Of a stretch of DNA of 64,000 bases, positions 1-64,000 are shown piece after piece. The stretch comes from Obrimoposthia wandeli. Its lineage: Eukaryota. Below the pieces are notes generated by a model. That model was not told the DNA's origin and made no database searches. It saw nothing but the letters and a program-made list of their open reading frames with translations. The stretch spans positions 62,001 to 126,000 of the forward strand of contig CDROCS010006185.1 of assembly GCA_977020255.1 (NCBI GenBank), in the 5' to 3' direction. Position 1 is the stretch's first letter. The number at the start of each line of letters is the position of its first letter. The position numbers and the translations under genes are program-made.

Positions 1-150
1 AGAAAATGGGAATAAGTATGAGTATTTGGATAGGAATGAGAATGAGAATGACAGTAAAGATGGTGATGATGGGGATGATAAGGACGACGAGGATAGTAAA
101 GATGAAGACAATAATGAATAGGAAAATTAGAATAAAAAAATAAAACGAAC

Positions 151-333
151 CAAAAAAGTCTCGTTGAACTCAAAATGTGTGGGGTACTGCTTGATAAGTT
201 GGTGAATGCAGTCGAGCCATTGTACAAACACGGGACTTCTTTCCTTGTTATCGAATGAGCTACCAAGACTGCACCGATCAACGAATTTGTGCCCGAATTG
301 GATCCATTCTTTTTCCACGAGAGTTTGAAAGCC
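151..333 (-). CDS. MTMR3/MTMR4: MTMR3/4-like exon 8 (gene continues beyond the left edge)
   Basis: TTCAG acceptor, then GFQTLVEKEWIQFGHKFVDRC...SPVFVQWLDCIHQLIKQYPTHFEFNETFL, which joins in frame to YYRTVE of exon 7. The donor at 150 (GTTCGT) is less certain. Confidence 0.92.
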
Positions 334-1653
334 CTGAATAGTGATCGATCTAATATCATACTACTACTATATCGTATTAAAATAAAGTGTTTTTATCCAT
401 TCGCATTTATAATTAATAATCAACATCTTTAAATATTGCAATTTTTAAAAAATAATATATATCTTATTAAATTTTTTAAACACAAAATGAAAAGTAATAA
501 AAAACATTCATAATTAGAACTTTAAAATAGAAATAAGAACCAAAAGAATCAAAGTAGAATAATTCAGATACTTCATAATATTTAGATTGAAGATTGTGTT
601 TCAATAAAGTATATTTTTAACTTCATTACTTAATATCGATATGTAAATAGTGGGATGAGCGTATCGAGGTGTATGCCTGGGAGGAAGTATATAAAACAAA
701 AATATTACAGCGCTTCGAGTATTCATAAAAAAGGAGTCTAACAATTCGATGTGAGACGAATTATAGCATTTAATTAGTTAACTTTTTTTTTCTTTTCATG
801 TAATTGATTTTATAAATTTTGCAATATATTGAAAAGTTAAACTTATGTTATACAAGAATGTTTTACTTATAAATAAAAGTAAATTATGAATAAGTAATTT
901 TATATGATGAGTTGTTTGCAACTAATTCCAATTCTCATATACCTAACCACCCGATTATGTTTACTTAAAATAAAAGACAATATAATAATTTAAGAAACGT
1001 TGGTAACATTAAATAGAAATAATCTTTAAATTAATAAGTTCAAAACTTTGCAATAAAAAATCTGAAAAAAATTAATTGCTATTTTTGTTGAAAAGAGAAA
1101 TTTGCATTTAGTTATTTATAGCGCATGGATTAGTGAATTTAATTAACAAAAACAGGACATAAATTCTTATCTTCTTTATTTATTTAATCTTTAATCAAAA
1201 CTTTCTGAGAACTAAGTCACAAACTTCTTTTCACAAACTGATGTACACTTTCACAAAAACGGATATTCCCAAACCTTTTACCAAACCAAACTTTAACATC
1301 ACAAAATATAGCCAGACAATCAACACGCACTCGTAAGTGTAAAAAACTATCTAACGAACACCGACCTTAAATTGGCCAATTCTCAACTTATAGCAACAAA
1401 GTACCTCAACAAGAATGGTGAGTCACGTTATGAAATATAATTTATAATAACTTTATGTTAATTTTTCCAATCGTTTTATTTTCTTTATTTAAATTTATTA
1501 GGTTTAAGAAAAATCGTACAAAAACGAATGAGTATTAGTTAATATTTGTAAATTTTATCATTTTTATTAATTATATAAAATACACTTTTCACGTTATATT
1601 TTATATATTGGATTTTTGTGATATATTGACCTATATTAAATAGAATTTTGTTA

Positions 1654-2850
1654 CACTGTCCCAGAATTATTGAGATTTTAAAGCTAATTTTATTTCTATT
1701 GTTAAACATGAGTGATAACTAACATGGTTAAAAAAGTATGCTTGAAAAAAACAATGCAAAATATTGATTTCAGGCGTCAACCAGTCATTCTAATATTCTA
1801 CATTTTTAACTGCTGCGTTATGGAATTAAACAAAGGACGGGCTCAATATTAAGCTAATGTTGAATTCAAACGTGATGTAAAACCCATTGTAATTTATCGA
1901 CAGCTGTGGGATGTTTTAAGTGAAGCATTTTTTGTTGCATTATCAACTGTTCAACGCTGATATGCTAAATTTGCAAATGATTTACCTGGTTGTAGTGATG
2001 TTCATTGGCATCAATGAGATTGTGCAAATAATTGCATATGACAGAAAGCTTTCAGTACGTGAAGCATACCAAAGTCATATGTAGAAAGAATCTGACAATA
2101 TAAATATTACTCAGTTATAGGTGACGTGAGCCAATGGCGTGAACTAATGCAAACAAGCAAAGAAGACCAAAACATGCATATTGTTTTATGAAGGCAGGAG
2201 AAGTGCGCTACTCATACTATGCGATTGAGGATGAAACGTGAGTTTACCACGAAGTAACTTTTCAACACGCCTGAAAACTGATGAGCACAGACCAGTTTCC
2301 CAAGCAGAAACTTACCCAGCAAAAGCTTACCCAAGCAAAACAAGTTGTGCTTAAGGCGATGAAAAGTGATTGTAAGGTGTATGTTGACACATTACTTCCA
2401 AATGAAACAAATGCTGCATCGCGTGGTAAAACCTACGAACCCCAATAGAATTAAGAGAAAGTAATGCACTATAGCAACATGATAATGCACGGCCACATTT
2501 AGTAGCTTCAACAGTTCAATTAGTCGAATCATCAAAAGGAAACACGCTAATAAAGCAAGCAAAAAAAATCCAGATTTAAATATCTTTTATTGCTGGATAA
2601 ATCGAAAAATCAAATATACACTGAATCCAATAGCATTTCAAAATGCCATCGAAGTACAGGTGAAAACGCAATAGGCATTGTGAAACATTGAACAAAGTGA
2701 GTTACGATACCAATTAGATTTGTTGGTGAAACACTTTGATGCGGTAATTTCTGCAAATGATTATTATATTACTGATTAAAATGTCGTTTTACATTAAATA
2801 TATGTTTACTTTACACTTATTAAACAAGTTTCAATAATTTTGGGATAATG
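1654..2850 (+). mobile_element. Decayed Tc1/mariner transposon
   Basis: TA-flanked TIRs CACTGTCCCAGAATTATTGA / TCAATAATTTTGGGATAATG; internal QHDNARPH (~2477) and PDLN (~2570) motifs. Confidence 0.85.
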
Positions 2851-3650
2851 TAGTATTGGAAAAATAAATCGTGTCCATGGATTATTTTTTATCAATATAT
2901 TTTAGAATTTTAACTTATGGCTGCTTTTACTTTGAGTAGTCTCAAAAATTTTCCTCTTGGTGTGATAAATTGTAAAAAATCGAATTCAATTGTTTTAGTA
3001 AGAAAGTGAACACCATGAAAAGAACCTAAAATACATTTTAAACAAATTTTAAACAAATCAAGAGCCAATAAAAGCGTTCAATTTTTTACAGAAAATTCTG
3101 TGCATTCTAATAATGACATTTGACAGTAAGAAGTATTTATTAAAAAAACATCATTCAAGCGTCACAGGTACTTCATAAGAATTTTGTACTTTGAGTTCAC
3201 TTGTCTTAAAATAACTATAAAATTTTGTTCTAAAAGTTAAATAATTTTTTTCGCAATTTTTCTTTGGTACGCCCCAAATCTAAAAAGTTGATTAGTGGAC
3301 GAGAAAACGTTCCAATCTCAAAAGCATCTTGTGACTTTATGCTACTTTAATATTACATTTGAATACAAGCAAATTGAACGTTTTTATCCAAGTCTCCGAA
3401 TTCTATAATTGAGGTCATGCGCAATGAATGCTAGAAGAAGAAATTTTCCGTGTCATAAACAATTCCATTTACATACTAACTCTAATCGCGTATGCAAATG
3501 AAGAATTTTCCCAAACTCTTTCCTGTGAAGTTTGTTTGAACAATATAAGCAGCTTTATGATGTTCTTAGATATGATCAAATGGAATAATCTATAAAAGGT
3601 GCCCCAACACTGGTATTTGGCAACTATCAACAAACAACTCCATTTAAAGA

Positions 3651-4152
3651 TGCACAGTAAAAATAGCACCATCATTGCGCAATTATGTATTCCAAATGTT
3701 CATCGTTTTTGTCTGATAATTCTTAATTTAGAACATTATTATCAACAACACCATCGAGCCAAATATTCAATGTACATTGAAACAATGATAAAAAGTCATT
3801 GAAATGATATGACAAGTCTCACATATGAACTGTAGAGTGATTATAACTATTGATGACTTAGAATAACAATAAAAATAGAATGCACGACAAAAACAACGAT
3901 AATTACAATTACAATTCTAAGGTTTTCAAAAACTTTAAAATTTACAGAACGAACAAATACGTTTTACAGCGTGATTTGAAAGATTGGAATACAAACTAAT
4001 TACCATTTGAAATGGAGGACGTCTAAACCAACGCACATTCAAATAAGACCTGATCACCTCAATAACCCATCCCATTTATTGCATAATCATAATGAGGGGA
4101 CTCAGTCAAATGAGAAGACAATTGTTGATGTAAGCGCTGTAGTCCATTGAAT
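3651..4152. repeat. ~500-bp direct repeat, copy 1
   Basis: Near-identical to 19161-19661 (about a dozen differences by eye). Confidence 0.9.
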
Positions 4153-4209
4153 AACGGTTGAATTATTTTTTAGAAAATAAAATTGTGATTTTTAAACAAG
4201 ATATTTAGT

Positions 4210-4700
4210 TGTTAGCCAACGTTTGTGGTATTTCGGAGATTTTGTTCCCCGGACGCAACTTATAAGAGACGCTTCTGGTCGATCTCGTTTAAGTTACATT
4301 ATATATATCAAAGTTGGCATTATGAAAAACTTACCTGTAAATTAGACACACACTTTGAAAACAAACTACAAATTACAAAGATACGTCTTTGGCTTTGCTT
4401 CAAAGCTGTTTATGAACAAGTTCTTTGAAATATTTTTATAGACTGTTTGAAGATTTTATCACATAATTTAAAGTACTTCACATGAGGATGAGCATAAAAT
4501 TACACGTTTGAGGGCTAATCTTGAATACTTTCCAGAAACTTGTAGTGCGTATACAGTAGAGAGCCAGGTGAAGGAATTCACTAAAACATTACTCGGGAGA
4601 AAAAAACGTTACAAAGACAAATGGATCATTCCTATGATGACAGATTACGGTTGGTACCTTATGAGATTTCAAATTTTATCCACATCGAATAAAATCTACG
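4210..4700 (+). mobile_element. DDE DNA-transposase remnant (superfamily not assigned)
   Basis: IKVGIMKN, MSIKLH..NLEYFPE, KRYKDKWIIPMMTDYGWYL resemble the widespread invertebrate motif set HIKLGLMKN / MSLKIHFLHSHLDFFPxN / RYQGxWxxxMxADYCW. Confidence 0.6.
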
Positions 4701-4756
4701 AGGAAATGATTTAATTCAAAATGACTCGTGTGTTATTTCTTTGATTGTATTACATT

Positions 4757-5722
4757 TGTAGATGTTTTCTATTGAAACTTAGAATCCTCGTATGGAGGCC
4801 CCAGCGTGAATTTCAGTAGCGATAGGGCTTACATATGGATGTGGCCTACCTGTTCTAATATCTGAAGGTTTTTTCTAGTCTCTGAAGGTTTTTGTGTTTA
4901 GTAAAAAAGTCTGTGTTCAGGAAAACGTGACTGTCCCTAAAACTATGGTTGTTAAGCTGGTTATAAAAACTGGTTAGGCCGAATTTGATTTCATATTCAA
5001 AAATAGTCTGGACAAAAATGGTCTGGCCACAACCAAGACAAGAAATAGGCAACAAGAAGCCGAAATAAATCAACGTCGAAGATGACTCTTTGAATGTGTC
5101 GGGGCTCAGGTTACCGTTTCGTTGGTTAATTCTCGGCCCAAATGATAGTTTTCAATTTTTTAATTTAGAAATGTTTCACACTTACTGTAATACTCAATTG
5201 GATTCTCAAAATGCTTAATCGTTTGGTTTCGAAATATTTATTACTATACTAAACGCTGATATTTAACAGAAAACGTATACAATTTTAATTCGCAGGGGCG
5301 ATATTTTCTACGCTTTAGGTTGACTAAAAGATTTTTATTTTCTCTAACGATTGATCGGAATAGTTATTTCAGTTGGTTATTATTTACTTTTACGTCTGAG
5401 TTATTCCAATGTGGGATTAATCATTCAAGATAATTCCCAAACTTCAGGACAAATTCACTATCTTTACTTCGGGATAAATTCACTATAATTACTTTAATGA
5501 TAAATTACGATCTTTAGTTTTATTCTCAGCGTTGGAGTGATATCTTCTCACGTTTTGACGAGGTAACTTCACTTTAGTATATATTCGTCTGGTAAGTTCG
5601 CGTCAATTTGTGATCTCGTTTCAGATTTCTTCGGGATTCGTTTTTATACGCTATCGATTAAAATAAACGTTTAAATAGAATAATTACTTTCGTGTTGTAC
5701 TGTAAACCGAATGTTTATCACA
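4757..5722 (+). mobile_element. LTR-like family X, copy 1
   Basis: TGT start; shared core GAAACTTAGAATCC..TGGAGGCCCC..GTGGCCTA..ATCTGAAGG; collinear with copy 3 up to ~5140; right end (ATCACA after AATAAA) is tentative. Confidence 0.6.
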
Positions 5723-6042
5723 GAAGAATGCAATGAATGTTCTGCAGAGCTTCAAATTACTGTACTACTATTATTCACCAATAATGTGGTGGAGCTGTTA
5801 ATTTCTATAAATAGCTTTTGTTCTTTTTAGATAATCTTCTTCGGCCTTTTTTCTACACTTTTATTTTCTTATATATTCATTCATATGACCTTTAAGGTCA
5901 CAATTTATTTTAAAAAACATATTTTTAATTTTAACATTTTTAACCTTCCAATATTTTGAAGGTTAAATATTTACTATAAATAAACGTTTTATTTATTTCA
6001 ATTTAGTTTTTTCCTTTATCTAACACATTGGATAATTGAAAT

Positions 6043-6570
6043 GTATAGTACCCTAAGTTCTTGTCGATAAACCGAACTTATGTATAAACCGGATACCTAA
6101 AAACGAACAAATTTTTAAAATACAATTTTATATTAATTAAGCCGGACTCATAGATAAGCCGACTAATATTTAAAAAATATGTAATTGCTTTTTTAATGTT
6201 GTAATTATTTGTTTAATTAAATAAAGTTTTTGAATTTGATTTTATTCAAAGTGAATACAAAGAGAACTCGAAAATCGTATCCCAATTATCGAAAACTAGA
6301 AGCGGTGTATAACTCTGAAACATATGGCAATGCGGCGGCTGCTAGACAGTTTCAAACAGAATATCCAGCGATGGAAAAAAGAGAAGAATGTTTTACATAC
6401 AATGACCACGAAGAAGCTCTGTCGATGGTTCCGAAAAAAGGTTTTGGCCAGAAATCGAGTCAGAAATCTGTTTTTGAAACTTTTGTCAAAAAGGCGATTA
6501 CTGGAGTCGATATCGAACACATCGAGATCCCTATTAGTTTTGACATTCCCAACAAAAAAATTAATTAAGC
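6043..6570 (+). mobile_element. pogo-like transposon 5' remnant (Brinker-type DNA-binding domain)
   Basis: RKSYPNYRKLEAVYNSETYGNAAAARQF resembles BrkDBD 'RxSYxxxFKLxV..GNxAAARxF'; repeated AACCG(G)A subterminal motifs. Confidence 0.65.
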
Positions 6571-7382
6571 ACAATTTTGTGATTGTTATTTTTTAAAGTA
6601 TCTTACGAATTAACTTGACGTCATGGGTGAAGATGAATAGAATAATTGAAATTATCACGACAATCTGAATTAAAATCGCTTTAGAGATCTGCTGCAGCAG
6701 AAATTTTGTAGACTTGTTACTTGCCGGTAACATGTAAATAAATTGGTAGAAAATATGAGGTAAATTTACAGTTTTATTATCTAAATTAAGGTCAAATTAT
6801 TTAATTTTCTTAAAAGCAATTATTGTTTACAATACTTTAAAATATAGCTTATAGAGATTTATTATGGATATATATAGTTATGTTATATACAAATCAGAAA
6901 TATCATGAATCGTCGATATCTTTAAACAATAAATGAACCTCAGCTACATCAAGGGAATTACTAATACCACACTTTTTAAATGACAACTATTTCTGGTTTC
7001 ACTCTAACTCACGACTTTTAACCAATTTTATCTGTTATACTACTGTTATTAGAATTTCCCTCTGTTTAGTTTTCCACCAGTGGAATTTCTGCGCATTGAA
7101 CACAAGGAAATTTCTTTGCACATTCTTTTGGAAACAGTTATTTGTAAATAATTTCGAGGTTTTATAATGATTTGAAGTATTTTGGAAATATTTTATAAGT
7201 AGTCTATCACTATATTGTAAAACGCAAAATAATTCGTAAGAAGATTGTAAAATATCTGAATACAATTCATAGCTTTTAAGATTATTTTTAAGCATAGGTT
7301 ATAAGATTTTACTTTTTTGTGTAACCGGATGATTGGTCAAAATCCCAATTGACAGAAAAAAATGGCACAAAAAAGAAGAATA

Positions 7383-7647
7383 CAGTAGGTGGAAGGATGG
7401 AGTCTAAGCCACTTGACCCCCCCCCCCTAAAGGGTGTCACTCCATAAGGATGTCACATCATAAAAGATGTCTTGCCACACCATAAGGGTATATGTTGCCT
7501 CACCTTCGGTGACCCAACATATACCCTTATGGTATGGCAAGGACACCTTTTATGGTGTGACACCCTTATGGTGACACCCAGGAGGGGAGGCGGGGAGGCG
7601 GGGAGGGAGGGGAGGGGTCAAGTGGCTTAGACTCATCCTTCCTACTG
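7383..7647. repeat. Left terminal self-palindromic MITE-like module
   Basis: TA|CAGTAGG...CCTACTG|TA with nested inverted segments around a central GGGTATATGTTG..CAACATATACCC stem. Confidence 0.85.
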
Positions 7648-7680
7648 TATACCGCCTACTATGGTCGTCCATAGTTTAAA

Positions 7681-7895
7681 GGGTAAAGTGGCTTAGTCTC
7701 CACCCTTCTTTTGAGATATATCACTATGAAAGGGTAAAGTGGCTTAGTCTCACCCTTCTTTTGAGATATACCACTATGAAAGGGTAAAGTGGCTTAGTCT
7801 CCACCCATCTTTTTGAGATATACCACTATGAAAGGGTAAAGTGGCTTAGTCTCCATCCATCTTTTAGTGATCTAGTCTCCACCCTTCTTTTTTTG
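7681..7895. repeat. ~51-bp subterminal repeats x4 (mirrored at ~18300-18525)
   Basis: GGGTAAAGTGGCTTAGTCTCCACCCTTC at 7681, 7732, 7782 and 7834; a variant of the TIR motif. Confidence 0.9.
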
Positions 7896-8429
7896 ATCTA
7901 GTCCATAATGAAAATTTATGATAAAGTTCACACTTAACAATTAAGAATGTATGACGTAATCATACACACACTATTCTATGTGAAAATCAAGGCTAAAGTT
8001 CACTCTTATCAGTTAAGGAATGTGGTTTTTAACACACACACTATTCTATGTGAAAGTTTAGATCAAATTATTTTCCTAGGTTTTCACATTTATAGAATTA
8101 TGATAAAATTTCTTTAAATAACTTCAATTATATATTAAAATAAAATAAAATAAGAAAGAAGTCAGAGAATAATACAAAATTAAACACATTTATTATGTAA
8201 TTTCATAATATCATCTTCAAACTTAAGTGAATAACATTTACAAAGTAAGAAAGTCCATTCTTTATACATTCTTTTTGTTTCAACGACTAAGTTACAACGG
8301 AATTAATAGAAAATTAGTAAAAATATTAATTTATTTGAATATTTGAATGAGAGTTTGAATAAATGAGAGGTAGAATGAATGTAAATGAATAAAATTATGC
8401 ATGCAAGTATGAATGTCATTTACAAGTAA

Positions 8430-11400
8430 GAGGGTTTAGCAAGTGAATGTAATTTAAAAATAAGAGTGTCGATAGTTTGATTGAATGCAAGTGTAATTTA
8501 GACTATAAGTAAATTAAAATAGAGTTTTTGTTGAATAAATTATAGTTAGATTGAATGCAAGTATGACGAGCAAGTGATTGATAGTTTGAATTTTCAATAC
8601 AAGTAAGTGGGTTTAGCAAGTGAATGTAATTTTAAAAAATAAGAGTGTCGATAGTTTGATTGAATGCAAGTGTAATTTAGACTATAAGTAAGTTAAAATA
8701 GAGTTTTTGTTGAATAAATTATAGTTAGATTGAATGCAAGTATGACGAGCAAGTGATTGATAGTTTGAATTTTCAATACAAGTAAGTGGGTTTAGCAAGT
8801 GAATGTAATTTTAAAAAATAAGAGTGTCGATAGTTTGATTGAATGCAAGTATGACGAGCAAGTGATTGATAGTTTGAATTTTCAATACAAGTAAGTGGGT
8901 TTAGCAAGTGAATGTAATTTTAAAAAATAAGTTTAGTTTGATTGAATGCAAGTGTAATTTAGACTAGGGCAAATTAAAATAGAGAATAAAATTAGTAGTT
9001 AGATTGAATGCAAGTATGACGAGCAAGTGATTGATAGTTTGGTAATTAGTAATGTAATTTTAAAAAAATAAGAGTGTCGATAGTTTGATTGAATGCAAGT
9101 AATTAGACTATAAGTAAATTAAAATAGAGTTTTGGAATAAATTAGTAGTTAGATTGAATGCAAGTATGACGAGCAAGTGTTTGATAGTTTCGAATGTAAG
9201 TTTTAGCAAGTGAATGTAATTTTAAAAAAATAAGAGTGTCGATAGCTTGATTGAATGCAAGTGTAATTTAGACTATAAGTAAATTAAAATAGAGTTTTTG
9301 TTGAAATAAATTATAGTTAGATTGAATGCGAGCAAGTATGACGAGCAAGTATAGTTTGAATTTTCAATACAAGCAAGTGGGGTTTAAAGTGAATGGGACT
9401 TTAATTTTAAAAAATAGAAAGTCGATAGTTTGATTGAATGCAAGTGTAGACTATAAGTAAATTAAAATAGAGTTTTGTTGAATAAATTATAGTTAGATTG
9501 AATGCAAGTATGACGCAAGTGATTGATAGTTTGAATTTTCAATACAAGTAAGTGGGTTTAGCAAGTAGTGTCGATAGTTTTACTGAATGTGTGCAAGTGA
9601 ATGTAATTTAAAAAAGAGTTTTTGTTGAATAAATTATAGTTAGATTGAATGCAAGTACGACGAGCAAGTGATTGATAGTTTGAATTTTCAAGTAAGTGGG
9701 TTTAGCATTGTAATAAAAATAAGAGTGTCGATAGTTTGATTGAATGCAAGTGTAATTTAGACTATAAGGGGGCAAATTAAAATAGAGTTTTGTTGAATAA
9801 ATTATAGTTAGATTGAATGCAAGTATGACGAGCAAGTGATTGATAGTTTGAATTTTCAATACAAGTAAGTGGGTTTAGCAAGTGAATGTAATTTTAAAAA
9901 ATAAGAGTGTCGATAGTTTGATTGAATGCAAGTGTAATTTAAGATATAAGTAAATTAAAATAGAGTTTTTGTTGAATAAATTATAGTTAGATTGAATGCA
10001 AGTATGACGAGCAAGTGTTTGATAGTTTGAATTTTCAATACAAGTAAGTGGGTTTAGCAAGTGAATGTAATTTTAAAAAATAAGAGTGTCGATAGTTTGA
10101 TTGAATGCAAGTGTAATTTAGACTATAAGTAAAATAAAATAGAGTTTTTTGTTGAATAAATTATAGTTGATTGAATGCAAGTATGACGAGCAAGTGATTG
10201 ATAGTTTGAATTTTCAATACAGTAAGTGGGTTTAGCAAGTGAATGTAATTTTAAAAATAAGAGTGTCGATAGTTTGATTGAATATGAGTGTAATTTAGAC
10301 TATATAGTAAATTAAAATAGAGTTTTTGTTGAATAAATTATAGTTAGATTGAATGCAAAGTATGACGAAACAGAGTGATTGATAGTTTGAATTTTCAATA
10401 CAAGTAAGTGGGTTTAGCAAGTGAATGTAATTTTAAAAAATAAGAGTGTCACGATAGTTTACAGTGATTGAATAAAGTGTAATTTAGACCTATAAGTAAA
10501 TTAAAATAGAGTTTTTGTTGAATAAATTATAGTTAGATTGAATGCAAGTGACGAAAACAAGTGATTAGATAGTTTGAATTTTCAATACAAATAATGAGGA
10601 TGGGTTTAGCAAGTGTATGTTTTTTAAAAATAAGAGTGTCGATAGTTTGATTGAATGCAAGTGTAAGTGTAATTTATACTATAAGTAAATTAAAATAGAG
10701 TCGTTGTTGAATAAATTATAGTTAAATTGAATGCAAGTATGACGAGGAAACAGTGATTGATAGTTGATAATTTTTCAATACAAGTAAGTGGGTTTAGCAA
10801 GTAGAATTTTTAAAAAACAAAGAGTGTCGTAGTTTGATTGAATGCAAGTGATACTAATTTGAACTATAAATAAAATTAAAAAAAGTTTTTGTGGAGCAAA
10901 TTTAGTTAGATTGAATGCAAGTATGACGAGCAAGTGTTTGATAGTTTGAATTTTAATACAAGTAAGTGGGTTTTAAAGTGAATGTAATTTTTAAAAAATA
11001 AGAGTGTCGATAGTTTGATTGAATACAGAATGTAATTTAGACTATAAATAAATTAAAATGAAGTTTTGATTGAATAAATTATATGTAGTTAGGTTGAATG
11101 CAAGTTATGATGACGAGCAAGTGATTGATAGTTTGAATTTTTCAATGTATTAGTTGGGTTTAACAAGTGAATGTAATTTTTAAAAAATAAGAGTGTCTCG
11201 ATAATTTTGATTGAATGCAAGTGCATTTTTAGATATAAGTAAATTAAAAATAGAGTTTTTGTTGAATAAATTATATAGTTGAATTGAATGCAAGTATGAC
11301 GAGCAAGTGATTGAATAGTTGAATTTTCAATACAAATTAAAGTGGGTTTAGCAAGTGAATATGAAGTTTTTTAAAAAATAAGAGTGTCGATAGTTTGATT
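8430..11400. repeat. Satellite A, ~179-bp unit, ~16-17 copies
   Basis: Period read from anchors at 8581/8760; copies become noisier toward 11.4 kb. Confidence 0.95.
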
Positions 11401-11689
11401 TTTTAAATTACTTGATATTTTTGCCATTGTCGTTTATTATAATATGAATATTCAATTTATTTCTTCAAAAATTCATTTTTTATATGTTAAATAATATTTC
11501 TTTATTATTGTGGTTTTATCAAGTGATTTTAACTTTAAACTATAAAAATATTTTAATTATAAAGTTAGTTGCTGTACCGCCCACTGTATATAACATAAAT
11601 TTCAAATATAAAGTACTATTAAGTTTATTATTTCGAATAGTAAATGATTTTTCGAGTTATTTAATTTTGTTTACTAGACGTTCGAAAAT

Positions 11690-14600
11690 TTACTTGTAAA
11701 CTACAATATTTATTTGTTGTTGTATATATTCAGTTGAAAATGTTGTAGTTATTACTTTAATATAATTTTCAACAAAAAACTTCAAGTAGTTTACTTATTA
11801 ATCATAAGTTTAATGTTTTGTATCATAAATTGACTTGTTAACATAATTTCTTTTGTTATAATTTCAATTTAATATGTTGTCACTTATTAATTTAATATAA
11901 TTTAAAAAAAAAAACTTCAAGTAGTTTACTTATTAAACATAAGTTTAATGTTTTGTACAATAAATTGACTTGTAAACATAATTTATTTTGATATATTTTC
12001 AATTTAATATGTTGTAAGTTATTACTTTTAATATAATTCTATAACAAAAACTTCAAGTAGTTTACTTATTAAACATAAGTTTAATGTTTTGTACAATAAA
12101 TTGACTTGTAAACATAATTTATTTTTGATATATTTTCAATTTAATATGTTGTAAGTTATTACTTTAATATAGTTTACAACAAAAGCTTATAATGTTACTT
12201 GTAAACTATAATATTTATTTGTTGTTGTATATATTTAGTTTAAATGTTGTAAGTTATTACTTTAATATAATTTACAACAAAAACTTCAAGTAGTTTACTT
12301 ATTAAACATAAGTTTAATGTTTTGTACAATAAATTGACTTGTAAACATAATTTATTTTTGATATATTTTCAATTTAATATGTAGTAAGTTATTACTTTAA
12401 TATAATTTTCAACAAAAACTTCAAGTAGTTTACTTATTAAACATAAGTTTAATGTTTTGTACAATAAATTGACTTGTAAACATAATTTATTTGATATATT
12501 TTCAATTTAATATGTTGTAAGTTATTACTTTAATATAATTTACAACAAAAAAAACTTCAAGTAGTTTACTTATTAAACATAAGTTTAATGTTTTGTACAA
12601 TAAATTGACTTGTAAACATAATTTATTTTGATATATTTTCAATTTAATATGTTGTAAGTTATTACTTTAATATAATTTACAACAAAAAACTTCAAGTTGT
12701 TTACTTATTAAACATAAGTTTAATGTTTTGTACAATAAATTGACTTGTAAACATAATTTATTTTGATATATTTTCAATTTAATATGTTGTAAGTTATTAC
12801 TTTAATATAATTTACAACAAAAACTTCAAGTAGTTTACTTATAAACCATAAGTTTAATGTTTTGTACAATAAATTTACTTGTATATATAATTTATTTTGA
12901 TATATTTTTTTCAATTTAATATGTTGTAAGTTATTACTTTAATATAATTTACAACAAAACTTCTAGTAATTTACTTGTAAACTACAATATTTATTTGTTG
13001 TTGTATATATTTAGTTTAAAATGTTGTTAGTTATTACTTTAATATAATTTTCAACAAAAACTTCGAGTAGTTTACTTATTAAACATAAGTTTAATGTTTT
13101 GTACAATAAATTGACTTGTTAACATAATATATTTATGCATATATTAACTTTAATATGTTGTAACTTATTACTTTAATATAATTTTCAACAAAAACTTCAA
13201 GTAGTTTACTTATTAATCATAAGTTTAATGTTTTGTACAATAATTTGACTTGTAAACATAATTTATTTTGATATATTTTCAATTTAATATGTTGTAAGTT
13301 ATTACTTTAATATAATTTACAACAAAAACTTCAAGTAATTTACTTGTAAACTACAATATTTATTTTGTTGTTGTATATATTCAGTTTAAAATGTTGTAAG
13401 TTAATACTTTAATATAATTTACAACCAAATCTTCAAGTAATTTACTCAATAATCATAATATTAATGATTTGATCAATAAATTGACTTGTAAACATAATAT
13501 AATTACGTGCATATTTTCAATTTAATATATTGTAGTTATTACTATAATATTACATTACATAAAAAAAGTAATTGATAGTTTACTATCGTTTACAATAAAT
13601 TTATGCATATATTCACTTTAATATGTTGTAAGTTATTACTTTATTATAATTTTCAACAAAAAAAAACTTCAAGTAATTGTTTACTTATTAAACATAAGTT
13701 TAATGTTTTTTTGTACAATAAATTGATTTGTATTTAACATACTTTATTTTGGTATATTTTCAATTTATATGTTGTAAGTTATTACTTTAATATAATTTAC
13801 AACCAAAACTTCAAGAAATTTACTTAATAATCATAATTTTAATGATTTGATCAATAAATTGTCTTGTAAACATAATATAATTTGCATATTTTCAATTTAA
13901 CACGTTGTAAGTTAATACTGTAATATTTCATTACATAAAAAAGTAATTCATAGCTGGTTTACTGTCGTTTACTATAAATTTACTTGTAAACATAATATAT
14001 TTATGCATTATTCACTTTAATACGTTTTAAGTTATTAGAATTTGTGTTCTTGTATTCAATGATTAACTTTTATTAAACTATTATATAACATTGACACTCT
14101 TATTTTTAAAAATTGACTTGTAAACATAATTTATTTTGATATATTTTCAATTTAATATGTTGTAAGTTATTACTTTAATATAATTTACAACAAAAACTTC
14201 TAGTAATTTACTTGTAAACTACAATATTTATTTGTTGTTGCATATATTTAGTTTAAAATGTTGTAAGTTATTACTTTAATATAATTTTCAACAAAAATTT
14301 CAAATGGTTACTTATTAAACATAAGTTTAATGTTTTGTACAATAAATTGACTTGTAAACATAATTTATTTTTGATATATTTTTCAAATTTAATATGTTGT
14401 AAGTTATTATACACAATATAATTTACAACAAAAACTTCAAGTAGTTTACTTATTAAACATAAGTTTAATGTTTTGTACAATAAATTGACTTGTAAACATA
14501 ATTTATTTTGATATATTTTCAATTTAATATGTTGTAAGTTATTACTAGTATATATTTAGTTTAAAATGTTGTAAGTTATTACTTTAATATAATTTTCAAC

Positions 14601-16760
14601 AAAAACTTCAAGTAGTTTACTTATTAAACATAAGTTTAATGTTTTGTACAATAAATTGACTTGTAAACACTTTTGCTGATTTTGATATATTTTCAATTTA
14701 ATATGTTGAATTATTGCTAATATAATTTACAACAAAAAACAAATGTTTACTTATTAAACTTAAGTTTAATGTTTTGTATCAAGACTTTAAACATATTTAT
14801 TTTGATATATTTTCAATTTAATATGTTGTAAGTTATTACTTTAATATAATTTACAACAAAAACTTCAAGTAGTTTACTTATTAAACATAAGTTTAATGTT
14901 TTGTACAATAAATTGACTTGTAAACATAATTTATTTTGATATATTTTCAATTTAATATGTTGTAAGTTATTACTTTAATATAATTTACAACAAAAAACTT
15001 CAAGTTGTTTACTTATTAAACATAAGTTTAATGTTTTGTACAATAAATTGACTTGTAAACATAATTTATTTTGATATTTTTTAATTTTATTATATTTGTT
15101 GTAGTTATTACTAAATATAATTTACAACAAAACTTTAAGTTGTTTCACTTATTAAACCTAAGTTTAATGTTTTGTACAATAAATTGACTTGTAAACATAT
15201 ATTTTTTTGATATATTTTCAATTTAATATATTGTAAGCTATTACTTTAATATAATTTACAATTAAAACTTCACTTCAAAGTTGTTTACTTATTAAACTTA
15301 AGTTTAATGTTTTTACACAATAAATTGACTTGTAAACATAATTTATTTTGATATATTTTCAATTTAATATGTTGTAAGTTATTATTACTTTAATATAATT
15401 TACAACAAAAAACTTCTAAGTAATTTACTTATTAAACTTAAGTTTAATGTTTTGTACAATAAATTGACTTGTAAACATAATTTATTTTGATATATTTTCA
15501 ATTTATATGTTGTAAGTTAGTACTTTAATATAATTTACAACAAAAAACTTCAAGTTGTTTACTTATTAAACATAAGTTTAATGTTTTGTACAATAAATTG
15601 ACTTGTAAACATAATTTATTTTGATATATTTTCAATTTAATATGTTGTAAGTTATTACTTTAATATAATTTACAACAAAAACTTCAAGTTGTTTACTTAT
15701 TAAACATAAGTTGTTTTGTACAATAAATTGACTTCTAATTTATTTTGATATATTTTCAATTTAATATATTTGTAAGTTATTACTATTGCTAAAAACTTCA
15801 TAAGTTGCTTTACTTATTAAACATAAGTTTAATGTTTTGTACAATAAATTGACTTGTAAACATAATTTATTTTGATATATTTTCAATTTAATATGTTGTA
15901 AGTTATTACTTTAATATAATTTACAACAAAACTTCAAGTAGTTTACTTATTAAACTTAAGTTTAATGTTTTGTACAATAAATTGACTTGTAAACATAATT
16001 TATTTTGATATATTTTCAATTTAATATGTTGTAAGTTATTACTTTAATATAATTTACAACAAAAAACTTCAATTATTTTACTTATTAAACTTAAGTTTAA
16101 TGTTTTGTACAATAAATTGACTTGTAAACATAATTTATTTTGATATATTTTCAATTTAATATGTTGTAAGTTATTACTTTAATATAATTTACAACAAAAA
16201 CTTCAAGTTGTTTACTTATTAAACATAAGTTTAATGTTTTGTACAATAAATTGACTTGTAAACATAATTTATTTTGATATATTTTCAATTTAATATGTTG
16301 TAAGTTATTACTTTAATATAATTTACAACAAAAACTTCAAGTAATTTACTTGTAAACTACAATATTTATTTTGTTGTTGTATATATTCAGTTTAAAATGT
16401 TGTAAGTTAATACTTTAATATAATTTACAACCAAATCTTCAAGTAATTTACTTAATAATCATAATATTAATGATTTGATCAATAAATTGACTTGTAAACA
16501 TAATATAATTTGCATATTTTCAATTTAATATATTGTAAGTTATTACTATAATATTACATTACATAAAAAAGTAATTGATAGTTTACTATCGTTTACAATA
16601 AATTTATGCATATATTCACTTTAATATGTTGTAAGTTATTACTTTATTATAATTTTCAACAAAAAAACTTCAAGTAGTTTACTTATTAAACATAAGTTTA
16701 ATGTTTTGTACAATAAATTGACTTGTAAACATAATATATTTATGCATTATTCACTTTAAT
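11690..16760. repeat. Satellite B, ~134-bp very AT-rich unit with recurring variant blocks
   Basis: AGTTATTACT anchors at 15901, 16034, 16169 and 16303. Confidence 0.95.
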
Positions 16761-16831
16761 ACGTTTTAAGTTATTAGAATTTGTGTTCTTGTATTCAATG
16801 ATTAACTTTTATTAAACTATTATATAACATT

Positions 16832-17775
16832 GACACTCTTATTTTTAAAAAATTACATTCACTTGCTAAACCCACTTACTTGTATTGAAAATTCAAACTA
16901 TCAATCACTTGCTCGTCATACTTGCATTCAATCTAACTATAATTTATTCAACAAAAACTCTATTTTAATTTACTTATAGTCTAAATTACACTTGCATTCA
17001 ATCAAACTATCGACACTCTTTTTTTTTAAAATTACATTCACTTGCTAAACCCACTTACTTGTATTGAAAATTCAAACTATCAATCTTGCTCGTCATACTT
17101 GCATTCAATCTAACTATAATTTATTCAACGAAAACTCTATTTTAATTTACTTATAGTCTAAATTACACTTGCATTCAATCAAACTATCGACACTCTTATT
17201 TTTTAAAATTACATTCACTTGCTAAACCCACGTACTTGTATTGAAAATTCAAACTATCAATCACTTGCTCGTCATACTTGCATTCAATCTAACTATAATT
17301 TATTCAACAAAAACTCTATTTTGATTTACTTATAGTCTAAATTACACTTGCATTCAATCAAACTATCGACACTCTTATTTTTTAAAATTACATTCACTTG
17401 CTAAACCCACTTACTTGTATTGAAAATTCAAACTATCAAACACTTGCTCGTCATACTTGCATTCAATCTAACTATAATTTATTCAACAAAAAACTCTATT
17501 TTAATTTACTTATAGTCTAAATTACACTTGCATTCAATCAAACTATCGACACTCTTATTTTTAAAATTACATTCACTTGCTAAACCCACTTACTTGTATT
17601 GAAAATTCAAACTATCAATCACTTGCTCGTCATACTTGCATTCAATCTAACTATAATTTATTCAACAAAAACTCTATTTTAATTTACTTATAGTCTAAAT
17701 TACACTTGCATTCAATCAAACTATCGACACTCTTATTTTTAAATTACATTCACTTGCTAAACCCTCTTACTTGTA
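16832..17775. repeat. Satellite A, inverted, ~5 copies
   Basis: ACTTGCTAAA anchors at 16861, 17040, 17217, 17396, 17575 and 17752. Confidence 0.95.
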
Positions 17776-18542
17776 AATGACATTCATACTTGCATGCATA
17801 ATTTTATTCATTTACATTCATTCTACCTCTCATTTATTCAAACTCTCATTCAAATATTCAAATAAATTAATATTTTACTAATTTTCTATTAATTCCGTTG
17901 TAACTTAGTCGTTGAAACGAAAAGAATGTATAAAGAATGGACTTTCTTACTTTGTAAATGTTATTCACTTAAGTTTGAAGATGATATTATGAAATTACAT
18001 AATAAATGTGTTTAATTTTGTATTATTCTCTGACTTCTTTCTTATTTTATTTTAATATATAATTGAAGTTATTTAAAGAAATTTTATCATAATTCTATAA
18101 ATGTGAAAAACCTAGGAAAATAATTTGATCTAAACTTTCACATAGAATAGTGTGTGTGTTAAAAACCACATTCCTTAACTGATAAGAGTGAACTTTAGCC
18201 TTGATTTTCACATAGAATAGTGTGTGTATGATTACGTCATACATTCTTAATTGTTAAGTGTGAACTTTATCATAAATTTTCATTATGGACTAGATCACAA
18301 AAAGAAGGGTGGAGACTAGATCACTAAAAGATGGATGGAGACTAAGCCACTTTACCCTTTCATAGTGATATAACTCAAAAAGAAGGGTGGAGACTAAGCC
18401 ACTTTACCCTTTCATAGTGGTATATCTCAAAAAGAAGGGTGGAGACTAAGCCACTTTACCCTTTCATAGTGATATATCTCAAAAAGAAGGGTGGAGACTA
18501 AGCCACTTTACCCTTTAAACTATGGACGACCATAGTAGTATA

Positions 18543-18798
18543 TCAAGGAAGGATGGAGTCTAAGCCACTTGACCCTCCCCTCCCTCCCGCCTCCGCCTCC
18601 CTCTAAAGGTGTCACTCCATAAGGGTGTCACACCATAAAAGGTGTCTTGCCATACCATAAGGGTATATGTTGGGTCACCGAAGGTGAGGCAACATATACC
18701 CTTATGGTGTGGCAAGATCTTTGATGTGACATCCTTATGGAGTGACACCCTTTAGGGGGGGGGGTCAAGTGGCTTAGACTCCATCCTTCCACCTACTG
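18543..18798. repeat. Right terminal self-palindromic module (inverted copy)
   Basis: Reverse complement of 7383-7647 with few differences. Confidence 0.85.
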
Positions 18799-19160
18799 AA
18801 TACAAATGAATTTTTATCCAGAGACTGAATAGTATTAAATAGAGTTATAAGAAAATATTTGGGTATTGAAGAAAAATAGAAATGTTAATTTATACAATGT
18901 ACAGTGCAGAATTAGTGAATTTATGCCTTCAGAAAGAGCGAAATCCAAACTTAAGGGTTTGCATATATTATTGTCAAACATAGGGCAGCATGGGAAAAGA
19001 AGTAAATGTGTTGTGGGCGAAAAGCTACAATGGAGTAATGGTAATATGTTTATAATTCCTCAATACAATAACATCAAGATTTTACCAGGACATCAACAGT
19101 CCCTAAATACATTGCAAACTGTTACTCTCAAGATGATTGAACCACTTAGAAGTATATGTA

Positions 19161-19661
19161 TGTACAGTAAAAATAGCACCATCATTGCGCAATGATTTAT
19201 TCCAAATGTTCATCGTTTTTGTCTGATAATTCTTAATTTAGAACATTATTATCTACAACACCATCGAGCCAAATATTCAATGTACATTGAAACAATGATA
19301 AAAAGTCATTGAAATGATATGACAAGTCTCACATATGAACTGTAGAACGATTATAACTATTGATGACTTAGAATAACAATAAAAATAGAATGCACGAAAA
19401 AACAACGATAATTACAATTACAATTCTAACGTTTTCAGAAACTTTAAAATTTACAGAACGAACAAATACGTTTTACAGCGTGATTTGAAAGATTGGAATA
19501 CAAACTAATTACCATTTGAAATGGAGGACGTCTAAACCAACGCACATTCAAATAAGGCCTGATCACCTCAATAACCCATCCCATTTATTGCATAATCATA
19601 ATGAGGATACTCAGTCAAAGGAGAAGACAATTGTTGATGTAAGCGCTGTAGTCCATTGAAT
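19161..19661. repeat. ~500-bp direct repeat, copy 2
   Basis: Near-identical to 3651-4152. Confidence 0.9.
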
Positions 19662-19899
19662 TGACGTTTCTATTTAATGAGATCGTTTTACACAAACTTC
19701 TCTAAAGTTCACTGGTAAACTTTAAACAACGTTTAAATATGTAGATTTAGAAAATTTTACTGAATGTAATCTATTGTTTGTCAGTTATATTTCTTTATAA
19801 ACTTATTTAAACACATTTAAAGAATGTCGTTAAAAATCTAATTAGAGATTTTATTGTGTTTTGATAAAAAAAGAAGCATTACATCGTTAAGTTATTAAA

Positions 19900-20330
19900 A
19901 CTTTTATTCACTTTAATTAACTAAAATAATCAAAACGGGGATTAAAACTGCATTTGTTGAAATTTTGAGAATACATTCGAAAGTTGAATACAGATGAAAG
20001 TTGTTTACGGCTTTTGTTTCCAACTCTCAATAATATATGTTTAAAAGTTTTGCTAGTTGGTGTTAAATCGATATTTTGCTGATGAACACCAATGATACCC
20101 ATTCATTTATTTTGATATCATTTTACATCGTTTTGATACCGAATGATAATAACCAACAATTCTTTCGCGTCCATTACCTTTCCCTCAAGGTTATCATGTT
20201 CTAAAATCCAGACATTCTTATCGGGCAAATCTTCCTTGGATGATAAGGGAAAACTGTTTGCTATTTCCAATACATATTTACACACATGATCAATTGGTCG
20301 ACCAAGGCACTTAAAGGTGCAGTTCATATC
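19900..20330 (-). pseudogene. PSMD7: PSMD7/Rpn8 relic B (frameshifted, internally deleted)
   Basis: VLEIANSFPLSSKEDLPDKNVWILEHDNLE versus [30 protein letters not shown]; also NDIKINE and TPTSKTFKH. Confidence 0.78.
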
Positions 20331-20409
20331 TTGGCCTAGGATTAGCCCATTCAAATCTCAAATTAACTGTTAATAAATTGTTCCATAGTAAAAATAAAAT
20401 ATGTCGGCA

Positions 20410-20682
20410 TTAAACTTTAATGAAAGCATAATCTGCGCTATCTGTCAAGCTTAAATTTGAATAAAATTTCAGTGGTGTGCCAGACAGCCTCAGTGCTGCA
20501 ATTGTAGCTAAATTATCTTCTACAAGAAGTAGTTTTGCCCTAATTTCCAATGCCCTAAACCAGGTCTCAACGTCCTCACTTCCATCAAAATTGAGAAAAC
20601 GTTCAAATTTCTGATTACTGCTGCAAAAGGCTTGTTCCATAGTAAAAATCAAAGATGTCGACAAAAATTCACTTGTATTCAA
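20410..20682 (-). mobile_element. LTR-retrotransposon gag fragment
   Basis: FDGSEDVETWFRALE...AALRLSGTPLKFY resembles the Gypsy gag 'FxG.EDVxxW..L.G.A..WY' pattern. Confidence 0.6.
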
Positions 20683-22344
20683 CTTTCTAAACTCTACTAC
20701 TCAATTCCGAATAGTTAAACAAATTGATCACATAAATTAACAATAATAGTAATGTTGCAACTAGATTTTGGATAAGTTTTCATTAAAAAAATCCCACGCA
20801 AAATTGCATAAAATTTACATTTATCATCAAAATACAGATATTTCTGGAATCATTTGTTTTGCAAAATTCAAGTTAGAAATTAAATACGATTTAATACCTT
20901 CGCCGATTATTAGATTTAATAGGGTCTATTCGGCTAATCACACCATATCTCGTTTCTTAATCCTTATTTTTCATAAATATATCCAGAAATCTGAGCCACG
21001 TATAATTCATAGCTGGCAAATGGAACTATTTTTAAACCTGTTGATCTTTGTAACGCGAGAACGGAAGCTGAGCTATCAACACAACTGACACAATTGCCAG
21101 ACTGGCATTTTCAGACAGCGACGTTTCTCATTGAATGTAATAGTTGGGAGAGTTGATTTATACAAATTATACTAATAAATGATGGCTAGAACGATGACAT
21201 CCGCCATAGTTGAGATAAAACATAATTGAGATTCTGAAATATATTATGAGCTAACGACAGTATAGGGTCTTTTGTTTTCCGTGATTTTTCAATTTAATTG
21301 GCGATTTCAAAGGGGATGGCCGGGTTAAATCGTTCTAAAATTGTTGCAATAATGACTCTAGCAGGTGTTGTGTTTTCAGAGTTCAGTTAAAAAATTATGT
21401 TATAAAAGATTCAGTCACATATCTAATTACTTTGCCAATAATTATATACAAAATAAATAATCATTTTCATATGAAATTAATTAGACAGTAGCATATTTAG
21501 TAAAATAAAAACGTTCACAAAATAGCTAAGCAGTTCTTGAAGATATGGAAATTTTAATAAGTAGGTTAGGTTTAAATGATGTGAAAAATATTCTCAAAAA
21601 GTGCGTTTATAGACGATTTGGGTTATGAAACATTTACCAAAATTATAAATTAATTATCTGAGGCTGCGTAGAAAATTTCATATTTATAAATGTTGTTCTT
21701 TTAATTTTAAATTGTTCCCGGGTTATTTTAGAATATTAGGTTTACTATTATTTATAAATAAATTCATAAAATATGTTTTAACAAAGCTAAATTAGGAACA
21801 ATAATTACCTTCTAAATTACACATATCGGCCACTGCATCATATTTAAATTCATTTTTTCAAATTAGGTTACAATGGATTTTCTTTATGTCGATAAAACAT
21901 TTCTTCAAAATTGTATTTATCAAAATGAACTTTTGGTTAATTCCCCCATAGTAAAACAATAAAATTCATATAATCACTAAAATTCATACCAAAATTGCCA
22001 GATATTCGTTCAAATTTATTCAAAAATGTATCCTCTTTTATTTTAAAATTACAGCACAGATATGCAAATAGTTGTTAACTTAATACACAATATTTGAATC
22101 TACGAAATAATTTAATTTCCTAGATAAAAATAACTAACATACAAAATTTGGGGCAATGCCCGACTTTTATGGCATCTTGTTAGTCAATTCAAATAAGTCA
22201 ATGCTACGTCAGAAGACGAACTGGACTTTTAAATGCATTGTTCATCACCGTTTGGTGTACGTGTGTGCAATTAGTCGTGTAAGACGAATGTATTTTTGAA
22301 TTTTGAAATTAGTACTGGTGAAGTCGCGAAAGAATATACTGAGG

Positions 22345-22815
22345 TTTATAAGATTACTGTACATCCAATTGTTCGTCTCAGTGTTGTTGATCATTGGAAA
22401 GCATTTATGTAGATATACATAATTGTTGATTGGTATCATTCAGAAAGAAAATGACGCCATATGATATCAAAATAAATGAATTGTTTAATACATATTACCA
22501 TCATCAGTAAGATAACGGTGGATTACCAGCTGACACATAAATTACTATTGACGAAATTCATGACGATGGAACTTTGACTACCAGAACATTAAACATATCT
22601 CTGAACTTATCTCTTCAGAAAAAAATGGCGACATCAATTCATTGACCACACTCCAAACACTGCTGCCAGGCCATTAAATTAATATGAAGATTGAACGAGC
22701 ATAGTAAATTATGAAACCCAGGATGACCATAAAGAAGACTAATTATAACTTATCATAATAATGCCCTATATGGATTTATACAGTAAGGCCAATTAAATAA
22801 TGTTAATTGATGATG
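22345..22815 (+). pseudogene. PSMD7: PSMD7/Rpn8 relic A (frameshifted, internally deleted)
   Basis: KITVHPIVRLSVVDHW / IIVDWYHS / YDIKINELF / GLPADT*ITIDEIHDDGTLTTRT versus PSMD7 VHPLVLLSVVDHF / RIVGWYHT / NDIAINELM / [23 protein letters not shown]. Confidence 0.8.
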
Positions 22816-22981
22816 ATATTGTATGCAAGATTTAGGAAAATTAAGTTAAAGTTAAATGACAAATTCCAAAGTAACAACGGCCTCTTGTATGAGTAAGCCA
22901 CATGTCCCTAGTGAATAATGGTACGTTAGTTTTGAACTTTGACACTCTAAACGTGCTGTACTATTCTGCGACCTAGCCCAC

Positions 22982-23177
22982 CTCCACTGTTCGATAGTAG
23001 CTGTCGAGAAGTATCTGCGCGAGTGAGGTCAGCTGCGGAGTCCGGTCCCAGCCGTCAGAACAGTGAATGATGACGGAGCGTCCGTCGTCGTCGACTGTTT
23101 TGGCAACATCGGCGGCTGACTTAAGCAGTTTGCTCAGGTACTTCAGCCAGTACGAGTTCTCGAATGCTGTCAGCCAA
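22982..23177 (-). CDS. MTMR3/MTMR4: MTMR3/4-like exon 7 (catalytic HCSDGWDRT motif intact)
   Basis: WLTAFENSYWLKYL...VIIHCSDGWDRTPQLTSLAQILLDSYYRTVE; DRTPQ is typical of MTMR3/4; CX5R is intact, so it is predicted to be active. Confidence 0.97.
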
Positions 23178-23353
23178 CTGCAACAGTCAATGGTTTGGAA
23201 CAATCAGTTTGGTAGCAGCTGTGGTCCACCTCGTCACATGTGCACATAAGACTCTTCATTGACATTTTTCTCGGCATACGGCAACAAAAACTACGGAATC
23301 TACGGCTTAATTCATTAACGCGCGATGGTCTATTCGGACACTCAGGTACTCAC

Positions 23354-23540
23354 TTGTCGGAATTTTTCGCAAACATGGAGATGTAGTCGAAAGAGGCTCT
23401 GACGCTGTGGATATTCTCTAACTGCATGAACATGATCTCCGCCTCTCCATAGTAATCGGAATATTCCACTCCGCCACCTCGGATTCGATTGAACTGAGCT
23501 GTGGAATAATGTCTCGCGTCAACGATCACCAGCTTCTTGT
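23354..23540 (-). CDS. MTMR3/MTMR4: MTMR3/4-like exon 6
   Basis: KKLVIVDARHYSTAQFNRIRGGGVEYSDYYGEAEIMFMQLENIHSVR; conserved DAR...N..GGG.E...Y.....F....NIH motif; donor GTGAGT. Confidence 0.95.
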
Positions 23541-23648
23541 CTGCGAGAGCCGGATTGCGTATTTCATGATGTCATCGAGAAATAAATATGGTTTACTCAT
23601 AAAAACGAACAAAATAAATTTATTTAAATACATAATCTTGAAACTTAC

Positions 23649-23773
23649 TGGGGCTCGATGTGAGACAGGCAACTACTTCTTTGAAGAAGGTCTCATCATT
23701 AGTGTTGCGCCACCACATAAGGCCGACTTGCGGCTGAGCACATCGTATTATCACAGCACCGTTCTTCTGCGAC
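23649..23773 (-). CDS. MTMR3/MTMR4: MTMR3/4-like exon 5
   Basis: KNGAVIIRCAQPQVGLMWWRNTNDE matches MTMR3 'NGAVIARCGQPEVSWWGWRNADDE'; donor GTAAGT. Confidence 0.93.
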
Positions 23774-23889
23774 CTAGAAATAAGTTAAATGGAAAAACAT
23801 AAATAACTTTATTTCAAGGATCATATAAAATAAATATACAAAAACGCGAATTAGATTGTCTGATCCTCACTGAATTAGATAATTATGGG

Positions 23890-24138
23890 TTTCATTTTAG
23901 AAGTTTCCCTCAATGCATTAATCAAATCAGTGACTGTTTGCTATTCTTGGGTGCATATGTCTGAATGACAAACGTCCAAAAGACTTAAATTAGGTCAAAC
24001 TCTTCCATCCCTCTTTCTACGCATGTGCAATGAGAAGGAGACCCATCTTGTTGAAATAACAGTAACTCTTGATTATATTCACGTAATTCTTTGTGGTATC
24101 AACAGTCCTCAACATAGCTCCAGTTTTGACTCACCCTG
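23890..24138 (-). mobile_element. Deleted Tc1/mariner remnant in MTMR intron 4
   Basis: TA|CAGGGTGAGTCAAAA terminus, LFQQDGSPSH and a PNLSLLD trace. Confidence 0.65.
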
Positions 24139-24418
24139 TACATTTAATCTAGATTATTGTGTCGGCTAAATTGATACGATGAAGAATTGTGATTAGGAGT
24201 CGACCTCCTACTAGAAGCTCCATCAAATAGAAGCGCATGAGTATGGTACGGTATGAAATATGTTAAACTGTTTGGATAATATAGCAATTACAAATATATT
24301 CTGGCCGAGGAGAAATGTAAAATGTATTAGTTGTTAAAGCGTAATATTAAATTATTTTAGTTAATATTTACTAGTCTTTTCACGGTCTTTGCAATACAAA
24401 TTTCCACAAATTGCTCAC

Positions 24419-24532
24419 CTCCAAACTACGGAAGGAAACCGTTTGTTGCCTCGGAAATCTGCCATTGCGTTCAACTGCTCATTACTAATGGCATGCGGAA
24501 CGATATGATAGCGCGGATAGGAGTTACATAAC
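24419..24532 (-). CDS. MTMR3/MTMR4: MTMR3/4-like exon 4
   Basis: LCNSYPRYHIVPHAISNEQLNAMADFRGNKRFPSVVWR (conserved LCxSYP..FR..R.P.VVWR); follows a 40-bp intron; donor GTGAGC. Confidence 0.93.
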
Positions 24533-24572
24533 CTTAGACACAACATGAATAATCGAAATAAGCAATATTTAC

Positions 24573-24681
24573 TTAAACTCTTTATTAACTGTCGTTATTT
24601 TCCATTGGGTGTTGAAATTCATTCGTTTGAATTCTTTCTCCAGTCTGTCTTTTTCGCTACTCCACACCGGTTCCCGACAAC
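24573..24681 (-). CDS. MTMR3/MTMR4: MTMR3/4-like exon 3
   Basis: LEKEFKRMNFNTQWKITTVNKEFK matches the start of the myotubularin RID region; AG/GT flanks in phase. Confidence 0.9.
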
Positions 24682-25834
24682 CTAATAAGCAATAGTTTTG
24701 GTAATTGTGACAAAATATGAAGAAAATATATTGAACAGACAACAAATCATATTTAAATTTCATACAAATACATGCTCATATAAGTCCGGCTCAATTTGAA
24801 GAATCGGGAGGAAATTGAAAATGTAATCAATGAAATAAACAGTTGGGTGTATCAAAGATAGCCCTTAATTTAATAACGGCTAAACACGATTTATAAATGC
24901 AGTCAAATAAAAATAAATCAAAAGAAACCACTACCATGTCTGTGAATGCTATTTTCGCTTCTGGATTAGACAAATTGGTCGCAAAAGACAGAGAACTGAC
25001 GAACTATACATTTGAACTGATCTGGCTGACGATAAATGCCTGATAACTTTATAAAATAATTTTATTAATTCAAAAATTTTAAGTTTTAAAGTTACCACCA
25101 AACTTCTATAAACTTCTAAAAATTGAAATTCTAAGTTTAAATAATTTGATGGAAAATTACAATAATAGATAACTGATATTTAACATAAATCGAAGAAAGA
25201 AGGACGCGTTTTCCAGGTATATGTATACAAGCTTTAGAACAGATTGTCATCAGCAGAAAGAAAGTGTAATAATATTGAAGAATTTAGAATATACATCAAG
25301 ATGTTCCTATTTAGAAGATGCTGCAGTTAATTACTCAAAGTTGCTGATTTGTAGAGCGTCTTGGAATAATAATTCCCACAATTATTGATAAATTAGTGCT
25401 ATATTAAACATGTTCCTGTTTAGAAGATAGTACAGTTAATTACTCAAAGTTACTGATTTGTATTAAATCACTTAAACTGAATTCATTGAAAAACAATAAA
25501 CTATTAACTATATAGGAGAAAATTTTAACGTCCTCTTTCGAAAGTTCTTGAACATAAAGTTGTACATTGCTGAATCATTAATCTGAGCTTATTTATAATA
25601 ATAAAACAAAAAAGAAGTTCTAAGGCCGTAGTTTACACTGCTCCAGTATCTATAACCAATTATTAACAAACACAAGAACACTTATTACACAATATCATTC
25701 TAAATATGCTTTAACTCTAAGACAAAGAAGTATATATAATGTAACAGCTCAAATGAGATGCCCACATTTACTAAAGTTTTTCGGACGTTTACAATTAATT
25801 TTATAAATAAAATATTAACCCAAAAAATACTAAC

Positions 25835-25959
25835 TCATTATTTCCTTTATGGCATCATGAAACTTGAATGCGAAAACACTGTCAGTTTTCTTTGGCAAAA
25901 TACTTTCCGTTATTGACTTCAACCAATCATTACAAATCTCTGTGTTTTCAAAAGAAAGT
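25835..25959 (-). CDS. MTMR3/MTMR4: MTMR3/4-like exon 2
   Basis: ILSFENTEICNDWLKSITESILPKKTDSVFAFKFH matches MTMR3 'FSTFEQCQEWLKRL...LFSFAYH'; follows a 36-bp GT-AG intron; donor GTTAGT. Confidence 0.85.
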
Positions 25960-25995
25960 CTACAAAACAGTATTTTTAAAAGAATTAAAAATTAC

Positions 25996-26252
25996 ATGTA
26001 GAAACTCCCCAACTTTGTCCAAATTCGAATATATTTAAATTCTAATTGTTCAATTTTTAATATTAAATTTAACGGAATACCAATGTGGAAATATTTTTCA
26101 TCAGTTCTGTTATTTTTTGTATTTTTACAAATTAAATAAATTCGATATGAAGTAAGTGCAACAGAACAATTAAATAGAATGGATTTTTTTAAAACATCTT
26201 CACCAGGTATCAAAAATAAATTTTTTGTTTGATCTTTATTCCCAGAATTCAT
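25996..26252 (-). CDS. MTMR3/MTMR4: Myotubularin-related phosphatase (MTMR3/4-like), exon 1 (ATG 26252; PH-GRAM domain)
   Basis: ORF MNSGNK...PGEDV..ALTSYRIYL..IPLNLILKIE resembles the myotubularin PH-GRAM domain; GT donor at 25995. Phases are consistent across all 8 exons (1296 nt, 432 codons in the window). Confidence 0.8.
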
Positions 26253-29200
26253 ATCTCGGATGGAAAACCTTAAACAATTTCAAATCGTCTAAAATAAAGA
26301 GTATGAATCATTTATATTTTTAGGATTTATGATAAATGTTAAGTATTACAAAATACAATTCGAAAAGTCGAAAATTCATTTTCTTTTCAAAATTAAAAAA
26401 TATAATTTCAAATTTATCACACCTCATCACAAAATCACATTAATTTTTGAATCAAAATGATTGTTTAAAACAAACATGTTTAACCTTTTGATATAAAATT
26501 ATTCTTTTATATTCTGTTTTTATACAAGCCTCCTAAAAAAATATAAAAGTTACCTATTGTCTAATGAATGATTATATTTAAATTTTATTGATGTATTGAT
26601 ATTATAATTTCATATAAATGTTAATAAAGATGGAAAACATAAATTATATAAGGTATATTAAGCAAGGAAAACAATATCAGATCTTAATGTGTTAATATTT
26701 TACTTCTGATTATTGGGAATAGTTTTTATACAAAATGTTTGACTCTAAGAACGGTTCATCTGAAAGGAGTTACCAACAGGAATTAATTATAACAATTAAA
26801 TTACAGTTGATTTAACCTTTTTAATAGTTATGTGAAAGTATTTTTCTAAAGTTTATGAAATGGATATTTATTCAACATCATTCGAATTAAGTTACCCTAT
26901 TACCAGCTAAAGTTTTCTAAAGGAATGTATATTTTTATTGATTATAATACATATAAACATATTGCTCGAATATTGGATTTAAACTTGTTTTAAACATAGA
27001 GGACTTATGAGCTAATTTATAGCAGACTCACACAGAACACCATTGAGGAACTAGTACTATAACTATATGCAAATAAAATTGATAACTTATTTATTTTGAA
27101 AGCCAATTAATTTCATCAGAAGATGTTATTTCTTGAATCAAATTATCGGAATATATTTACATGATATATAAATAAGACTTTTTAATTATAATGTACACAT
27201 TAACTGTTTCACTAATACTTTACATCCATGTAGGTGGCCGAGTATTCAATAGAATGCAAGACTGCAGTAATTAATCGATTATTAAAAGAATATTGAAAGA
27301 TACTATGACTCGTGAAAATCAAAACGGCAAAGAAACTTGGTTAAAGAAGTACAAAGCGATGAAGGAGATATATTGCAAAAGAAAATGTGAAAAAGCTAGA
27401 AAAGTAGTAGTTGAATAGTTTTATGCTGAATCAAGTAAAATCATGATTATCAAAGTATCATATGGCAAAAATATGTGAAGAAAACATACAACATTTGCAA
27501 TGTATTCACCAATTCATCTCGTTATTTTTGATTAGAACAGCTGATAATCCATTTAACATATAGTGTCAGATATTTTACGATGAGATAATCAGAAACCCGA
27601 AATATCCACAGGAGCATATTTGTTCATAAAATTCATGTTTAATAGGCGACCACACCAAAATTAATGTATTGACGATAATTCTATCAAAGAAGAATATTCT
27701 TGAGTCTATGCCAAAAGAGACTAGAATGATGGTGAAGTAAAATATACAAAGATATAATGAAACGAGTGTTGATGAAAAATGGTTAAACATATTGGAGAGT
27801 GGGTCGACACAAATGATTATTGCATCAAGGATGCATTTGATTTGCTGCTATCCGATGAAGCAGCATTAATAAGGAAGTATACACGTGAAGCGGTAAATTC
27901 AGCAAATTGAAGTCAAAAATGGTTTGAAATAAATTTCTTAGATAAAGTATGATAAAGTTGATAAAGTATATAAAATATGAAATAATTAGAAGGCAGACGT
28001 TTTTCAGCCTTCAGTATTAGAGTTCAAATATTCGTTGATGTCATGACTGAAAGCAATGTTATTAATTTATCAATTAAAGATTAGTTGAGTGGTGTTTTTA
28101 TAAGAGGCAGGTTAATAAGCAAAAAAACTGAAGGAACAGTTTTTATTAAAACGGTAGATGCCAAAAGAAGAAGTAGAGGTATTGGCAAAGGTTTATAGCG
28201 AAATTGAGAACAAGAAAACTGAAATCACACAAGTCCAGAATACATATGCTAATACATTAAAAAGAGAATACAACTGTCCTCATTTCTTAAATAATACAAA
28301 AAATACTCAGTACATTACGAGGAAAAAATATATATCTATGAAGAAAAAATACACATAAATAGGGATGCACAAAATCAAAATAAAAAGACTCAAATGCCAA
28401 TATTTTCCTTAAAACTTTAAAAAATAAATATAACTTAGCCAAGATACTACCTGTCACACAAAGTGAAGAACTTCAGCCAGGAGCATGTATTGCTGTGATG
28501 AAAAAGGTCATTTCCAAAACCAATGCCATCTCAATCAAAAATGTTTGATTTGCAGAAAAGAAGGTCACGATTCAAACAGCTGCTATCTTTTAAAGAACCC
28601 ACATAAAACTTGAAGAATACTTGAAGAATTCATGAACTATTTACACTTGACGTAACGGAAATTTTGAGGAGGTATTCCTTTCCAATGTCACCATTGCCCT
28701 TAATTGGACCTAAAATGACATATGTATTTTCAAAATTTTTAAGATACAGATCTCAAAAAAACTTTGGAATGCGGGAGCAGGCTGTTCAGGTAGCTGGTTT
28801 CATTTCCTTATCTAGCGAATGTGTTTGATATGTTAATTTGAGATTCAGAACATTTTCGTATTCCAGCCCTATTCCGTGTTCAAGAAAGTGGTGAACATGT
28901 TGTAGTTTTAGATACTGTACACTATGAAAGAAAGTATGCAGTTGAAAGCCAAATGAAGCATTGAAAGCATTATCCCTTTCTCAGTGTTGTCGCTGGTTAC
29001 CACTAACCTTCATGAGTGTCTGTTGAAATAAGCCAGCTTTCCTTTACTCCACGTTTTGGACAAATTTATTTTTCTGGATTCACGTCTCAATAGCATAAAC
29101 TGTCTTCTATACACGGTTTTTGGCAGTAGTTTTGTTTTTGTTAGATGATCAGACGGATGTTTTATGAGCATAGAGAGCACAACAAATGTCTTGTGATACA

Positions 29201-30330
29201 AATTTTACATATACCGTGACTGAGATGATGTAGATGAGAAACAGAAAATGAATAAATAGTGAGCCTTTCATAAGATTTTGAATTAACGCAGCAGGATTTA
29301 CTGAATCATCTGTTGTTACATACATCGGCTTCACTGTTTGCCAGAACAGTAAAGAGGCAACTGAGGAATTTCAATGGAACACTGGCCTCATGTATTGGTT
29401 GAATTTAAAAAAATTGCTGATGTTTAGGATGAGGCGAGAGCTGGGTTTTCAAAACTCCTTATTTTATGGAAATCAGCCTTTTCAGGGCTTATCCAGCCGT
29501 TATAATCTGCTTAATAATATAGCCTGTCGGTAATAATGGACAGATAGTCGTGTTCCTACATAACTGAGAACAAATTTACTGTTCAAAGAACATCTTATCG
29601 ATGTTAATTAAAATTTCAGATCGAGTGCTTTAATGAGTATAGGTAAAAAATCAATCAACAGCTGCCTGGACACATATTTGGGGAATGTTTCGTTTAATTC
29701 ACAGATAGAGAACCCGATATAACTTTTGTGATCAACACCATGATTATGGAGAATGATGTTGCTTAGATTGTTGGTTTCAGGTGTAGGGTTGTCAAAGTCT
29801 AATTTGCTGATACTAGCTTAGTAATGAATGAATATGTTAACTTCTTTTCGACGAGATTAACTCAGGAAGCTACTGAAAGCCGTTATACTGAGGGTTTTGA
29901 TTAATTTTCAGAATTTTGACGGATTTGACTTGTTCTTTATGTAACAAAACAAGTTCATCTTACAACTGTCCTTGGATTCTCTGATGAGCTGGTCGGTGTT
30001 TTAATAAGCTTCAATCAACACTACCTTTAGCCTTACTTAATTTCACAGCGGTTTACTGTGTTTTATGACATATTTTGCTTCAAGTGACAGCCAAACGATT
30101 TGCCAACGAATTTGTCTGCAGCTCTTATCAGATTTGTAGTTAACAAATCACCTGTACTATAAAAATGGCTGATAAAACGATATAACTTTTTAACCTTGTT
30201 TTCTTCATTTTCAAAATAAATCTTTTAAAAAACGAATTTATCTGGTCTACTTAACTTTAGTGTCACACCGATCAAAATTGTGTTAAAAGGATGAAACTTA
30301 AAAATTCAATTTAAAAAAACATTATTTAAA

Positions 30331-30740
30331 ATGACACTATATTATTCAGTAGTCTTGGATGAATCAACCGATACAATTGATTCAGCACAAGTATTGTACT
30401 TGTATCATGCTGAAACTGAAGAATTTGATGCATTTGAAAAATTACTTGCTTTAGGCACCATAAAGGGAAGGAAACAAGGAATTTATGTTTTCAACATCTT
30501 CAAAGAGATTTCTCATGAAATAAGACTGAATTTCACAAATTGTATGAGTATGTGCAAAGATGGTGCTTCATATATAACTATAAAGAATGAAAGATTCGTT
30601 GAGCATTTCAAAAAAGAACTCTTAAATTAGAATGCTCTTATTTCATTTCATTGTATTTTACATCAACAAAGTATCTGTCTTATATCTGTCATTTTTAATG
30701 ACACTTTACAGAAAGTTGTCGGAATAGCAAACTTTATCAA
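30331..30740 (+). mobile_element. hAT (SPIN/GTF2IRD2-like) transposase remnant
   Basis: YSVVLDESTD...MCKDGAS...FHCILHQQSIC motifs. Confidence 0.85.
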
Positions 30741-30789
30741 AACTATCATCAGTGGCCTTTTGAGAAATGGTCATTATCAACAAAGGGGC

Positions 30790-31205
30790 CTTTACAACAA
30801 ATAGTTTCATAAATAGTTTTCTATATATAAAAAAAAGTGTCATAATCATCCAGATTCAACTAGAGTAAAATATTCTTAGGAAGGCGTGATTAAATCTGCC
30901 AAAACACTCCTCATACCGTATATCAGAAAGTACGGTTCGTAGCAGAGTCCTCCAGCTTATAAATTGCCAACCATATTGGTCTAGACTTTGTCAAACTATT
31001 TTGAAAGCAATTATATCATGGCCTACCCAGCTACAAACCAGTCCCACATTACACCTGTAAAATTATCTAACAAGTTGTAAACAACTCTACACACAGTAAT
31101 AAAAGATTTTCAGAACATTATTAGTAAATAGGCCACGAAGACTGCTAAGATATAGCTATATAAAAATAACGTTGGGGCCCAAGAGATATTTAGAAAACCC
31201 AAACA
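30790..31205 (-). mobile_element. LTR-like family X, copy 2 (diverged)
   Basis: Reverse complement starts TGTTTGGGTTTTCT..GGGCCCCAACGT..CGTGGCCTAT..TTCTGAAA. Confidence 0.5.
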
Positions 31206-31459
31206 CCATAAATGTTTTACAAAATCTAAAATTTGGTATATTAAGTAAATAATAATAGTCTTACATAAAATTAAATTTTTATTTGATGACGTTTAAAATA
31301 TATTGAAACAACTCTGAAATGCAATCTTGAAAATTAGTTTATATGATTTAAGAAAATAGTTTTCAATTGACGTTGGACAATAATAAAACAAATCTAATGA
31401 TAAAACAACAATAAATAATAAGTTTACATATATTTTTTAATAGTTTAATCTATTTTTTG

Positions 31460-33830
31460 GTTTAAGTAAGCTTTACGAACACTAAAACTAAACCTTAATT
31501 AAACATTAATGAAATTTATGAACCGAAAACTGAACACAAATATTTGTAAGATTTGAGTCTTTCATACGATGTAAACCCATAAATTTAATAAAAATTATTT
31601 TATAAATTTTATTTTCTGGAATGCATCTTGTGTCAAAATTATTTACAAAATTTGTCAACGGGTTACTTTTAGTTACATTCAACATATATTTAATATAAAT
31701 ATGTTATATATTTATTTATCAAATTGTCTAAAATTAAGGATAACAATTTAGTTCTCATTGAATGATAGCCAATTTAAGAATGACAATATAGTTCTGATTG
31801 AATGATAGCCAATTTAAGAATGACAATATAGTTCTAATTGAATGTTAGCCAATTTTAGAATAACATATAGTTTTGATTGAATTATTGCAAATTTTGAAAT
31901 AACAATATAGTTCTGATTTCAATTAAATATCATTAGTTAATTTGATTTTCTATCAGTTTTGGTAACGATGATAAAATAATAATATTTCTGAAAATCAAAA
32001 TGGACTACTGAGTCTGCAGTATTTAATAGGGACAGGGTAGCAAGAAGCGCACACATGTATAGATAGAGAGGAAAATATAGGTATATTCCTTGCATCAACC
32101 AAAATTGCAAGCAAATATCAATAACATCGGGCTGTTGATGCAGATATCAGCAGTATCAGGAGAGTAAGGTGAAAAAAGATATATGTTGCTGTTGTTGCAT
32201 TGCTGGACCGAGACAGAGATTTACACGCATGGTCTGCAAAATTGAGGCAGCACAAATAATGTCAGTTCATTAGAGGATGTTTGTAGGTGAATTGCGACGA
32301 ACAAGACAGATGAGGCGGCATGTCACAGGAGACAAAGTGACAAAAGAGGGGAGACCGTAGCTGTTGTTACCACCGCTGTCATGGTTGTTGGTCGTCAGGC
32401 AGAGAGAGGAAGACGAGGTCGGGAGGGAGATTCCATCAAACCACAATCTCATCCGCTGTATTTTCTTAGCGGAATAACTTTTGTGGTCAAAATTGCCACT
32501 TTTATAAAGCCACTTTCCCGATGAGCCTGGAAGGCGAAACGGGGTTTTTACCCCGTCGGAGGCTAAAAAAGAATACCTCCCCGATTGTGGGGATTTCAGT
32601 AATGTCAATTTAAATTGACTTAATTAATTTTTAAATTCCAACAAATAAGCTTTTTGAATAAATTAGTTTTTAATGTCAAATATTTAAGACATTCAAAATT
32701 TATATAAAATTATAAAATGAAGTTAATAATATATATAAAAAATTATAATAAACTATTTAAAAATGTATATCATTTTAGTAAAAAAGTTTGACTGACAATA
32801 ATTTTATTAATAAAGCTAAATGATAAAATATATTTTAATTTTACTAAATCCTAAATTATTATATACATATGAATAATCTAATTTTAATAATTATATTGTA
32901 TTTGACCGATTTAACTTTAATTTTTGGAATAAGATAATAATGAAATTTGAGTTAAATAGAGAATTTTAGATTTGAAATCAAGTTAAGGTGTAGATTTTAA
33001 AAGTTTAATTTATTTGGGAATTGAAAATTAAATCGTAAAATAAAAAATATTAAAACAATTTTCTTTTTATCATTATAATACCAATAATTCGTTTAAATTT
33101 TAAGTCACATGAAAATATATTCAGAACTTTAAATGTTGATAATTAAAATTATTTTATTGTATATATATTTTTATTTTACAGGTATATTTAATGTTATTCT
33201 TTTAAATGGTTGTGTATTAAAATGAATGAAAATGTAAGAGACTTGAGGATGTATCTTAATTACTATTTTTTAATACTTAAAGCTAATTATATGATTCAAG
33301 TAAGCTTTGCGAACACTAAAATTAAACTTGTTTAGCATTTATAAAATTTTTGAACCGTAAACTGAACACAAAATATTTTCATCTTATATATGATGTACAC
33401 AAATAAATCTAATAATTTTTTTATAAAATTGCTTTCAGAAATGCAATTTTATGTCAAAATTAGTCAATAGGTTACTATTTAATTACATTCAACAGATATT
33501 TATTATAAATACTTAAAAATTAACTTTTTGAATAAATACATTTTAAATGTAAATATTTTAGATATTCTAACTTTAAATAAATTTTTTAAAATAAGTTAAA
33601 AATTCGTATTAAAAAGCATTATAATATTTAATAAATATTATTTACGATAGTATTTATTTTAATATTATTTAAAAATGTATGTCATATTTGTAAATGTTTG
33701 CCTAACAATAATTTTATTAATAAAACTAAATAATAAAATATTTAAAAAAAGTTATAATTATAAACATATGATTAATGTAAATTTATTAATTATTTTTGTT
33801 TGACCGATTTGACATAAATTTTGAACAGTG
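31460..33830. repeat. Diverged duplication: 31460-31710 plus 32640-32920 correspond to contiguous 33295-33830
   Basis: Shared anchors CGAACACTAAAA..AACTGAACACAAA..TTACATTCAACA and TTTTTGAATAAA..ACAATAATTTTATTAATAAA..TTTGACCGATTT. Confidence 0.7.
31757..31920. repeat. 40-bp tandem repeat x4 containing CCAAT
   Basis: AATGATAGCCAAT at 31761 and 31801, variant at 31841. Confidence 0.85.
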
Positions 33831-34703
33831 AAAACTCGACTCCTGATTAAAAATATATAACATTTTAATCTACATTAAATTAAAGTATATGATGTTTGTA
33901 TACATTAATGTTATTTTGCAGCAACCCTGAACTTCGAGACCTAATAAAAGAAAGTTTAAACTCCTGATTAAAAGCTTGATCTTTAAAAATGATTTCTTCG
34001 AAGGGAATTAGTTTTTGCTTTGTTCAATCTAGATCATATTCAACTCCTAAAGTTGCTTTGGTTTGTTTTCATATTTAATCTGTAAAAATTGAGATAATTG
34101 CATTAATTCATCGGTTAATAAACAGAAATTACAACAAAAAATATTTTTTCTATTTCAGAAGTCACTGAATGAATATGTGATTAAGTGCAAAAAATTAGAG
34201 CGGGATCAAAATTTTTACTTTTATATTTTATAATATGCATAGAAGACTGTAAATTATTTTAAATTTAAAGGGATTAGGTTGAATTTATAGAATTTTTGGA
34301 ATAACCTTTCAAAAACATGTTTGTTACAATCAATTTAAAAGTGCCATTTTCACTTCATATCTCACCCAAAATTTACAGTGAAATTGTTTATTTACCTATG
34401 AATTAAACTCTGATAAGAAGTTAATACAAAGCCAAAACAATTCAATTTAATTTACCATATCTATAATATTAATATCAATCGAATCCGAATTCAATAAATT
34501 TCTCCTTTAATAGAAATAAATTTGTTCAGATAAAACTTTATCCATGCAAAAGTTAAATAGTTTGAATTTTAGAGACTATCAACTAAAATCACATACAAGT
34601 CGAGTGCAGGCGAATTATTCATTTTGGTATCTTTAGAATTCAGGTTTCGACTACAAAATGTTTTAGGAAGAAAGTCTCTAGCTTGATTACTAATCCTCTC
34701 ACC

Positions 34704-34712
34704 ATGCTTATT
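34704..34712 (+). CDS. GATD3: Possible first coding micro-segment of ES1/GATD3 (ATG CTT ATT)
   Basis: accATG followed by a GTAAGT donor in phase 0 matching the next exon; may instead be the end of a longer exon starting at 34667. Confidence 0.35.
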
Positions 34713-34898
34713 GTAAGTGAGACTATATTAAACCATTTTAATATCATTAAAAAAGATTTAAATTATATAAATGAAATATTCCGTGATTATCTGTATATGT
34801 CGAAACAGGTACATAATCTTACTCAAAGATTTCTAAAAACACATTTGCTATGAATCTAGATTATATAACTAAATATGTTTATTAATCTTCGACGACAG

Positions 34899-34951
34899 GT
34901 TCTGTCTGGGTGTGGAGTGTACGATGGTGCCGAGATTCTGGAATCTTCGAG
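34899..34951 (+). CDS. GATD3: ES1/GATD3 (ElbB/DJ-1 family) exon
   Basis: VLSGCGVYDGAEILESS matches ES1 'VLSGCGVYDGTEIHEAS'; CAG/GT flanks. Confidence 0.93.
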
Positions 34952-35329
34952 GTTGGTAGGTGGACTTATACTAATGTTAATGCGTTGATGTATTAATAAG
35001 TTCCTGTTAAATTCGTTTGGAAGAAAATGAAATCTGTCGTAACTTACTGACGTTTGATAATGATAATAAATTATATTTCAGCTCCATGAACATTCTATAT
35101 ATAAGAAAGTAGTCAATGAAAATAAATACCTATGTAGAAATATATACTTCGTCTCAAAAAGATTTCCCTCTACATTTTTAAATGAAACTCCAATGTAATG
35201 ACTTGAAATTGAAATATGTTAATATTTATTGACATATGTTTCATTGAGGGTTTGGTTTTAATGTCCCTAAAGATGTCCTTATGACATTTTAACACAGAAT
35301 AAACAATACCAAATGCCTAAATATTATGA

Positions 35330-35860
35330 AACACATTTTTAAAATTAAAAATGATCCATTCTTATCAACTAACTGCAATAATCTTTCTAGAAAGGTTTTG
35401 TATAGCTCTTTTATGTTATTTTCAGACAGCTTATTTCAGTCAATGATTATACGTTTGAGGCTCTTAATGTTTTCATAGTTAGATTTAAATTTTCTATAAT
35501 GTTCAAGTCTGGGAACTTAGACGGCCAAGCAATATCATTTTTATCGAAACAAGAGTATATTTAACAACATGTGGCCTTTCGTTGTCTTAATAAAAGGGAG
35601 TGTGGCATATCTTCATTTATAAGATGCTCCGTTACTAAATAAACATAATTCTCCTTATATATATATTTACATCGATTGTCATATATCCAAAATTGTATAT
35701 TATATGCCATATCATTACTCCTTTCGTGAAGCTATTCTTTTCAGAATATAATTTTCTGCATCTTTCATTGTACCAATAATAATTATATCCATCGACCTCT
35801 TCATGGAAAAAATTATTTTAATCACAAAACAAAATTTTATACCTATAACTTTGACCTTCA
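35330..35860 (-). mobile_element. Tc1 transposase remnant
   Basis: QDNERPH, WPSKFPDLNIIENL and GVMIW motifs. Confidence 0.8.
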
Positions 35861-36112
35861 ATAAGTATATTTTTTTGAAAAATCTAATCTTTATCGTTTG
35901 TGAACTTTATTCAAAGTTGGAACTTTCAATTTTTTTACATTCCTAACTTTATATTTTTAAGTCTCCCTTTCAGAAAGATCTAATCTTGGAGCCTCCCCTT
36001 TTATCTCCTAAAGTAGTTCAGACACATTTTAAATGGTAAAATATTTATTAATCCAAAAGAACGTGTTTGACGAATCATAATAAGGTTTTACCATATATAT
36101 TTCATATTCATT

Positions 36113-36560
36113 TCTAATGCAATGGATGTGATTGTTTATTTGCACAAAGTTTCTGACATCTTGGCGTCATTGAGGGGTGCTACTCGTAGCTCTTTTTCTA
36201 CTATTAAACGGGATTGATATTTAGATTTCATTGCAGTTAGTGCAGAAAACCTTGTTTCGCATAAATACGATATACGAATGGAATTTTTTATTTATATACG
36301 CTAGGAAAATTATATTTCTGTTAATATTTTCGCGCATTCCTTTGCACTAGTCCGTGTCTCCTCGCTGGCTTAAGGAAACTACTTTTTAAATATCACCTAA
36401 CAGTATTTTTACTAACTCGAACATCCATTGTTTTTTTACTCTTCTAACATACGATTTGTATTTTAATATCATTTACAATACGTAGTTTTTGTCTTTTATT
36501 CACTTTTCTTTGCGTAATATTTGCCATAATTACGTGCATCAAGACATTTTCTTACCGTTT
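36113..36560 (-). mobile_element. hAT (Buster/Charlie) transposase C-terminal remnant
   Basis: SYLCETRFSALTAMKSKYQSRLIVEKELRVA versus TYLCExGFSALxxIKTKYRSRLxVExDLR. Confidence 0.8.
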
Positions 36561-37569
36561 ATCTTTTAATAAATTTGGGGATTTTCCTTCTACATGTATT
36601 TTCATAATTTCGCCATTGCTTTAGAGTCTTTAGACCTTAAATTTAAAAATAAAATCCTCTGTAAAGGTTTATTATGAAACACATTTTATGAATCATATTA
36701 TTTGTTATAATATAATCAATATCAATTTTAAGATAGGTATAAATATATTACTAAGGATATTCCCTGGAACAATTTTGACTCTCAAAATATAAAATTCAAG
36801 AAAATGTATACTTCAGCGAAAGATTTTAACAAAATATAGTAAAACTTTACTAATTAATTATATATTTAAATGTCAAGTTTTTGAAATATTGTTTTGAAAA
36901 GTTGTAAAAATGTAAATCTTTCCGGGATACACTGTTTCATTTTTGCCATTTTTCAGGAGTTCAATCCGTCGACTGGAAAGAATTTGAATTATTGACATTT
37001 ATTTTCACTTAATTACAAGCAGTGAATATCAGTAGTTCAAAATTAATTGAAGTGTTCCCATTTCAGATCTGTAATTCCCACGGAATGGTTAAACTCTCCA
37101 ACAAAACAATTATTCATTTTATGTTATTTGTTGTCTCATTTTTCAATATTTGGAATAAATGTCAATAACTGAAATTCTTCAAAAATTCTGGTCAGAAGAT
37201 TGCGGACTCTGAAAATTTGGAAAAAATAATCACATCTATTATAAAAATGTTATATTTATGAAAATACATTTTGTCCCACTTTACGTCTATTTTGTGCAAT
37301 ACTTTTTCATATTTAACGTGTAATAAGTATGGCCAAACCTCCTATATACGGAAATTGTGTTAGCTTCAACTCCTGCTGGTCTAAATGCTTCATTTACTTC
37401 TGTGATATTAAAAATGTAGTCATTTTCTAAACTTTAAGTCTTTGAAGCCTTTTTTACTGTGAAAATATTCTCTCCTGCATCCATTTTTGCACAGAATTAA
37501 GGTTTAGAGTGGGATAATAATTTTGTTTCATTATGCAAAATCTGTGAATATTTGCCATTCCAATTTCAG

Positions 37570-37680
37570 TTGTATGATCCATCTGAGTCGCCACAAGACG
37601 GATTTGTCCGTATTTGCACCGAATATAATTCAACGTCATGTAATTAATCATACATCTGGCCAACAAATGGACCAGGCTCG
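37570..37680 (+). CDS. GATD3: ES1/GATD3 exon
   Basis: CMIHLSRHKTDLSVFAPNIIQRHVINHTSGQQMDQAR; donor GTAAGT. Confidence 0.93.
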
Positions 37681-38367
37681 GTAAGTAGATTCATTTTTCA
37701 TCTATTACCAACAAATGACGTTATTGAAACTGAGCTTACAGAATATACGGATATATCCTTAAGTGTTTCATCCTATCGCTCGATATAGTTTCATTCATTT
37801 CAAAGGGTTTTGGGCAAAGTTCAATAACATCTGTTATTTTCACTTCGATGACTTATCTTGTAAGTGTGTCTTGTTTATTGCAGTCATCGTCAAGTTATGC
37901 TGTTTAAATAATTACTGGGCTTATTTTGTTTCTACATTGAATAATTTATATGCATGCTACAACTTTGATTATGCTTACATATAAAATGTATTTCGTGAAT
38001 TACTAGGTCTAGAAGTTGTAACATCAACTTTGAGGTACTGAAGGGAATATTCGCGTTCCATATATTTAGCTTTTTATTCTTGACAACTTTAATTTAAAAG
38101 AAACTTTTTAATGTTTAATAATAAAATATTTATCCATTCTCATTTGAAACGTCTTTGGGCGTTGCAACAAATTAGCGATAATTTAGCACTCGTCCATGGA
38201 TGAAGTATTTAGCTTCAATTGTGGTTTCAAAGCATCTGCAATTGTGCCGCAAATATAGTTACACATTATCCATAGACGTAATTTTGAGTCTATTATATAA
38301 TTTTTATTTTGTATTCCCTTCCATAAAAATCATTTTAGCCTGATTGTGTACATTATATTTCACTCAG

Positions 38368-38487
38368 TAATGTGCTAGAGGAATCAGCCAGAATTGCGCG
38401 TGGAAATATCGCAAGCTTGGATAAATTGAGTGTGTCAAAGTTCGATGCTCTGATTATACCGGGAGGATTCGGAGCCGCCAAGAACTT
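38368..38487 (+). CDS. GATD3: ES1/GATD3 exon
   Basis: [14 protein letters not shown]...[16 protein letters not shown] is the ES1 signature; donor GTAAGT. Confidence 0.96.
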
Positions 38488-38540
38488 GTAAGTGTAGTAA
38501 AACTGAGAAACATGATCCTCATATTTGTATTATTCTGCAG

Positions 38541-38633
38541 ATCCTCCTTCGCCTTTGATGGGATCGACTACACGCTTAACCAGGATCTGGAAAAATGTCT
38601 TCGGGATTTCCTTTCCAATAGGAAACCAATCGG
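38541..38633 (+). CDS. GATD3: ES1/GATD3 exon
   Basis: SSFAFDGIDYTLNQDLEKCLRDFLSNRKPIG; phases are consistent. Confidence 0.93.
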
Positions 38634-39719
38634 GTAACTTAATTTTGATTTCTGCATTAAGTATTTGTGATACTTATGTTGTGCACCTAGTGTAAGATAC
38701 ACTGAGTTTTTAGGAATATATTGCTTAGGAGATCAATGACAATAAGACATATAAATGTCATGGAAACGAAGAAGCACATAAAGGGCTAAGATAAATAGAG
38801 TTGTATGTAAAATTATATTCAAAAATCATTGGTAATGTAAGAAATTCCCCAGTGACATGTTCTAGTGGGACTCTAGTATAAACATTAGGTATACAACTAA
38901 AAATTAATGAAAACTAGCATGGGTTCACCAGATGAACTTTTTTGTGCTGAGTTCAAATAATATAATTGTTTTAGGTTAATCTTAAAAAAGTCCCGCGACA
39001 AGTCTTTTGTAAGTTTAATTTACTGATTTTTTAAAAATTTATTTATATAATAATCGTTTAAATACAATTAATTAAATACAATTAATCTGTTTATTATTTT
39101 TGTTGATATATTCTAAAAATTCTATTATTAAACAGCCACTAGAAAACTGTATTGTGGCTAGTAAGATAACAAACAGAACCAAGTATTGTTAAATCAGAAT
39201 TTGTTCATTTGTAAAAATCATTTTAAACTCGTAAACAATATCTTCATAACTTGGAGCTTCTTCGTCAACTTCCATATTCTATTGATATTTCGTATCTTAA
39301 GATCCTCATCAGAACTTATTTTTTGAGAGTAGCAGTCTTCAGATCAACAATGTTATTTGGCAGAGAAAGTATTCAAAGTTTTATGATTGAACAAATATAT
39401 AGCGAACTTACCCGGTATTTATACTCTGGCTAAGACTGAACTGATTAATGTAGACTCTAAGTTTATATCCAATAAATTCTTCAGTTCAAACATTACTTCC
39501 ATCAAACTTTAAAAGTCAATGTTTAAACAAAGAACTTCAAAATCGGGAAAATGTTTTACAAAGTCATTTAATTCAAAGTTGAATTAATGACACTTTTTTT
39601 CTAAAATATCATCGAAACCATTGAACGATAAATCATTTTATACTGTTATTTAAAAACTGTAGAAAAGAAAGTGGCTAGACACAAGTAAATGGAATTTTAT
39701 TAGGAAAGACATGAGTTAT

Positions 39720-40560
39720 TACTAGGGATGAGCAAATCGGCAAATATCAAAAGTTCGTTTTATTTGATGATTTTTACAAATATTTTAATAATTTTGGCAC
39801 AAAAAAAACGTTTTTTTAAAATTAGTTCAAGATCACACAAAATTTTTGAAACAACTGAGGAAAGTTATGAAGAAGGAAAATACAATGCAACAGTTTTAGA
39901 ATGTATTTGAAGGCTCACCTAATTCACAATTTAGACCTTTGCAAGGCTCTTGTTGAGTAATGTACCACTCTCTAGAATATAATCCAGCTTATTACGAACG
40001 TATTTAATGAGGTCTGTCAGTCCAGAAAATCCAAGCAGATTTACTTTAACAAGAATTTTAGGCAATGAAAATAATTTGATAATGACAAGAATAAATTAAA
40101 ATTTTAAAGATAAAAATATTTTCATTATGCTTTTTGAAACCATTGATATAAACTTGATGACTATTTGTGTTAGCTTTAGTTGGAAATTATCAAGATAAAC
40201 CATTTCTTTATGATTTAATGGGTTTAGAAACCACCAACGACGAAACCGTACAACAATTTGTTAATTCAAGTATTGTAAAATTGCACGATGGCCAGATTAA
40301 TAATGAAAACTTTGTTGTATCTTCACAGGATGCAGCTAGCTATTGTATTAAAGCTGGAAAATTTATCCAAATTTATTACACGGAACATGTTTAGCGCATG
40401 GTTTAAATCGTGCTCCTGGACTGATAAGATATCAGCACCCTAAAATTGATAAATGGGTATCAGAAGTAAAAAAATCAAGAAATTTCCTCGTGGAAAGTTA
40501 ATATTTAAAGAGAGAAAAACAATCTCAAAACTCCCCCCGCACTTGGTTGGCATCTGTTTT
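39720..40560 (+). mobile_element. hAT (CGGBP1-related) transposase remnant, copy 1
   Basis: ALVG...KPFLYDL..LETTNDETV..F...QDAASYCIKAGK..AHGLNR..IR..HPKIDKWVSEVKK. Confidence 0.75.
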
Positions 40561-41176
40561 TGCCATGTGAATAATTCACCAGTATTAAAGAGTTCATTTT
40601 AGAGCTTAAGCCCGAGTGTAAAGCTATTGAAGTTTGTCAAGAACTATTAGTTGAACGTTTATTTGTGAGGGTTACAATTTTTTATTTAGCCGTATTTAAG
40701 TTACAAATAATTATCCATTTATTTGCCGGTTTGTTTGCTGATATTTGTGTTATTTTTAAAAATTAATGAAATCTTTGCATATTTGCATGAGTTCTTCACT
40801 TCTAATATTCAAAGAAATTCGCCTACTAAATATAATTTCCTCCAATTAGTGTAATAAATATAAAAAATAATTATTTACCTTATTATAATCCACTTAAATA
40901 AAGTTAAATAAATTAGTCTAAATTGAATATTTTCTTCAGTTTACGCGAAATGATTTTTAGTAATGTCCTGATGTTTTGGTTCATCTAAACTTTGATTTGA
41001 TTTATAAAATAAAAGTAATGTTTACATTTCTTCTTGCAACAAATTATTGATGATGTAGCACCCCACAAATAATCTGATTACTGTTTCCATAACAGACAAT
41101 TACATTTTCCACAAGTCGTCAGATTGTGACCACTACAGGAAGTTGGTGTGCTCCAATTAGTGGTTTCATTTATCAG

Positions 41177-41333
41177 GATGTGCTGCATTGCTCCGATCCT
41201 CCTTGCGCGAATACTGCCCGGGGCCGAGCTGACGATGGGTGGAGAGACTGAGGACGGTGGGAAATGGCCGTACACTGATGCGGTTGCCACTGTGAAGAAG
41301 CTGGGAGTTCACCATGTTCAGAAGCAATCCAAG
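41177..41333 (+). CDS. GATD3: ES1/GATD3 exon (nucleophile-elbow Cys, GMCCIAP)
   Basis: MCCIAPILLARILPGAELTMGGETEDGGKWPY matches human 'LCCIAPVLAAKVL...GGKWPY'. Confidence 0.96.
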
Positions 41334-41399
41334 GTTTGAATTAGTTTCTCGCGAGGAATATTTCGGTACATTCTTCTGATTCAACATATGGTACGCTGA

Positions 41400-41743
41400 A
41401 GGCTTGAGATGCTGCATGGTTGGCGCCAGCCCTCCGATATCTTAGCGATTGTGAAGCTCAAGGACATATCTCGAAGTAGTTTTTAGAACATCCGGCTGGA
41501 TTACACCTGCGACGATTTGATTCCACATTTGAGCGTCCATTGGTCATTAATGTGACATTTTACAATTTGCTGCTGAACTCTTAATGTAAATGACTTCACA
41601 GACTTACCAGAATACCGAGTCAGATTATGAAAGCGGGTTCTATCTGTAGGTTCAAATTGTGTTGATCGTAGCTGAGCAGATAGAAGTGCATGGAGCTCGT
41701 CAATAGACCTGTCATCTTTTGATATTTCCAAAGGCAAATACAA
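41400..41743 (-). mobile_element. Gypsy (K02A2.6-like) gag fragment in an ES1 intron
   Basis: ELHALLSAQL..TDRTRFHNLTRYSGKSVKSF.LRV....KC...GI...KLL motif pattern. Confidence 0.7.
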
Positions 41744-43019
41744 TTTGTTTCGAATTTGTTTGGAACTTATAGTTTTAAATAAATGTAATTTCTTAATTTT
41801 TTTTATATAGTATTTGTTGCGTAGAATAAAAAATGTGTGTCATTATAAATGGATTAATGGGTTGATATCAACTTAAAATATTAAATGAATTATATTGAAA
41901 TGTTTTATTATCCTATTATTATATCTTAAAAATGGATATGGCTACTAAAATATGAGACCTATTGGTAATATAGCAGATAACACATTTTGTAATGAATGTT
42001 ACATTCATTTAGGGGAAACCATAAATAGTAACGCTAATTTATATTAAATGCTTTGAAGGTACCTATATAGATATACCTATTCTAGACTGTTAAAGTTTAA
42101 ACATTATACGAAGCATCTTACCGTGTGTTTGTTGTATACAATCGGTTGGAAAATGACTTGTAGCCTGGGACGAGCTTTTTTCTGTGTTTTCATCGATATT
42201 TAATAATCAATGAAATTGTATCTCTCTAATATATCTAAACTAAATTGATACATGGAAAGAATGAGCTATACTCTAAATTTAGAAATGAAATTTGATGTGT
42301 CTGAAGTACATTATGACTAGGTTATGACTTTGGGAAATTATTTAACCTTTTTGCCTATTTATCAGAAAATTATTGATTTAATATATATTTCAAGCCTCTT
42401 TGTTATGCAAAGTAAAGATAAGTCTCTCTGCCTTATTCTTAACGGTTTACGTATTTTTGGGTATGATATATCTCAAGGCCATTTTGAATGAATGTAAAAT
42501 AGTTATTTATAGATTTTAAAAAATATATATTTTAAGACTTTTAAATGTTTTATGGCCTAGAATAGTTGTAAAAATTATTGTTCTCGTGGATATTTTCGAG
42601 TAGTTATTGTTCGATAATCATCAAACGTACATATGGAGTATCTCATACCCTATCTAAAAAATCTAATATTGTGAGTTTTTAAGTTTTTAAATGTATTTTA
42701 AGTTTAAATTGAATTTTAAAACGTTAATTTTTAAAAAGATTTGTCAACCTAAAAGGCAGTGCAACAATGCAGACAATGTAATTATTTAAATATTTAGAGA
42801 AGCTGAAGAAATTGATTATGATGATGGATTGGAATATTTACTAAAAAAGTTATCAGACGAAATTCAATACAAAGAAGAGCTCCTATCTAATGACAATGAC
42901 CTTGATAGGGATAACTTATTTCTTATCAATTTAATGACGAAGATAAAAAAAAATACTCGATTGCTTCAATAGTTGATATTAAAGCATTTATCGGAATATT
43001 GATATTACTGTGTATGTTA

Positions 43020-43360
43020 TCATTTGATCCTTTTATAATGAAAGGTATTTTTGGGGATATATTTTGTTCCAAAAACCCAGATGTAGCTGATTTGTGTTCT
43101 AGTTTTTAAAAAATGTTCAAATTTCTATAAACCCATACCTATTTAGGTGACAATTGGTTCCCTTCAATGGAGTTTGTAGAATTACTGAAAGACAAAAACA
43201 CAGACACTATTAAATCTAATAATATAACAGTATTGCGCATTGCCAGTTCTATTGAAAAGGGTACCAGAGGAGATACTATAGTTTTAAAAATAATGCTGAT
43301 ACTTCGTTGGTAGATGTTGGGACAAAGACAACGAACCTGTCATTTTAGTTTACGGGTTTT
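43020..43360 (+). mobile_element. piggyBac transposase remnant in the last ES1 intron
   Basis: YLGDNWFPSMEFVELL (VYFDNFFTS) and VRCWDKDNEPV (VxWxDNxxV) traces. Confidence 0.6.
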
Positions 43361-43699
43361 AGAAATAATAGATAGCAAATATATATTTTTTTTCGCAATT
43401 TGTGCGAATATATCGAATTTAATATAATTTTGACCATCAATCTGCATATGCATCTTGTTTATTATATACATCTGCACATCTTCCCATTGTAATATGAGTC
43501 ATAATATCGTATTGAGTTAGGTAATACCCGATTCACACGTTTACATATATTCATCTGCGTATGTCAAACACGGAATATGTAATAATTACCTACCCGTACT
43601 TTAAATTTTCAAGCATTATTGTAGTCTATTTATTTAGTTAAAATTTTTGAGAATACAGTTATATATTTTACAAATTGTTTGTGAAAATACAATGCCCAG

Positions 43700-43840
43700 G
43701 AAATACATGTGGACCAAAAGAACCTAATCGTGACAAGTCCCGCCTATATGTGTGACAAGGCCTCTCTATTCGAGATTTTTTCTGGAATTGGCTTGATGAT
43801 CGATGCAGTCTTGGGCATGGTGGCCGACAAGAAAGGATAA
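43700..43840 (+). CDS. GATD3: ES1/GATD3 last exon (TAA 43838-43840)
   Basis: [38 protein letters not shown] matches 'AHVDQKNKVVTTPAFMC...IHDGIGAMV'; not in the ORF track. Confidence 0.93.
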
Positions 43841-45787
43841 CTGTAATGATCACAATATATTTTCACCAATTTCATTTTAAAGTTATCAATTTTTAAGAGA
43901 TTGCAATAAAATTTGAGGCAAATTAAAAACGACTGTAGTATTCCAGAAAAACAATGTATACTCAATAAATCAAACTAAACACGAGCCACAAACATGAGCT
44001 ACCAGAAAATGCAATGATTTTAAAATTTCATCTCTAAGCGGAATTCACACAAAACATTTCTTGATTGCTTGCATCATGTGGTGAATAACTTCGTGCTTCA
44101 CCTTTTTAATCGATGACATAGACCGACGAGTTAGAGTACAATTGTTAGTTGTTTGTCAACCATTAGCATGGCATATGATTTTCAAAATACCCCTGTATTG
44201 CTCAATTGGAGTTACTTTCGGTACTTTGATATGATTCTCATTTTAAACAACATACAACCTTTTCTCATGCTATCATTCTCGATCTCATTCAATATTGTTT
44301 ATATTTTTCCTAATATTACTTACTATGCGTATTTTAACTACTCTTCACAACTGGAGTCATTATACACGGTGTTTGGAAGTGCACTATTTGGCTCACGACT
44401 GTTCTTAATGATAGTGAGTTGAGAGCTGATCTAAGTTTTCGTGTCAAATTTTTACCATTTGTCTGACTATATTCTAATCTATCCATTGCTACATAAAATG
44501 TGTTATTCAACTTTTCACACTCTATTTCTTTTTCCTTTAACATCAGTCTTAAATTTACATTTTCCATTGTCAGTCGTTTTTCTTTTTTGTTTTGTATCTT
44601 CTCCGATTATTTTGAGTATATTTTGAATGTTTCATTTTTTAAATTTTCTAATTAGTTTTAGTTTTATTCTTTAAATTGTTATTTACTATTTCCTACATAC
44701 GCATGTGCATCTCCCATATACTATTTACATTATATGTACTGTATTTATAAGATTTTTTATTAAAAAAAGTGTTAGTTTGTGTTCTTTGTGAGATAGATTT
44801 ATAAGGATTTCTCACTTCTTTTTTATTGTTTTCAATCACTGTGTTTCTTGATACATTGGATGAGCTTGTAGTGCTTGTAATACTAGGTCATAAATGAGCA
44901 GGGGTCCATAAAATTTAGTTCAATGATTTGATTTTGAAATTTTCTTATGTTTTGAAATTGTTATTTCCAACAATGAGTATGACGAGTAATTTATATTAAA
45001 ATTATTACTATTGTTACTATGAGTTCTATTCCACCGTCATCATGGGAATGTTTTTGTTTGCTATAATACATCTTATTTTTTGATTGAAAAATTTGTACTT
45101 TAGTCGTTTTAAGTTTGAATGACTTTTCATCATTTCTGTGATATTAAATAGAACTGTATGCTTATCTATTTTTTGTTGTTTATGTTTTGTTGTAGTTTCT
45201 TTCCTGTATCCATCAACTTCGAATAATAACCAGTTTCCGCAAAAAACTTGGTTTGGTATAGTTTAGATATTTCATTTCCTATAATTTTTAATGTTAAGTT
45301 TTTACAAGTCTCAAATTTGTGTCCCCAGTTTCTGTACATTATTGTTTTGTTAGTGACCACACATTTTCTATTTATATAATTACTTTTTCTAAATCTATTG
45401 AATTTGTATAGTCAAATTTGTCTTAGTTTATGATTTAACTAATTGTTTCTCTGTATCTTTCCAAAAATTAGAAATGCGTCCTCTATATCTAATTTCTTTA
45501 AAAGCTTTGTCTAAGTCGTCTTAGCTGAATTTTCTATTTTATTACTATGTTTTATTTTGTTGTACGTTTTGCTTTTGTTTATAATATTGTTTGGGATTGA
45601 CGCTTTGAATTATGTCATGTTATTAAAAACGCTAAAAAATACGGTAAAATAATTAATTAAAATATTATGTGTGATCGATTTTTTATGAATTTATGTTATG
45701 ATTATTGTACATTAGAATAAAGTTTTGATACCAAAGTTAGTATGTCTTATGTTATGCATTACACAATGGAATTAAACATGGTAGCAG

Positions 45788-45995
45788 AACTCAAAGAAGC
45801 CAGAAGATTGGGATCTGTACAAGTACAATGATATTGGTGCTGCTGGCTTTGATTTATGGCAAGTGAAATCCGGTACAATCTTCGATAATGTTTTGATCAC
45901 CGATGATACTAACTATGCTCGCAATTTTGTCGAAGATACGTGGAAGGTTACTGCTGAGGATGAGCGCAAGATGAAGAAGAAGCTAAAGGACAGGT
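45788..45995 (+). pseudogene. CALR: Orphan calreticulin fragment, one KPEDWD repeat fused directly to the C-terminal globular strand
   Basis: NSKKPEDWD-LYKYNDIGAAGFDLWQVKSGTIFDNVLITDD...TWKVTAEDERKMK; WQVKSGTIFDN is diagnostic. No N-domain or KDEL/HDEL exon was found in the window. Confidence 0.75.
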
Positions 45996-47097
45996 ATGAA
46001 AAGGGTTTGGCAACTGAGCCATTTTAAATATGTGGAATACTACCGTCGCGTCGTTCATTATGTGGGAAGCAGTTTATCTTCCTATGATTCGGACTCTGAT
46101 CTACTGATACGAAGGTCATTTAGGGACTCAATTGATCACCTATTCCAGTCCGATAAAGGAAAATATCGCCTATCAGTTAGTGCACTCTACACACTGAGTT
46201 AGGGTTCCTATGATTTAGAGAAATTTTAAAAACGGATAAACCAAGTCGTCAAAAAGGAAGAGAGATTCCAGATAGTAACATGCTACAGATGAAAGAAAAT
46301 TTCATGATCCCGGAAGAAAAAAGTGAACTATTCAGCGAAATGGTAATTGTCGAGCTTCAGCGAAAAGAAGCCGAATGTATAATTAAAATATATTATAGTG
46401 AGGCTAAAAAACTTAACAAAAAGTCTCATGATCATGAACCACCTCCGAAGAAGAGAAGCTGGGGAGATGATTCAGAAGACAAAATCTCTAGATCATCCAG
46501 AGATCAGAGATAATTGTCAAATTCCTGCGCATCAAAGAAGAACGACTACAACGGCGGATTTAACTTTTCAAGAGAAGCAGCAATGTCGAGGAGAGATGAC
46601 CGTCGAAAGAATAACAAATATGATAGCCAGCGATGTCGATGTTCCGATGCATATGACAGGTGAAATCGATCAGAAAGAAATGAGCGAGGACGAAGATTGA
46701 ATGACCACTAATCTGGTGCATTTGGAAAAAATCCCAACACTGTGAAAATGGAAGAAGAAAACGACAATGAATTTGATCCAGCTGCAGCTGCTAATATTGA
46801 GGTTTTTCCCGCTGCTGACAGTGATAAAGGTCATTCGGAAGTTTCAGAAGATGAAAAAGACGAAGATTATGAAGAGGCTGAAGAGGAAATTCCAAATTGG
46901 GACCGATCTAGAGACTTTGGTCGAAATCGGGATAGAGGAACTGGCGGATTTGAAAACCAATTCAGACACACCAAAATGCCAGAGTTACTGCAAGACAACA
47001 TCCATGGGAATGTTGTGGTGGCCCCTTAAAGAGCACATTGCTCCAAATCATGTCTAAAAAATAAGTAATATTTAAAAACATCATCCTTCTTTGGTAG

Positions 47098-48710
47098 TGT
47101 TAAGGGTTAATGATGTCAGATCTTATTTTTTGTTTGTGGGATATAAGGGTTGAGGATAGAGTTAGGGGGAAATATTCTGGTTTTATGGTGAGTAGGGAGG
47201 TAGCAAACTAGTTAAATATAAAGAAAGATGATTTTTGGCTCCTGAGGGAAGGAGAAAAGTGCATAAGGAAGAAACAGTGCATGATAACGACAAGAAATAT
47301 GTCATTCTGCGCCTAAAATGAGGGTGTGAAATTGAGGAAAGGGAACTGACTAGGTGTGACTTCAATATTGCAATAAACAATTTCTTGCTGAAAGAGGATA
47401 AGAAATAAAACCATAACATCTATTCAGAGATGAACAGAACATTAACAGAAATATATGAGAAAAAGATAGAGACGGCGTTTCAAGAGAGAGACTGCAGAAA
47501 AGAAGAAAGATGGGAGAGCGAGCAAAAGAAGATGGAAAACAAATTCGACGAAATTCAAGCAAAATTATGGGAAAGGGCAGAGGACACGAAGCGAGGTAAG
47601 GCCAACGATAAGGTAGGACAAGAAAACAAAGGAGTAAGTCAGTTGAATAAAATTCAACTCCCAATTTTAGAGGAAAAGTTCAGAAATACGAAAACTGGCG
47701 GACAATAATTAACAGAGTGATCGACTAGTCAACAATAGATAAAGATGAGAAAATGCTGCATCTACTTCAATATGTGGACGGAGAACACTTAAGGTTAATT
47801 GATAACTTAGGGTACTCAGCAGAAAGCTATGATGAAGCTTTGAAAATATTAGCATTAAGATACGGAGGGACGGACAGGAATTATAAACAGTTGATGGAAA
47901 CAGTGAAAAAGCTCATGTCAATAAGGTGGAACACCTATCGGGTTTTGGACAGGTATGGTCAACTATTACAAGAAGTGTTCGTACAATCACGAGCACTACG
48001 AAAAGAGGAAGAATTAGGGCGAGGTTTTTTATGTGAAAAATTGCTACAGAAACGGCCAATGCTAGGAACGGTAGTGTGGTCGGAATTATTACATGCAGGA
48101 TATAGAAAACAGAGTATAATATCATTAGAAGAATGGATACAACAAAAAGCCGAAAGAGATTAGCAAGTTGCAGCAGAGAAGCACCAAAATATAAAGATAA
48201 TGAAAGACCAAAAACCTTCGTAGGAACGGTAAAGAAGAAGGACAGAATTATATCGAGACAATTTCAAAGGAGGGAGAGAAAAATAAAGTGTTTAAGGTGT
48301 CAGAAAGAGCATTACACAGACAAATGTTAAGAACTACAGAGATTATCTGTAGCAGTGAGACGACGGTGTGTCAAAAATGAAAGTTTATGTAGAAATATTC
48401 TGCAAAATAATCCCTATGTGAAACATTGCAAGGTGGATAAATAGTGTAAAATGAGTAACTGCACCGGAAAACACCACTGGATATTGCATGTTATTGAAGA
48501 ACCTATTAATCAGACATGCCCACAATCTTACTTTACCAGAGAGACAAGATAAGATAATACATTCGTGGCGTTAAGAAACGTACCGGTTAAAGTACGACCT
48601 AAAGGTCAAGAATTGGTGATCAACGCACTGTTAGATGATTCCAGCACACGATCATATATTAGCAAAGATCTGTCACGAACCTTAAGAGAACCTATATCAG
48701 AATATTGAGA
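47098..48710 (+). mobile_element. BEL/Pao LTR retrotransposon 5' remnant (putative LTR 47098-47417, gag, Zn knuckles, protease)
   Basis: LLQYVDGE...SYDEALKILALRYG (DUF1759-like), CLRCQKEH....C, CxxSNCTGKHHWILH and protease ALLDDSSTRSYI; truncated before RT. Confidence 0.85.
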
Positions 48711-49326
48711 AGTTACTTGTTTTCTTTAATTTATCCTGCTGTTGTGTTTTGTAAATATGTTTCTCTTATTTCACTACACGAAGCTTTTTATGATTAAAAT
48801 GGAACATATGTCAGTAATAGTTTCCACATTAGACTTATTTCATAAATATAATAGGTTGATAAATTTTGCCTCAATAATATTTTTAAACATATCAATAATG
48901 CATAAACACTTACTAATCCTGAAAAAGATTTTTCAAATATTAAAAATTTTCCCATATTTTTTGAAATTGTGCTCTTAATTTCTTTTAAAAAATGGTTAGA
49001 TGACAAAAGTAGTTCGTAATCCGGGTGACAAATACCGTATGTTATTGATCTTTCAATAATTTATGTTAGTACTCTTGATCGTATTTGAGGAAATGATATT
49101 TATTTTCTTAAATTATATATGTCTTGTTTAGATCATTATCTGATTTTATTTCTAAGTTATTCTTCAGTTGATGCTTGTAATTTTATTAGTTGTGATACTG
49201 TGTCTCTTCTTGGAACTGTGATCCAAGTGTCTTTTGGAATTTGATCATGTGATGCCATTATATTTGATTAATTGATTTCCTTTATACTGAATATATTAAA
49301 AAAGTATAATTCGTATAATAGGTTCT

Positions 49327-49532
49327 ACAAATAGTGAATGATTTTTGTAAGAAGAATGAAGTTCAGACATAATTCTATTAATAAATAAACAGCATTCATT
49401 GTTGTACTGAGGATATATATAGGTCATTAGACAAATAGTGAATGATTTTTGTAAGAAGAATGAAGTTCAGACATAATTCTATTAATAAATAAACAGCATT
49501 CATTGTTGTACTGAGGATATATATAGGTCATT
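49327..49532. repeat. 104-bp perfect tandem duplication
   Basis: ACAAATAGTG at 49327 and 49431. Confidence 0.95.
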
Positions 49533-51409
49533 ATTGAGCAATGCAAACATACCACACAATCACACATTCACCAGCATACAGATTACCTAAATACCCGTAG
49601 GTCTGTAAACCACAGTTTATACAATCTATTACAATTTTGATTTTTTAGATGCACTGTTTTTTGTGGTTGTAATTGTTGATTCGTTGTTGTGTTGGTAAAT
49701 TGTTTTATTATTGTGTTTAATTTTCTACATTCGTTCGGTAAAGTGATTTTTCATAATACATATTTTACAAAATTTTGTACTTTTATTGGTATTATTATTT
49801 CGATTGCTGCAAGTAGTATCTGTTCTGTTATTATAATTGTTTTTATAAAATTTTTTAGTGTATGATTGTTTTTTTTATACATAAATTACAAAATGTAAAG
49901 TTAATTATTCTATAAGTTTCTGCCGTGTGGTTCTGAAGTCCGTTGTTCGTATAATGTATATTTAGTCTAAATTAGAAATTTGTATTATTTTAATTTGTTT
50001 GATTTACAATATTATTTGTTGGAGTTCAATTTTGTTGATAATTATCAATTTTGAAAACTGTTTTGTGAGTTAGGGTTTTAATTTTGTGTATGGTAAAGTT
50101 TGATGATGTTAGTGGTCTTCGTTGTTTGTCAAACGATAATGCCGATACTTCTGTTTGTTGCAACATACTTAATCTGGTTTCACAATTTACTAATTTCAAT
50201 TACAATTTACTAAATAACAATGTATTTGCTATATTTTTTACAATGTTTGGGTTTTGAGGACGATCCGAAGACGGTTTACGGTTTCCTTGATTCAGCGTCT
50301 GATGTGATACTATTGTTTATTTCATACAGTTGATGTCTCTCTCGGCTCTGATCTTTCCGTAGCGGTCTGACTTGTCTGATTTGTCTGGCCGGTTTCTGAT
50401 TTATCTGATTGACTGATTCCAACGAATACTAATTTAGGTTTTAGATCTTATGTTTTTATACTCGATTGACTGTCGCTTCAAATTGATTTTCTCTAGCTGA
50501 CTTCTGGATTGTCGTTTTCTCGACTGTGGACGCGATACTACTTAGTATCGATTCTTGTGTGCAACTGATTCCTCTGAGCCACACTATTCAATTTAGCTAC
50601 TGATTTCGCAGCTTACTCGGTTTTTACTTGTTTCCACAGGTGCTTTTTACATTGCTCTTTTTTCTTATATATCTTTAGATATTTCAAAGCCTATCAAAGT
50701 CATAATTTCTTCTTCTATTTTTCTACAGTTATTTTATAATTTATAATTTATTATTTTAAAATCTTAAATGAGGTTATTTATCCATTATAAATAACTTGAT
50801 TTTATTAATTTTATTTACTATTGTTCTACATCGTAACCCTAACAATAGCTTGTTGAAAATTTCCTACTTCCAGCAATGATGGATGATTTTTATTTTTGTT
50901 GTTTAGACTGTCAGGAGTCGTTCTTGTTGAGCTTCCGCAATTTCAGGAAATACTTGTAATGCTAGTTGTCTTAATTCAGGACACTTTGTTAGAATTAGTT
51001 AAGGACATTTTGTTCTGGTTATGGTCTTAATATCATATGTTGAAAGTTTTACACCACATGTTCCCATGCACCTTTTTTTATTAGTAATTTAATATTTTAC
51101 ATATTGTGAGGGCGGAACTCAAATTGTAAAATGAAACAGGCAGTTAGTGAGAGTTAAATATTCAGTGATTTACTTCATGTATGGTTGTAGAAAATGTGTA
51201 AGGAAATTGAGGTTATATTATAAAATTAAATGAATATATGGAAAAAAGTAACAGAAAAAACTTATGTACTAAAGAATATGTAGAATAATGTAAATTACAA
51301 AGATTAAACTTATTATTCCGAAAGAAATTAACAAATAAATTGTTAATAAATCAAAAATAATATATGACAAATATATATCATTGATTTATATGGTTATTTC
51401 ATATTTTTA

Positions 51410-52520
51410 TAAAATGCCAAAAGTTAATATAAATGATTTATTAAAAGAATTTTGAGGTGAAACAATCTGGACACATAATCCAAATACTAATCAATTATTT
51501 TGTTAAATATGTTGTGTAGGATTTTCCATACATCGGAAAAGCCATATTAGAGATCCCTCAAAATCTTTGAAATATCTGGGAAAAGTCATGAAGATAGAAA
51601 AAGTAAAAAATGCAATGTATCAGAAACATGAACACGATTTAGACCTTTGTTTGATCTTCACATTGATCTTTAGATATTGAAAAATCCTAATAAGACGTAA
51701 TAACCTTATTTTCCATAACATACGACATTAAATAAGACATATCACAAGTTAAAACTTTATTCAAATGCACCATCACTATAACATAAATCCATAAATCAAT
51801 AACATTAATTTTTAATTTTGTTACTATTTTCTACCACGCCAATCGTTTGTGTTTCCGTGCTGTTCAAAACAAAGACTTTAAACAACACAAAAACTCAAAT
51901 CATTTTGTATCATAAAAACTTCCCTTTTGATGGACAATGGCGGTATACCATAAGTTTGTGGGCTTTTTTACTTTAATTATAATTTAAATCATTTAAATTT
52001 TGTTTACTTTTTACTTTCTCAATTTAACATATTTACATATTTTTACAACCTTTGTAAGGCTCTTGTTGAGAGTAATGTAACACTTGCTAGAATAAAATCC
52101 AGCTCATTACGAATGAAAGTTTTGTAATTCCAAGTAGATTTACTTTAATAAGAATTTTAGGCAAGAAAAATAATTTATTGATGATAAGAATAAATGAAAT
52201 TTTGAAAGATAAAAATACTTTCATTATACTTTTTGAAACCATTGATATAAACTGGAAGGCTATTTGTGTTAATTTAGTTGGAGTTTTAGATAGAGAATGT
52301 CAAGATAAACCTATTTTATGATTTATTTGATTTATATACCTATTATACTTTTTGAAACCATTGATATAAACTGGAAGGCTATTTGTGTTAATTTAGTTGG
52401 AGTTTTAGATAGAGAATGTCAAGATAAACCTATTTTATGATTTATTTGATTTAGAAACCATCAACAAAACTGCATAACAATTTGTTAATTCAAGTATTTT
52501 AAAATTGCATGATAGGTAAT
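51410..52520 (+). mobile_element. hAT (CGGBP1-related) remnant, copy 2, with a 119-bp internal tandem duplication
   Basis: 52040-52520 is homologous to 39930-40300; a Zn-finger trace (LFCxICC..KSH) at ~51500; duplication at 52224/52343. Confidence 0.7.
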
Positions 52521-53314
52521 AGGTAACCGAAGCTTCACAGTGAGACAACAGAATGTGGGGATTCAAAATTTATATTATCAATTAGTAATCCCTTTGTAAG
52601 ATTAGGGAAAAAATTAAAATAAATAATACGCTTTTTTATAATAAAAATTTAACCTCAAAATATTCAAGTTTAGAAAAAATAAATTAAATAAAAATATGTT
52701 TTATTAAAAATGAATTAAATATGTTTTGTGAAATAAATGGAGACTTTAAAGGTATATGTATATAAAGAGGGAAATGTCAAAAAGCGCAACAAAGAAATTA
52801 GGAGTAAAAAAAAGATATTGTGCTATTTTTAGGTCAAAAAGAATTTAACGATCGTATACCGATCGACGCGATAACATACATTGTCATCATTGACAAGGAG
52901 TTACGATAGGACAGAACAGTAGTCGAAATGGTAAGACTATAAATACGAATTAATTTGACTAATAAACACAGAACGCTGAAACATCAGAGAATAGAACACG
53001 CAAAATCAATCTCATACAGAAGGCCAATTCAGTAGAAGTCAAATCCAACCAACGCCGGACGGAAGTAAAATCAAACTGCAAAGAGAGGTCAAAGCGAGCC
53101 GAAAAACTCTAATAGAAGAAACCGTGGATTTTTGGAGATCGTACTATACTCGATATTGCCAAGAAGCGACAACAGAAATCGGTGATGGCAAACGATAATA
53201 ACACACATTTGAACTTAACATAGTGTATTGACTGAACAGTAAAAGTTGTATTAATTAAATAAGAAAAAGTTTTAAACAAAATAAATTTGACTAAAAAAGT
53301 AAAGGTTACGAATT

Positions 53315-53434
53315 TAAAACGTATCAAAGATATTGTGCTTCAATTTATATTTCTTTAAACGTATCAAAGATATTGGGCTTCAATTTATATTTCTTTAAAC
53401 GTATCAAAGATATTGGGCTTCAATTTATATTTCT
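53315..53434. repeat. 40-bp tandem repeat x3
   Basis: GTATCAAAGA at 53321, 53361 and 53401. Confidence 0.95.
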
Positions 53435-53747
53435 TATTGTAGGTTCTAAAAGTCAAAATTATACTCCTGTTATTTTCATAATATAAAATTATGATGTCCT
53501 GATCGATATTTTCTATAATAACCTATCATATATATTGTCTGTATAATAAAATAAAAACCCCTTACTTTATAAAGTATAAAAACAATATTCAATAAAAATT
53601 GTATATATCTGTGTTTTTATTTACATAAAAAATAGTTCAAATTCAATGGGACACCCTCTAGTTAATGAAGTTTGAGTTATACAAAGTATTATTGTAAACG
53701 AAGTAAATTGAAGTAGTATTCTTGTTAATTAAATTGGTTTCATCCAT

Positions 53748-54268
53748 TGTAGTGTCACCCTGCTACGTGGGTATTGTAGTTTATTTAGTGTGTAAAACTT
53801 GTGTATTAATAAATCTAGTTTTCAAATTGCTTTTGGAAGATAAATTCAGTTAAAAGACTTAACCCGATCCGAAACTAGGATAATATAAGAGATTTACCAA
53901 GAACGGTTCACATAAGTTAGCCGAGAGTTAACCAATGAGACGGTAATCTACGCGGTGACACATTCAGAGGATTATCGTGGACGTCGATTGATACCGGCTT
54001 AGTTTGCCTATTTCTTGTCTTGGTTTTATCAGACCATTTTTTAAATTAAAATCTATATGGGTCTAACAGGCGTATTACATCATCCCTACACAACACATAG
54101 TTTTAGGGACCCTCGAGTTATGTTAAACACAGGCTCTATAATACAACACGACAATCATTCAGATATTGAGAATAGATAGGCCACATCCACCTGTAAGCTC
54201 TATCGCTACATAACTCACATTGGGGGCCTCCATACGACGATTCTAAGTTTCCAAAGAAAACCCCAACA
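53748..54268 (-). mobile_element. LTR-like family X, copy 3 (521-bp solo LTR)
   Basis: TGTTGGGG start, AATAAA, and ..GACACTACA end on the minus strand; no clean TSD. Confidence 0.7.
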
Positions 54269-54398
54269 CTTTTTTATATTTTAGTATTATTTTATATTTC
54301 CTTCCAGAAATTGAAAATCTAAATCATAAAAATAGTGTCGTACATAACTGAAATTCAACAAAAAATAAACAGACGAAATTCAAATATTTTATATTAAG

Positions 54399-54549
54399 TT
54401 ATATGATAATTTTCTTGTCTCCTAATTCTTCATCCGATGGAAGTTGGATCCGATCAATAGGTATTAAGTTGGGATCGATAAGAGGAAGTCCGTTGAGCTC
54501 CCGTCGCCTCAACTCTAAGTAGGCTTCTCGAAGAGACCACTCCCTTTCA
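54399..54549 (-). CDS. NDUFB11: NDUFB11 exon 3 (stop 54399-54401)
   Basis: EREWSLREAYLELRRRELNGLPLIDPNLIPIDRIQLPSDEELGDKKIII* is a typical NDUFB11 C-terminus; the assembled protein is 159 aa. Confidence 0.93.
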
Positions 54550-54620
54550 CTGAAATATAATGTAGATATAACACATACTCACAAAGTAAATACATGCAAC
54601 AGAAATCAGATATTTTGTGT

Positions 54621-55710
54621 TAGTCAACCCTCGATAATCCAGAAAAAATTAGACCATAGTGAATATTTAGTTTCAAATCAATGCAAATCTGTTTCATTAA
54701 TCCGAACACCGTAATCCGAAAGAAAAAATTTATTTATGTCCTTTGTAAAAAAAAATTTCGGATTATAAATATTTTTATTTACATTTTTTTAAAATATTTT
54801 TGAATTATAGATTTAATCATTAATTTGAAAAGAAAATGGAATCGATTTGGATATTTTTACAATATCAGACATCCTAAAGAATTTTGAAAAATGACTGAAT
54901 TATGAAGGAATAACAAGAGTAAGTAATCTGAAATTTGCTCTCACAGCTTGGATTGGATTAATGAATGCTAATGGCTTTATAAATGACGAGATTATCATTG
55001 AAAAGGCAAAATATTTTTCTAACAAATTATATATTAGTTTGTTTGCTTATTCAAATGGCTCGCTACATCGCTTTAAGTGTCGTCATCATCTCAAGAAAAT
55101 AATTCTTTATGGTGAAGCAAATTCTACTTCCATTGAATATGTTCAATCTGGAAAAAAGAAAATGTTAGACATGTTAAATGGTATTGATCCAGACACTATA
55201 TTAAACATGGATGAGATGGGTTTATTCTATCAAGTATTGCCGTCACACTCCATATCTGATAAGAACAGAAAGGGTATAAAAATTACCAAAAAAGAATAAC
55301 TGTAGCTCTATGTGCAAACACAAGTGGAACGATAAAGGTATTTATTATAGGTCACTCAAATATTCAACTTATTTCTTCGGATAAAACTAGAGAAATTTGT
55401 GATGATGTCGTTGGCAATGACAATATTGTTGAAGCTGGAGTTCCTGTCAAAGATGTGCACAATGCAATAGAACTTATTGTCAATTATTTAAATCAAATAA
55501 AGTTTTAGTAAGATCTTATCCAGATCGAAGAAACCATTTGACCGAAATGAAAGAAAATATTGAAGAATTACATTCAAATACTTGAGACAAACTACATTGA
55601 ATGATTTTGTTGAAAATATGTGCATATATGCATCTTTTAATTTTCAGAAAAACCCTGCAATCCGAAACTAATGAAATTTTTACAAGTTCGGATTACCGGG
55701 GTTTTACTCT
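54621..55710 (+). mobile_element. Tigger/pogo (CENP-B-like) element, internally deleted, in NDUFB11 intron 2
   Basis: SNGSLHRFKCRH..YGEA..ILNMDEMGLFY..LP..KGIK; imperfect TIRs AGTCAACCCTCGATAATCC / GGATTACCGGGGTTTTACT. Confidence 0.85.
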
Positions 55711-56189
55711 AAGATTCAATGGATACTGTTTGTCGATTTTTGAACCAATTAGTTGGCGTTATTTTTCAGTCTCAGAATAATTCATTCTTGTGCTAACTGC
55801 TGACTGATCTATTTGGTAAACCCTTATTCAAAATGTGTACTTAATTTTTATACAGTTCCTTTTTTGTTATCAAAATGACAAACGCATAACATGGTTGTTC
55901 AAAATAAAGACGTATTGAAATATTTCAATTACATATTCAAATACTATTTGCAAATGTTTGGTGAGCTATTGAATGCAATTTGAAGTTAAGTTACTAAAAC
56001 ATTACTAATTAAATTAGTAAACACTTATGAATCGCATTTTTCTGTTTGTACGTCATGTAAAAATAAATTATGTATTAAGGGAAAGTAGCTATGTAAACTT
56101 GTACAATTAAATATATCGAAAATTATGACAAAATATAAGTTTTATTGGAATCTTCTTAAATAATATATTTCATTTAAATTTAAACTCAC

Positions 56190-56323
56190 TATTGAGGTGG
56201 CGTATAAACCAGTATAAATATTACAGAACACATTAAAAATGACACTAAAGTAAGATTCACCACTGAAAATTTATACGTATCTTCATATTTATCTACAATA
56301 TCTCCTCCTAACGAATACCATCC
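56190..56323 (-). CDS. NDUFB11: NDUFB11 exon 2 (TM helix)
   Basis: GWYSLGGDIVDKYED...TM...VYTPPQ matches invertebrate 'NWVSYGFDxxDxxED...YLPD'; donor GTGAGT. Confidence 0.88.
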
Positions 56324-56371
56324 CTATCAATAGTTAAAATTAAGGTTGAATATTAGTTTTGTAAAATATAC

Positions 56372-56566
56372 TTTTGTTTTTTCTGCTACTACTGCTTCAA
56401 TTTCTTTCTTCTTTTCTTCAGAAATACTGTTAAACCTTTTGACAAAACTTGGCCCATCACAATATGATGCTGAAGTACTAATATTAATATGTTTTACTAA
56501 AATTTGAGTAAAATATTTTTGACGAGAAACATATTTTACAGAATTACAAAATCTCGCCAACGACAT
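56372..56566 (-). CDS. NDUFB11: NDUFB11 (complex I ESSS subunit) exon 1 with mitochondrial-presequence-like N-terminus
   Basis: MSLARFCNSVKYVSRQKYF... is basic and hydroxyl-rich; GTATAT donor, 48-bp intron, phase 0. Confidence 0.85.
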
Positions 56567-57877
56567 GATAAATAGGTTTGGTTAAATAGCTTATATAAAC
56601 GAAAATGTTTTTAATGTCACTTTTTTATTTGCATAGTCTTAGTAACATATTGTGTTAAATTTATAAATCTATCTTTATATAATTTTGCTATTTGTTTTAA
56701 AATCTAAATTCTATTGTATATATTGTATTTTTTGATAGTAATGCAGTTGTGTGTAACAATCAGTAATGAAAAGTCAGTTGAAGGAGAAAAGAAACCAGTT
56801 ACATGAGATTGTTGAGAACCAAAGAAAACAACAACTGTTTCTTTAGCATAACTGGTATTAACTTTGTTGAACGTAGTTATTTTTTTTATGAATGGTCAGC
56901 AAAAATAGTTTCTTTCTAAGTATAATTATGAAAGATGAAAAAGATTTGGAAATATTTGTGAATTTACAAATGCAAGACGAACCATGTAACCAAATGTACG
57001 TATTTAATTTGTAGTTTTGTGACAAACAACATCAAAATTCAATGTAAAACAGAATAAATTGAAGATTGACAATACATAAGATGGTGTTAGCATGCAGCAA
57101 ATATAAAAGAAGTAATTAAACAGTGTATTTATAGAAAAGGAATAAGAATAACCTTAGAATTTAATTAAAAGTACCACATGTTAAATGTAATTACAAAATA
57201 AAAGCAATAAATTTATTGTGACTTTAGCAATAAGACCAATGTTAATGAATCAAAAAGCCTGAACATTTTAAATCTACTAGCACCATCGAAAGCAAAGTCA
57301 GCATTGATCAAAGGTGAATTGGTATCTAGACTAGCTGACGTAAACAAAGGAAATCGGAGTGACTTTGGAACAAATTGACAGTCTCAATAGTCGTCGAAAA
57401 CGAGTCAAAACATATTGTCAGAATTAAGTAGTGCATTTACAAATAAATGAACAATTGCTCAGCCGACATCGAATCAAACATACCAACTGAGGACAAATTG
57501 GAAACCGATTGAGATAAACCAGCAGATATAATCCGATTCACAAAACCAAAAATCAGGACATCCAGATCAAGAAGAAGTAGTGTGACCAGACACTCATGGA
57601 CATCAGATTATCATCGAACTATTGGAATCAAAGGAACAAGTCGAGCAAGAGACGCCAGTGAACAATTGGATATCAGATATAGCAGTTAATCGTAAGAAAT
57701 ATAATATTTAATTTGATTTTATCAGTTTAAAGCAGTATAATATGAAGTTTTTAGTAAAAAATAACTGAAATAAACTGTTGCAATAATTAACCCCCGATGA
57801 ATTAAATCGCTAGTTATAGTCATAATTACAAATTGTCCTATGTGGACCAAAGTAGTTCAGAAGTTCACCAGAACTCC

Positions 57878-58475
57878 TTTAGTGTCACTACTAAATTACA
57901 AATAGTTATTCTAAACTATTTTTATTGTGTAATCATCTGTCTGTTACGAAATAAATTGATTCGCTTATTTTAGACTAATAGCCAACATGTACTTAAGGAT
58001 AGTGAAATAAAATGAGTACTCTTATAAATACTAGCACTTCACTTTGTCTCTCAACCGAAAATCAAATTAAATAATATATTCAGTCAAACTTTAGTAAGAG
58101 TAAACTACAACTTTATAGAAGAGCCTAGATACAACCTGTGCGAATCATACTTGTACCGTGCATCGAAAATCTCACTTCGTATCAGAGTTGTCCGTATCGT
58201 AACTTAATAATTTTTCTTGTCTAGACTCAGTCAGACTATTTTTGAAACTAACTTAATAAGTGGTCTAACCGGATATAGACTAGTCCTACTTACACCACAT
58301 TAATTTAGTGGAATATTTATGATAACTTGCACATAACCTTTCACACAGCATAAATACACCTTCAGATTTTATTAATCTAGGTAGGTCACAAAAATACCTA
58401 AGTCCTATCTCTATAGAACTCCAGTTCGGGGCCTCTATAAGAGGATTCTAAATGAGAATTCTTAGATACCCCCAC
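57878..58475 (-). mobile_element. LTR-like family X, copy 4
   Basis: Minus strand TGTGGGG start, TTAGAATCCTC..AGAGGCCCC..GTGACCTACC..ATCTGAAGG; the end is inferred from a GTGACACTA motif. Confidence 0.55.
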
Positions 58476-60063
58476 AATGATAATGTGAATGTAATATTAT
58501 ATGAGACTATTAAATGGTTATGTCCACTTGATCTGAAGAATAACAATTTTTGTAAAACAAAGCTGATTTTAAAAGGCATAAAAACTCATTCATAGGTACA
58601 GAAAAAATTGGAACAAAAGCATTTACGATGTCAAATATGTAGGGATTTCAGTTTTACGTTATGAAAATAATATCTAATAGCATATGCTTATTAATGTGAA
58701 CCTTCTTAACACTATTATAACTAGTTATAACAATGAAATGTGTTTGAATTATCATGAATTTTAATCTATATCATTTTTGTTTAACTTTATTCTGGGCCTC
58801 GTTAAAATCAGTAAATAATTTTAAAAATTCATTAATTTTAATCAAAAACCTTTTTTTGAAATAGATTTTACACGATTTTTGTACAAAATAATTCAGACTA
58901 TATATTTAAAGATAGATATCTAAAACTGAATAATTTGATTCAACATTAAATAATTTATTAATTAAAGATCATTTATAAAAAATGTTAATTTTAGTAATTA
59001 ATTTGCAAATTAATGGAACTTTTTAAGAAAATAACTTTTTATTGAAAAATTGAATTTCGACAAAAGACATACCATGAAATATCCAAAAATACCTTTGAAT
59101 TGATCAATATCAGATGTTAAGATTTCCTTATTCTTTTTATTTACGTTTTCTTTGATACTTTCACAGGATTCATAACACGTATAATTTCATGCCTTTTAAT
59201 ATAATAGAAAGTCTTTCCAGATAATAAAAATTTCGTACCAAACTTAGAACATGATCCATTATAAAATAAAGAAACTAATTAAAATAACAATGTTTATATA
59301 CAAATATATATTTAAACAAGATACAAATATTATGAAACGAAATTAAAAAAATAAAACTGTTTGAAATTTATTACTTGAATACATATAGAAATATACAGAT
59401 AAAAGAAATATGGTAAAAATAGAGTAACATAGAAAGAAAGAAATACTCAAAATATAGGATTGTGAGTGTGTTCAATTTTCCTCATAAGTAGCTTTGTTCC
59501 AATTTCATTCTTCTTGTAACTATAGAGTTAAATTGTTACAGTCCATTGGTTCTTTTTCGGAAAAGCATCAACATCTAATTCTCTTCCTTATTCATATAAA
59601 AATGCTACATCGGCTCCTTGGATATAAAATTCGTTTTAACTGAATATAAAACTTGGAATGCTTTGTCAACTTTCGGTTTTAAGATATCGAAAATCTGGTT
59701 TTTGAATATTTGATAAATAATAGCTAAACTTCTTCTTTCAATTGTCACAGGATTTACTAATACAATTAGTTGAGCCTTTTTCCATAACCTGACTTTGTAT
59801 TTGAAATATTATTTCACTGCTTCATACATATTCTTATCCGAATCTTCAAACATTTCTAAATCTTCATAATCACTCAATATTTGTTTGCTATCTTCCATCA
59901 TTGTCTTTGATTTGAAAGTATTTTTAATGATTTATTTTCCAATGGAACATTCTTTTATACTAATTTGTAACAAAGTAATATATCTAATTGGTTAATATAA
60001 CTAAACTATTGGATTTGATTTGACTAAATACATTTAAAAAATTTAAATTGATTATATGTTATA

Positions 60064-60665
60064 TTTCAAGCATCCAATTATAATATGTTTGCAAGATATT
60101 TACAAGAAATGTGCAATAAAATGGCAAGTTCAGACCTATATAAAGAAATATTTACAGAAAACAATTTTAGTCTAATGAAACTCAAAAATATAAATTATAA
60201 AGGAAGAATAGGATATGATATTTTGCACTTCCCCTTCAATGAGTGGAAGCGGATATAATATGTTAACAAAGTTTGATTATTTCACAGTTATTATTTTTTA
60301 TTTTATTTTGATATTAAAATCTTCTAGAAAATTGTTGTGTTATAGAATGCAAAATACCGTTAAATGAGATAAATCTGCCATTTGGAATTATAATCAGCAC
60401 CATACAATCAATCATAGTTTTAAGAAATCTCAGAAAACCAAAAAATCTATATAAAATTACCGAAAATATTAAAGAGGAATGCATATTTAAACTTGAAAAT
60501 TTTCCAGCACTTATAAATTTGAAGTTTACACTACTACGGATAAATGTATTTTTTAGTGATAAAGTAATGCTATTGGGATTGCGAAATTTGAATAATCACT
60601 ACACCATTGAATCGATTTTACAAAATATATTTTTTAATATTTTTTATCTTTTCGATAAACTATAA
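60064..60665 (+). pseudogene. Decayed, divergent TBP-like (TATA-binding protein fold) reading frame
   Basis: Stop-free frame 60318-60665: IIISTIQSI...PKNLYKI...CIFKLENFPALINLKF..RINVFFSDKVMLLGLRN, aligned by eye to the TBP second repeat (FKIQNIVGS..PIRLEGL..SYEPELFPGLIYRM..LLIFVSGKVVLTGAK). The first repeat is only a broken trace. Confidence 0.45.
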
Positions 60666-61588
60666 ACAAACCCATTGAAATAAACAAACTTTTTCAAATG
60701 AATAATACTTTAAACACTGCTTATGAAGTGGAACGTTTTGTTGACCATTTTTTTTCTGAAAAATTAAGGGAAAACAAATTTTATTTGAATTAAAAAATAT
60801 TGATACTACGAAAGATAATATTGAGACAAAATTGGCTCGTCGTCTACAAGTTATTTGAATTTCTCATGCTCTACTATCGTCACCTCAGCAGTTGCGAGTA
60901 TGTTGGTGGTTACATTCCTCTTCTTTGGCCTGTGCACCACCGTACACTGCTTACCTCTTGGTGCAATAAGAGCAGCTTCACCCATAAATTCATCCAGTAG
61001 CTGTATCTGATTTAGTTCCTGCAATAATAAAACATCATCAATAACTTTTTATATAGAAACATATTCGGCAATTTCTCTTGCTTCGCCAACACAAATTTCT
61101 TGCTTTTGTTGGGGTTTCTATACGAAACTTGGTATAGAGCCTCTTGACTGTGCGGAGGGCCCCAACGTGAGTTCGATTAGAAGCAGGTCTTAAAGTTGGT
61201 CGTGGCCTACTTAGTGTTATGGTTGCCTAATCTCTTGTACTATCTGAAGGTATTTGATTTGATGTCTCTTAGTCTGAAGGGTGTAAAAACAACTTGTTCT
61301 AATGTAGGAAATTGTTTATTCGAAATTCACGTAACTAACACAACAATACGTTTACGTACGTATTTCTAAAAAGTATGATAAAATTCCTAAAGGACTTCTG
61401 TGAGTCTACAAGAAGTGGGGATGAACCACGTATCGATTTTACGTTCAGGTGATTTAGTTTCTTAGGTTTGTTCTTCTTACTAGGTTGGTTAATCTATAAC
61501 GCAACTCTCTTAAATTTCTTCGCTCCTACTTCTTATCTCTAGCTAAAGTTTCTTGGTTCCTTACTCTATCTGTGTGTGTTTGACCCGA

Positions 61589-62017
61589 ATTGTCTACTGT
61601 AAACAATGGATCTCCTAAAAACCTAATTGTCAAGATGACAATGAAAACTTACTCCTAATTGTCAACTACGGACAATGAACGAACCGAATTGTCAGCTAGG
61701 GACAATGAGTCTTACCGAATTGTCTACTAGGGACAATGAATATTTATCCGAATTGCCAACTAGGGGCAATGAATGAACCTAATTGTCAGCTAGGGACAAT
61801 GAATCTTACGGGTAAAACGTCTGGGTAGGATTCCTAATTGTCGCTGGGGACAATGAATAAATGTCCGATCTTAATTACCAACTAGGGGCAATGATTGTGT
61901 TAAGGAGTCGAGTTGTCCTAATTGCCAGCTAGGGGCAATGAATTTGTGTATTAATTTAAAATGTAGAATTACCAACAAGGGGTAATGACAGTATCCTAAT
62001 TGCCAACTAGGGGCAAT
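61589..62017. repeat. Array of 12 short palindromes (6-bp stem, 5-7-nt loop) with variable spacers
   Basis: ATTGTC-N7-GACAAT, ATTGCC-N7-GGCAAT and ATTACC-N7-GGTAAT, read directly. Confidence 0.92.
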
Positions 62018-62133
62018 GAATCGTCTAGTTTGTTTTCTTACCAGTTACTCGAGTTTCCGGCACAGGATCCGTAGGGTCTTTCGGAATCGTCACTTGCACG
62101 TTAGCTTGAATCCGGATTGACTGAACTCTGTGG

Positions 62134-62835
62134 CTTTAATACGAACTGATCTCTTTGACTTTAATACGAATTGATTTCTTTGACTTTAATACGAATTGAT
62201 TTCTTTGACTTTAATACGAATTGATTTCTTTGACTTTAATACGAATTGATTTCTTTGACTTTAATACGAATTGATCTCTTTGACTTTAATACGAATTGAT
62301 CTCTTTGACTTTAATACGAATTGATCTCTTTGACTTTAATACGAATTGATTTCTTTGACTTTAATACGAATTGATCTCTTTGACTTTAATACGAATTGAT
62401 CTCTTTGACTTTAATACGAATTGATCTCTTTGACTTTAATACGAATTGGTTTAACTTCTTGTCAATTCTAAATTATTTTAATTTAGTTTAATTTTCAGCT
62501 TTTACTTACTGGCTTTTATTTACTTTAATACGAATTGATTTCTTTGACTTTAATACGAATTGATCTCTTTGACTTTAATACGAATTGATCTCTTTGACTT
62601 TAATACGAATTGATCTCTTTGACTTTAATACGAATTGATTTCTTTGACTTTAATACGAATTGATCTCTTTGACTTTAATACGAATTGATTTCTTTGACTT
62701 TAATACGAATTGATCTCTTTGACTTTAATACGAATTGATCTCTTTGACTTTAATACGAATTGGTTTAACTTCTTGTCAATTCTAAATTATTTTAATTTAG
62801 TTTAATTTTCAACTTTTACTTACTGGCTTTTATTT
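62134..62835. repeat. 25-bp minisatellite in two blocks, each followed by the same ~75-bp spacer
   Basis: CTTTAATACGAATTGAT(C/T)TCTTTGA; ~12 copies at 62134-62447 and ~9-10 copies at 62523-62760. Confidence 0.95.
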
Positions 62836-63615
62836 TCTCGGAAATTTAGCTTTTCTGCCGGGCCACTTTGTTGCAACTTGGTTTATGAGTCAACTACTTA
62901 TATACTCGCTATGGGTTGTCTGTCAGCAAGATTGGACAGCTGATCTTATAGTTACTGAGTCGGGGATCTGTCACTCAATGGACAGCTGATTTTACTCTGG
63001 AAGTTTCTTCTTGAGATCTAAAAAATCAATAAATTCTATTGCACTTACAATGTGCTTACCTCGACGTCTCTTGATTGACGTGACTAATTAATCTCCTAAT
63101 TTAATGGCTTCTCCTTAATTAATCTTAACAGTTGTTCGTTTTGGGTTAATTAATTTTAACTTTTATACATTTTCGCATAATACACGACCTTCGTGGTCCT
63201 CCTAATTTTACCCTAAATTCCACTAATTTTAATTCTAAAACTTAAATTAATATTTTAATTTAATTTTCGACCTTGCTTTCAAGGATTTTTATTTTAGTAT
63301 TTAATCGACTAAAATATTTAATTTTCTTAATTCTCAACCTTAACATACCTCGGGGGTTCCAAAAAAGTTACGTCCCCGGAACGTATCGATTTTACTTAAA
63401 TAAGCCTTTGGCTGTTGATTTTAGGTTCATCCCTACAAAATCAATCATTCAACTTCAACAAACATGCCCAAAAAAAATTTTCCAAAACTTGGTTTTTTAG
63501 TGGGAAATTATAATGCATAAGTTGGAACATGTCTCAATTTATACATTATTACTATATGACAACTAAAATTTACATACAAGATTACAGATTAGGAAGGAAA
63601 GAAGGGAGGAAAGTA

Positions 63616-64000
63616 TCAGTTTTCGTATGTCAGGTCAATTGTTATTGTCGGCTGGTTCCGACTGGTCAGGTAGCGTAGAACCTGCTCCAGGGGAAGGTCG
63701 GGAAAGGACGGACTGTCCCCGTTGTACAAGTGGAGTTGTTGGCTCCGGGTTAAATGTGGGCTGTCGATGAACAGGTCGAATTGCTGCCCGTTCATGGCAT
63801 GGCTTTCAATCCAGTGCCGTCTGGCCTGGAACCACGAGTGGCAGTCTCGACTAGACCGCCATCTCTCGCGGACGCCCAGTTGTGTGTCGCGCCGGCGTGC
63901 GAGACACACGTAGCATTGGCAATGTATGCCACCAATGCAGCTGGCAGGCGATCGGGTGCCCTTGTGTCTTCCGCGGCTCTGGAGTGTCCATTTGGCGAAG
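63616..64000 (-). CDS. Unidentified GC-rich ORF C-terminus, open to the right edge
   Basis: No stop in frame from 63999 to TGA at 63616 (~127 codons): ...SCIGGIHCQCYVCLARRR...QPTITIDLTYEN*; no family recognised. Confidence 0.4.
   Translation of the reverse strand, partial: FAKWTLQSRGRHKGTRSPASCIGGIHCQCYVCLARRRDTQLGVRERWRSSRDCHSWFQARRHWIESHAMNGQQFDLFIDSPHLTRSQQLHLYNGDSPSFPDLPLEQVLRYLTSRNQPTITIDLTYEN

What the first reader, a model, noticed from the sequence alone, without database searches (positions are those of the whole stretch)
7383..18798. 11.4-kb foldback element built from satellites inside a myotubularin intron
Seen: symmetric architecture of palindromic cap (265 bp), 4x51-bp TIR-like repeats, ~0.5-kb unique arm and 179-bp satellite, then a 134-bp satellite loop, then the same modules inverted. 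Arms are asymmetric (~17 vs ~5 satellite-A units). The flanks carry a direct repeat (AATA, or GAATAC with a 1-bp boundary shift). No transposase is present. Established: Drosophila FB and Galileo have modular tandem-repeat arms. Inference: a non-autonomous DNA transposon that moves satellite arrays, with CAGT..ACTG ends suggesting a Tc1/mariner-type partner although the TSD is not a plain TA. Both arms lie in one pre-mRNA intron, so a ~2-kb dsRNA stem could form.
Basis: partly seen in the sequence, partly recalled or inferred. Interest (0 to 1): 0.75.

Follow-up and report, generated by a model that had tools for sequence, protein, structure and literature searches.

The report
Gene-less satellite-filled Maverick/Polinton foldback derivative
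The 11.4-kb inverted-repeat element in this myotubularin intron is a real, recently inserted, protein-less derivative of a virus-like Maverick/Polinton transposon, and is one of about 2,500 such copies that carry two satellite DNAs around the genome, probably using the enzymes of intact relatives.

Summary
Window 7384-18797 is a foldback element: a 265-bp palindromic cap, 51-bp repeats, a 555-bp unique arm and a 179-bp satellite (16.6 units against 5.3) on each side of a one-way 134-bp satellite core. It has no reading frame above 94 codons and lies in a 22.6-kb myotubularin intron.

The target duplication is 6 bp (GAATAC) and the ends are AGTAGG...CCTACT. The "CAGT/ACTG" ends are duplication bases, so this is not Tc1/mariner, FB or Galileo.

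The same ends (cap, 51-bp repeats, about 830 bp) bound 12.1-kb Maverick/Polinton copies in this genome. These encode a protein-primed polymerase, an rve integrase, a packaging ATPase, a protease and a capsid-like protein. Nine of ten complete copies examined have perfect, different 6-bp duplications.

Both arms of the gene-less form carry sequence specific to the polymerase-side end, so the element is an inverted duplication of one end, like a copy-back defective genome.

Whole-genome counts give 5,112 gene-less arms and 2,359 polymerase-side Polinton ends. Read contigs leave the window exactly at the left junction, which suggests an allele without the insertion.

The scan had noted similar gene-less foldbacks elsewhere in this genome (s1-208399, s1-208440, s1-254723). 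I found the helper for this family.

The parts
7378..7383 (.). left copy of the 6-bp target-site duplication GAATAC
7384..18797 (.). whole gene-less foldback element (11,414 bp), ends AGTAGG...CCTACT
7384..7648 (+). left terminal cap, a 265-bp near-perfect palindrome. Its outer 34 nt are identical to the termini of the Polinton copy on C75 and of the gene-less copies on C2939 and C651 (one difference in the Polinton copy on C965)
7678..7865 (+). left 51/52-bp subterminal repeats (3.7 units). Each holds a variant of the terminal motif and is a possible integrase-binding site (inferred)
7866..8420 (+). left unique arm. Its first ~300 bp are homologous to the Polinton terminal inverted repeat (which contains a 72-bp repeat), followed by Polinton left-end-specific sequence
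8163..8280 (+). left arm: sequence specific to the polymerase-side end of the Polinton (C75 element 955-1004 and 1211-1288, the latter inside the 3' end of the polymerase gene), with a ~205-bp deletion junction at 8203-8231
8421..11400 (+). 179-bp satellite A, left array, 16.6 units, G-rich strand (GC skew about +0.6)
11401..11722 (.). 322-bp linker between satellite A and satellite B
11723..16744 (+). 134/135-bp satellite B core, about 36 units in one orientation, with a 134-bp irregular gap at 14006-14139
16745..16828 (.). 84-bp linker, conserved in length in other copies
16829..17775 (-). 179-bp satellite A, right array, 5.3 units, inverted
17776..18325 (-). right unique arm, inverted. It carries the same polymerase-side-specific fragment at 17915-17993
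18326..18576 (-). right 51/52-bp subterminal repeats (3.7 units by Tandem Repeats Finder over 18326-18516; 4.9 by BLAST over this span)
18546..18797 (-). right terminal cap (252 bp palindrome)
18798..18803 (.). right copy of the 6-bp target-site duplication GAATAC
139..342 (-). myotubularin-related exon (PF06602 positions 263-332), downstream of the host intron
22982..23191 (-). myotubularin-related exon (PF06602 positions 196-265), upstream of the host intron

Best explanation
The element is a non-autonomous, protein-less derivative of a Maverick/Polinton virus-like transposon. Each arm begins with the complete terminal inverted repeat of the resident 12.1-kb Polinton: a palindromic cap, 51-bp repeats and a 72-bp repeat region. 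Each arm then continues into sequence found only at the polymerase-side end of that Polinton, including about 80 bp of the polymerase gene's 3' end. The element is therefore an inverted duplication of one genome end around a satellite core, the architecture of a copy-back (snap-back) defective genome. The genes have been replaced by two satellites. The 179-bp satellite A is part of the inverted arms, and the 134-bp satellite B forms the turnaround. Because it keeps the exact termini, it is most likely recognised in trans by the rve integrase of intact Polinton copies, which makes the 6-bp target duplication. It is probably also copied from its ends by their protein-primed polymerase. Shown: the structure, the homology of the ends, the one-end origin of both arms, the 6-bp duplications at many loci, the copy numbers and the lack of coding capacity. 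Inferred: mobilisation and replication in trans, the copy-back origin, and formation of a long RNA hairpin in the host pre-mRNA.
For: Nine of ten complete copies examined have perfect, different 6-bp duplications (GAATAC, GAATCG, TGTGGC, AATCGA, TATGGA, GACGAT, TTGATC, AATCAA, GAAATG). These include two gene-bearing copies and one chimera. The copies C75:589702-601818 and C965:34610-46814 share the window's cap, 51-bp repeats and about 830 bp of each arm at 94-96%. They encode a 1,214-aa protein with family-B protein-primed polymerase motifs (YADFE, NLRGYD, DVNNLYG, KLKNVSLYGK, GDTDS). Its nearest Atlas clusters score 0.98 and carry DNA_pol_B_2 plus Endonuclease_7. They also encode an rve integrase with a chromodomain (40.4 bits, above the cut-off), an A32-like ATPase, a weak adenain-like protease match, a TBP-like protein and a 406-aa protein nearest to double-jelly-roll-like clusters. 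Both arms of the gene-less copies align to the Polinton's left end beyond its 942-bp inverted repeat (C75 943-1004, and 1211-1288 after a deletion) and not to its right end. The module order is the same in the window copy, C2939, C651 and C69, while unit numbers differ. Exact-pattern counts over the whole assembly give the gene-less-specific deletion junction 2,555 + 2,557 times, the Polinton left junction 1,163 + 1,196 times and the terminal 27-mer 1,916 + 1,845 times, with reversed-pattern controls at 0. Of 29 sampled ends, 21 are gene-less type and 8 are Polinton type, all with different flanks. The family is young: unique arms are 98.4% identical between copies and 99.7-100% between the two arms of one copy. 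The window's arms differ at 4 of 893 aligned positions. Published Maverick features are a 6-bp TSD and (AGT)2...(ACT)2 end motifs (PMC8097293), and a 6-bp TSD with a long TIR (PMC3014272).
Against: No experiment or read evidence shows mobilisation in trans, and activity of the integrase and polymerase is inferred from open frames and motifs only. Pfam does not call DNA_pol_B_2 on the polymerase and no solved structure matches by sequence. The capsid assignment rests on the language-model atlas alone. One of ten complete copies (C169:103406-113769) has no direct duplication, and its flanks are reverse complements of each other. About 60 of the first 100 listed gene-less arms have no opposite partner within 15 kb. 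The origin of both satellites is unknown, since neither has a significant match in the Polinton. The copy-back origin could be mimicked by gene conversion between ends.
Confidence: 0.85

Rival explanations
1. This is the first reader's model: a foldback transposon of the FB/Galileo kind, or a non-autonomous partner of a Tc1/mariner-type transposase, moved by cut-and-paste.
For: It has long modular inverted arms made of tandem repeats and no coding capacity. The bases next to the ends in this one copy read C and G.
Against: The target duplication is 6 bp in nine copies, never TA, 7 bp or 9 bp. The neighbouring bases vary between copies, so CAGT/ACTG is not part of the end. The termini and subterminal repeats are those of a Polinton with an rve integrase.
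Confidence: 0.03
2. It is an assembly fold-back artefact: the inverted symmetry was created by the assembler or by chimeric long reads, not by biology.
For: One related copy (C169) is symmetric even in its flanks for at least 20 bp, as a fold-back artefact or a true palindromic duplication would be. Satellites sit at several contig ends. No long read could be laid across the window copy.
Against: The window copy has asymmetric arms, a one-way core and a direct (not inverted) 6-bp flank repeat. The same architecture occurs at independent loci with different duplications. Junction counts run to thousands.
Confidence: 0.02
3. It is a dead relic rather than a mobilised unit: each gene-less copy arose separately by internal deletion and in-situ satellite growth inside a full Polinton insertion, so satellites were never moved.
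For: Unit numbers of all repeats differ between copies and between arms. A chimera exists that keeps the right half of the Polinton genes (C138).
Against: The same deletion junction (29-mer) occurs 5,112 times. The same module order and an 84-85-bp linker recur. The satellites are absent from the two full Polintons examined. The gene-less arms carry left-end-specific sequence on both sides, which an internal deletion cannot produce.
Confidence: 0.05
4. It has the same ancestry but spreads mainly as a packaged, helper-dependent defective virus genome, with the satellites acting as stuffer to reach a packageable length, rather than by purely intracellular transposition.
For: Four gene-less copies with young termini measure 10.1-11.4 kb against 12.1-12.2 kb for the helper. 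Their satellite A (2.4-5.8 kb) and satellite B (2.5-5.3 kb) contents vary inversely, with a combined total of 7.8-8.9 kb. Among the first 100 perfect termini, about 10 pairs span 10.3-11.8 kb and about 15 span 12.0-12.7 kb. Both arms keep the polymerase-side subterminal segment, the position where adenoviruses keep their packaging domain (PMC5033970).
Against: Pairs of 6.8-9.4 kb and 13-24 kb also exist. An older subfamily is 5-7 kb. Only four copies were measured, no virions are known here, and shared recent ancestry may explain the similar sizes.
Confidence: 0.2

Closest known systems
Maverick/Polinton self-synthesising transposons (polintoviruses) and their non-autonomous derivatives
   Same: It has a 6-bp target duplication, long terminal inverted repeats and an AGT-type end motif (AGTAGG here, against (AGT)2 in vertebrate Mavericks; PMC8097293). 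Its termini are shared with copies encoding a protein-primed polymerase, an rve integrase, an ATPase, a protease and a capsid-like protein.
   Different: It has no genes at all. Its arms are 1.5 to over 3 kb, made of a palindromic cap, tandem repeats and a satellite. Both arms derive from one genome end. Its copy number (about 2,500) at least equals that of the gene-bearing form. Published surveys that I could read describe few or no non-autonomous Polintons (for example Anolis, PMC3014272). That Repbase lists some is my own recollection.
Drosophila Foldback (FB) and Galileo elements
   Same: Both have long inverted arms built from tandem repeats, a variable central part, no coding capacity in most copies, and arm lengths that vary between copies.
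   Different: FB makes a 9-bp and Galileo a 7-bp duplication (my own knowledge), against 6 bp here. There is no sequence relation, and the partner here is an integrase-bearing virus-like element.
Copy-back / incomplete genomes of protein-primed viruses (adenovirus incomplete particles holding left-end DNA)
   Same: Both ends derive from the same genome end and the subterminal region next to the repeat is kept. In adenovirus that region holds the packaging domain, and incomplete particles hold left-end DNA (PMC5033970).
   Different: The element here is integrated in chromosomes with target duplications and filled with satellites. Packaging and interference are untested. That adenovirus defective genomes include inverted left-end duplications is my recollection of Daniell 1976, which I could not read.
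Satellite-carrying non-autonomous DNA transposons (for example Helentron/Helitron-associated satellites of oysters, PMC8268682)
   Same: A mobile element disperses short satellite arrays across the genome.
   Different: The transposition chemistry differs (HUH rolling-circle there, integrase here) and those elements have no inverted-arm architecture.
Polymerase-less Maverick derivatives
   Same: Both depend on a helper. One chimera here (C138:296657-306934, 10.3 kb, TSD GAAATG) has a gene-less satellite arm on one side and keeps Polinton positions 5259-11415 on the other.
   Different: The window element has lost every gene.

Membership tests
Maverick/Polinton (as non-autonomous member) | 6-bp target-site duplication | tested here: met
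   GAATAC flanks the window copy. Nine of ten complete copies have perfect, different 6-bp duplications. The literature criterion is in PMC8097293 and PMC3014272.
Maverick/Polinton (as non-autonomous member) | long terminal inverted repeats ending 5'-AG...CT-3' (AGT-type end motif) | tested here: met
   The ends are AGTAGG...CCTACT and the arms run 1.47 kb in register. The helper's inverted repeat is 942 bp. The end motifs are described in PMC8097293.
Maverick/Polinton (as non-autonomous member) | encodes a protein-primed family-B polymerase and an rve integrase | tested here: not met
   The window element has no open frame above 94 codons and only an ~80-bp remnant of the polymerase 3' end in each arm. 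It therefore cannot be an autonomous member.
Maverick/Polinton (as non-autonomous member) | termini shared with an autonomous element of the same genome | tested here: met
   The first 34 nt are identical to the C75 Polinton copy (one difference in C965), and about 830 bp of each arm are 94-96% identical to C75 and C965. Those copies encode the polymerase motifs, rve integrase, ATPase and protease.
Maverick/Polinton (as non-autonomous member) | helper carries the virion module (double jelly-roll capsid, packaging ATPase, adenain-like protease) | tested here: inconclusive
   The A32-like ATPase scores 26 bits, above the cut-off, although no single stretch passed on its own. Peptidase_C5 scores 17.7 bits, below the cut-off. 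The capsid is assigned only by atlas similarity, 0.98 to DJR-like clusters.
Drosophila Foldback / Galileo | modular inverted arms of tandem repeats | tested here: met
Drosophila Foldback / Galileo | 9-bp (FB) or 7-bp (Galileo) target duplication and an FB/P-type transposase partner | tested here: not met
   The duplication is 6 bp in every copy with a direct repeat, and the partner found is a Polinton. The TSD lengths of FB and Galileo are from my own knowledge.
Tc1/mariner | TA target duplication and conserved CAGT-type ends | tested here: not met
   The duplication is 6 bp and not TA. The C and G next to the ends are duplication bases and differ between copies.
Copy-back defective genome of a protein-primed virus | both termini derived from one end of the parental genome | tested here: met
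   Both arms align to Polinton left-end-specific sequence beyond the inverted repeat, and neither aligns to the right-end-specific sequence.
Copy-back defective genome of a protein-primed virus | replicated and packaged only with a helper; interferes with it | not testable with these tools
   There are no particle, extrachromosomal or expression data. Only one DNA sample was available, as contigs.

The most novel reading that the evidence does not exclude
The gene-less foldbacks are 'gutless' defective genomes of a Maverick. They would be copy-back products of the protein-primed polymerase that keep the replication, integration and packaging signals of one end. They would use satellite DNA as stuffer to stay near the helper's packageable length, and be spread (possibly also between individuals) inside helper capsids. 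That would make a virus-like element a vehicle that seeds satellite arrays genome-wide. It would also make intronic copies a built-in source of hairpin RNA against the helper's own termini.
Probability: 0.2. Interest if true: 0.8.

Novelty: new variant of a known kind. Interest (0 to 1): 0.6.

Why it matters
Mavericks/Polintons are usually low-copy in animals, and their non-autonomous forms are barely described. Here a protein-less derivative has reached about 2,500 copies, alongside about 2,400 polymerase-side ends of the parent. Together they are of the order of a few per cent of a 1.35-Gb genome (my estimate from copy counts and typical lengths).

The derivative shows a concrete route by which two satellite families are dispersed to thousands of euchromatic and intronic sites.

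Its one-ended, inverted-duplication architecture is the first sequence-level hint I know of that these elements generate copy-back defective genomes as protein-primed viruses do. That bears on the open question of whether Mavericks replicate as linear extrachromosomal genomes.

It also gives a natural test set for integrase end recognition (one terminal motif plus 3-12 subterminal copies). Thousands of intronic long hairpins may additionally feed small-RNA silencing of the parent element.

Tried and rejected
Tc1/mariner and FB/Galileo membership were rejected on the target duplication and on the identity of the ends.

An assembly artefact was rejected for the window copy.

I looked for a second haplotype contig with an empty site by searching both flanks in the assembly. 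None exists. Only a 503-bp local duplicate appeared.

Reads: only four runs of one sample were available, kept as short contigs, with no RNA run. One call was allowed, on 5400-8400. Contigs of three runs align to the left flank up to 7384 (7377 in X3) and then run on for 423, 194 and 252 letters unlike the element. An empty allele would read GAATAC followed by A, and so would match through 7384. I could not see those letters or lay the right flank, so the empty allele is probable, not shown. The summed depths (about 53 on the flank, 0.7-2 million on the element) are not copy numbers.

Satellites A and B and both linkers have no convincing match inside the Polinton. The tblastx hits other than the polymerase 3' fragment are short and carry inflated linked E-values.

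Several searches found nothing. Rfam gave no match. Solved structures gave no match for the polymerase. PHROGs matched only the endonuclease VII insert. The literature searches found no description of a satellite-filled or foldback Polinton derivative. Kapitonov and Jurka 2006, Krupovic and Koonin 2015 and Daniell 1976 are not held.

A test of arm homogenisation (private variants shared by both arms of a copy) gave too few sites to decide: 0, 2 and 3 shared against 4, 1 and 0 single.

Only ten complete copies were therefore read.

The large protein searches were not used. Family scans, motifs and the atlas sufficed.

Full report
**1. The observation**

The longest in-register inverted match runs from 7384-8850 to 18797-17346 (1,476 aligned positions, 97% identity).

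Reading inward, each arm has four parts.

- A terminal cap (265 bp left, 252 bp right) that is itself a near-perfect palindrome. It folds as single-stranded DNA at -101.8 kcal/mol, z = -18.
- 3.7 units of a 51/52-bp repeat.
- A 555-bp non-satellite arm.
- A 179-bp satellite, with 16.6 units on the left and 5.3 inverted units on the right.

The centre (11723-16744) is a 134/135-bp satellite of about 36 units in a single orientation. Satellite A has a strong strand bias (GC skew about +0.6 on the left, -0.6 on the right).

The element has no open frame longer than 94 codons and no Rfam match. There are no N runs in the window.

Myotubularin-related exons lie on the minus strand at 139-342 and 22982-23191, with contiguous profile coordinates (263-332 and 196-265). 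The element therefore sits in one 22.6-kb intron.

**2. Ends and target duplication**

The left flank ends in GAATAC and the right flank begins with GAATAC. The element itself starts AGTAGGTGG and ends CCACCTACT. In other copies the neighbouring bases differ.

**3. It is a family**

The cap plus 30 bp finds at least 2,230 first-look candidates in the 1.35-Gb assembly, and several hits form inverted pairs 10-12 kb apart. I read ten complete copies.

| Copy | Length (bp) | Flanking 6-mers | Type |
|---|---|---|---|
| Window | 11,414 | GAATAC | gene-less |
| C2939 | 11,029 | GAATCG | gene-less |
| C651 | 10,119 | TGTGGC | gene-less |
| C69 | 10,324 | AATCAA | gene-less |
| C10 (L045) | 5,956 | GACGAT | gene-less, older subfamily |
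| C42 (L046) | 2,669 | TTGATC | mini derivative |
| C138 | 10,278 | GAAATG | chimera |
| C75 | 12,117 | AATCGA | gene-bearing |
| C965 | 12,205 | TATGGA | gene-bearing |
| C169 | 10,364 | none direct | gene-less modules (longest frame 113 codons); flanks are reverse complements |

Nine of the ten have perfect, mutually different 6-bp direct repeats. In the tenth (C169) the 20-bp flanks are reverse complements of each other, so its symmetry extends beyond the element.

The window copy, C2939, C651 and C69 have the same module order, but repeat numbers differ.

- 51-bp units: 3-8.
- Satellite A: 4-17 units on one side and 5-20 on the other.
- Satellite B: 19-40 units.

**4. The partner**

C75 and C965 are 98.6% identical to each other. 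They share the window's cap, 51-bp repeats and about 830 bp of each arm at 94-96%, but they carry genes.

- A 1,214-aa minus-strand protein has the exonuclease and polymerase motifs of protein-primed family-B polymerases. It has an endonuclease VII insert, and its nearest Atlas clusters score 0.98 and carry DNA_pol_B_2. In C965 this frame is split into 790 and 467 codons.
- A TBP-like protein, an A32-like ATPase, an rve integrase with a weak chromodomain match and a weak adenain-like protease match.
- A 406-aa protein nearest to double-jelly-roll-like clusters.

With the 6-bp duplication, the long inverted repeats and the AGT-type end motif, this is a Maverick/Polinton as defined in the literature (PMC8097293; PMC3014272; PMC4028283). 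Here the helper is identified for this family.

**5. One-ended origin**

The Polinton's own inverted repeat is 942 bp. Both arms of the gene-less copies continue past that point into sequence present only at the polymerase-side end. They match C75 943-1004 and then, after a deletion of about 205 bp, C75 1211-1288, which lies inside the 3' end of the polymerase gene. They do not match the other end.

An internal deletion of a Polinton cannot put left-end-specific sequence at both ends. An inverted duplication of one end can.

In an older subfamily (about 7% divergent) the inverted arms run through satellite A and a further ~770 bp right up to the satellite B array. The whole element is thus a palindrome around satellite B.

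This is the architecture of copy-back defective genomes. I infer strand switching during protein-primed, strand-displacement replication as the origin. Gene conversion between ends is the alternative.

**6. Abundance and age**

Exact-pattern counts over the whole assembly (one mismatch allowed, reversed-pattern controls 0) are as follows.

| Pattern | Forward | Reverse |
|---|---|---|
| Gene-less-specific deletion junction | 2,555 | 2,557 |
| Polinton left junction | 1,163 | 1,196 |
| Terminal 27-mer | 1,916 | 1,845 |

Of 29 sampled ends, 21 are gene-less type and 8 are Polinton type, each in a different flank. Satellite B has at least 1,210 candidates at 98-99% identity, and many lie beside caps found independently.

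Unique arms are 98.4% identical between gene-less copies and 99.7-100% between the two arms of one copy. The window's arms differ at 4 of 893 aligned positions. The family and this insertion are therefore young.

**7. Reads**

Only one DNA sample (four runs, stored as short contigs) holds the locus, and no RNA run does. Contigs of three runs follow the left flank and stop matching exactly at 7384 (7377 in one). They then continue for 423, 194 and 252 letters that do not fit the element, although the element was part of the laid stretch.

An allele without the insertion would read GAATAC followed by A, and would therefore match through 7384. This points to an empty allele in the sample. I could not see the letters or lay the right flank, so it stays probable. 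No alternative haplotype contig exists in the assembly.

Loose ends at 8209 read into the polymerase gene. This shows that Polinton-type and gene-less-type arms coexist in the reads.

**8. How it most likely works**

*Shown:* the element keeps the exact termini, the subterminal repeats (each 51-bp unit holds a variant of the terminal motif) and a polymerase-side subterminal segment of a resident Polinton. It has no genes. It has inserted at thousands of sites with 6-bp duplications.

*Inferred:* the Polinton integrase recognises these ends in trans and inserts the element. The protein-primed polymerase copies it from its ends. The arms of a copy start out identical because one is templated on the other.

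*Further inference:* transcription of the host gene would yield a pre-mRNA in which about 1.5 kb of near-perfect complementarity, plus satellite A, can pair. No RNA data exist to test this.

**9. A size hint**

Four gene-less copies with young termini measure 10.1-11.4 kb against 12.1-12.2 kb for the helper. Their satellite A content is 2.4-5.8 kb and their satellite B content 2.5-5.3 kb. The two vary inversely, so the combined total stays at 7.8-8.9 kb.

The first 100 perfect termini form 34 pairs.

- About 15 span 12.0-12.7 kb. All eight of these that could be cross-checked are Polinton type.
- About 10 span 10.3-11.8 kb.
- Five span 6.8-9.4 kb.
- Four span 13-24 kb.
- One spans 0.2 kb.

This fits, but does not prove, a length constraint such as packaging. 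In adenoviruses the packaging domain lies beside the left repeat, and incomplete particles hold left-end DNA (PMC5033970).

**10. Comparison and novelty**

The element works like a foldback element in form and like a non-autonomous or defective Polinton in mechanism. It is a non-autonomous member of the Maverick/Polinton superfamily and not a member of FB, Galileo or Tc1/mariner.

I found no paper describing a gene-less, satellite-filled, one-ended Polinton derivative, or one amplified to thousands of copies. The library is incomplete, and Repbase entries for non-autonomous Polintons exist to my knowledge. I therefore rate it a new variant of a known kind.

**11. Limits and rules**

These are virus-like proviruses of an animal. 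I compared and described natural copies only. A mobilisation experiment that would need an active complete helper is referred.

Noticed in passing
window 3650-4152 and 19160-19661: A 503-bp direct duplicate (97.4% identity) lies on either side of the element in the same intron. These are the only two copies in the assembly. It is not adjacent to the element ends (3.2 kb from the left end, 0.36 kb from the right).
   Followed up: partly
window 60327-60629: A TBP-like reading frame is 36% identical at protein level to the TBP-like gene of the Polinton (L040:435-896). No Polinton terminus occurs elsewhere in the window. The scan also noted this as s1-247244.
   Followed up: partly
G000:C169:103386-113789 (L053+L054): A 10.4-kb copy has 20-bp flanks that are exact reverse complements of each other instead of a direct 6-bp repeat. 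The palindrome extends beyond the element, so this is either a true fold-back duplication or an assembly fold-back.
   Followed up: partly
G000:C138:296637-306954 (L051+L052): A 10.3-kb chimera with TSD GAAATG has a gene-less arm with satellites A and B on one side, joined to Polinton positions 5259-11415 (98.4%) and the right end on the other. It is a polymerase-less intermediate.
   Followed up: partly
G000:C117:97404-136373 and 172553-187124: Six Polinton left junctions lie on one strand about every 7.8 kb, and three more lie about every 7.3 kb. These are tandem arrays of a Polinton-derived unit.
   Followed up: no
G000:C272:26351-26562: A solo 212-bp cap has perfect terminal motifs facing outward on both sides, like a miniature element made of the palindrome alone.
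   Followed up: no
L044:5445-5574 and L048:282-400: In two older copies one cap is cut exactly at the centre of its palindrome, as if broken at a hairpin tip. Other caps carry internal deletions.
   Followed up: partly
G000:C2886:23167-24066, 32886-33785, 42465-43364: Three intron-less myotubularin-like open frames of 485 codons repeat every ~9.6 kb (PF06602, E about 1e-67). A similar 461-codon frame lies on C213.
   Followed up: no
L039:1188-4829 (minus strand), residues 526-567: The Polinton polymerase carries an endonuclease VII / HNH-type insert between its exonuclease and polymerase parts. The nearest atlas clusters share it.
   Followed up: partly
G000:C3:555883-580083: A pair of perfect termini lies 24.2 kb apart, with gene-less junctions just inside both. 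This is either a very long copy or one with nested insertions.
   Followed up: no
G000:C3292:253701-261677 and several contig ends (C2075, C3886, C5247, C106, C4183): Satellite A is spread over a ~8-kb stretch on C3292 and lies at contig ends. Longer arrays may exist, and they may break the assembly.
   Followed up: no

Follow-up and report, generated by a model that had tools for sequence, protein, structure and literature searches.

The 12 hairpins at positions 61589–62017 of the window (the whole 64,000-nucleotide stretch of Obrimoposthia wandeli DNA analyzed here, positions 62,001 to 126,000 of contig CDROCS010006185.1) are, as we conclude with high confidence from variation among their copies, under selection for base pairing in sense-strand RNA. 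The initial annotation of this DNA had proposed, as one possibility, that selection acts on stem-loops in the RNA of a retroelement, and this is supported by the G·U-only intermediates found at all eight variable unit/pair sites. As to what the hairpins do, we would give roughly even chances to a reading, drawn from sequence, in which they form a docking array for a host protein that biases splicing versus unspliced RNA, polyadenylation or export.

The array is located in the 3′ LTR of a Burro-like retroelement

The array lies inside a 2,239-bp repeat (61107–63345), a second copy of which is found 21,964 bp away and is 99.8% identical. The two copies are the long terminal repeats (LTRs) of a retroelement, and the window contains the 3′ LTR, bounded by TG...CA; the 5′ LTR is at positions 145069–147310 of contig CDROCS010006185.1. 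A 4-bp target-site duplication, AAAG (61103–61106), has its matching copy in front of the 5′ LTR. The array was initially written on the plus strand; the relevant strand is the minus strand, which is the sense strand of the element and carries all the LTR features described below.

By its sequence, the element is a young 24-kb Burro-like Gypsy retroelement. The features of Gypsy/Ty3 elements that were found are the twin TG...CA LTRs, the target-site duplication, a site similar to a primer binding site (PBS) and the order PR-RT-RH-IN; a polypurine tract is absent, as the 15 nt before the 3′ LTR are not purine-rich. The PBS-like 18-mer, which we take to match tRNA-Met, is located 8 nt after the 5′ LTR and has 5,403 matches in the genome. 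The same 8-nt gap, which is unusually long, was seen in the copies viewed (e.g. copy L033, 5043–5068), and the leader of L033 contains a 47-bp tandem array after the 18-mer. Pfam matches in the 19.7-kb interior, on the minus strand, comprise a zinc knuckle, a viral fusion glycoprotein, BIR, two protease domains, RING, RT, RNase H, integrase, two phosphatase domains and a terminal RING ORF. The Burro/GYPSM1 elements of planarians, as described in the parts of PMC6431247 considered here, are giant Gypsy elements, present in thousands of copies, that encode BIR and RING domains and have env placed between gag and protease. The present element is similar in its giant size, the zinc knuckle of Gag, the fusion-glycoprotein env between gag and protease, the BIR and RING domains and the thousands of copies, and it differs in the length of its interior and in having two dual-specificity phosphatase domains after the integrase (PMC6431247). 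The placement of env together with the BIR and RING domains makes a planarian the probable host. For Burro/GYPSM1, one continuous polyprotein of about 5,000 aa is described; the long frame of this copy is in five overlapping pieces. The MATH, BCL2-like and ankyrin motifs of Burro/GYPSM1 had no Pfam match at E<0.01 in the seven ORFs of the element. No LTR RNA structure is described in the same parts of PMC6431247, and PMC8532177, in the part considered, treats Burro expression only. No description of this array was found in the literature searched; Grohme et al. 2018 may describe Burro LTR repeats.

Read in the sense direction, the LTR contains a TATA-like box at 63160–63167, another at 62897–62904 (similar boxes occur 5′ of the array in other copies), a 25-bp tandem repeat (62122–62762) in the variable middle of this LTR subfamily, a splice-donor-like motif, G/GTRAG (62036–62044), 24 nt 5′ of the first hairpin, the array itself and a conserved terminal part (61107–61441). 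The last is common to all types of LTR described below, and its anchor motif was found in 89 of 90 LTRs. It contains an AATAAA at 61315–61320, the likely polyadenylation signal; A(A/T)TAAA is present in the matching window of 88 of the 90 LTRs, mostly 205–214 nt from the LTR end. Two small hairpins follow directly after the anchor, the second with a stem that is kept and a loop that varies across LTR types, and a copy of the anchor motif, again followed by a small hairpin, is located about 45 nt upstream of the 3′ LTR (63346–63395). Further donor-like motifs are found in the LTR at 63054–63062, with counterparts similarly placed in three other copies, and at 62818–62825.

All 12 hairpin units start where the initial annotation had placed them (61589, 61626, 61658, 61688, 61719, 61752, 61782, 61837, 61874, 61921, 61968 and 61999), and its ten perfect 6-bp stems in three variants were recovered as well (in plus-strand letters, ATTGTC/GACAAT in six units, ATTGCC/GGCAAT in three and ATTACC/GGTAAT in one). 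The units at 61589 and 61874 have a single mismatch each, A·C on the plus strand and G·U on the minus strand. The description of the loops held for their length, which is 7 nt in 10 of 12 units (5 nt at 61626 and 6 nt at 61837), and less well for the sequence A(A/G)CTAGG, which is only an approximate consensus, with AACTAGG or AGCTAGG exact in six loops. On the sense strand the loop reads C-N-N-N-G-Y-W. The spacers are variable. Within the 64-kb window the unit motif is confined to the array, and a degenerate 24-nt pattern of the unit matched at 45,216 places in the 1.35-Gb genome versus none for the reversed-pattern control. Roughly 4,000–5,000 LTRs of the genome bear the array.

Folded alone, all 12 sense units form the stem (single hairpins at −1.9 to −5.7 kcal/mol), and with the span limited to 25 nt the pair probability exceeds 0.85 in 8 of 12. 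Local hairpins were not favored when the whole array was folded (z of −1.8 for the sense and −1.1 for the antisense strand); the mean pair probability was then below 0.5 in 10 of 12 units, because the units pair with each other. According to these models, local hairpins would have to be held by co-transcriptional folding or by a bound protein, and the diversity of stems among the units might limit mispairing between them.

Stem substitutions and RNA pairing

What reads as G·U on one strand reads as an A·C mismatch when the opposite strand is taken. In DNA the two are a single kind of lesion, and both would be expected from a DNA dyad or from neutral decay. Genome-wide, half-changed stems read on the sense strand comprise 3,127 G·U versus 48 A·C at pair 4, 1,452 versus 35 at pair 5 and 168 versus 29 at pair 6 (with the G·U change on the left arm), all of these counts being inflated by descent. 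By hand count, among the first 100 matches listed for pairs 4, 5 and 6, respectively, 38, 44 and 18 have the G·U variant in both LTRs of the same element; the A·C variant is shared in this way by 2 of 112, which are all the A·C matches. This indicates that A·C states are almost all single post-insertion changes or errors and that G·U is carried through replication. The case is weakest at pair 6, where 33 of the first 100 U·G matches listed come from the terminal unit.

Orthologous units were compared in a sample made up of the first 90 PBS matches, unselected for stem state, 37 of which have the array. Ten of these differ in unit number or spacing and were excluded, and the other 27, together with the window, gave an alignment of 28 LTRs with 12 orthologous units. 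In sense numbering, pair 5 occurs in U-A, U·G and C-G states in units 3, 4, 6 and 7, and pair 4 in G-C, G·U and A-U states in units 2, 3, 4 and 7, so that stepwise routes from U-A through U·G to C-G and from G-C through G·U to A-U are seen at 8 of 8 variable unit/pair sites. The recurrence of changes at five orthologous units answers the worry, voiced in the initial annotation, that there were perhaps only two independent covariation events. Independent mutation of the stem halves, named there as the sign against selection, does not fit pairs 4 and 5 of units 1–11, which contain 42 G·U cells and no A·C cell across the 28 LTRs. When the arms were made to evolve independently on the tree, this null model produced 48 A·C cells on average, with 0 of 20,000 runs reaching zero. 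This null ignores recombination, and the cautious figure is the 8 of 8 sites (p about 0.004–0.02). The terminal unit deviates, with C·A at pair 5 in 3 of 28 LTRs and C·U at pair 1 in 13 of 28. Outside the stems the mutation background is at most 1.5-fold asymmetric (about 1.5 for C>T/G>A and about 1.0 for A>G/T>C). The restriction of intermediates to G·U on the sense strand favors selection on a hairpin in RNA; a dyad in DNA or self-correction of a palindrome fits it less well.

Stem variants concentrate in the donor-proximal units (sense units 1–7), and the commonest stem is retained in units 5 and 8–11. Parsimony steps per column amount to 1.48 in spacers, 0.23 in loops and 0.00–0.08 in stem pairs 2–3; the slow change of the loops and of these pairs indicates that sequence is kept as well as pairing. 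Among 388 motif-matched units, a set biased toward conserved units and lacking units 5 and 11, the first loop position is C in 374 and the fifth is G in 387, with no covariation between C1 and G5. The alignment supports conservation of C1 and G5 for most units, not for unit 11. Taken as a whole, the array documents compensatory evolution of RNA in nature with unusual completeness: both two-step G·U routes are caught at several units and, with about 45,000 copies, post-insertion mutations serve as a built-in control.

Position in the transcript and exchange of the array

The array is probably located in R, between the transcription start and the poly(A) site, because TATA-like boxes lie upstream of it and a conserved AATAAA-type hexamer downstream; no such hexamer is conserved between TATA and the array. 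The donor-like motif is found 20–28 nt 5′ of the first hairpin in 36 of 37 arrays, and it is kept even though the sequence upstream of the array is the most variable part. Three acceptor-like CAG motifs lie 0–2 nt before ATGs in the 3′ region, one of them directly before the ATG (contig position 126149) of the terminal RING ORF, the last internal ORF, whose 3′ part occupies 63616–64000 of the window. These would be plausible partners of the donor-like motif, in which case the 5′ array would be the first feature of a 20-kb intron. A search for spliced retrocopies that skip the array did not find them (8 matches versus 22 for the control, with two candidate acceptors in the terminal element), and the sole exact-looking donor-acceptor junction among the retrocopy matches lies outside any LTR.

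The region between the donor-like motif and the ∼340-nt terminal element is a slot that is filled by unrelated repeats, with 47 types in 89 LTRs. The array is the type in 36 of these, and the next commonest types occur in 3. The array is absent from 53 of the 90 sampled elements of the same family and is thus not needed. Gag and the 3′ 4 kb were each compared in 20 of the 90 elements (two were exchanged owing to contig ends, and one had no match). The gag region is 92–99% identical across the 20 elements, and two array-less elements match the element of the window in gag at 98.4% and 98.8% identity and are interleaved on the gag tree. In the 3′ 4 kb, one array-less element is 97.2% identical versus 90–98% for array-bearing ones. 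On this evidence the array is optional, and its presence is linked neither to gag nor to the 3′ 4 kb. This speaks for a reader from the host and against an obligatory packaging signal or a cognate protein of the element. For both regions, co-evolution of the array with a protein of the element was rejected, as the array type follows neither in the 20 of 90 elements compared for each. An obligatory retroviral packaging signal is likewise unlikely, the array being present in 37 of 90 elements only and unlinked to gag. The packaging, dimerization or translation signal of the initial annotation is therefore unsupported as an obligatory one: among the 53 elements that lack the array some are 98% identical in gag, and the loop palindromes are unconserved.

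Between one and seven similar hairpins are present in 4 of 52 other LTRs, and about 20 of the 52 LTRs with other slot types contain a repeated dyad, a number counted without a chance control. Slot types that are repeated dyads include those of LTR copies L088, L094, L115, L121 and L137. A second family of hairpins, GAGY-loop-RCUC, is found 250 nt upstream of the terminal anchor (LTR copies L065–L154) in one to five copies, commonly spaced by about 34 nt. The top pair of these hairpins is C-G in 46 cases, U-A in 32 and another in 21. They are present in 39 of 52 array-less LTRs versus 0 of 37 array LTRs, and 13 LTRs have neither, a distribution that would suit a replacement of these hairpins by the array but may reflect one loss.

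Possible functions of the array

In the docking reading, the 12 hairpins would constitute a multivalent binding site in the RNA of the element for a host RNA-binding protein. Each hairpin would be recognized by the shape of its stem together with sequence, including the loop C-N-N-N-G-Y-W, because pairs 1–3 and 6 and loop positions C1 and G5 hardly vary. A row of hairpins beside the donor may tilt the RNA toward staying unspliced; alternatively, the outcome may be that the 5′ poly(A) signal is read through or that the unspliced RNA is exported. By analogy, the array likely works like retroviral RNA elements of the R region and those located behind a donor. In foamy virus, according to the parts of PMC3694450 considered, a splice donor in the LTR upstream of the poly(A) signal is controlled by RNA structure. 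The two systems share a donor, or donor-like motif, in the LTR before the poly(A) signal, which means that a single sequence has to behave differently at the two ends, but in foamy virus one structure hides or shows the donor, whereas here a swappable 12-fold array is placed 24 nt behind the donor-like motif and about 270 nt before the signal (PMC3694450). Retroviral cis-acting RNA elements treated in the relevant part of PMC12789967 include TAR, CTE, the MMTV element behind the major donor and the MPMV export element. TAR, CTE and the MMTV element are likewise structured or protein-bound RNA signals in R or just behind a donor, and they control the fate of genomic RNA; unlike these single, family-defining elements, the array is multimeric and present in about 40% of one family (PMC12789967).

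Of the other readings, an accessory packaging or dimerization signal read by the Gag/nucleocapsid of the element, which would mark unspliced RNA behind the major donor and give this LTR type an edge in entering particles, is unlikely. It agrees with the location of the array just behind the donor-like motif, the repeated hairpins with the same loop, the zinc knuckle in Gag and the predominance of the array type among the 89 LTRs. However, elements with unrelated slots are nearly identical to the array-bearing one in gag and interleaved with it, an array in R would also occupy the 3′ end of spliced RNAs, and the CUAG loop palindrome is missing from many units. It is quite unlikely, too, that local structure alone is selected, with hairpins that compact or shield the AU-rich RNA of the R region against cryptic processing, decay or small-RNA access and have no specific reader. 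Dozens of unrelated repeats do occupy the same slot, and some of them contain other repeated dyads, but structure would not require the conservation of C1/G5, loop length and flanks, and the weak A-U pairs 1–3 show almost no G·U or compensatory change.

A neutral origin, in which a chance palindrome was amplified in tandem and template switching in reverse transcription copies arm onto arm, is already disfavored, and we consider it improbable. Repeats expand freely in the LTR slot, and pairs 4 and 5 are half-changed on the right arm, which is possible from intramolecular switching in minus-strand synthesis. Such correction would nevertheless remove G·U and A·C equally, and G·U persists in thousands of copies, with A·C almost only a single post-insertion change; this also disfavors palindrome self-correction, which the initial annotation had raised as a source of the covariation. 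Moreover, loops, which lie beyond fold-back correction, are six times more conserved than spacers. Dyad sites in DNA, offered in the same annotation for a dimeric DNA-binding protein, are disfavored because the sense strand keeps only G·U, and it is very improbable that such sites are read by a dimeric insulator protein or transcription factor acting downstream of the promoter. The 12 copies with variable spacers, the fixed 7-nt spacing with its partly free center and the likeness of the left arm and flank to what we take to be a Sox site would suit such a protein. Symmetric half-sites predict both single-arm variants, however, and only one is kept; the stem variants also destroy the Sox-like core.

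Several known RNA motifs and processes were considered and rejected. The Smaug/ZCCHC14 stem-loop has a C-N-G-G loop (CNGG(N)), and G is at loop position 3 in 1 of 388 units and at position 4 in 0 of 388. A U1A box, which would presumably lie inside the stem, is broken by the stem variants. An alternative hairpin or pseudoknot of the loop with the 3′ flank has no covariation, and kissing through loop palindromes is at odds with the poor conservation of these palindromes. ADAR-type editing cannot yield C>U steps, and U-A pairs 2–3 are untouched; CpG decay does not apply, as the variable C sits in CpA. Rfam contained no match for the array (two chance matches at E about 6). The iron responsive element needs a six-nucleotide loop with A15-G16-U17 and a bulged C below a five-pair upper helix; the array has 7-nt loops with a variable center and a conserved C before a six-pair stem, with no conserved lower helix. 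The pseudotriloop hairpin needs a hexaloop, a cross-loop pair, one 3′ bulge and a G-C closing pair, and the units have a heptaloop and a C-G closing pair. In the parts of PMC8466369 and PMC3884659 considered, both motifs resemble the array in the short stem, the C immediately 5′ of it and loop C1 and G5 able to pair across the loop, and differ from its heptaloop, 6-bp stem, C-G closing pair and lack of an AGU triplet.

A broader and doubtful extension of the docking reading, again suggested by sequence comparison, is that the R region of this family acts as a plug-in cassette: between a fixed splice donor and a fixed terminal element, RNA modules of dozens of unrelated kinds would replace one another while the coding backbone stays nearly the same. 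The most successful module, the 12-fold array, would capture a planarian RNA-binding protein through a new stem-plus-CNNNGYW code, which would explain its 40% share of copies. The exchange of an LTR RNA module among at least 47 types within one retroelement family, with Gag unchanged, bears on how LTRs solve the problem of polyadenylation and splicing at their 5′ and 3′ copies and on LTR diversification, and the array points to an RNA-binding specificity in planarians that is testable with a 26-nt RNA.

Elsewhere in the window, positions 7678–18516 contain a mirror-arranged block in which 52-bp and 179-bp tandem repeats are inverted on either side of a central 135-bp array, similar to a foldback element.
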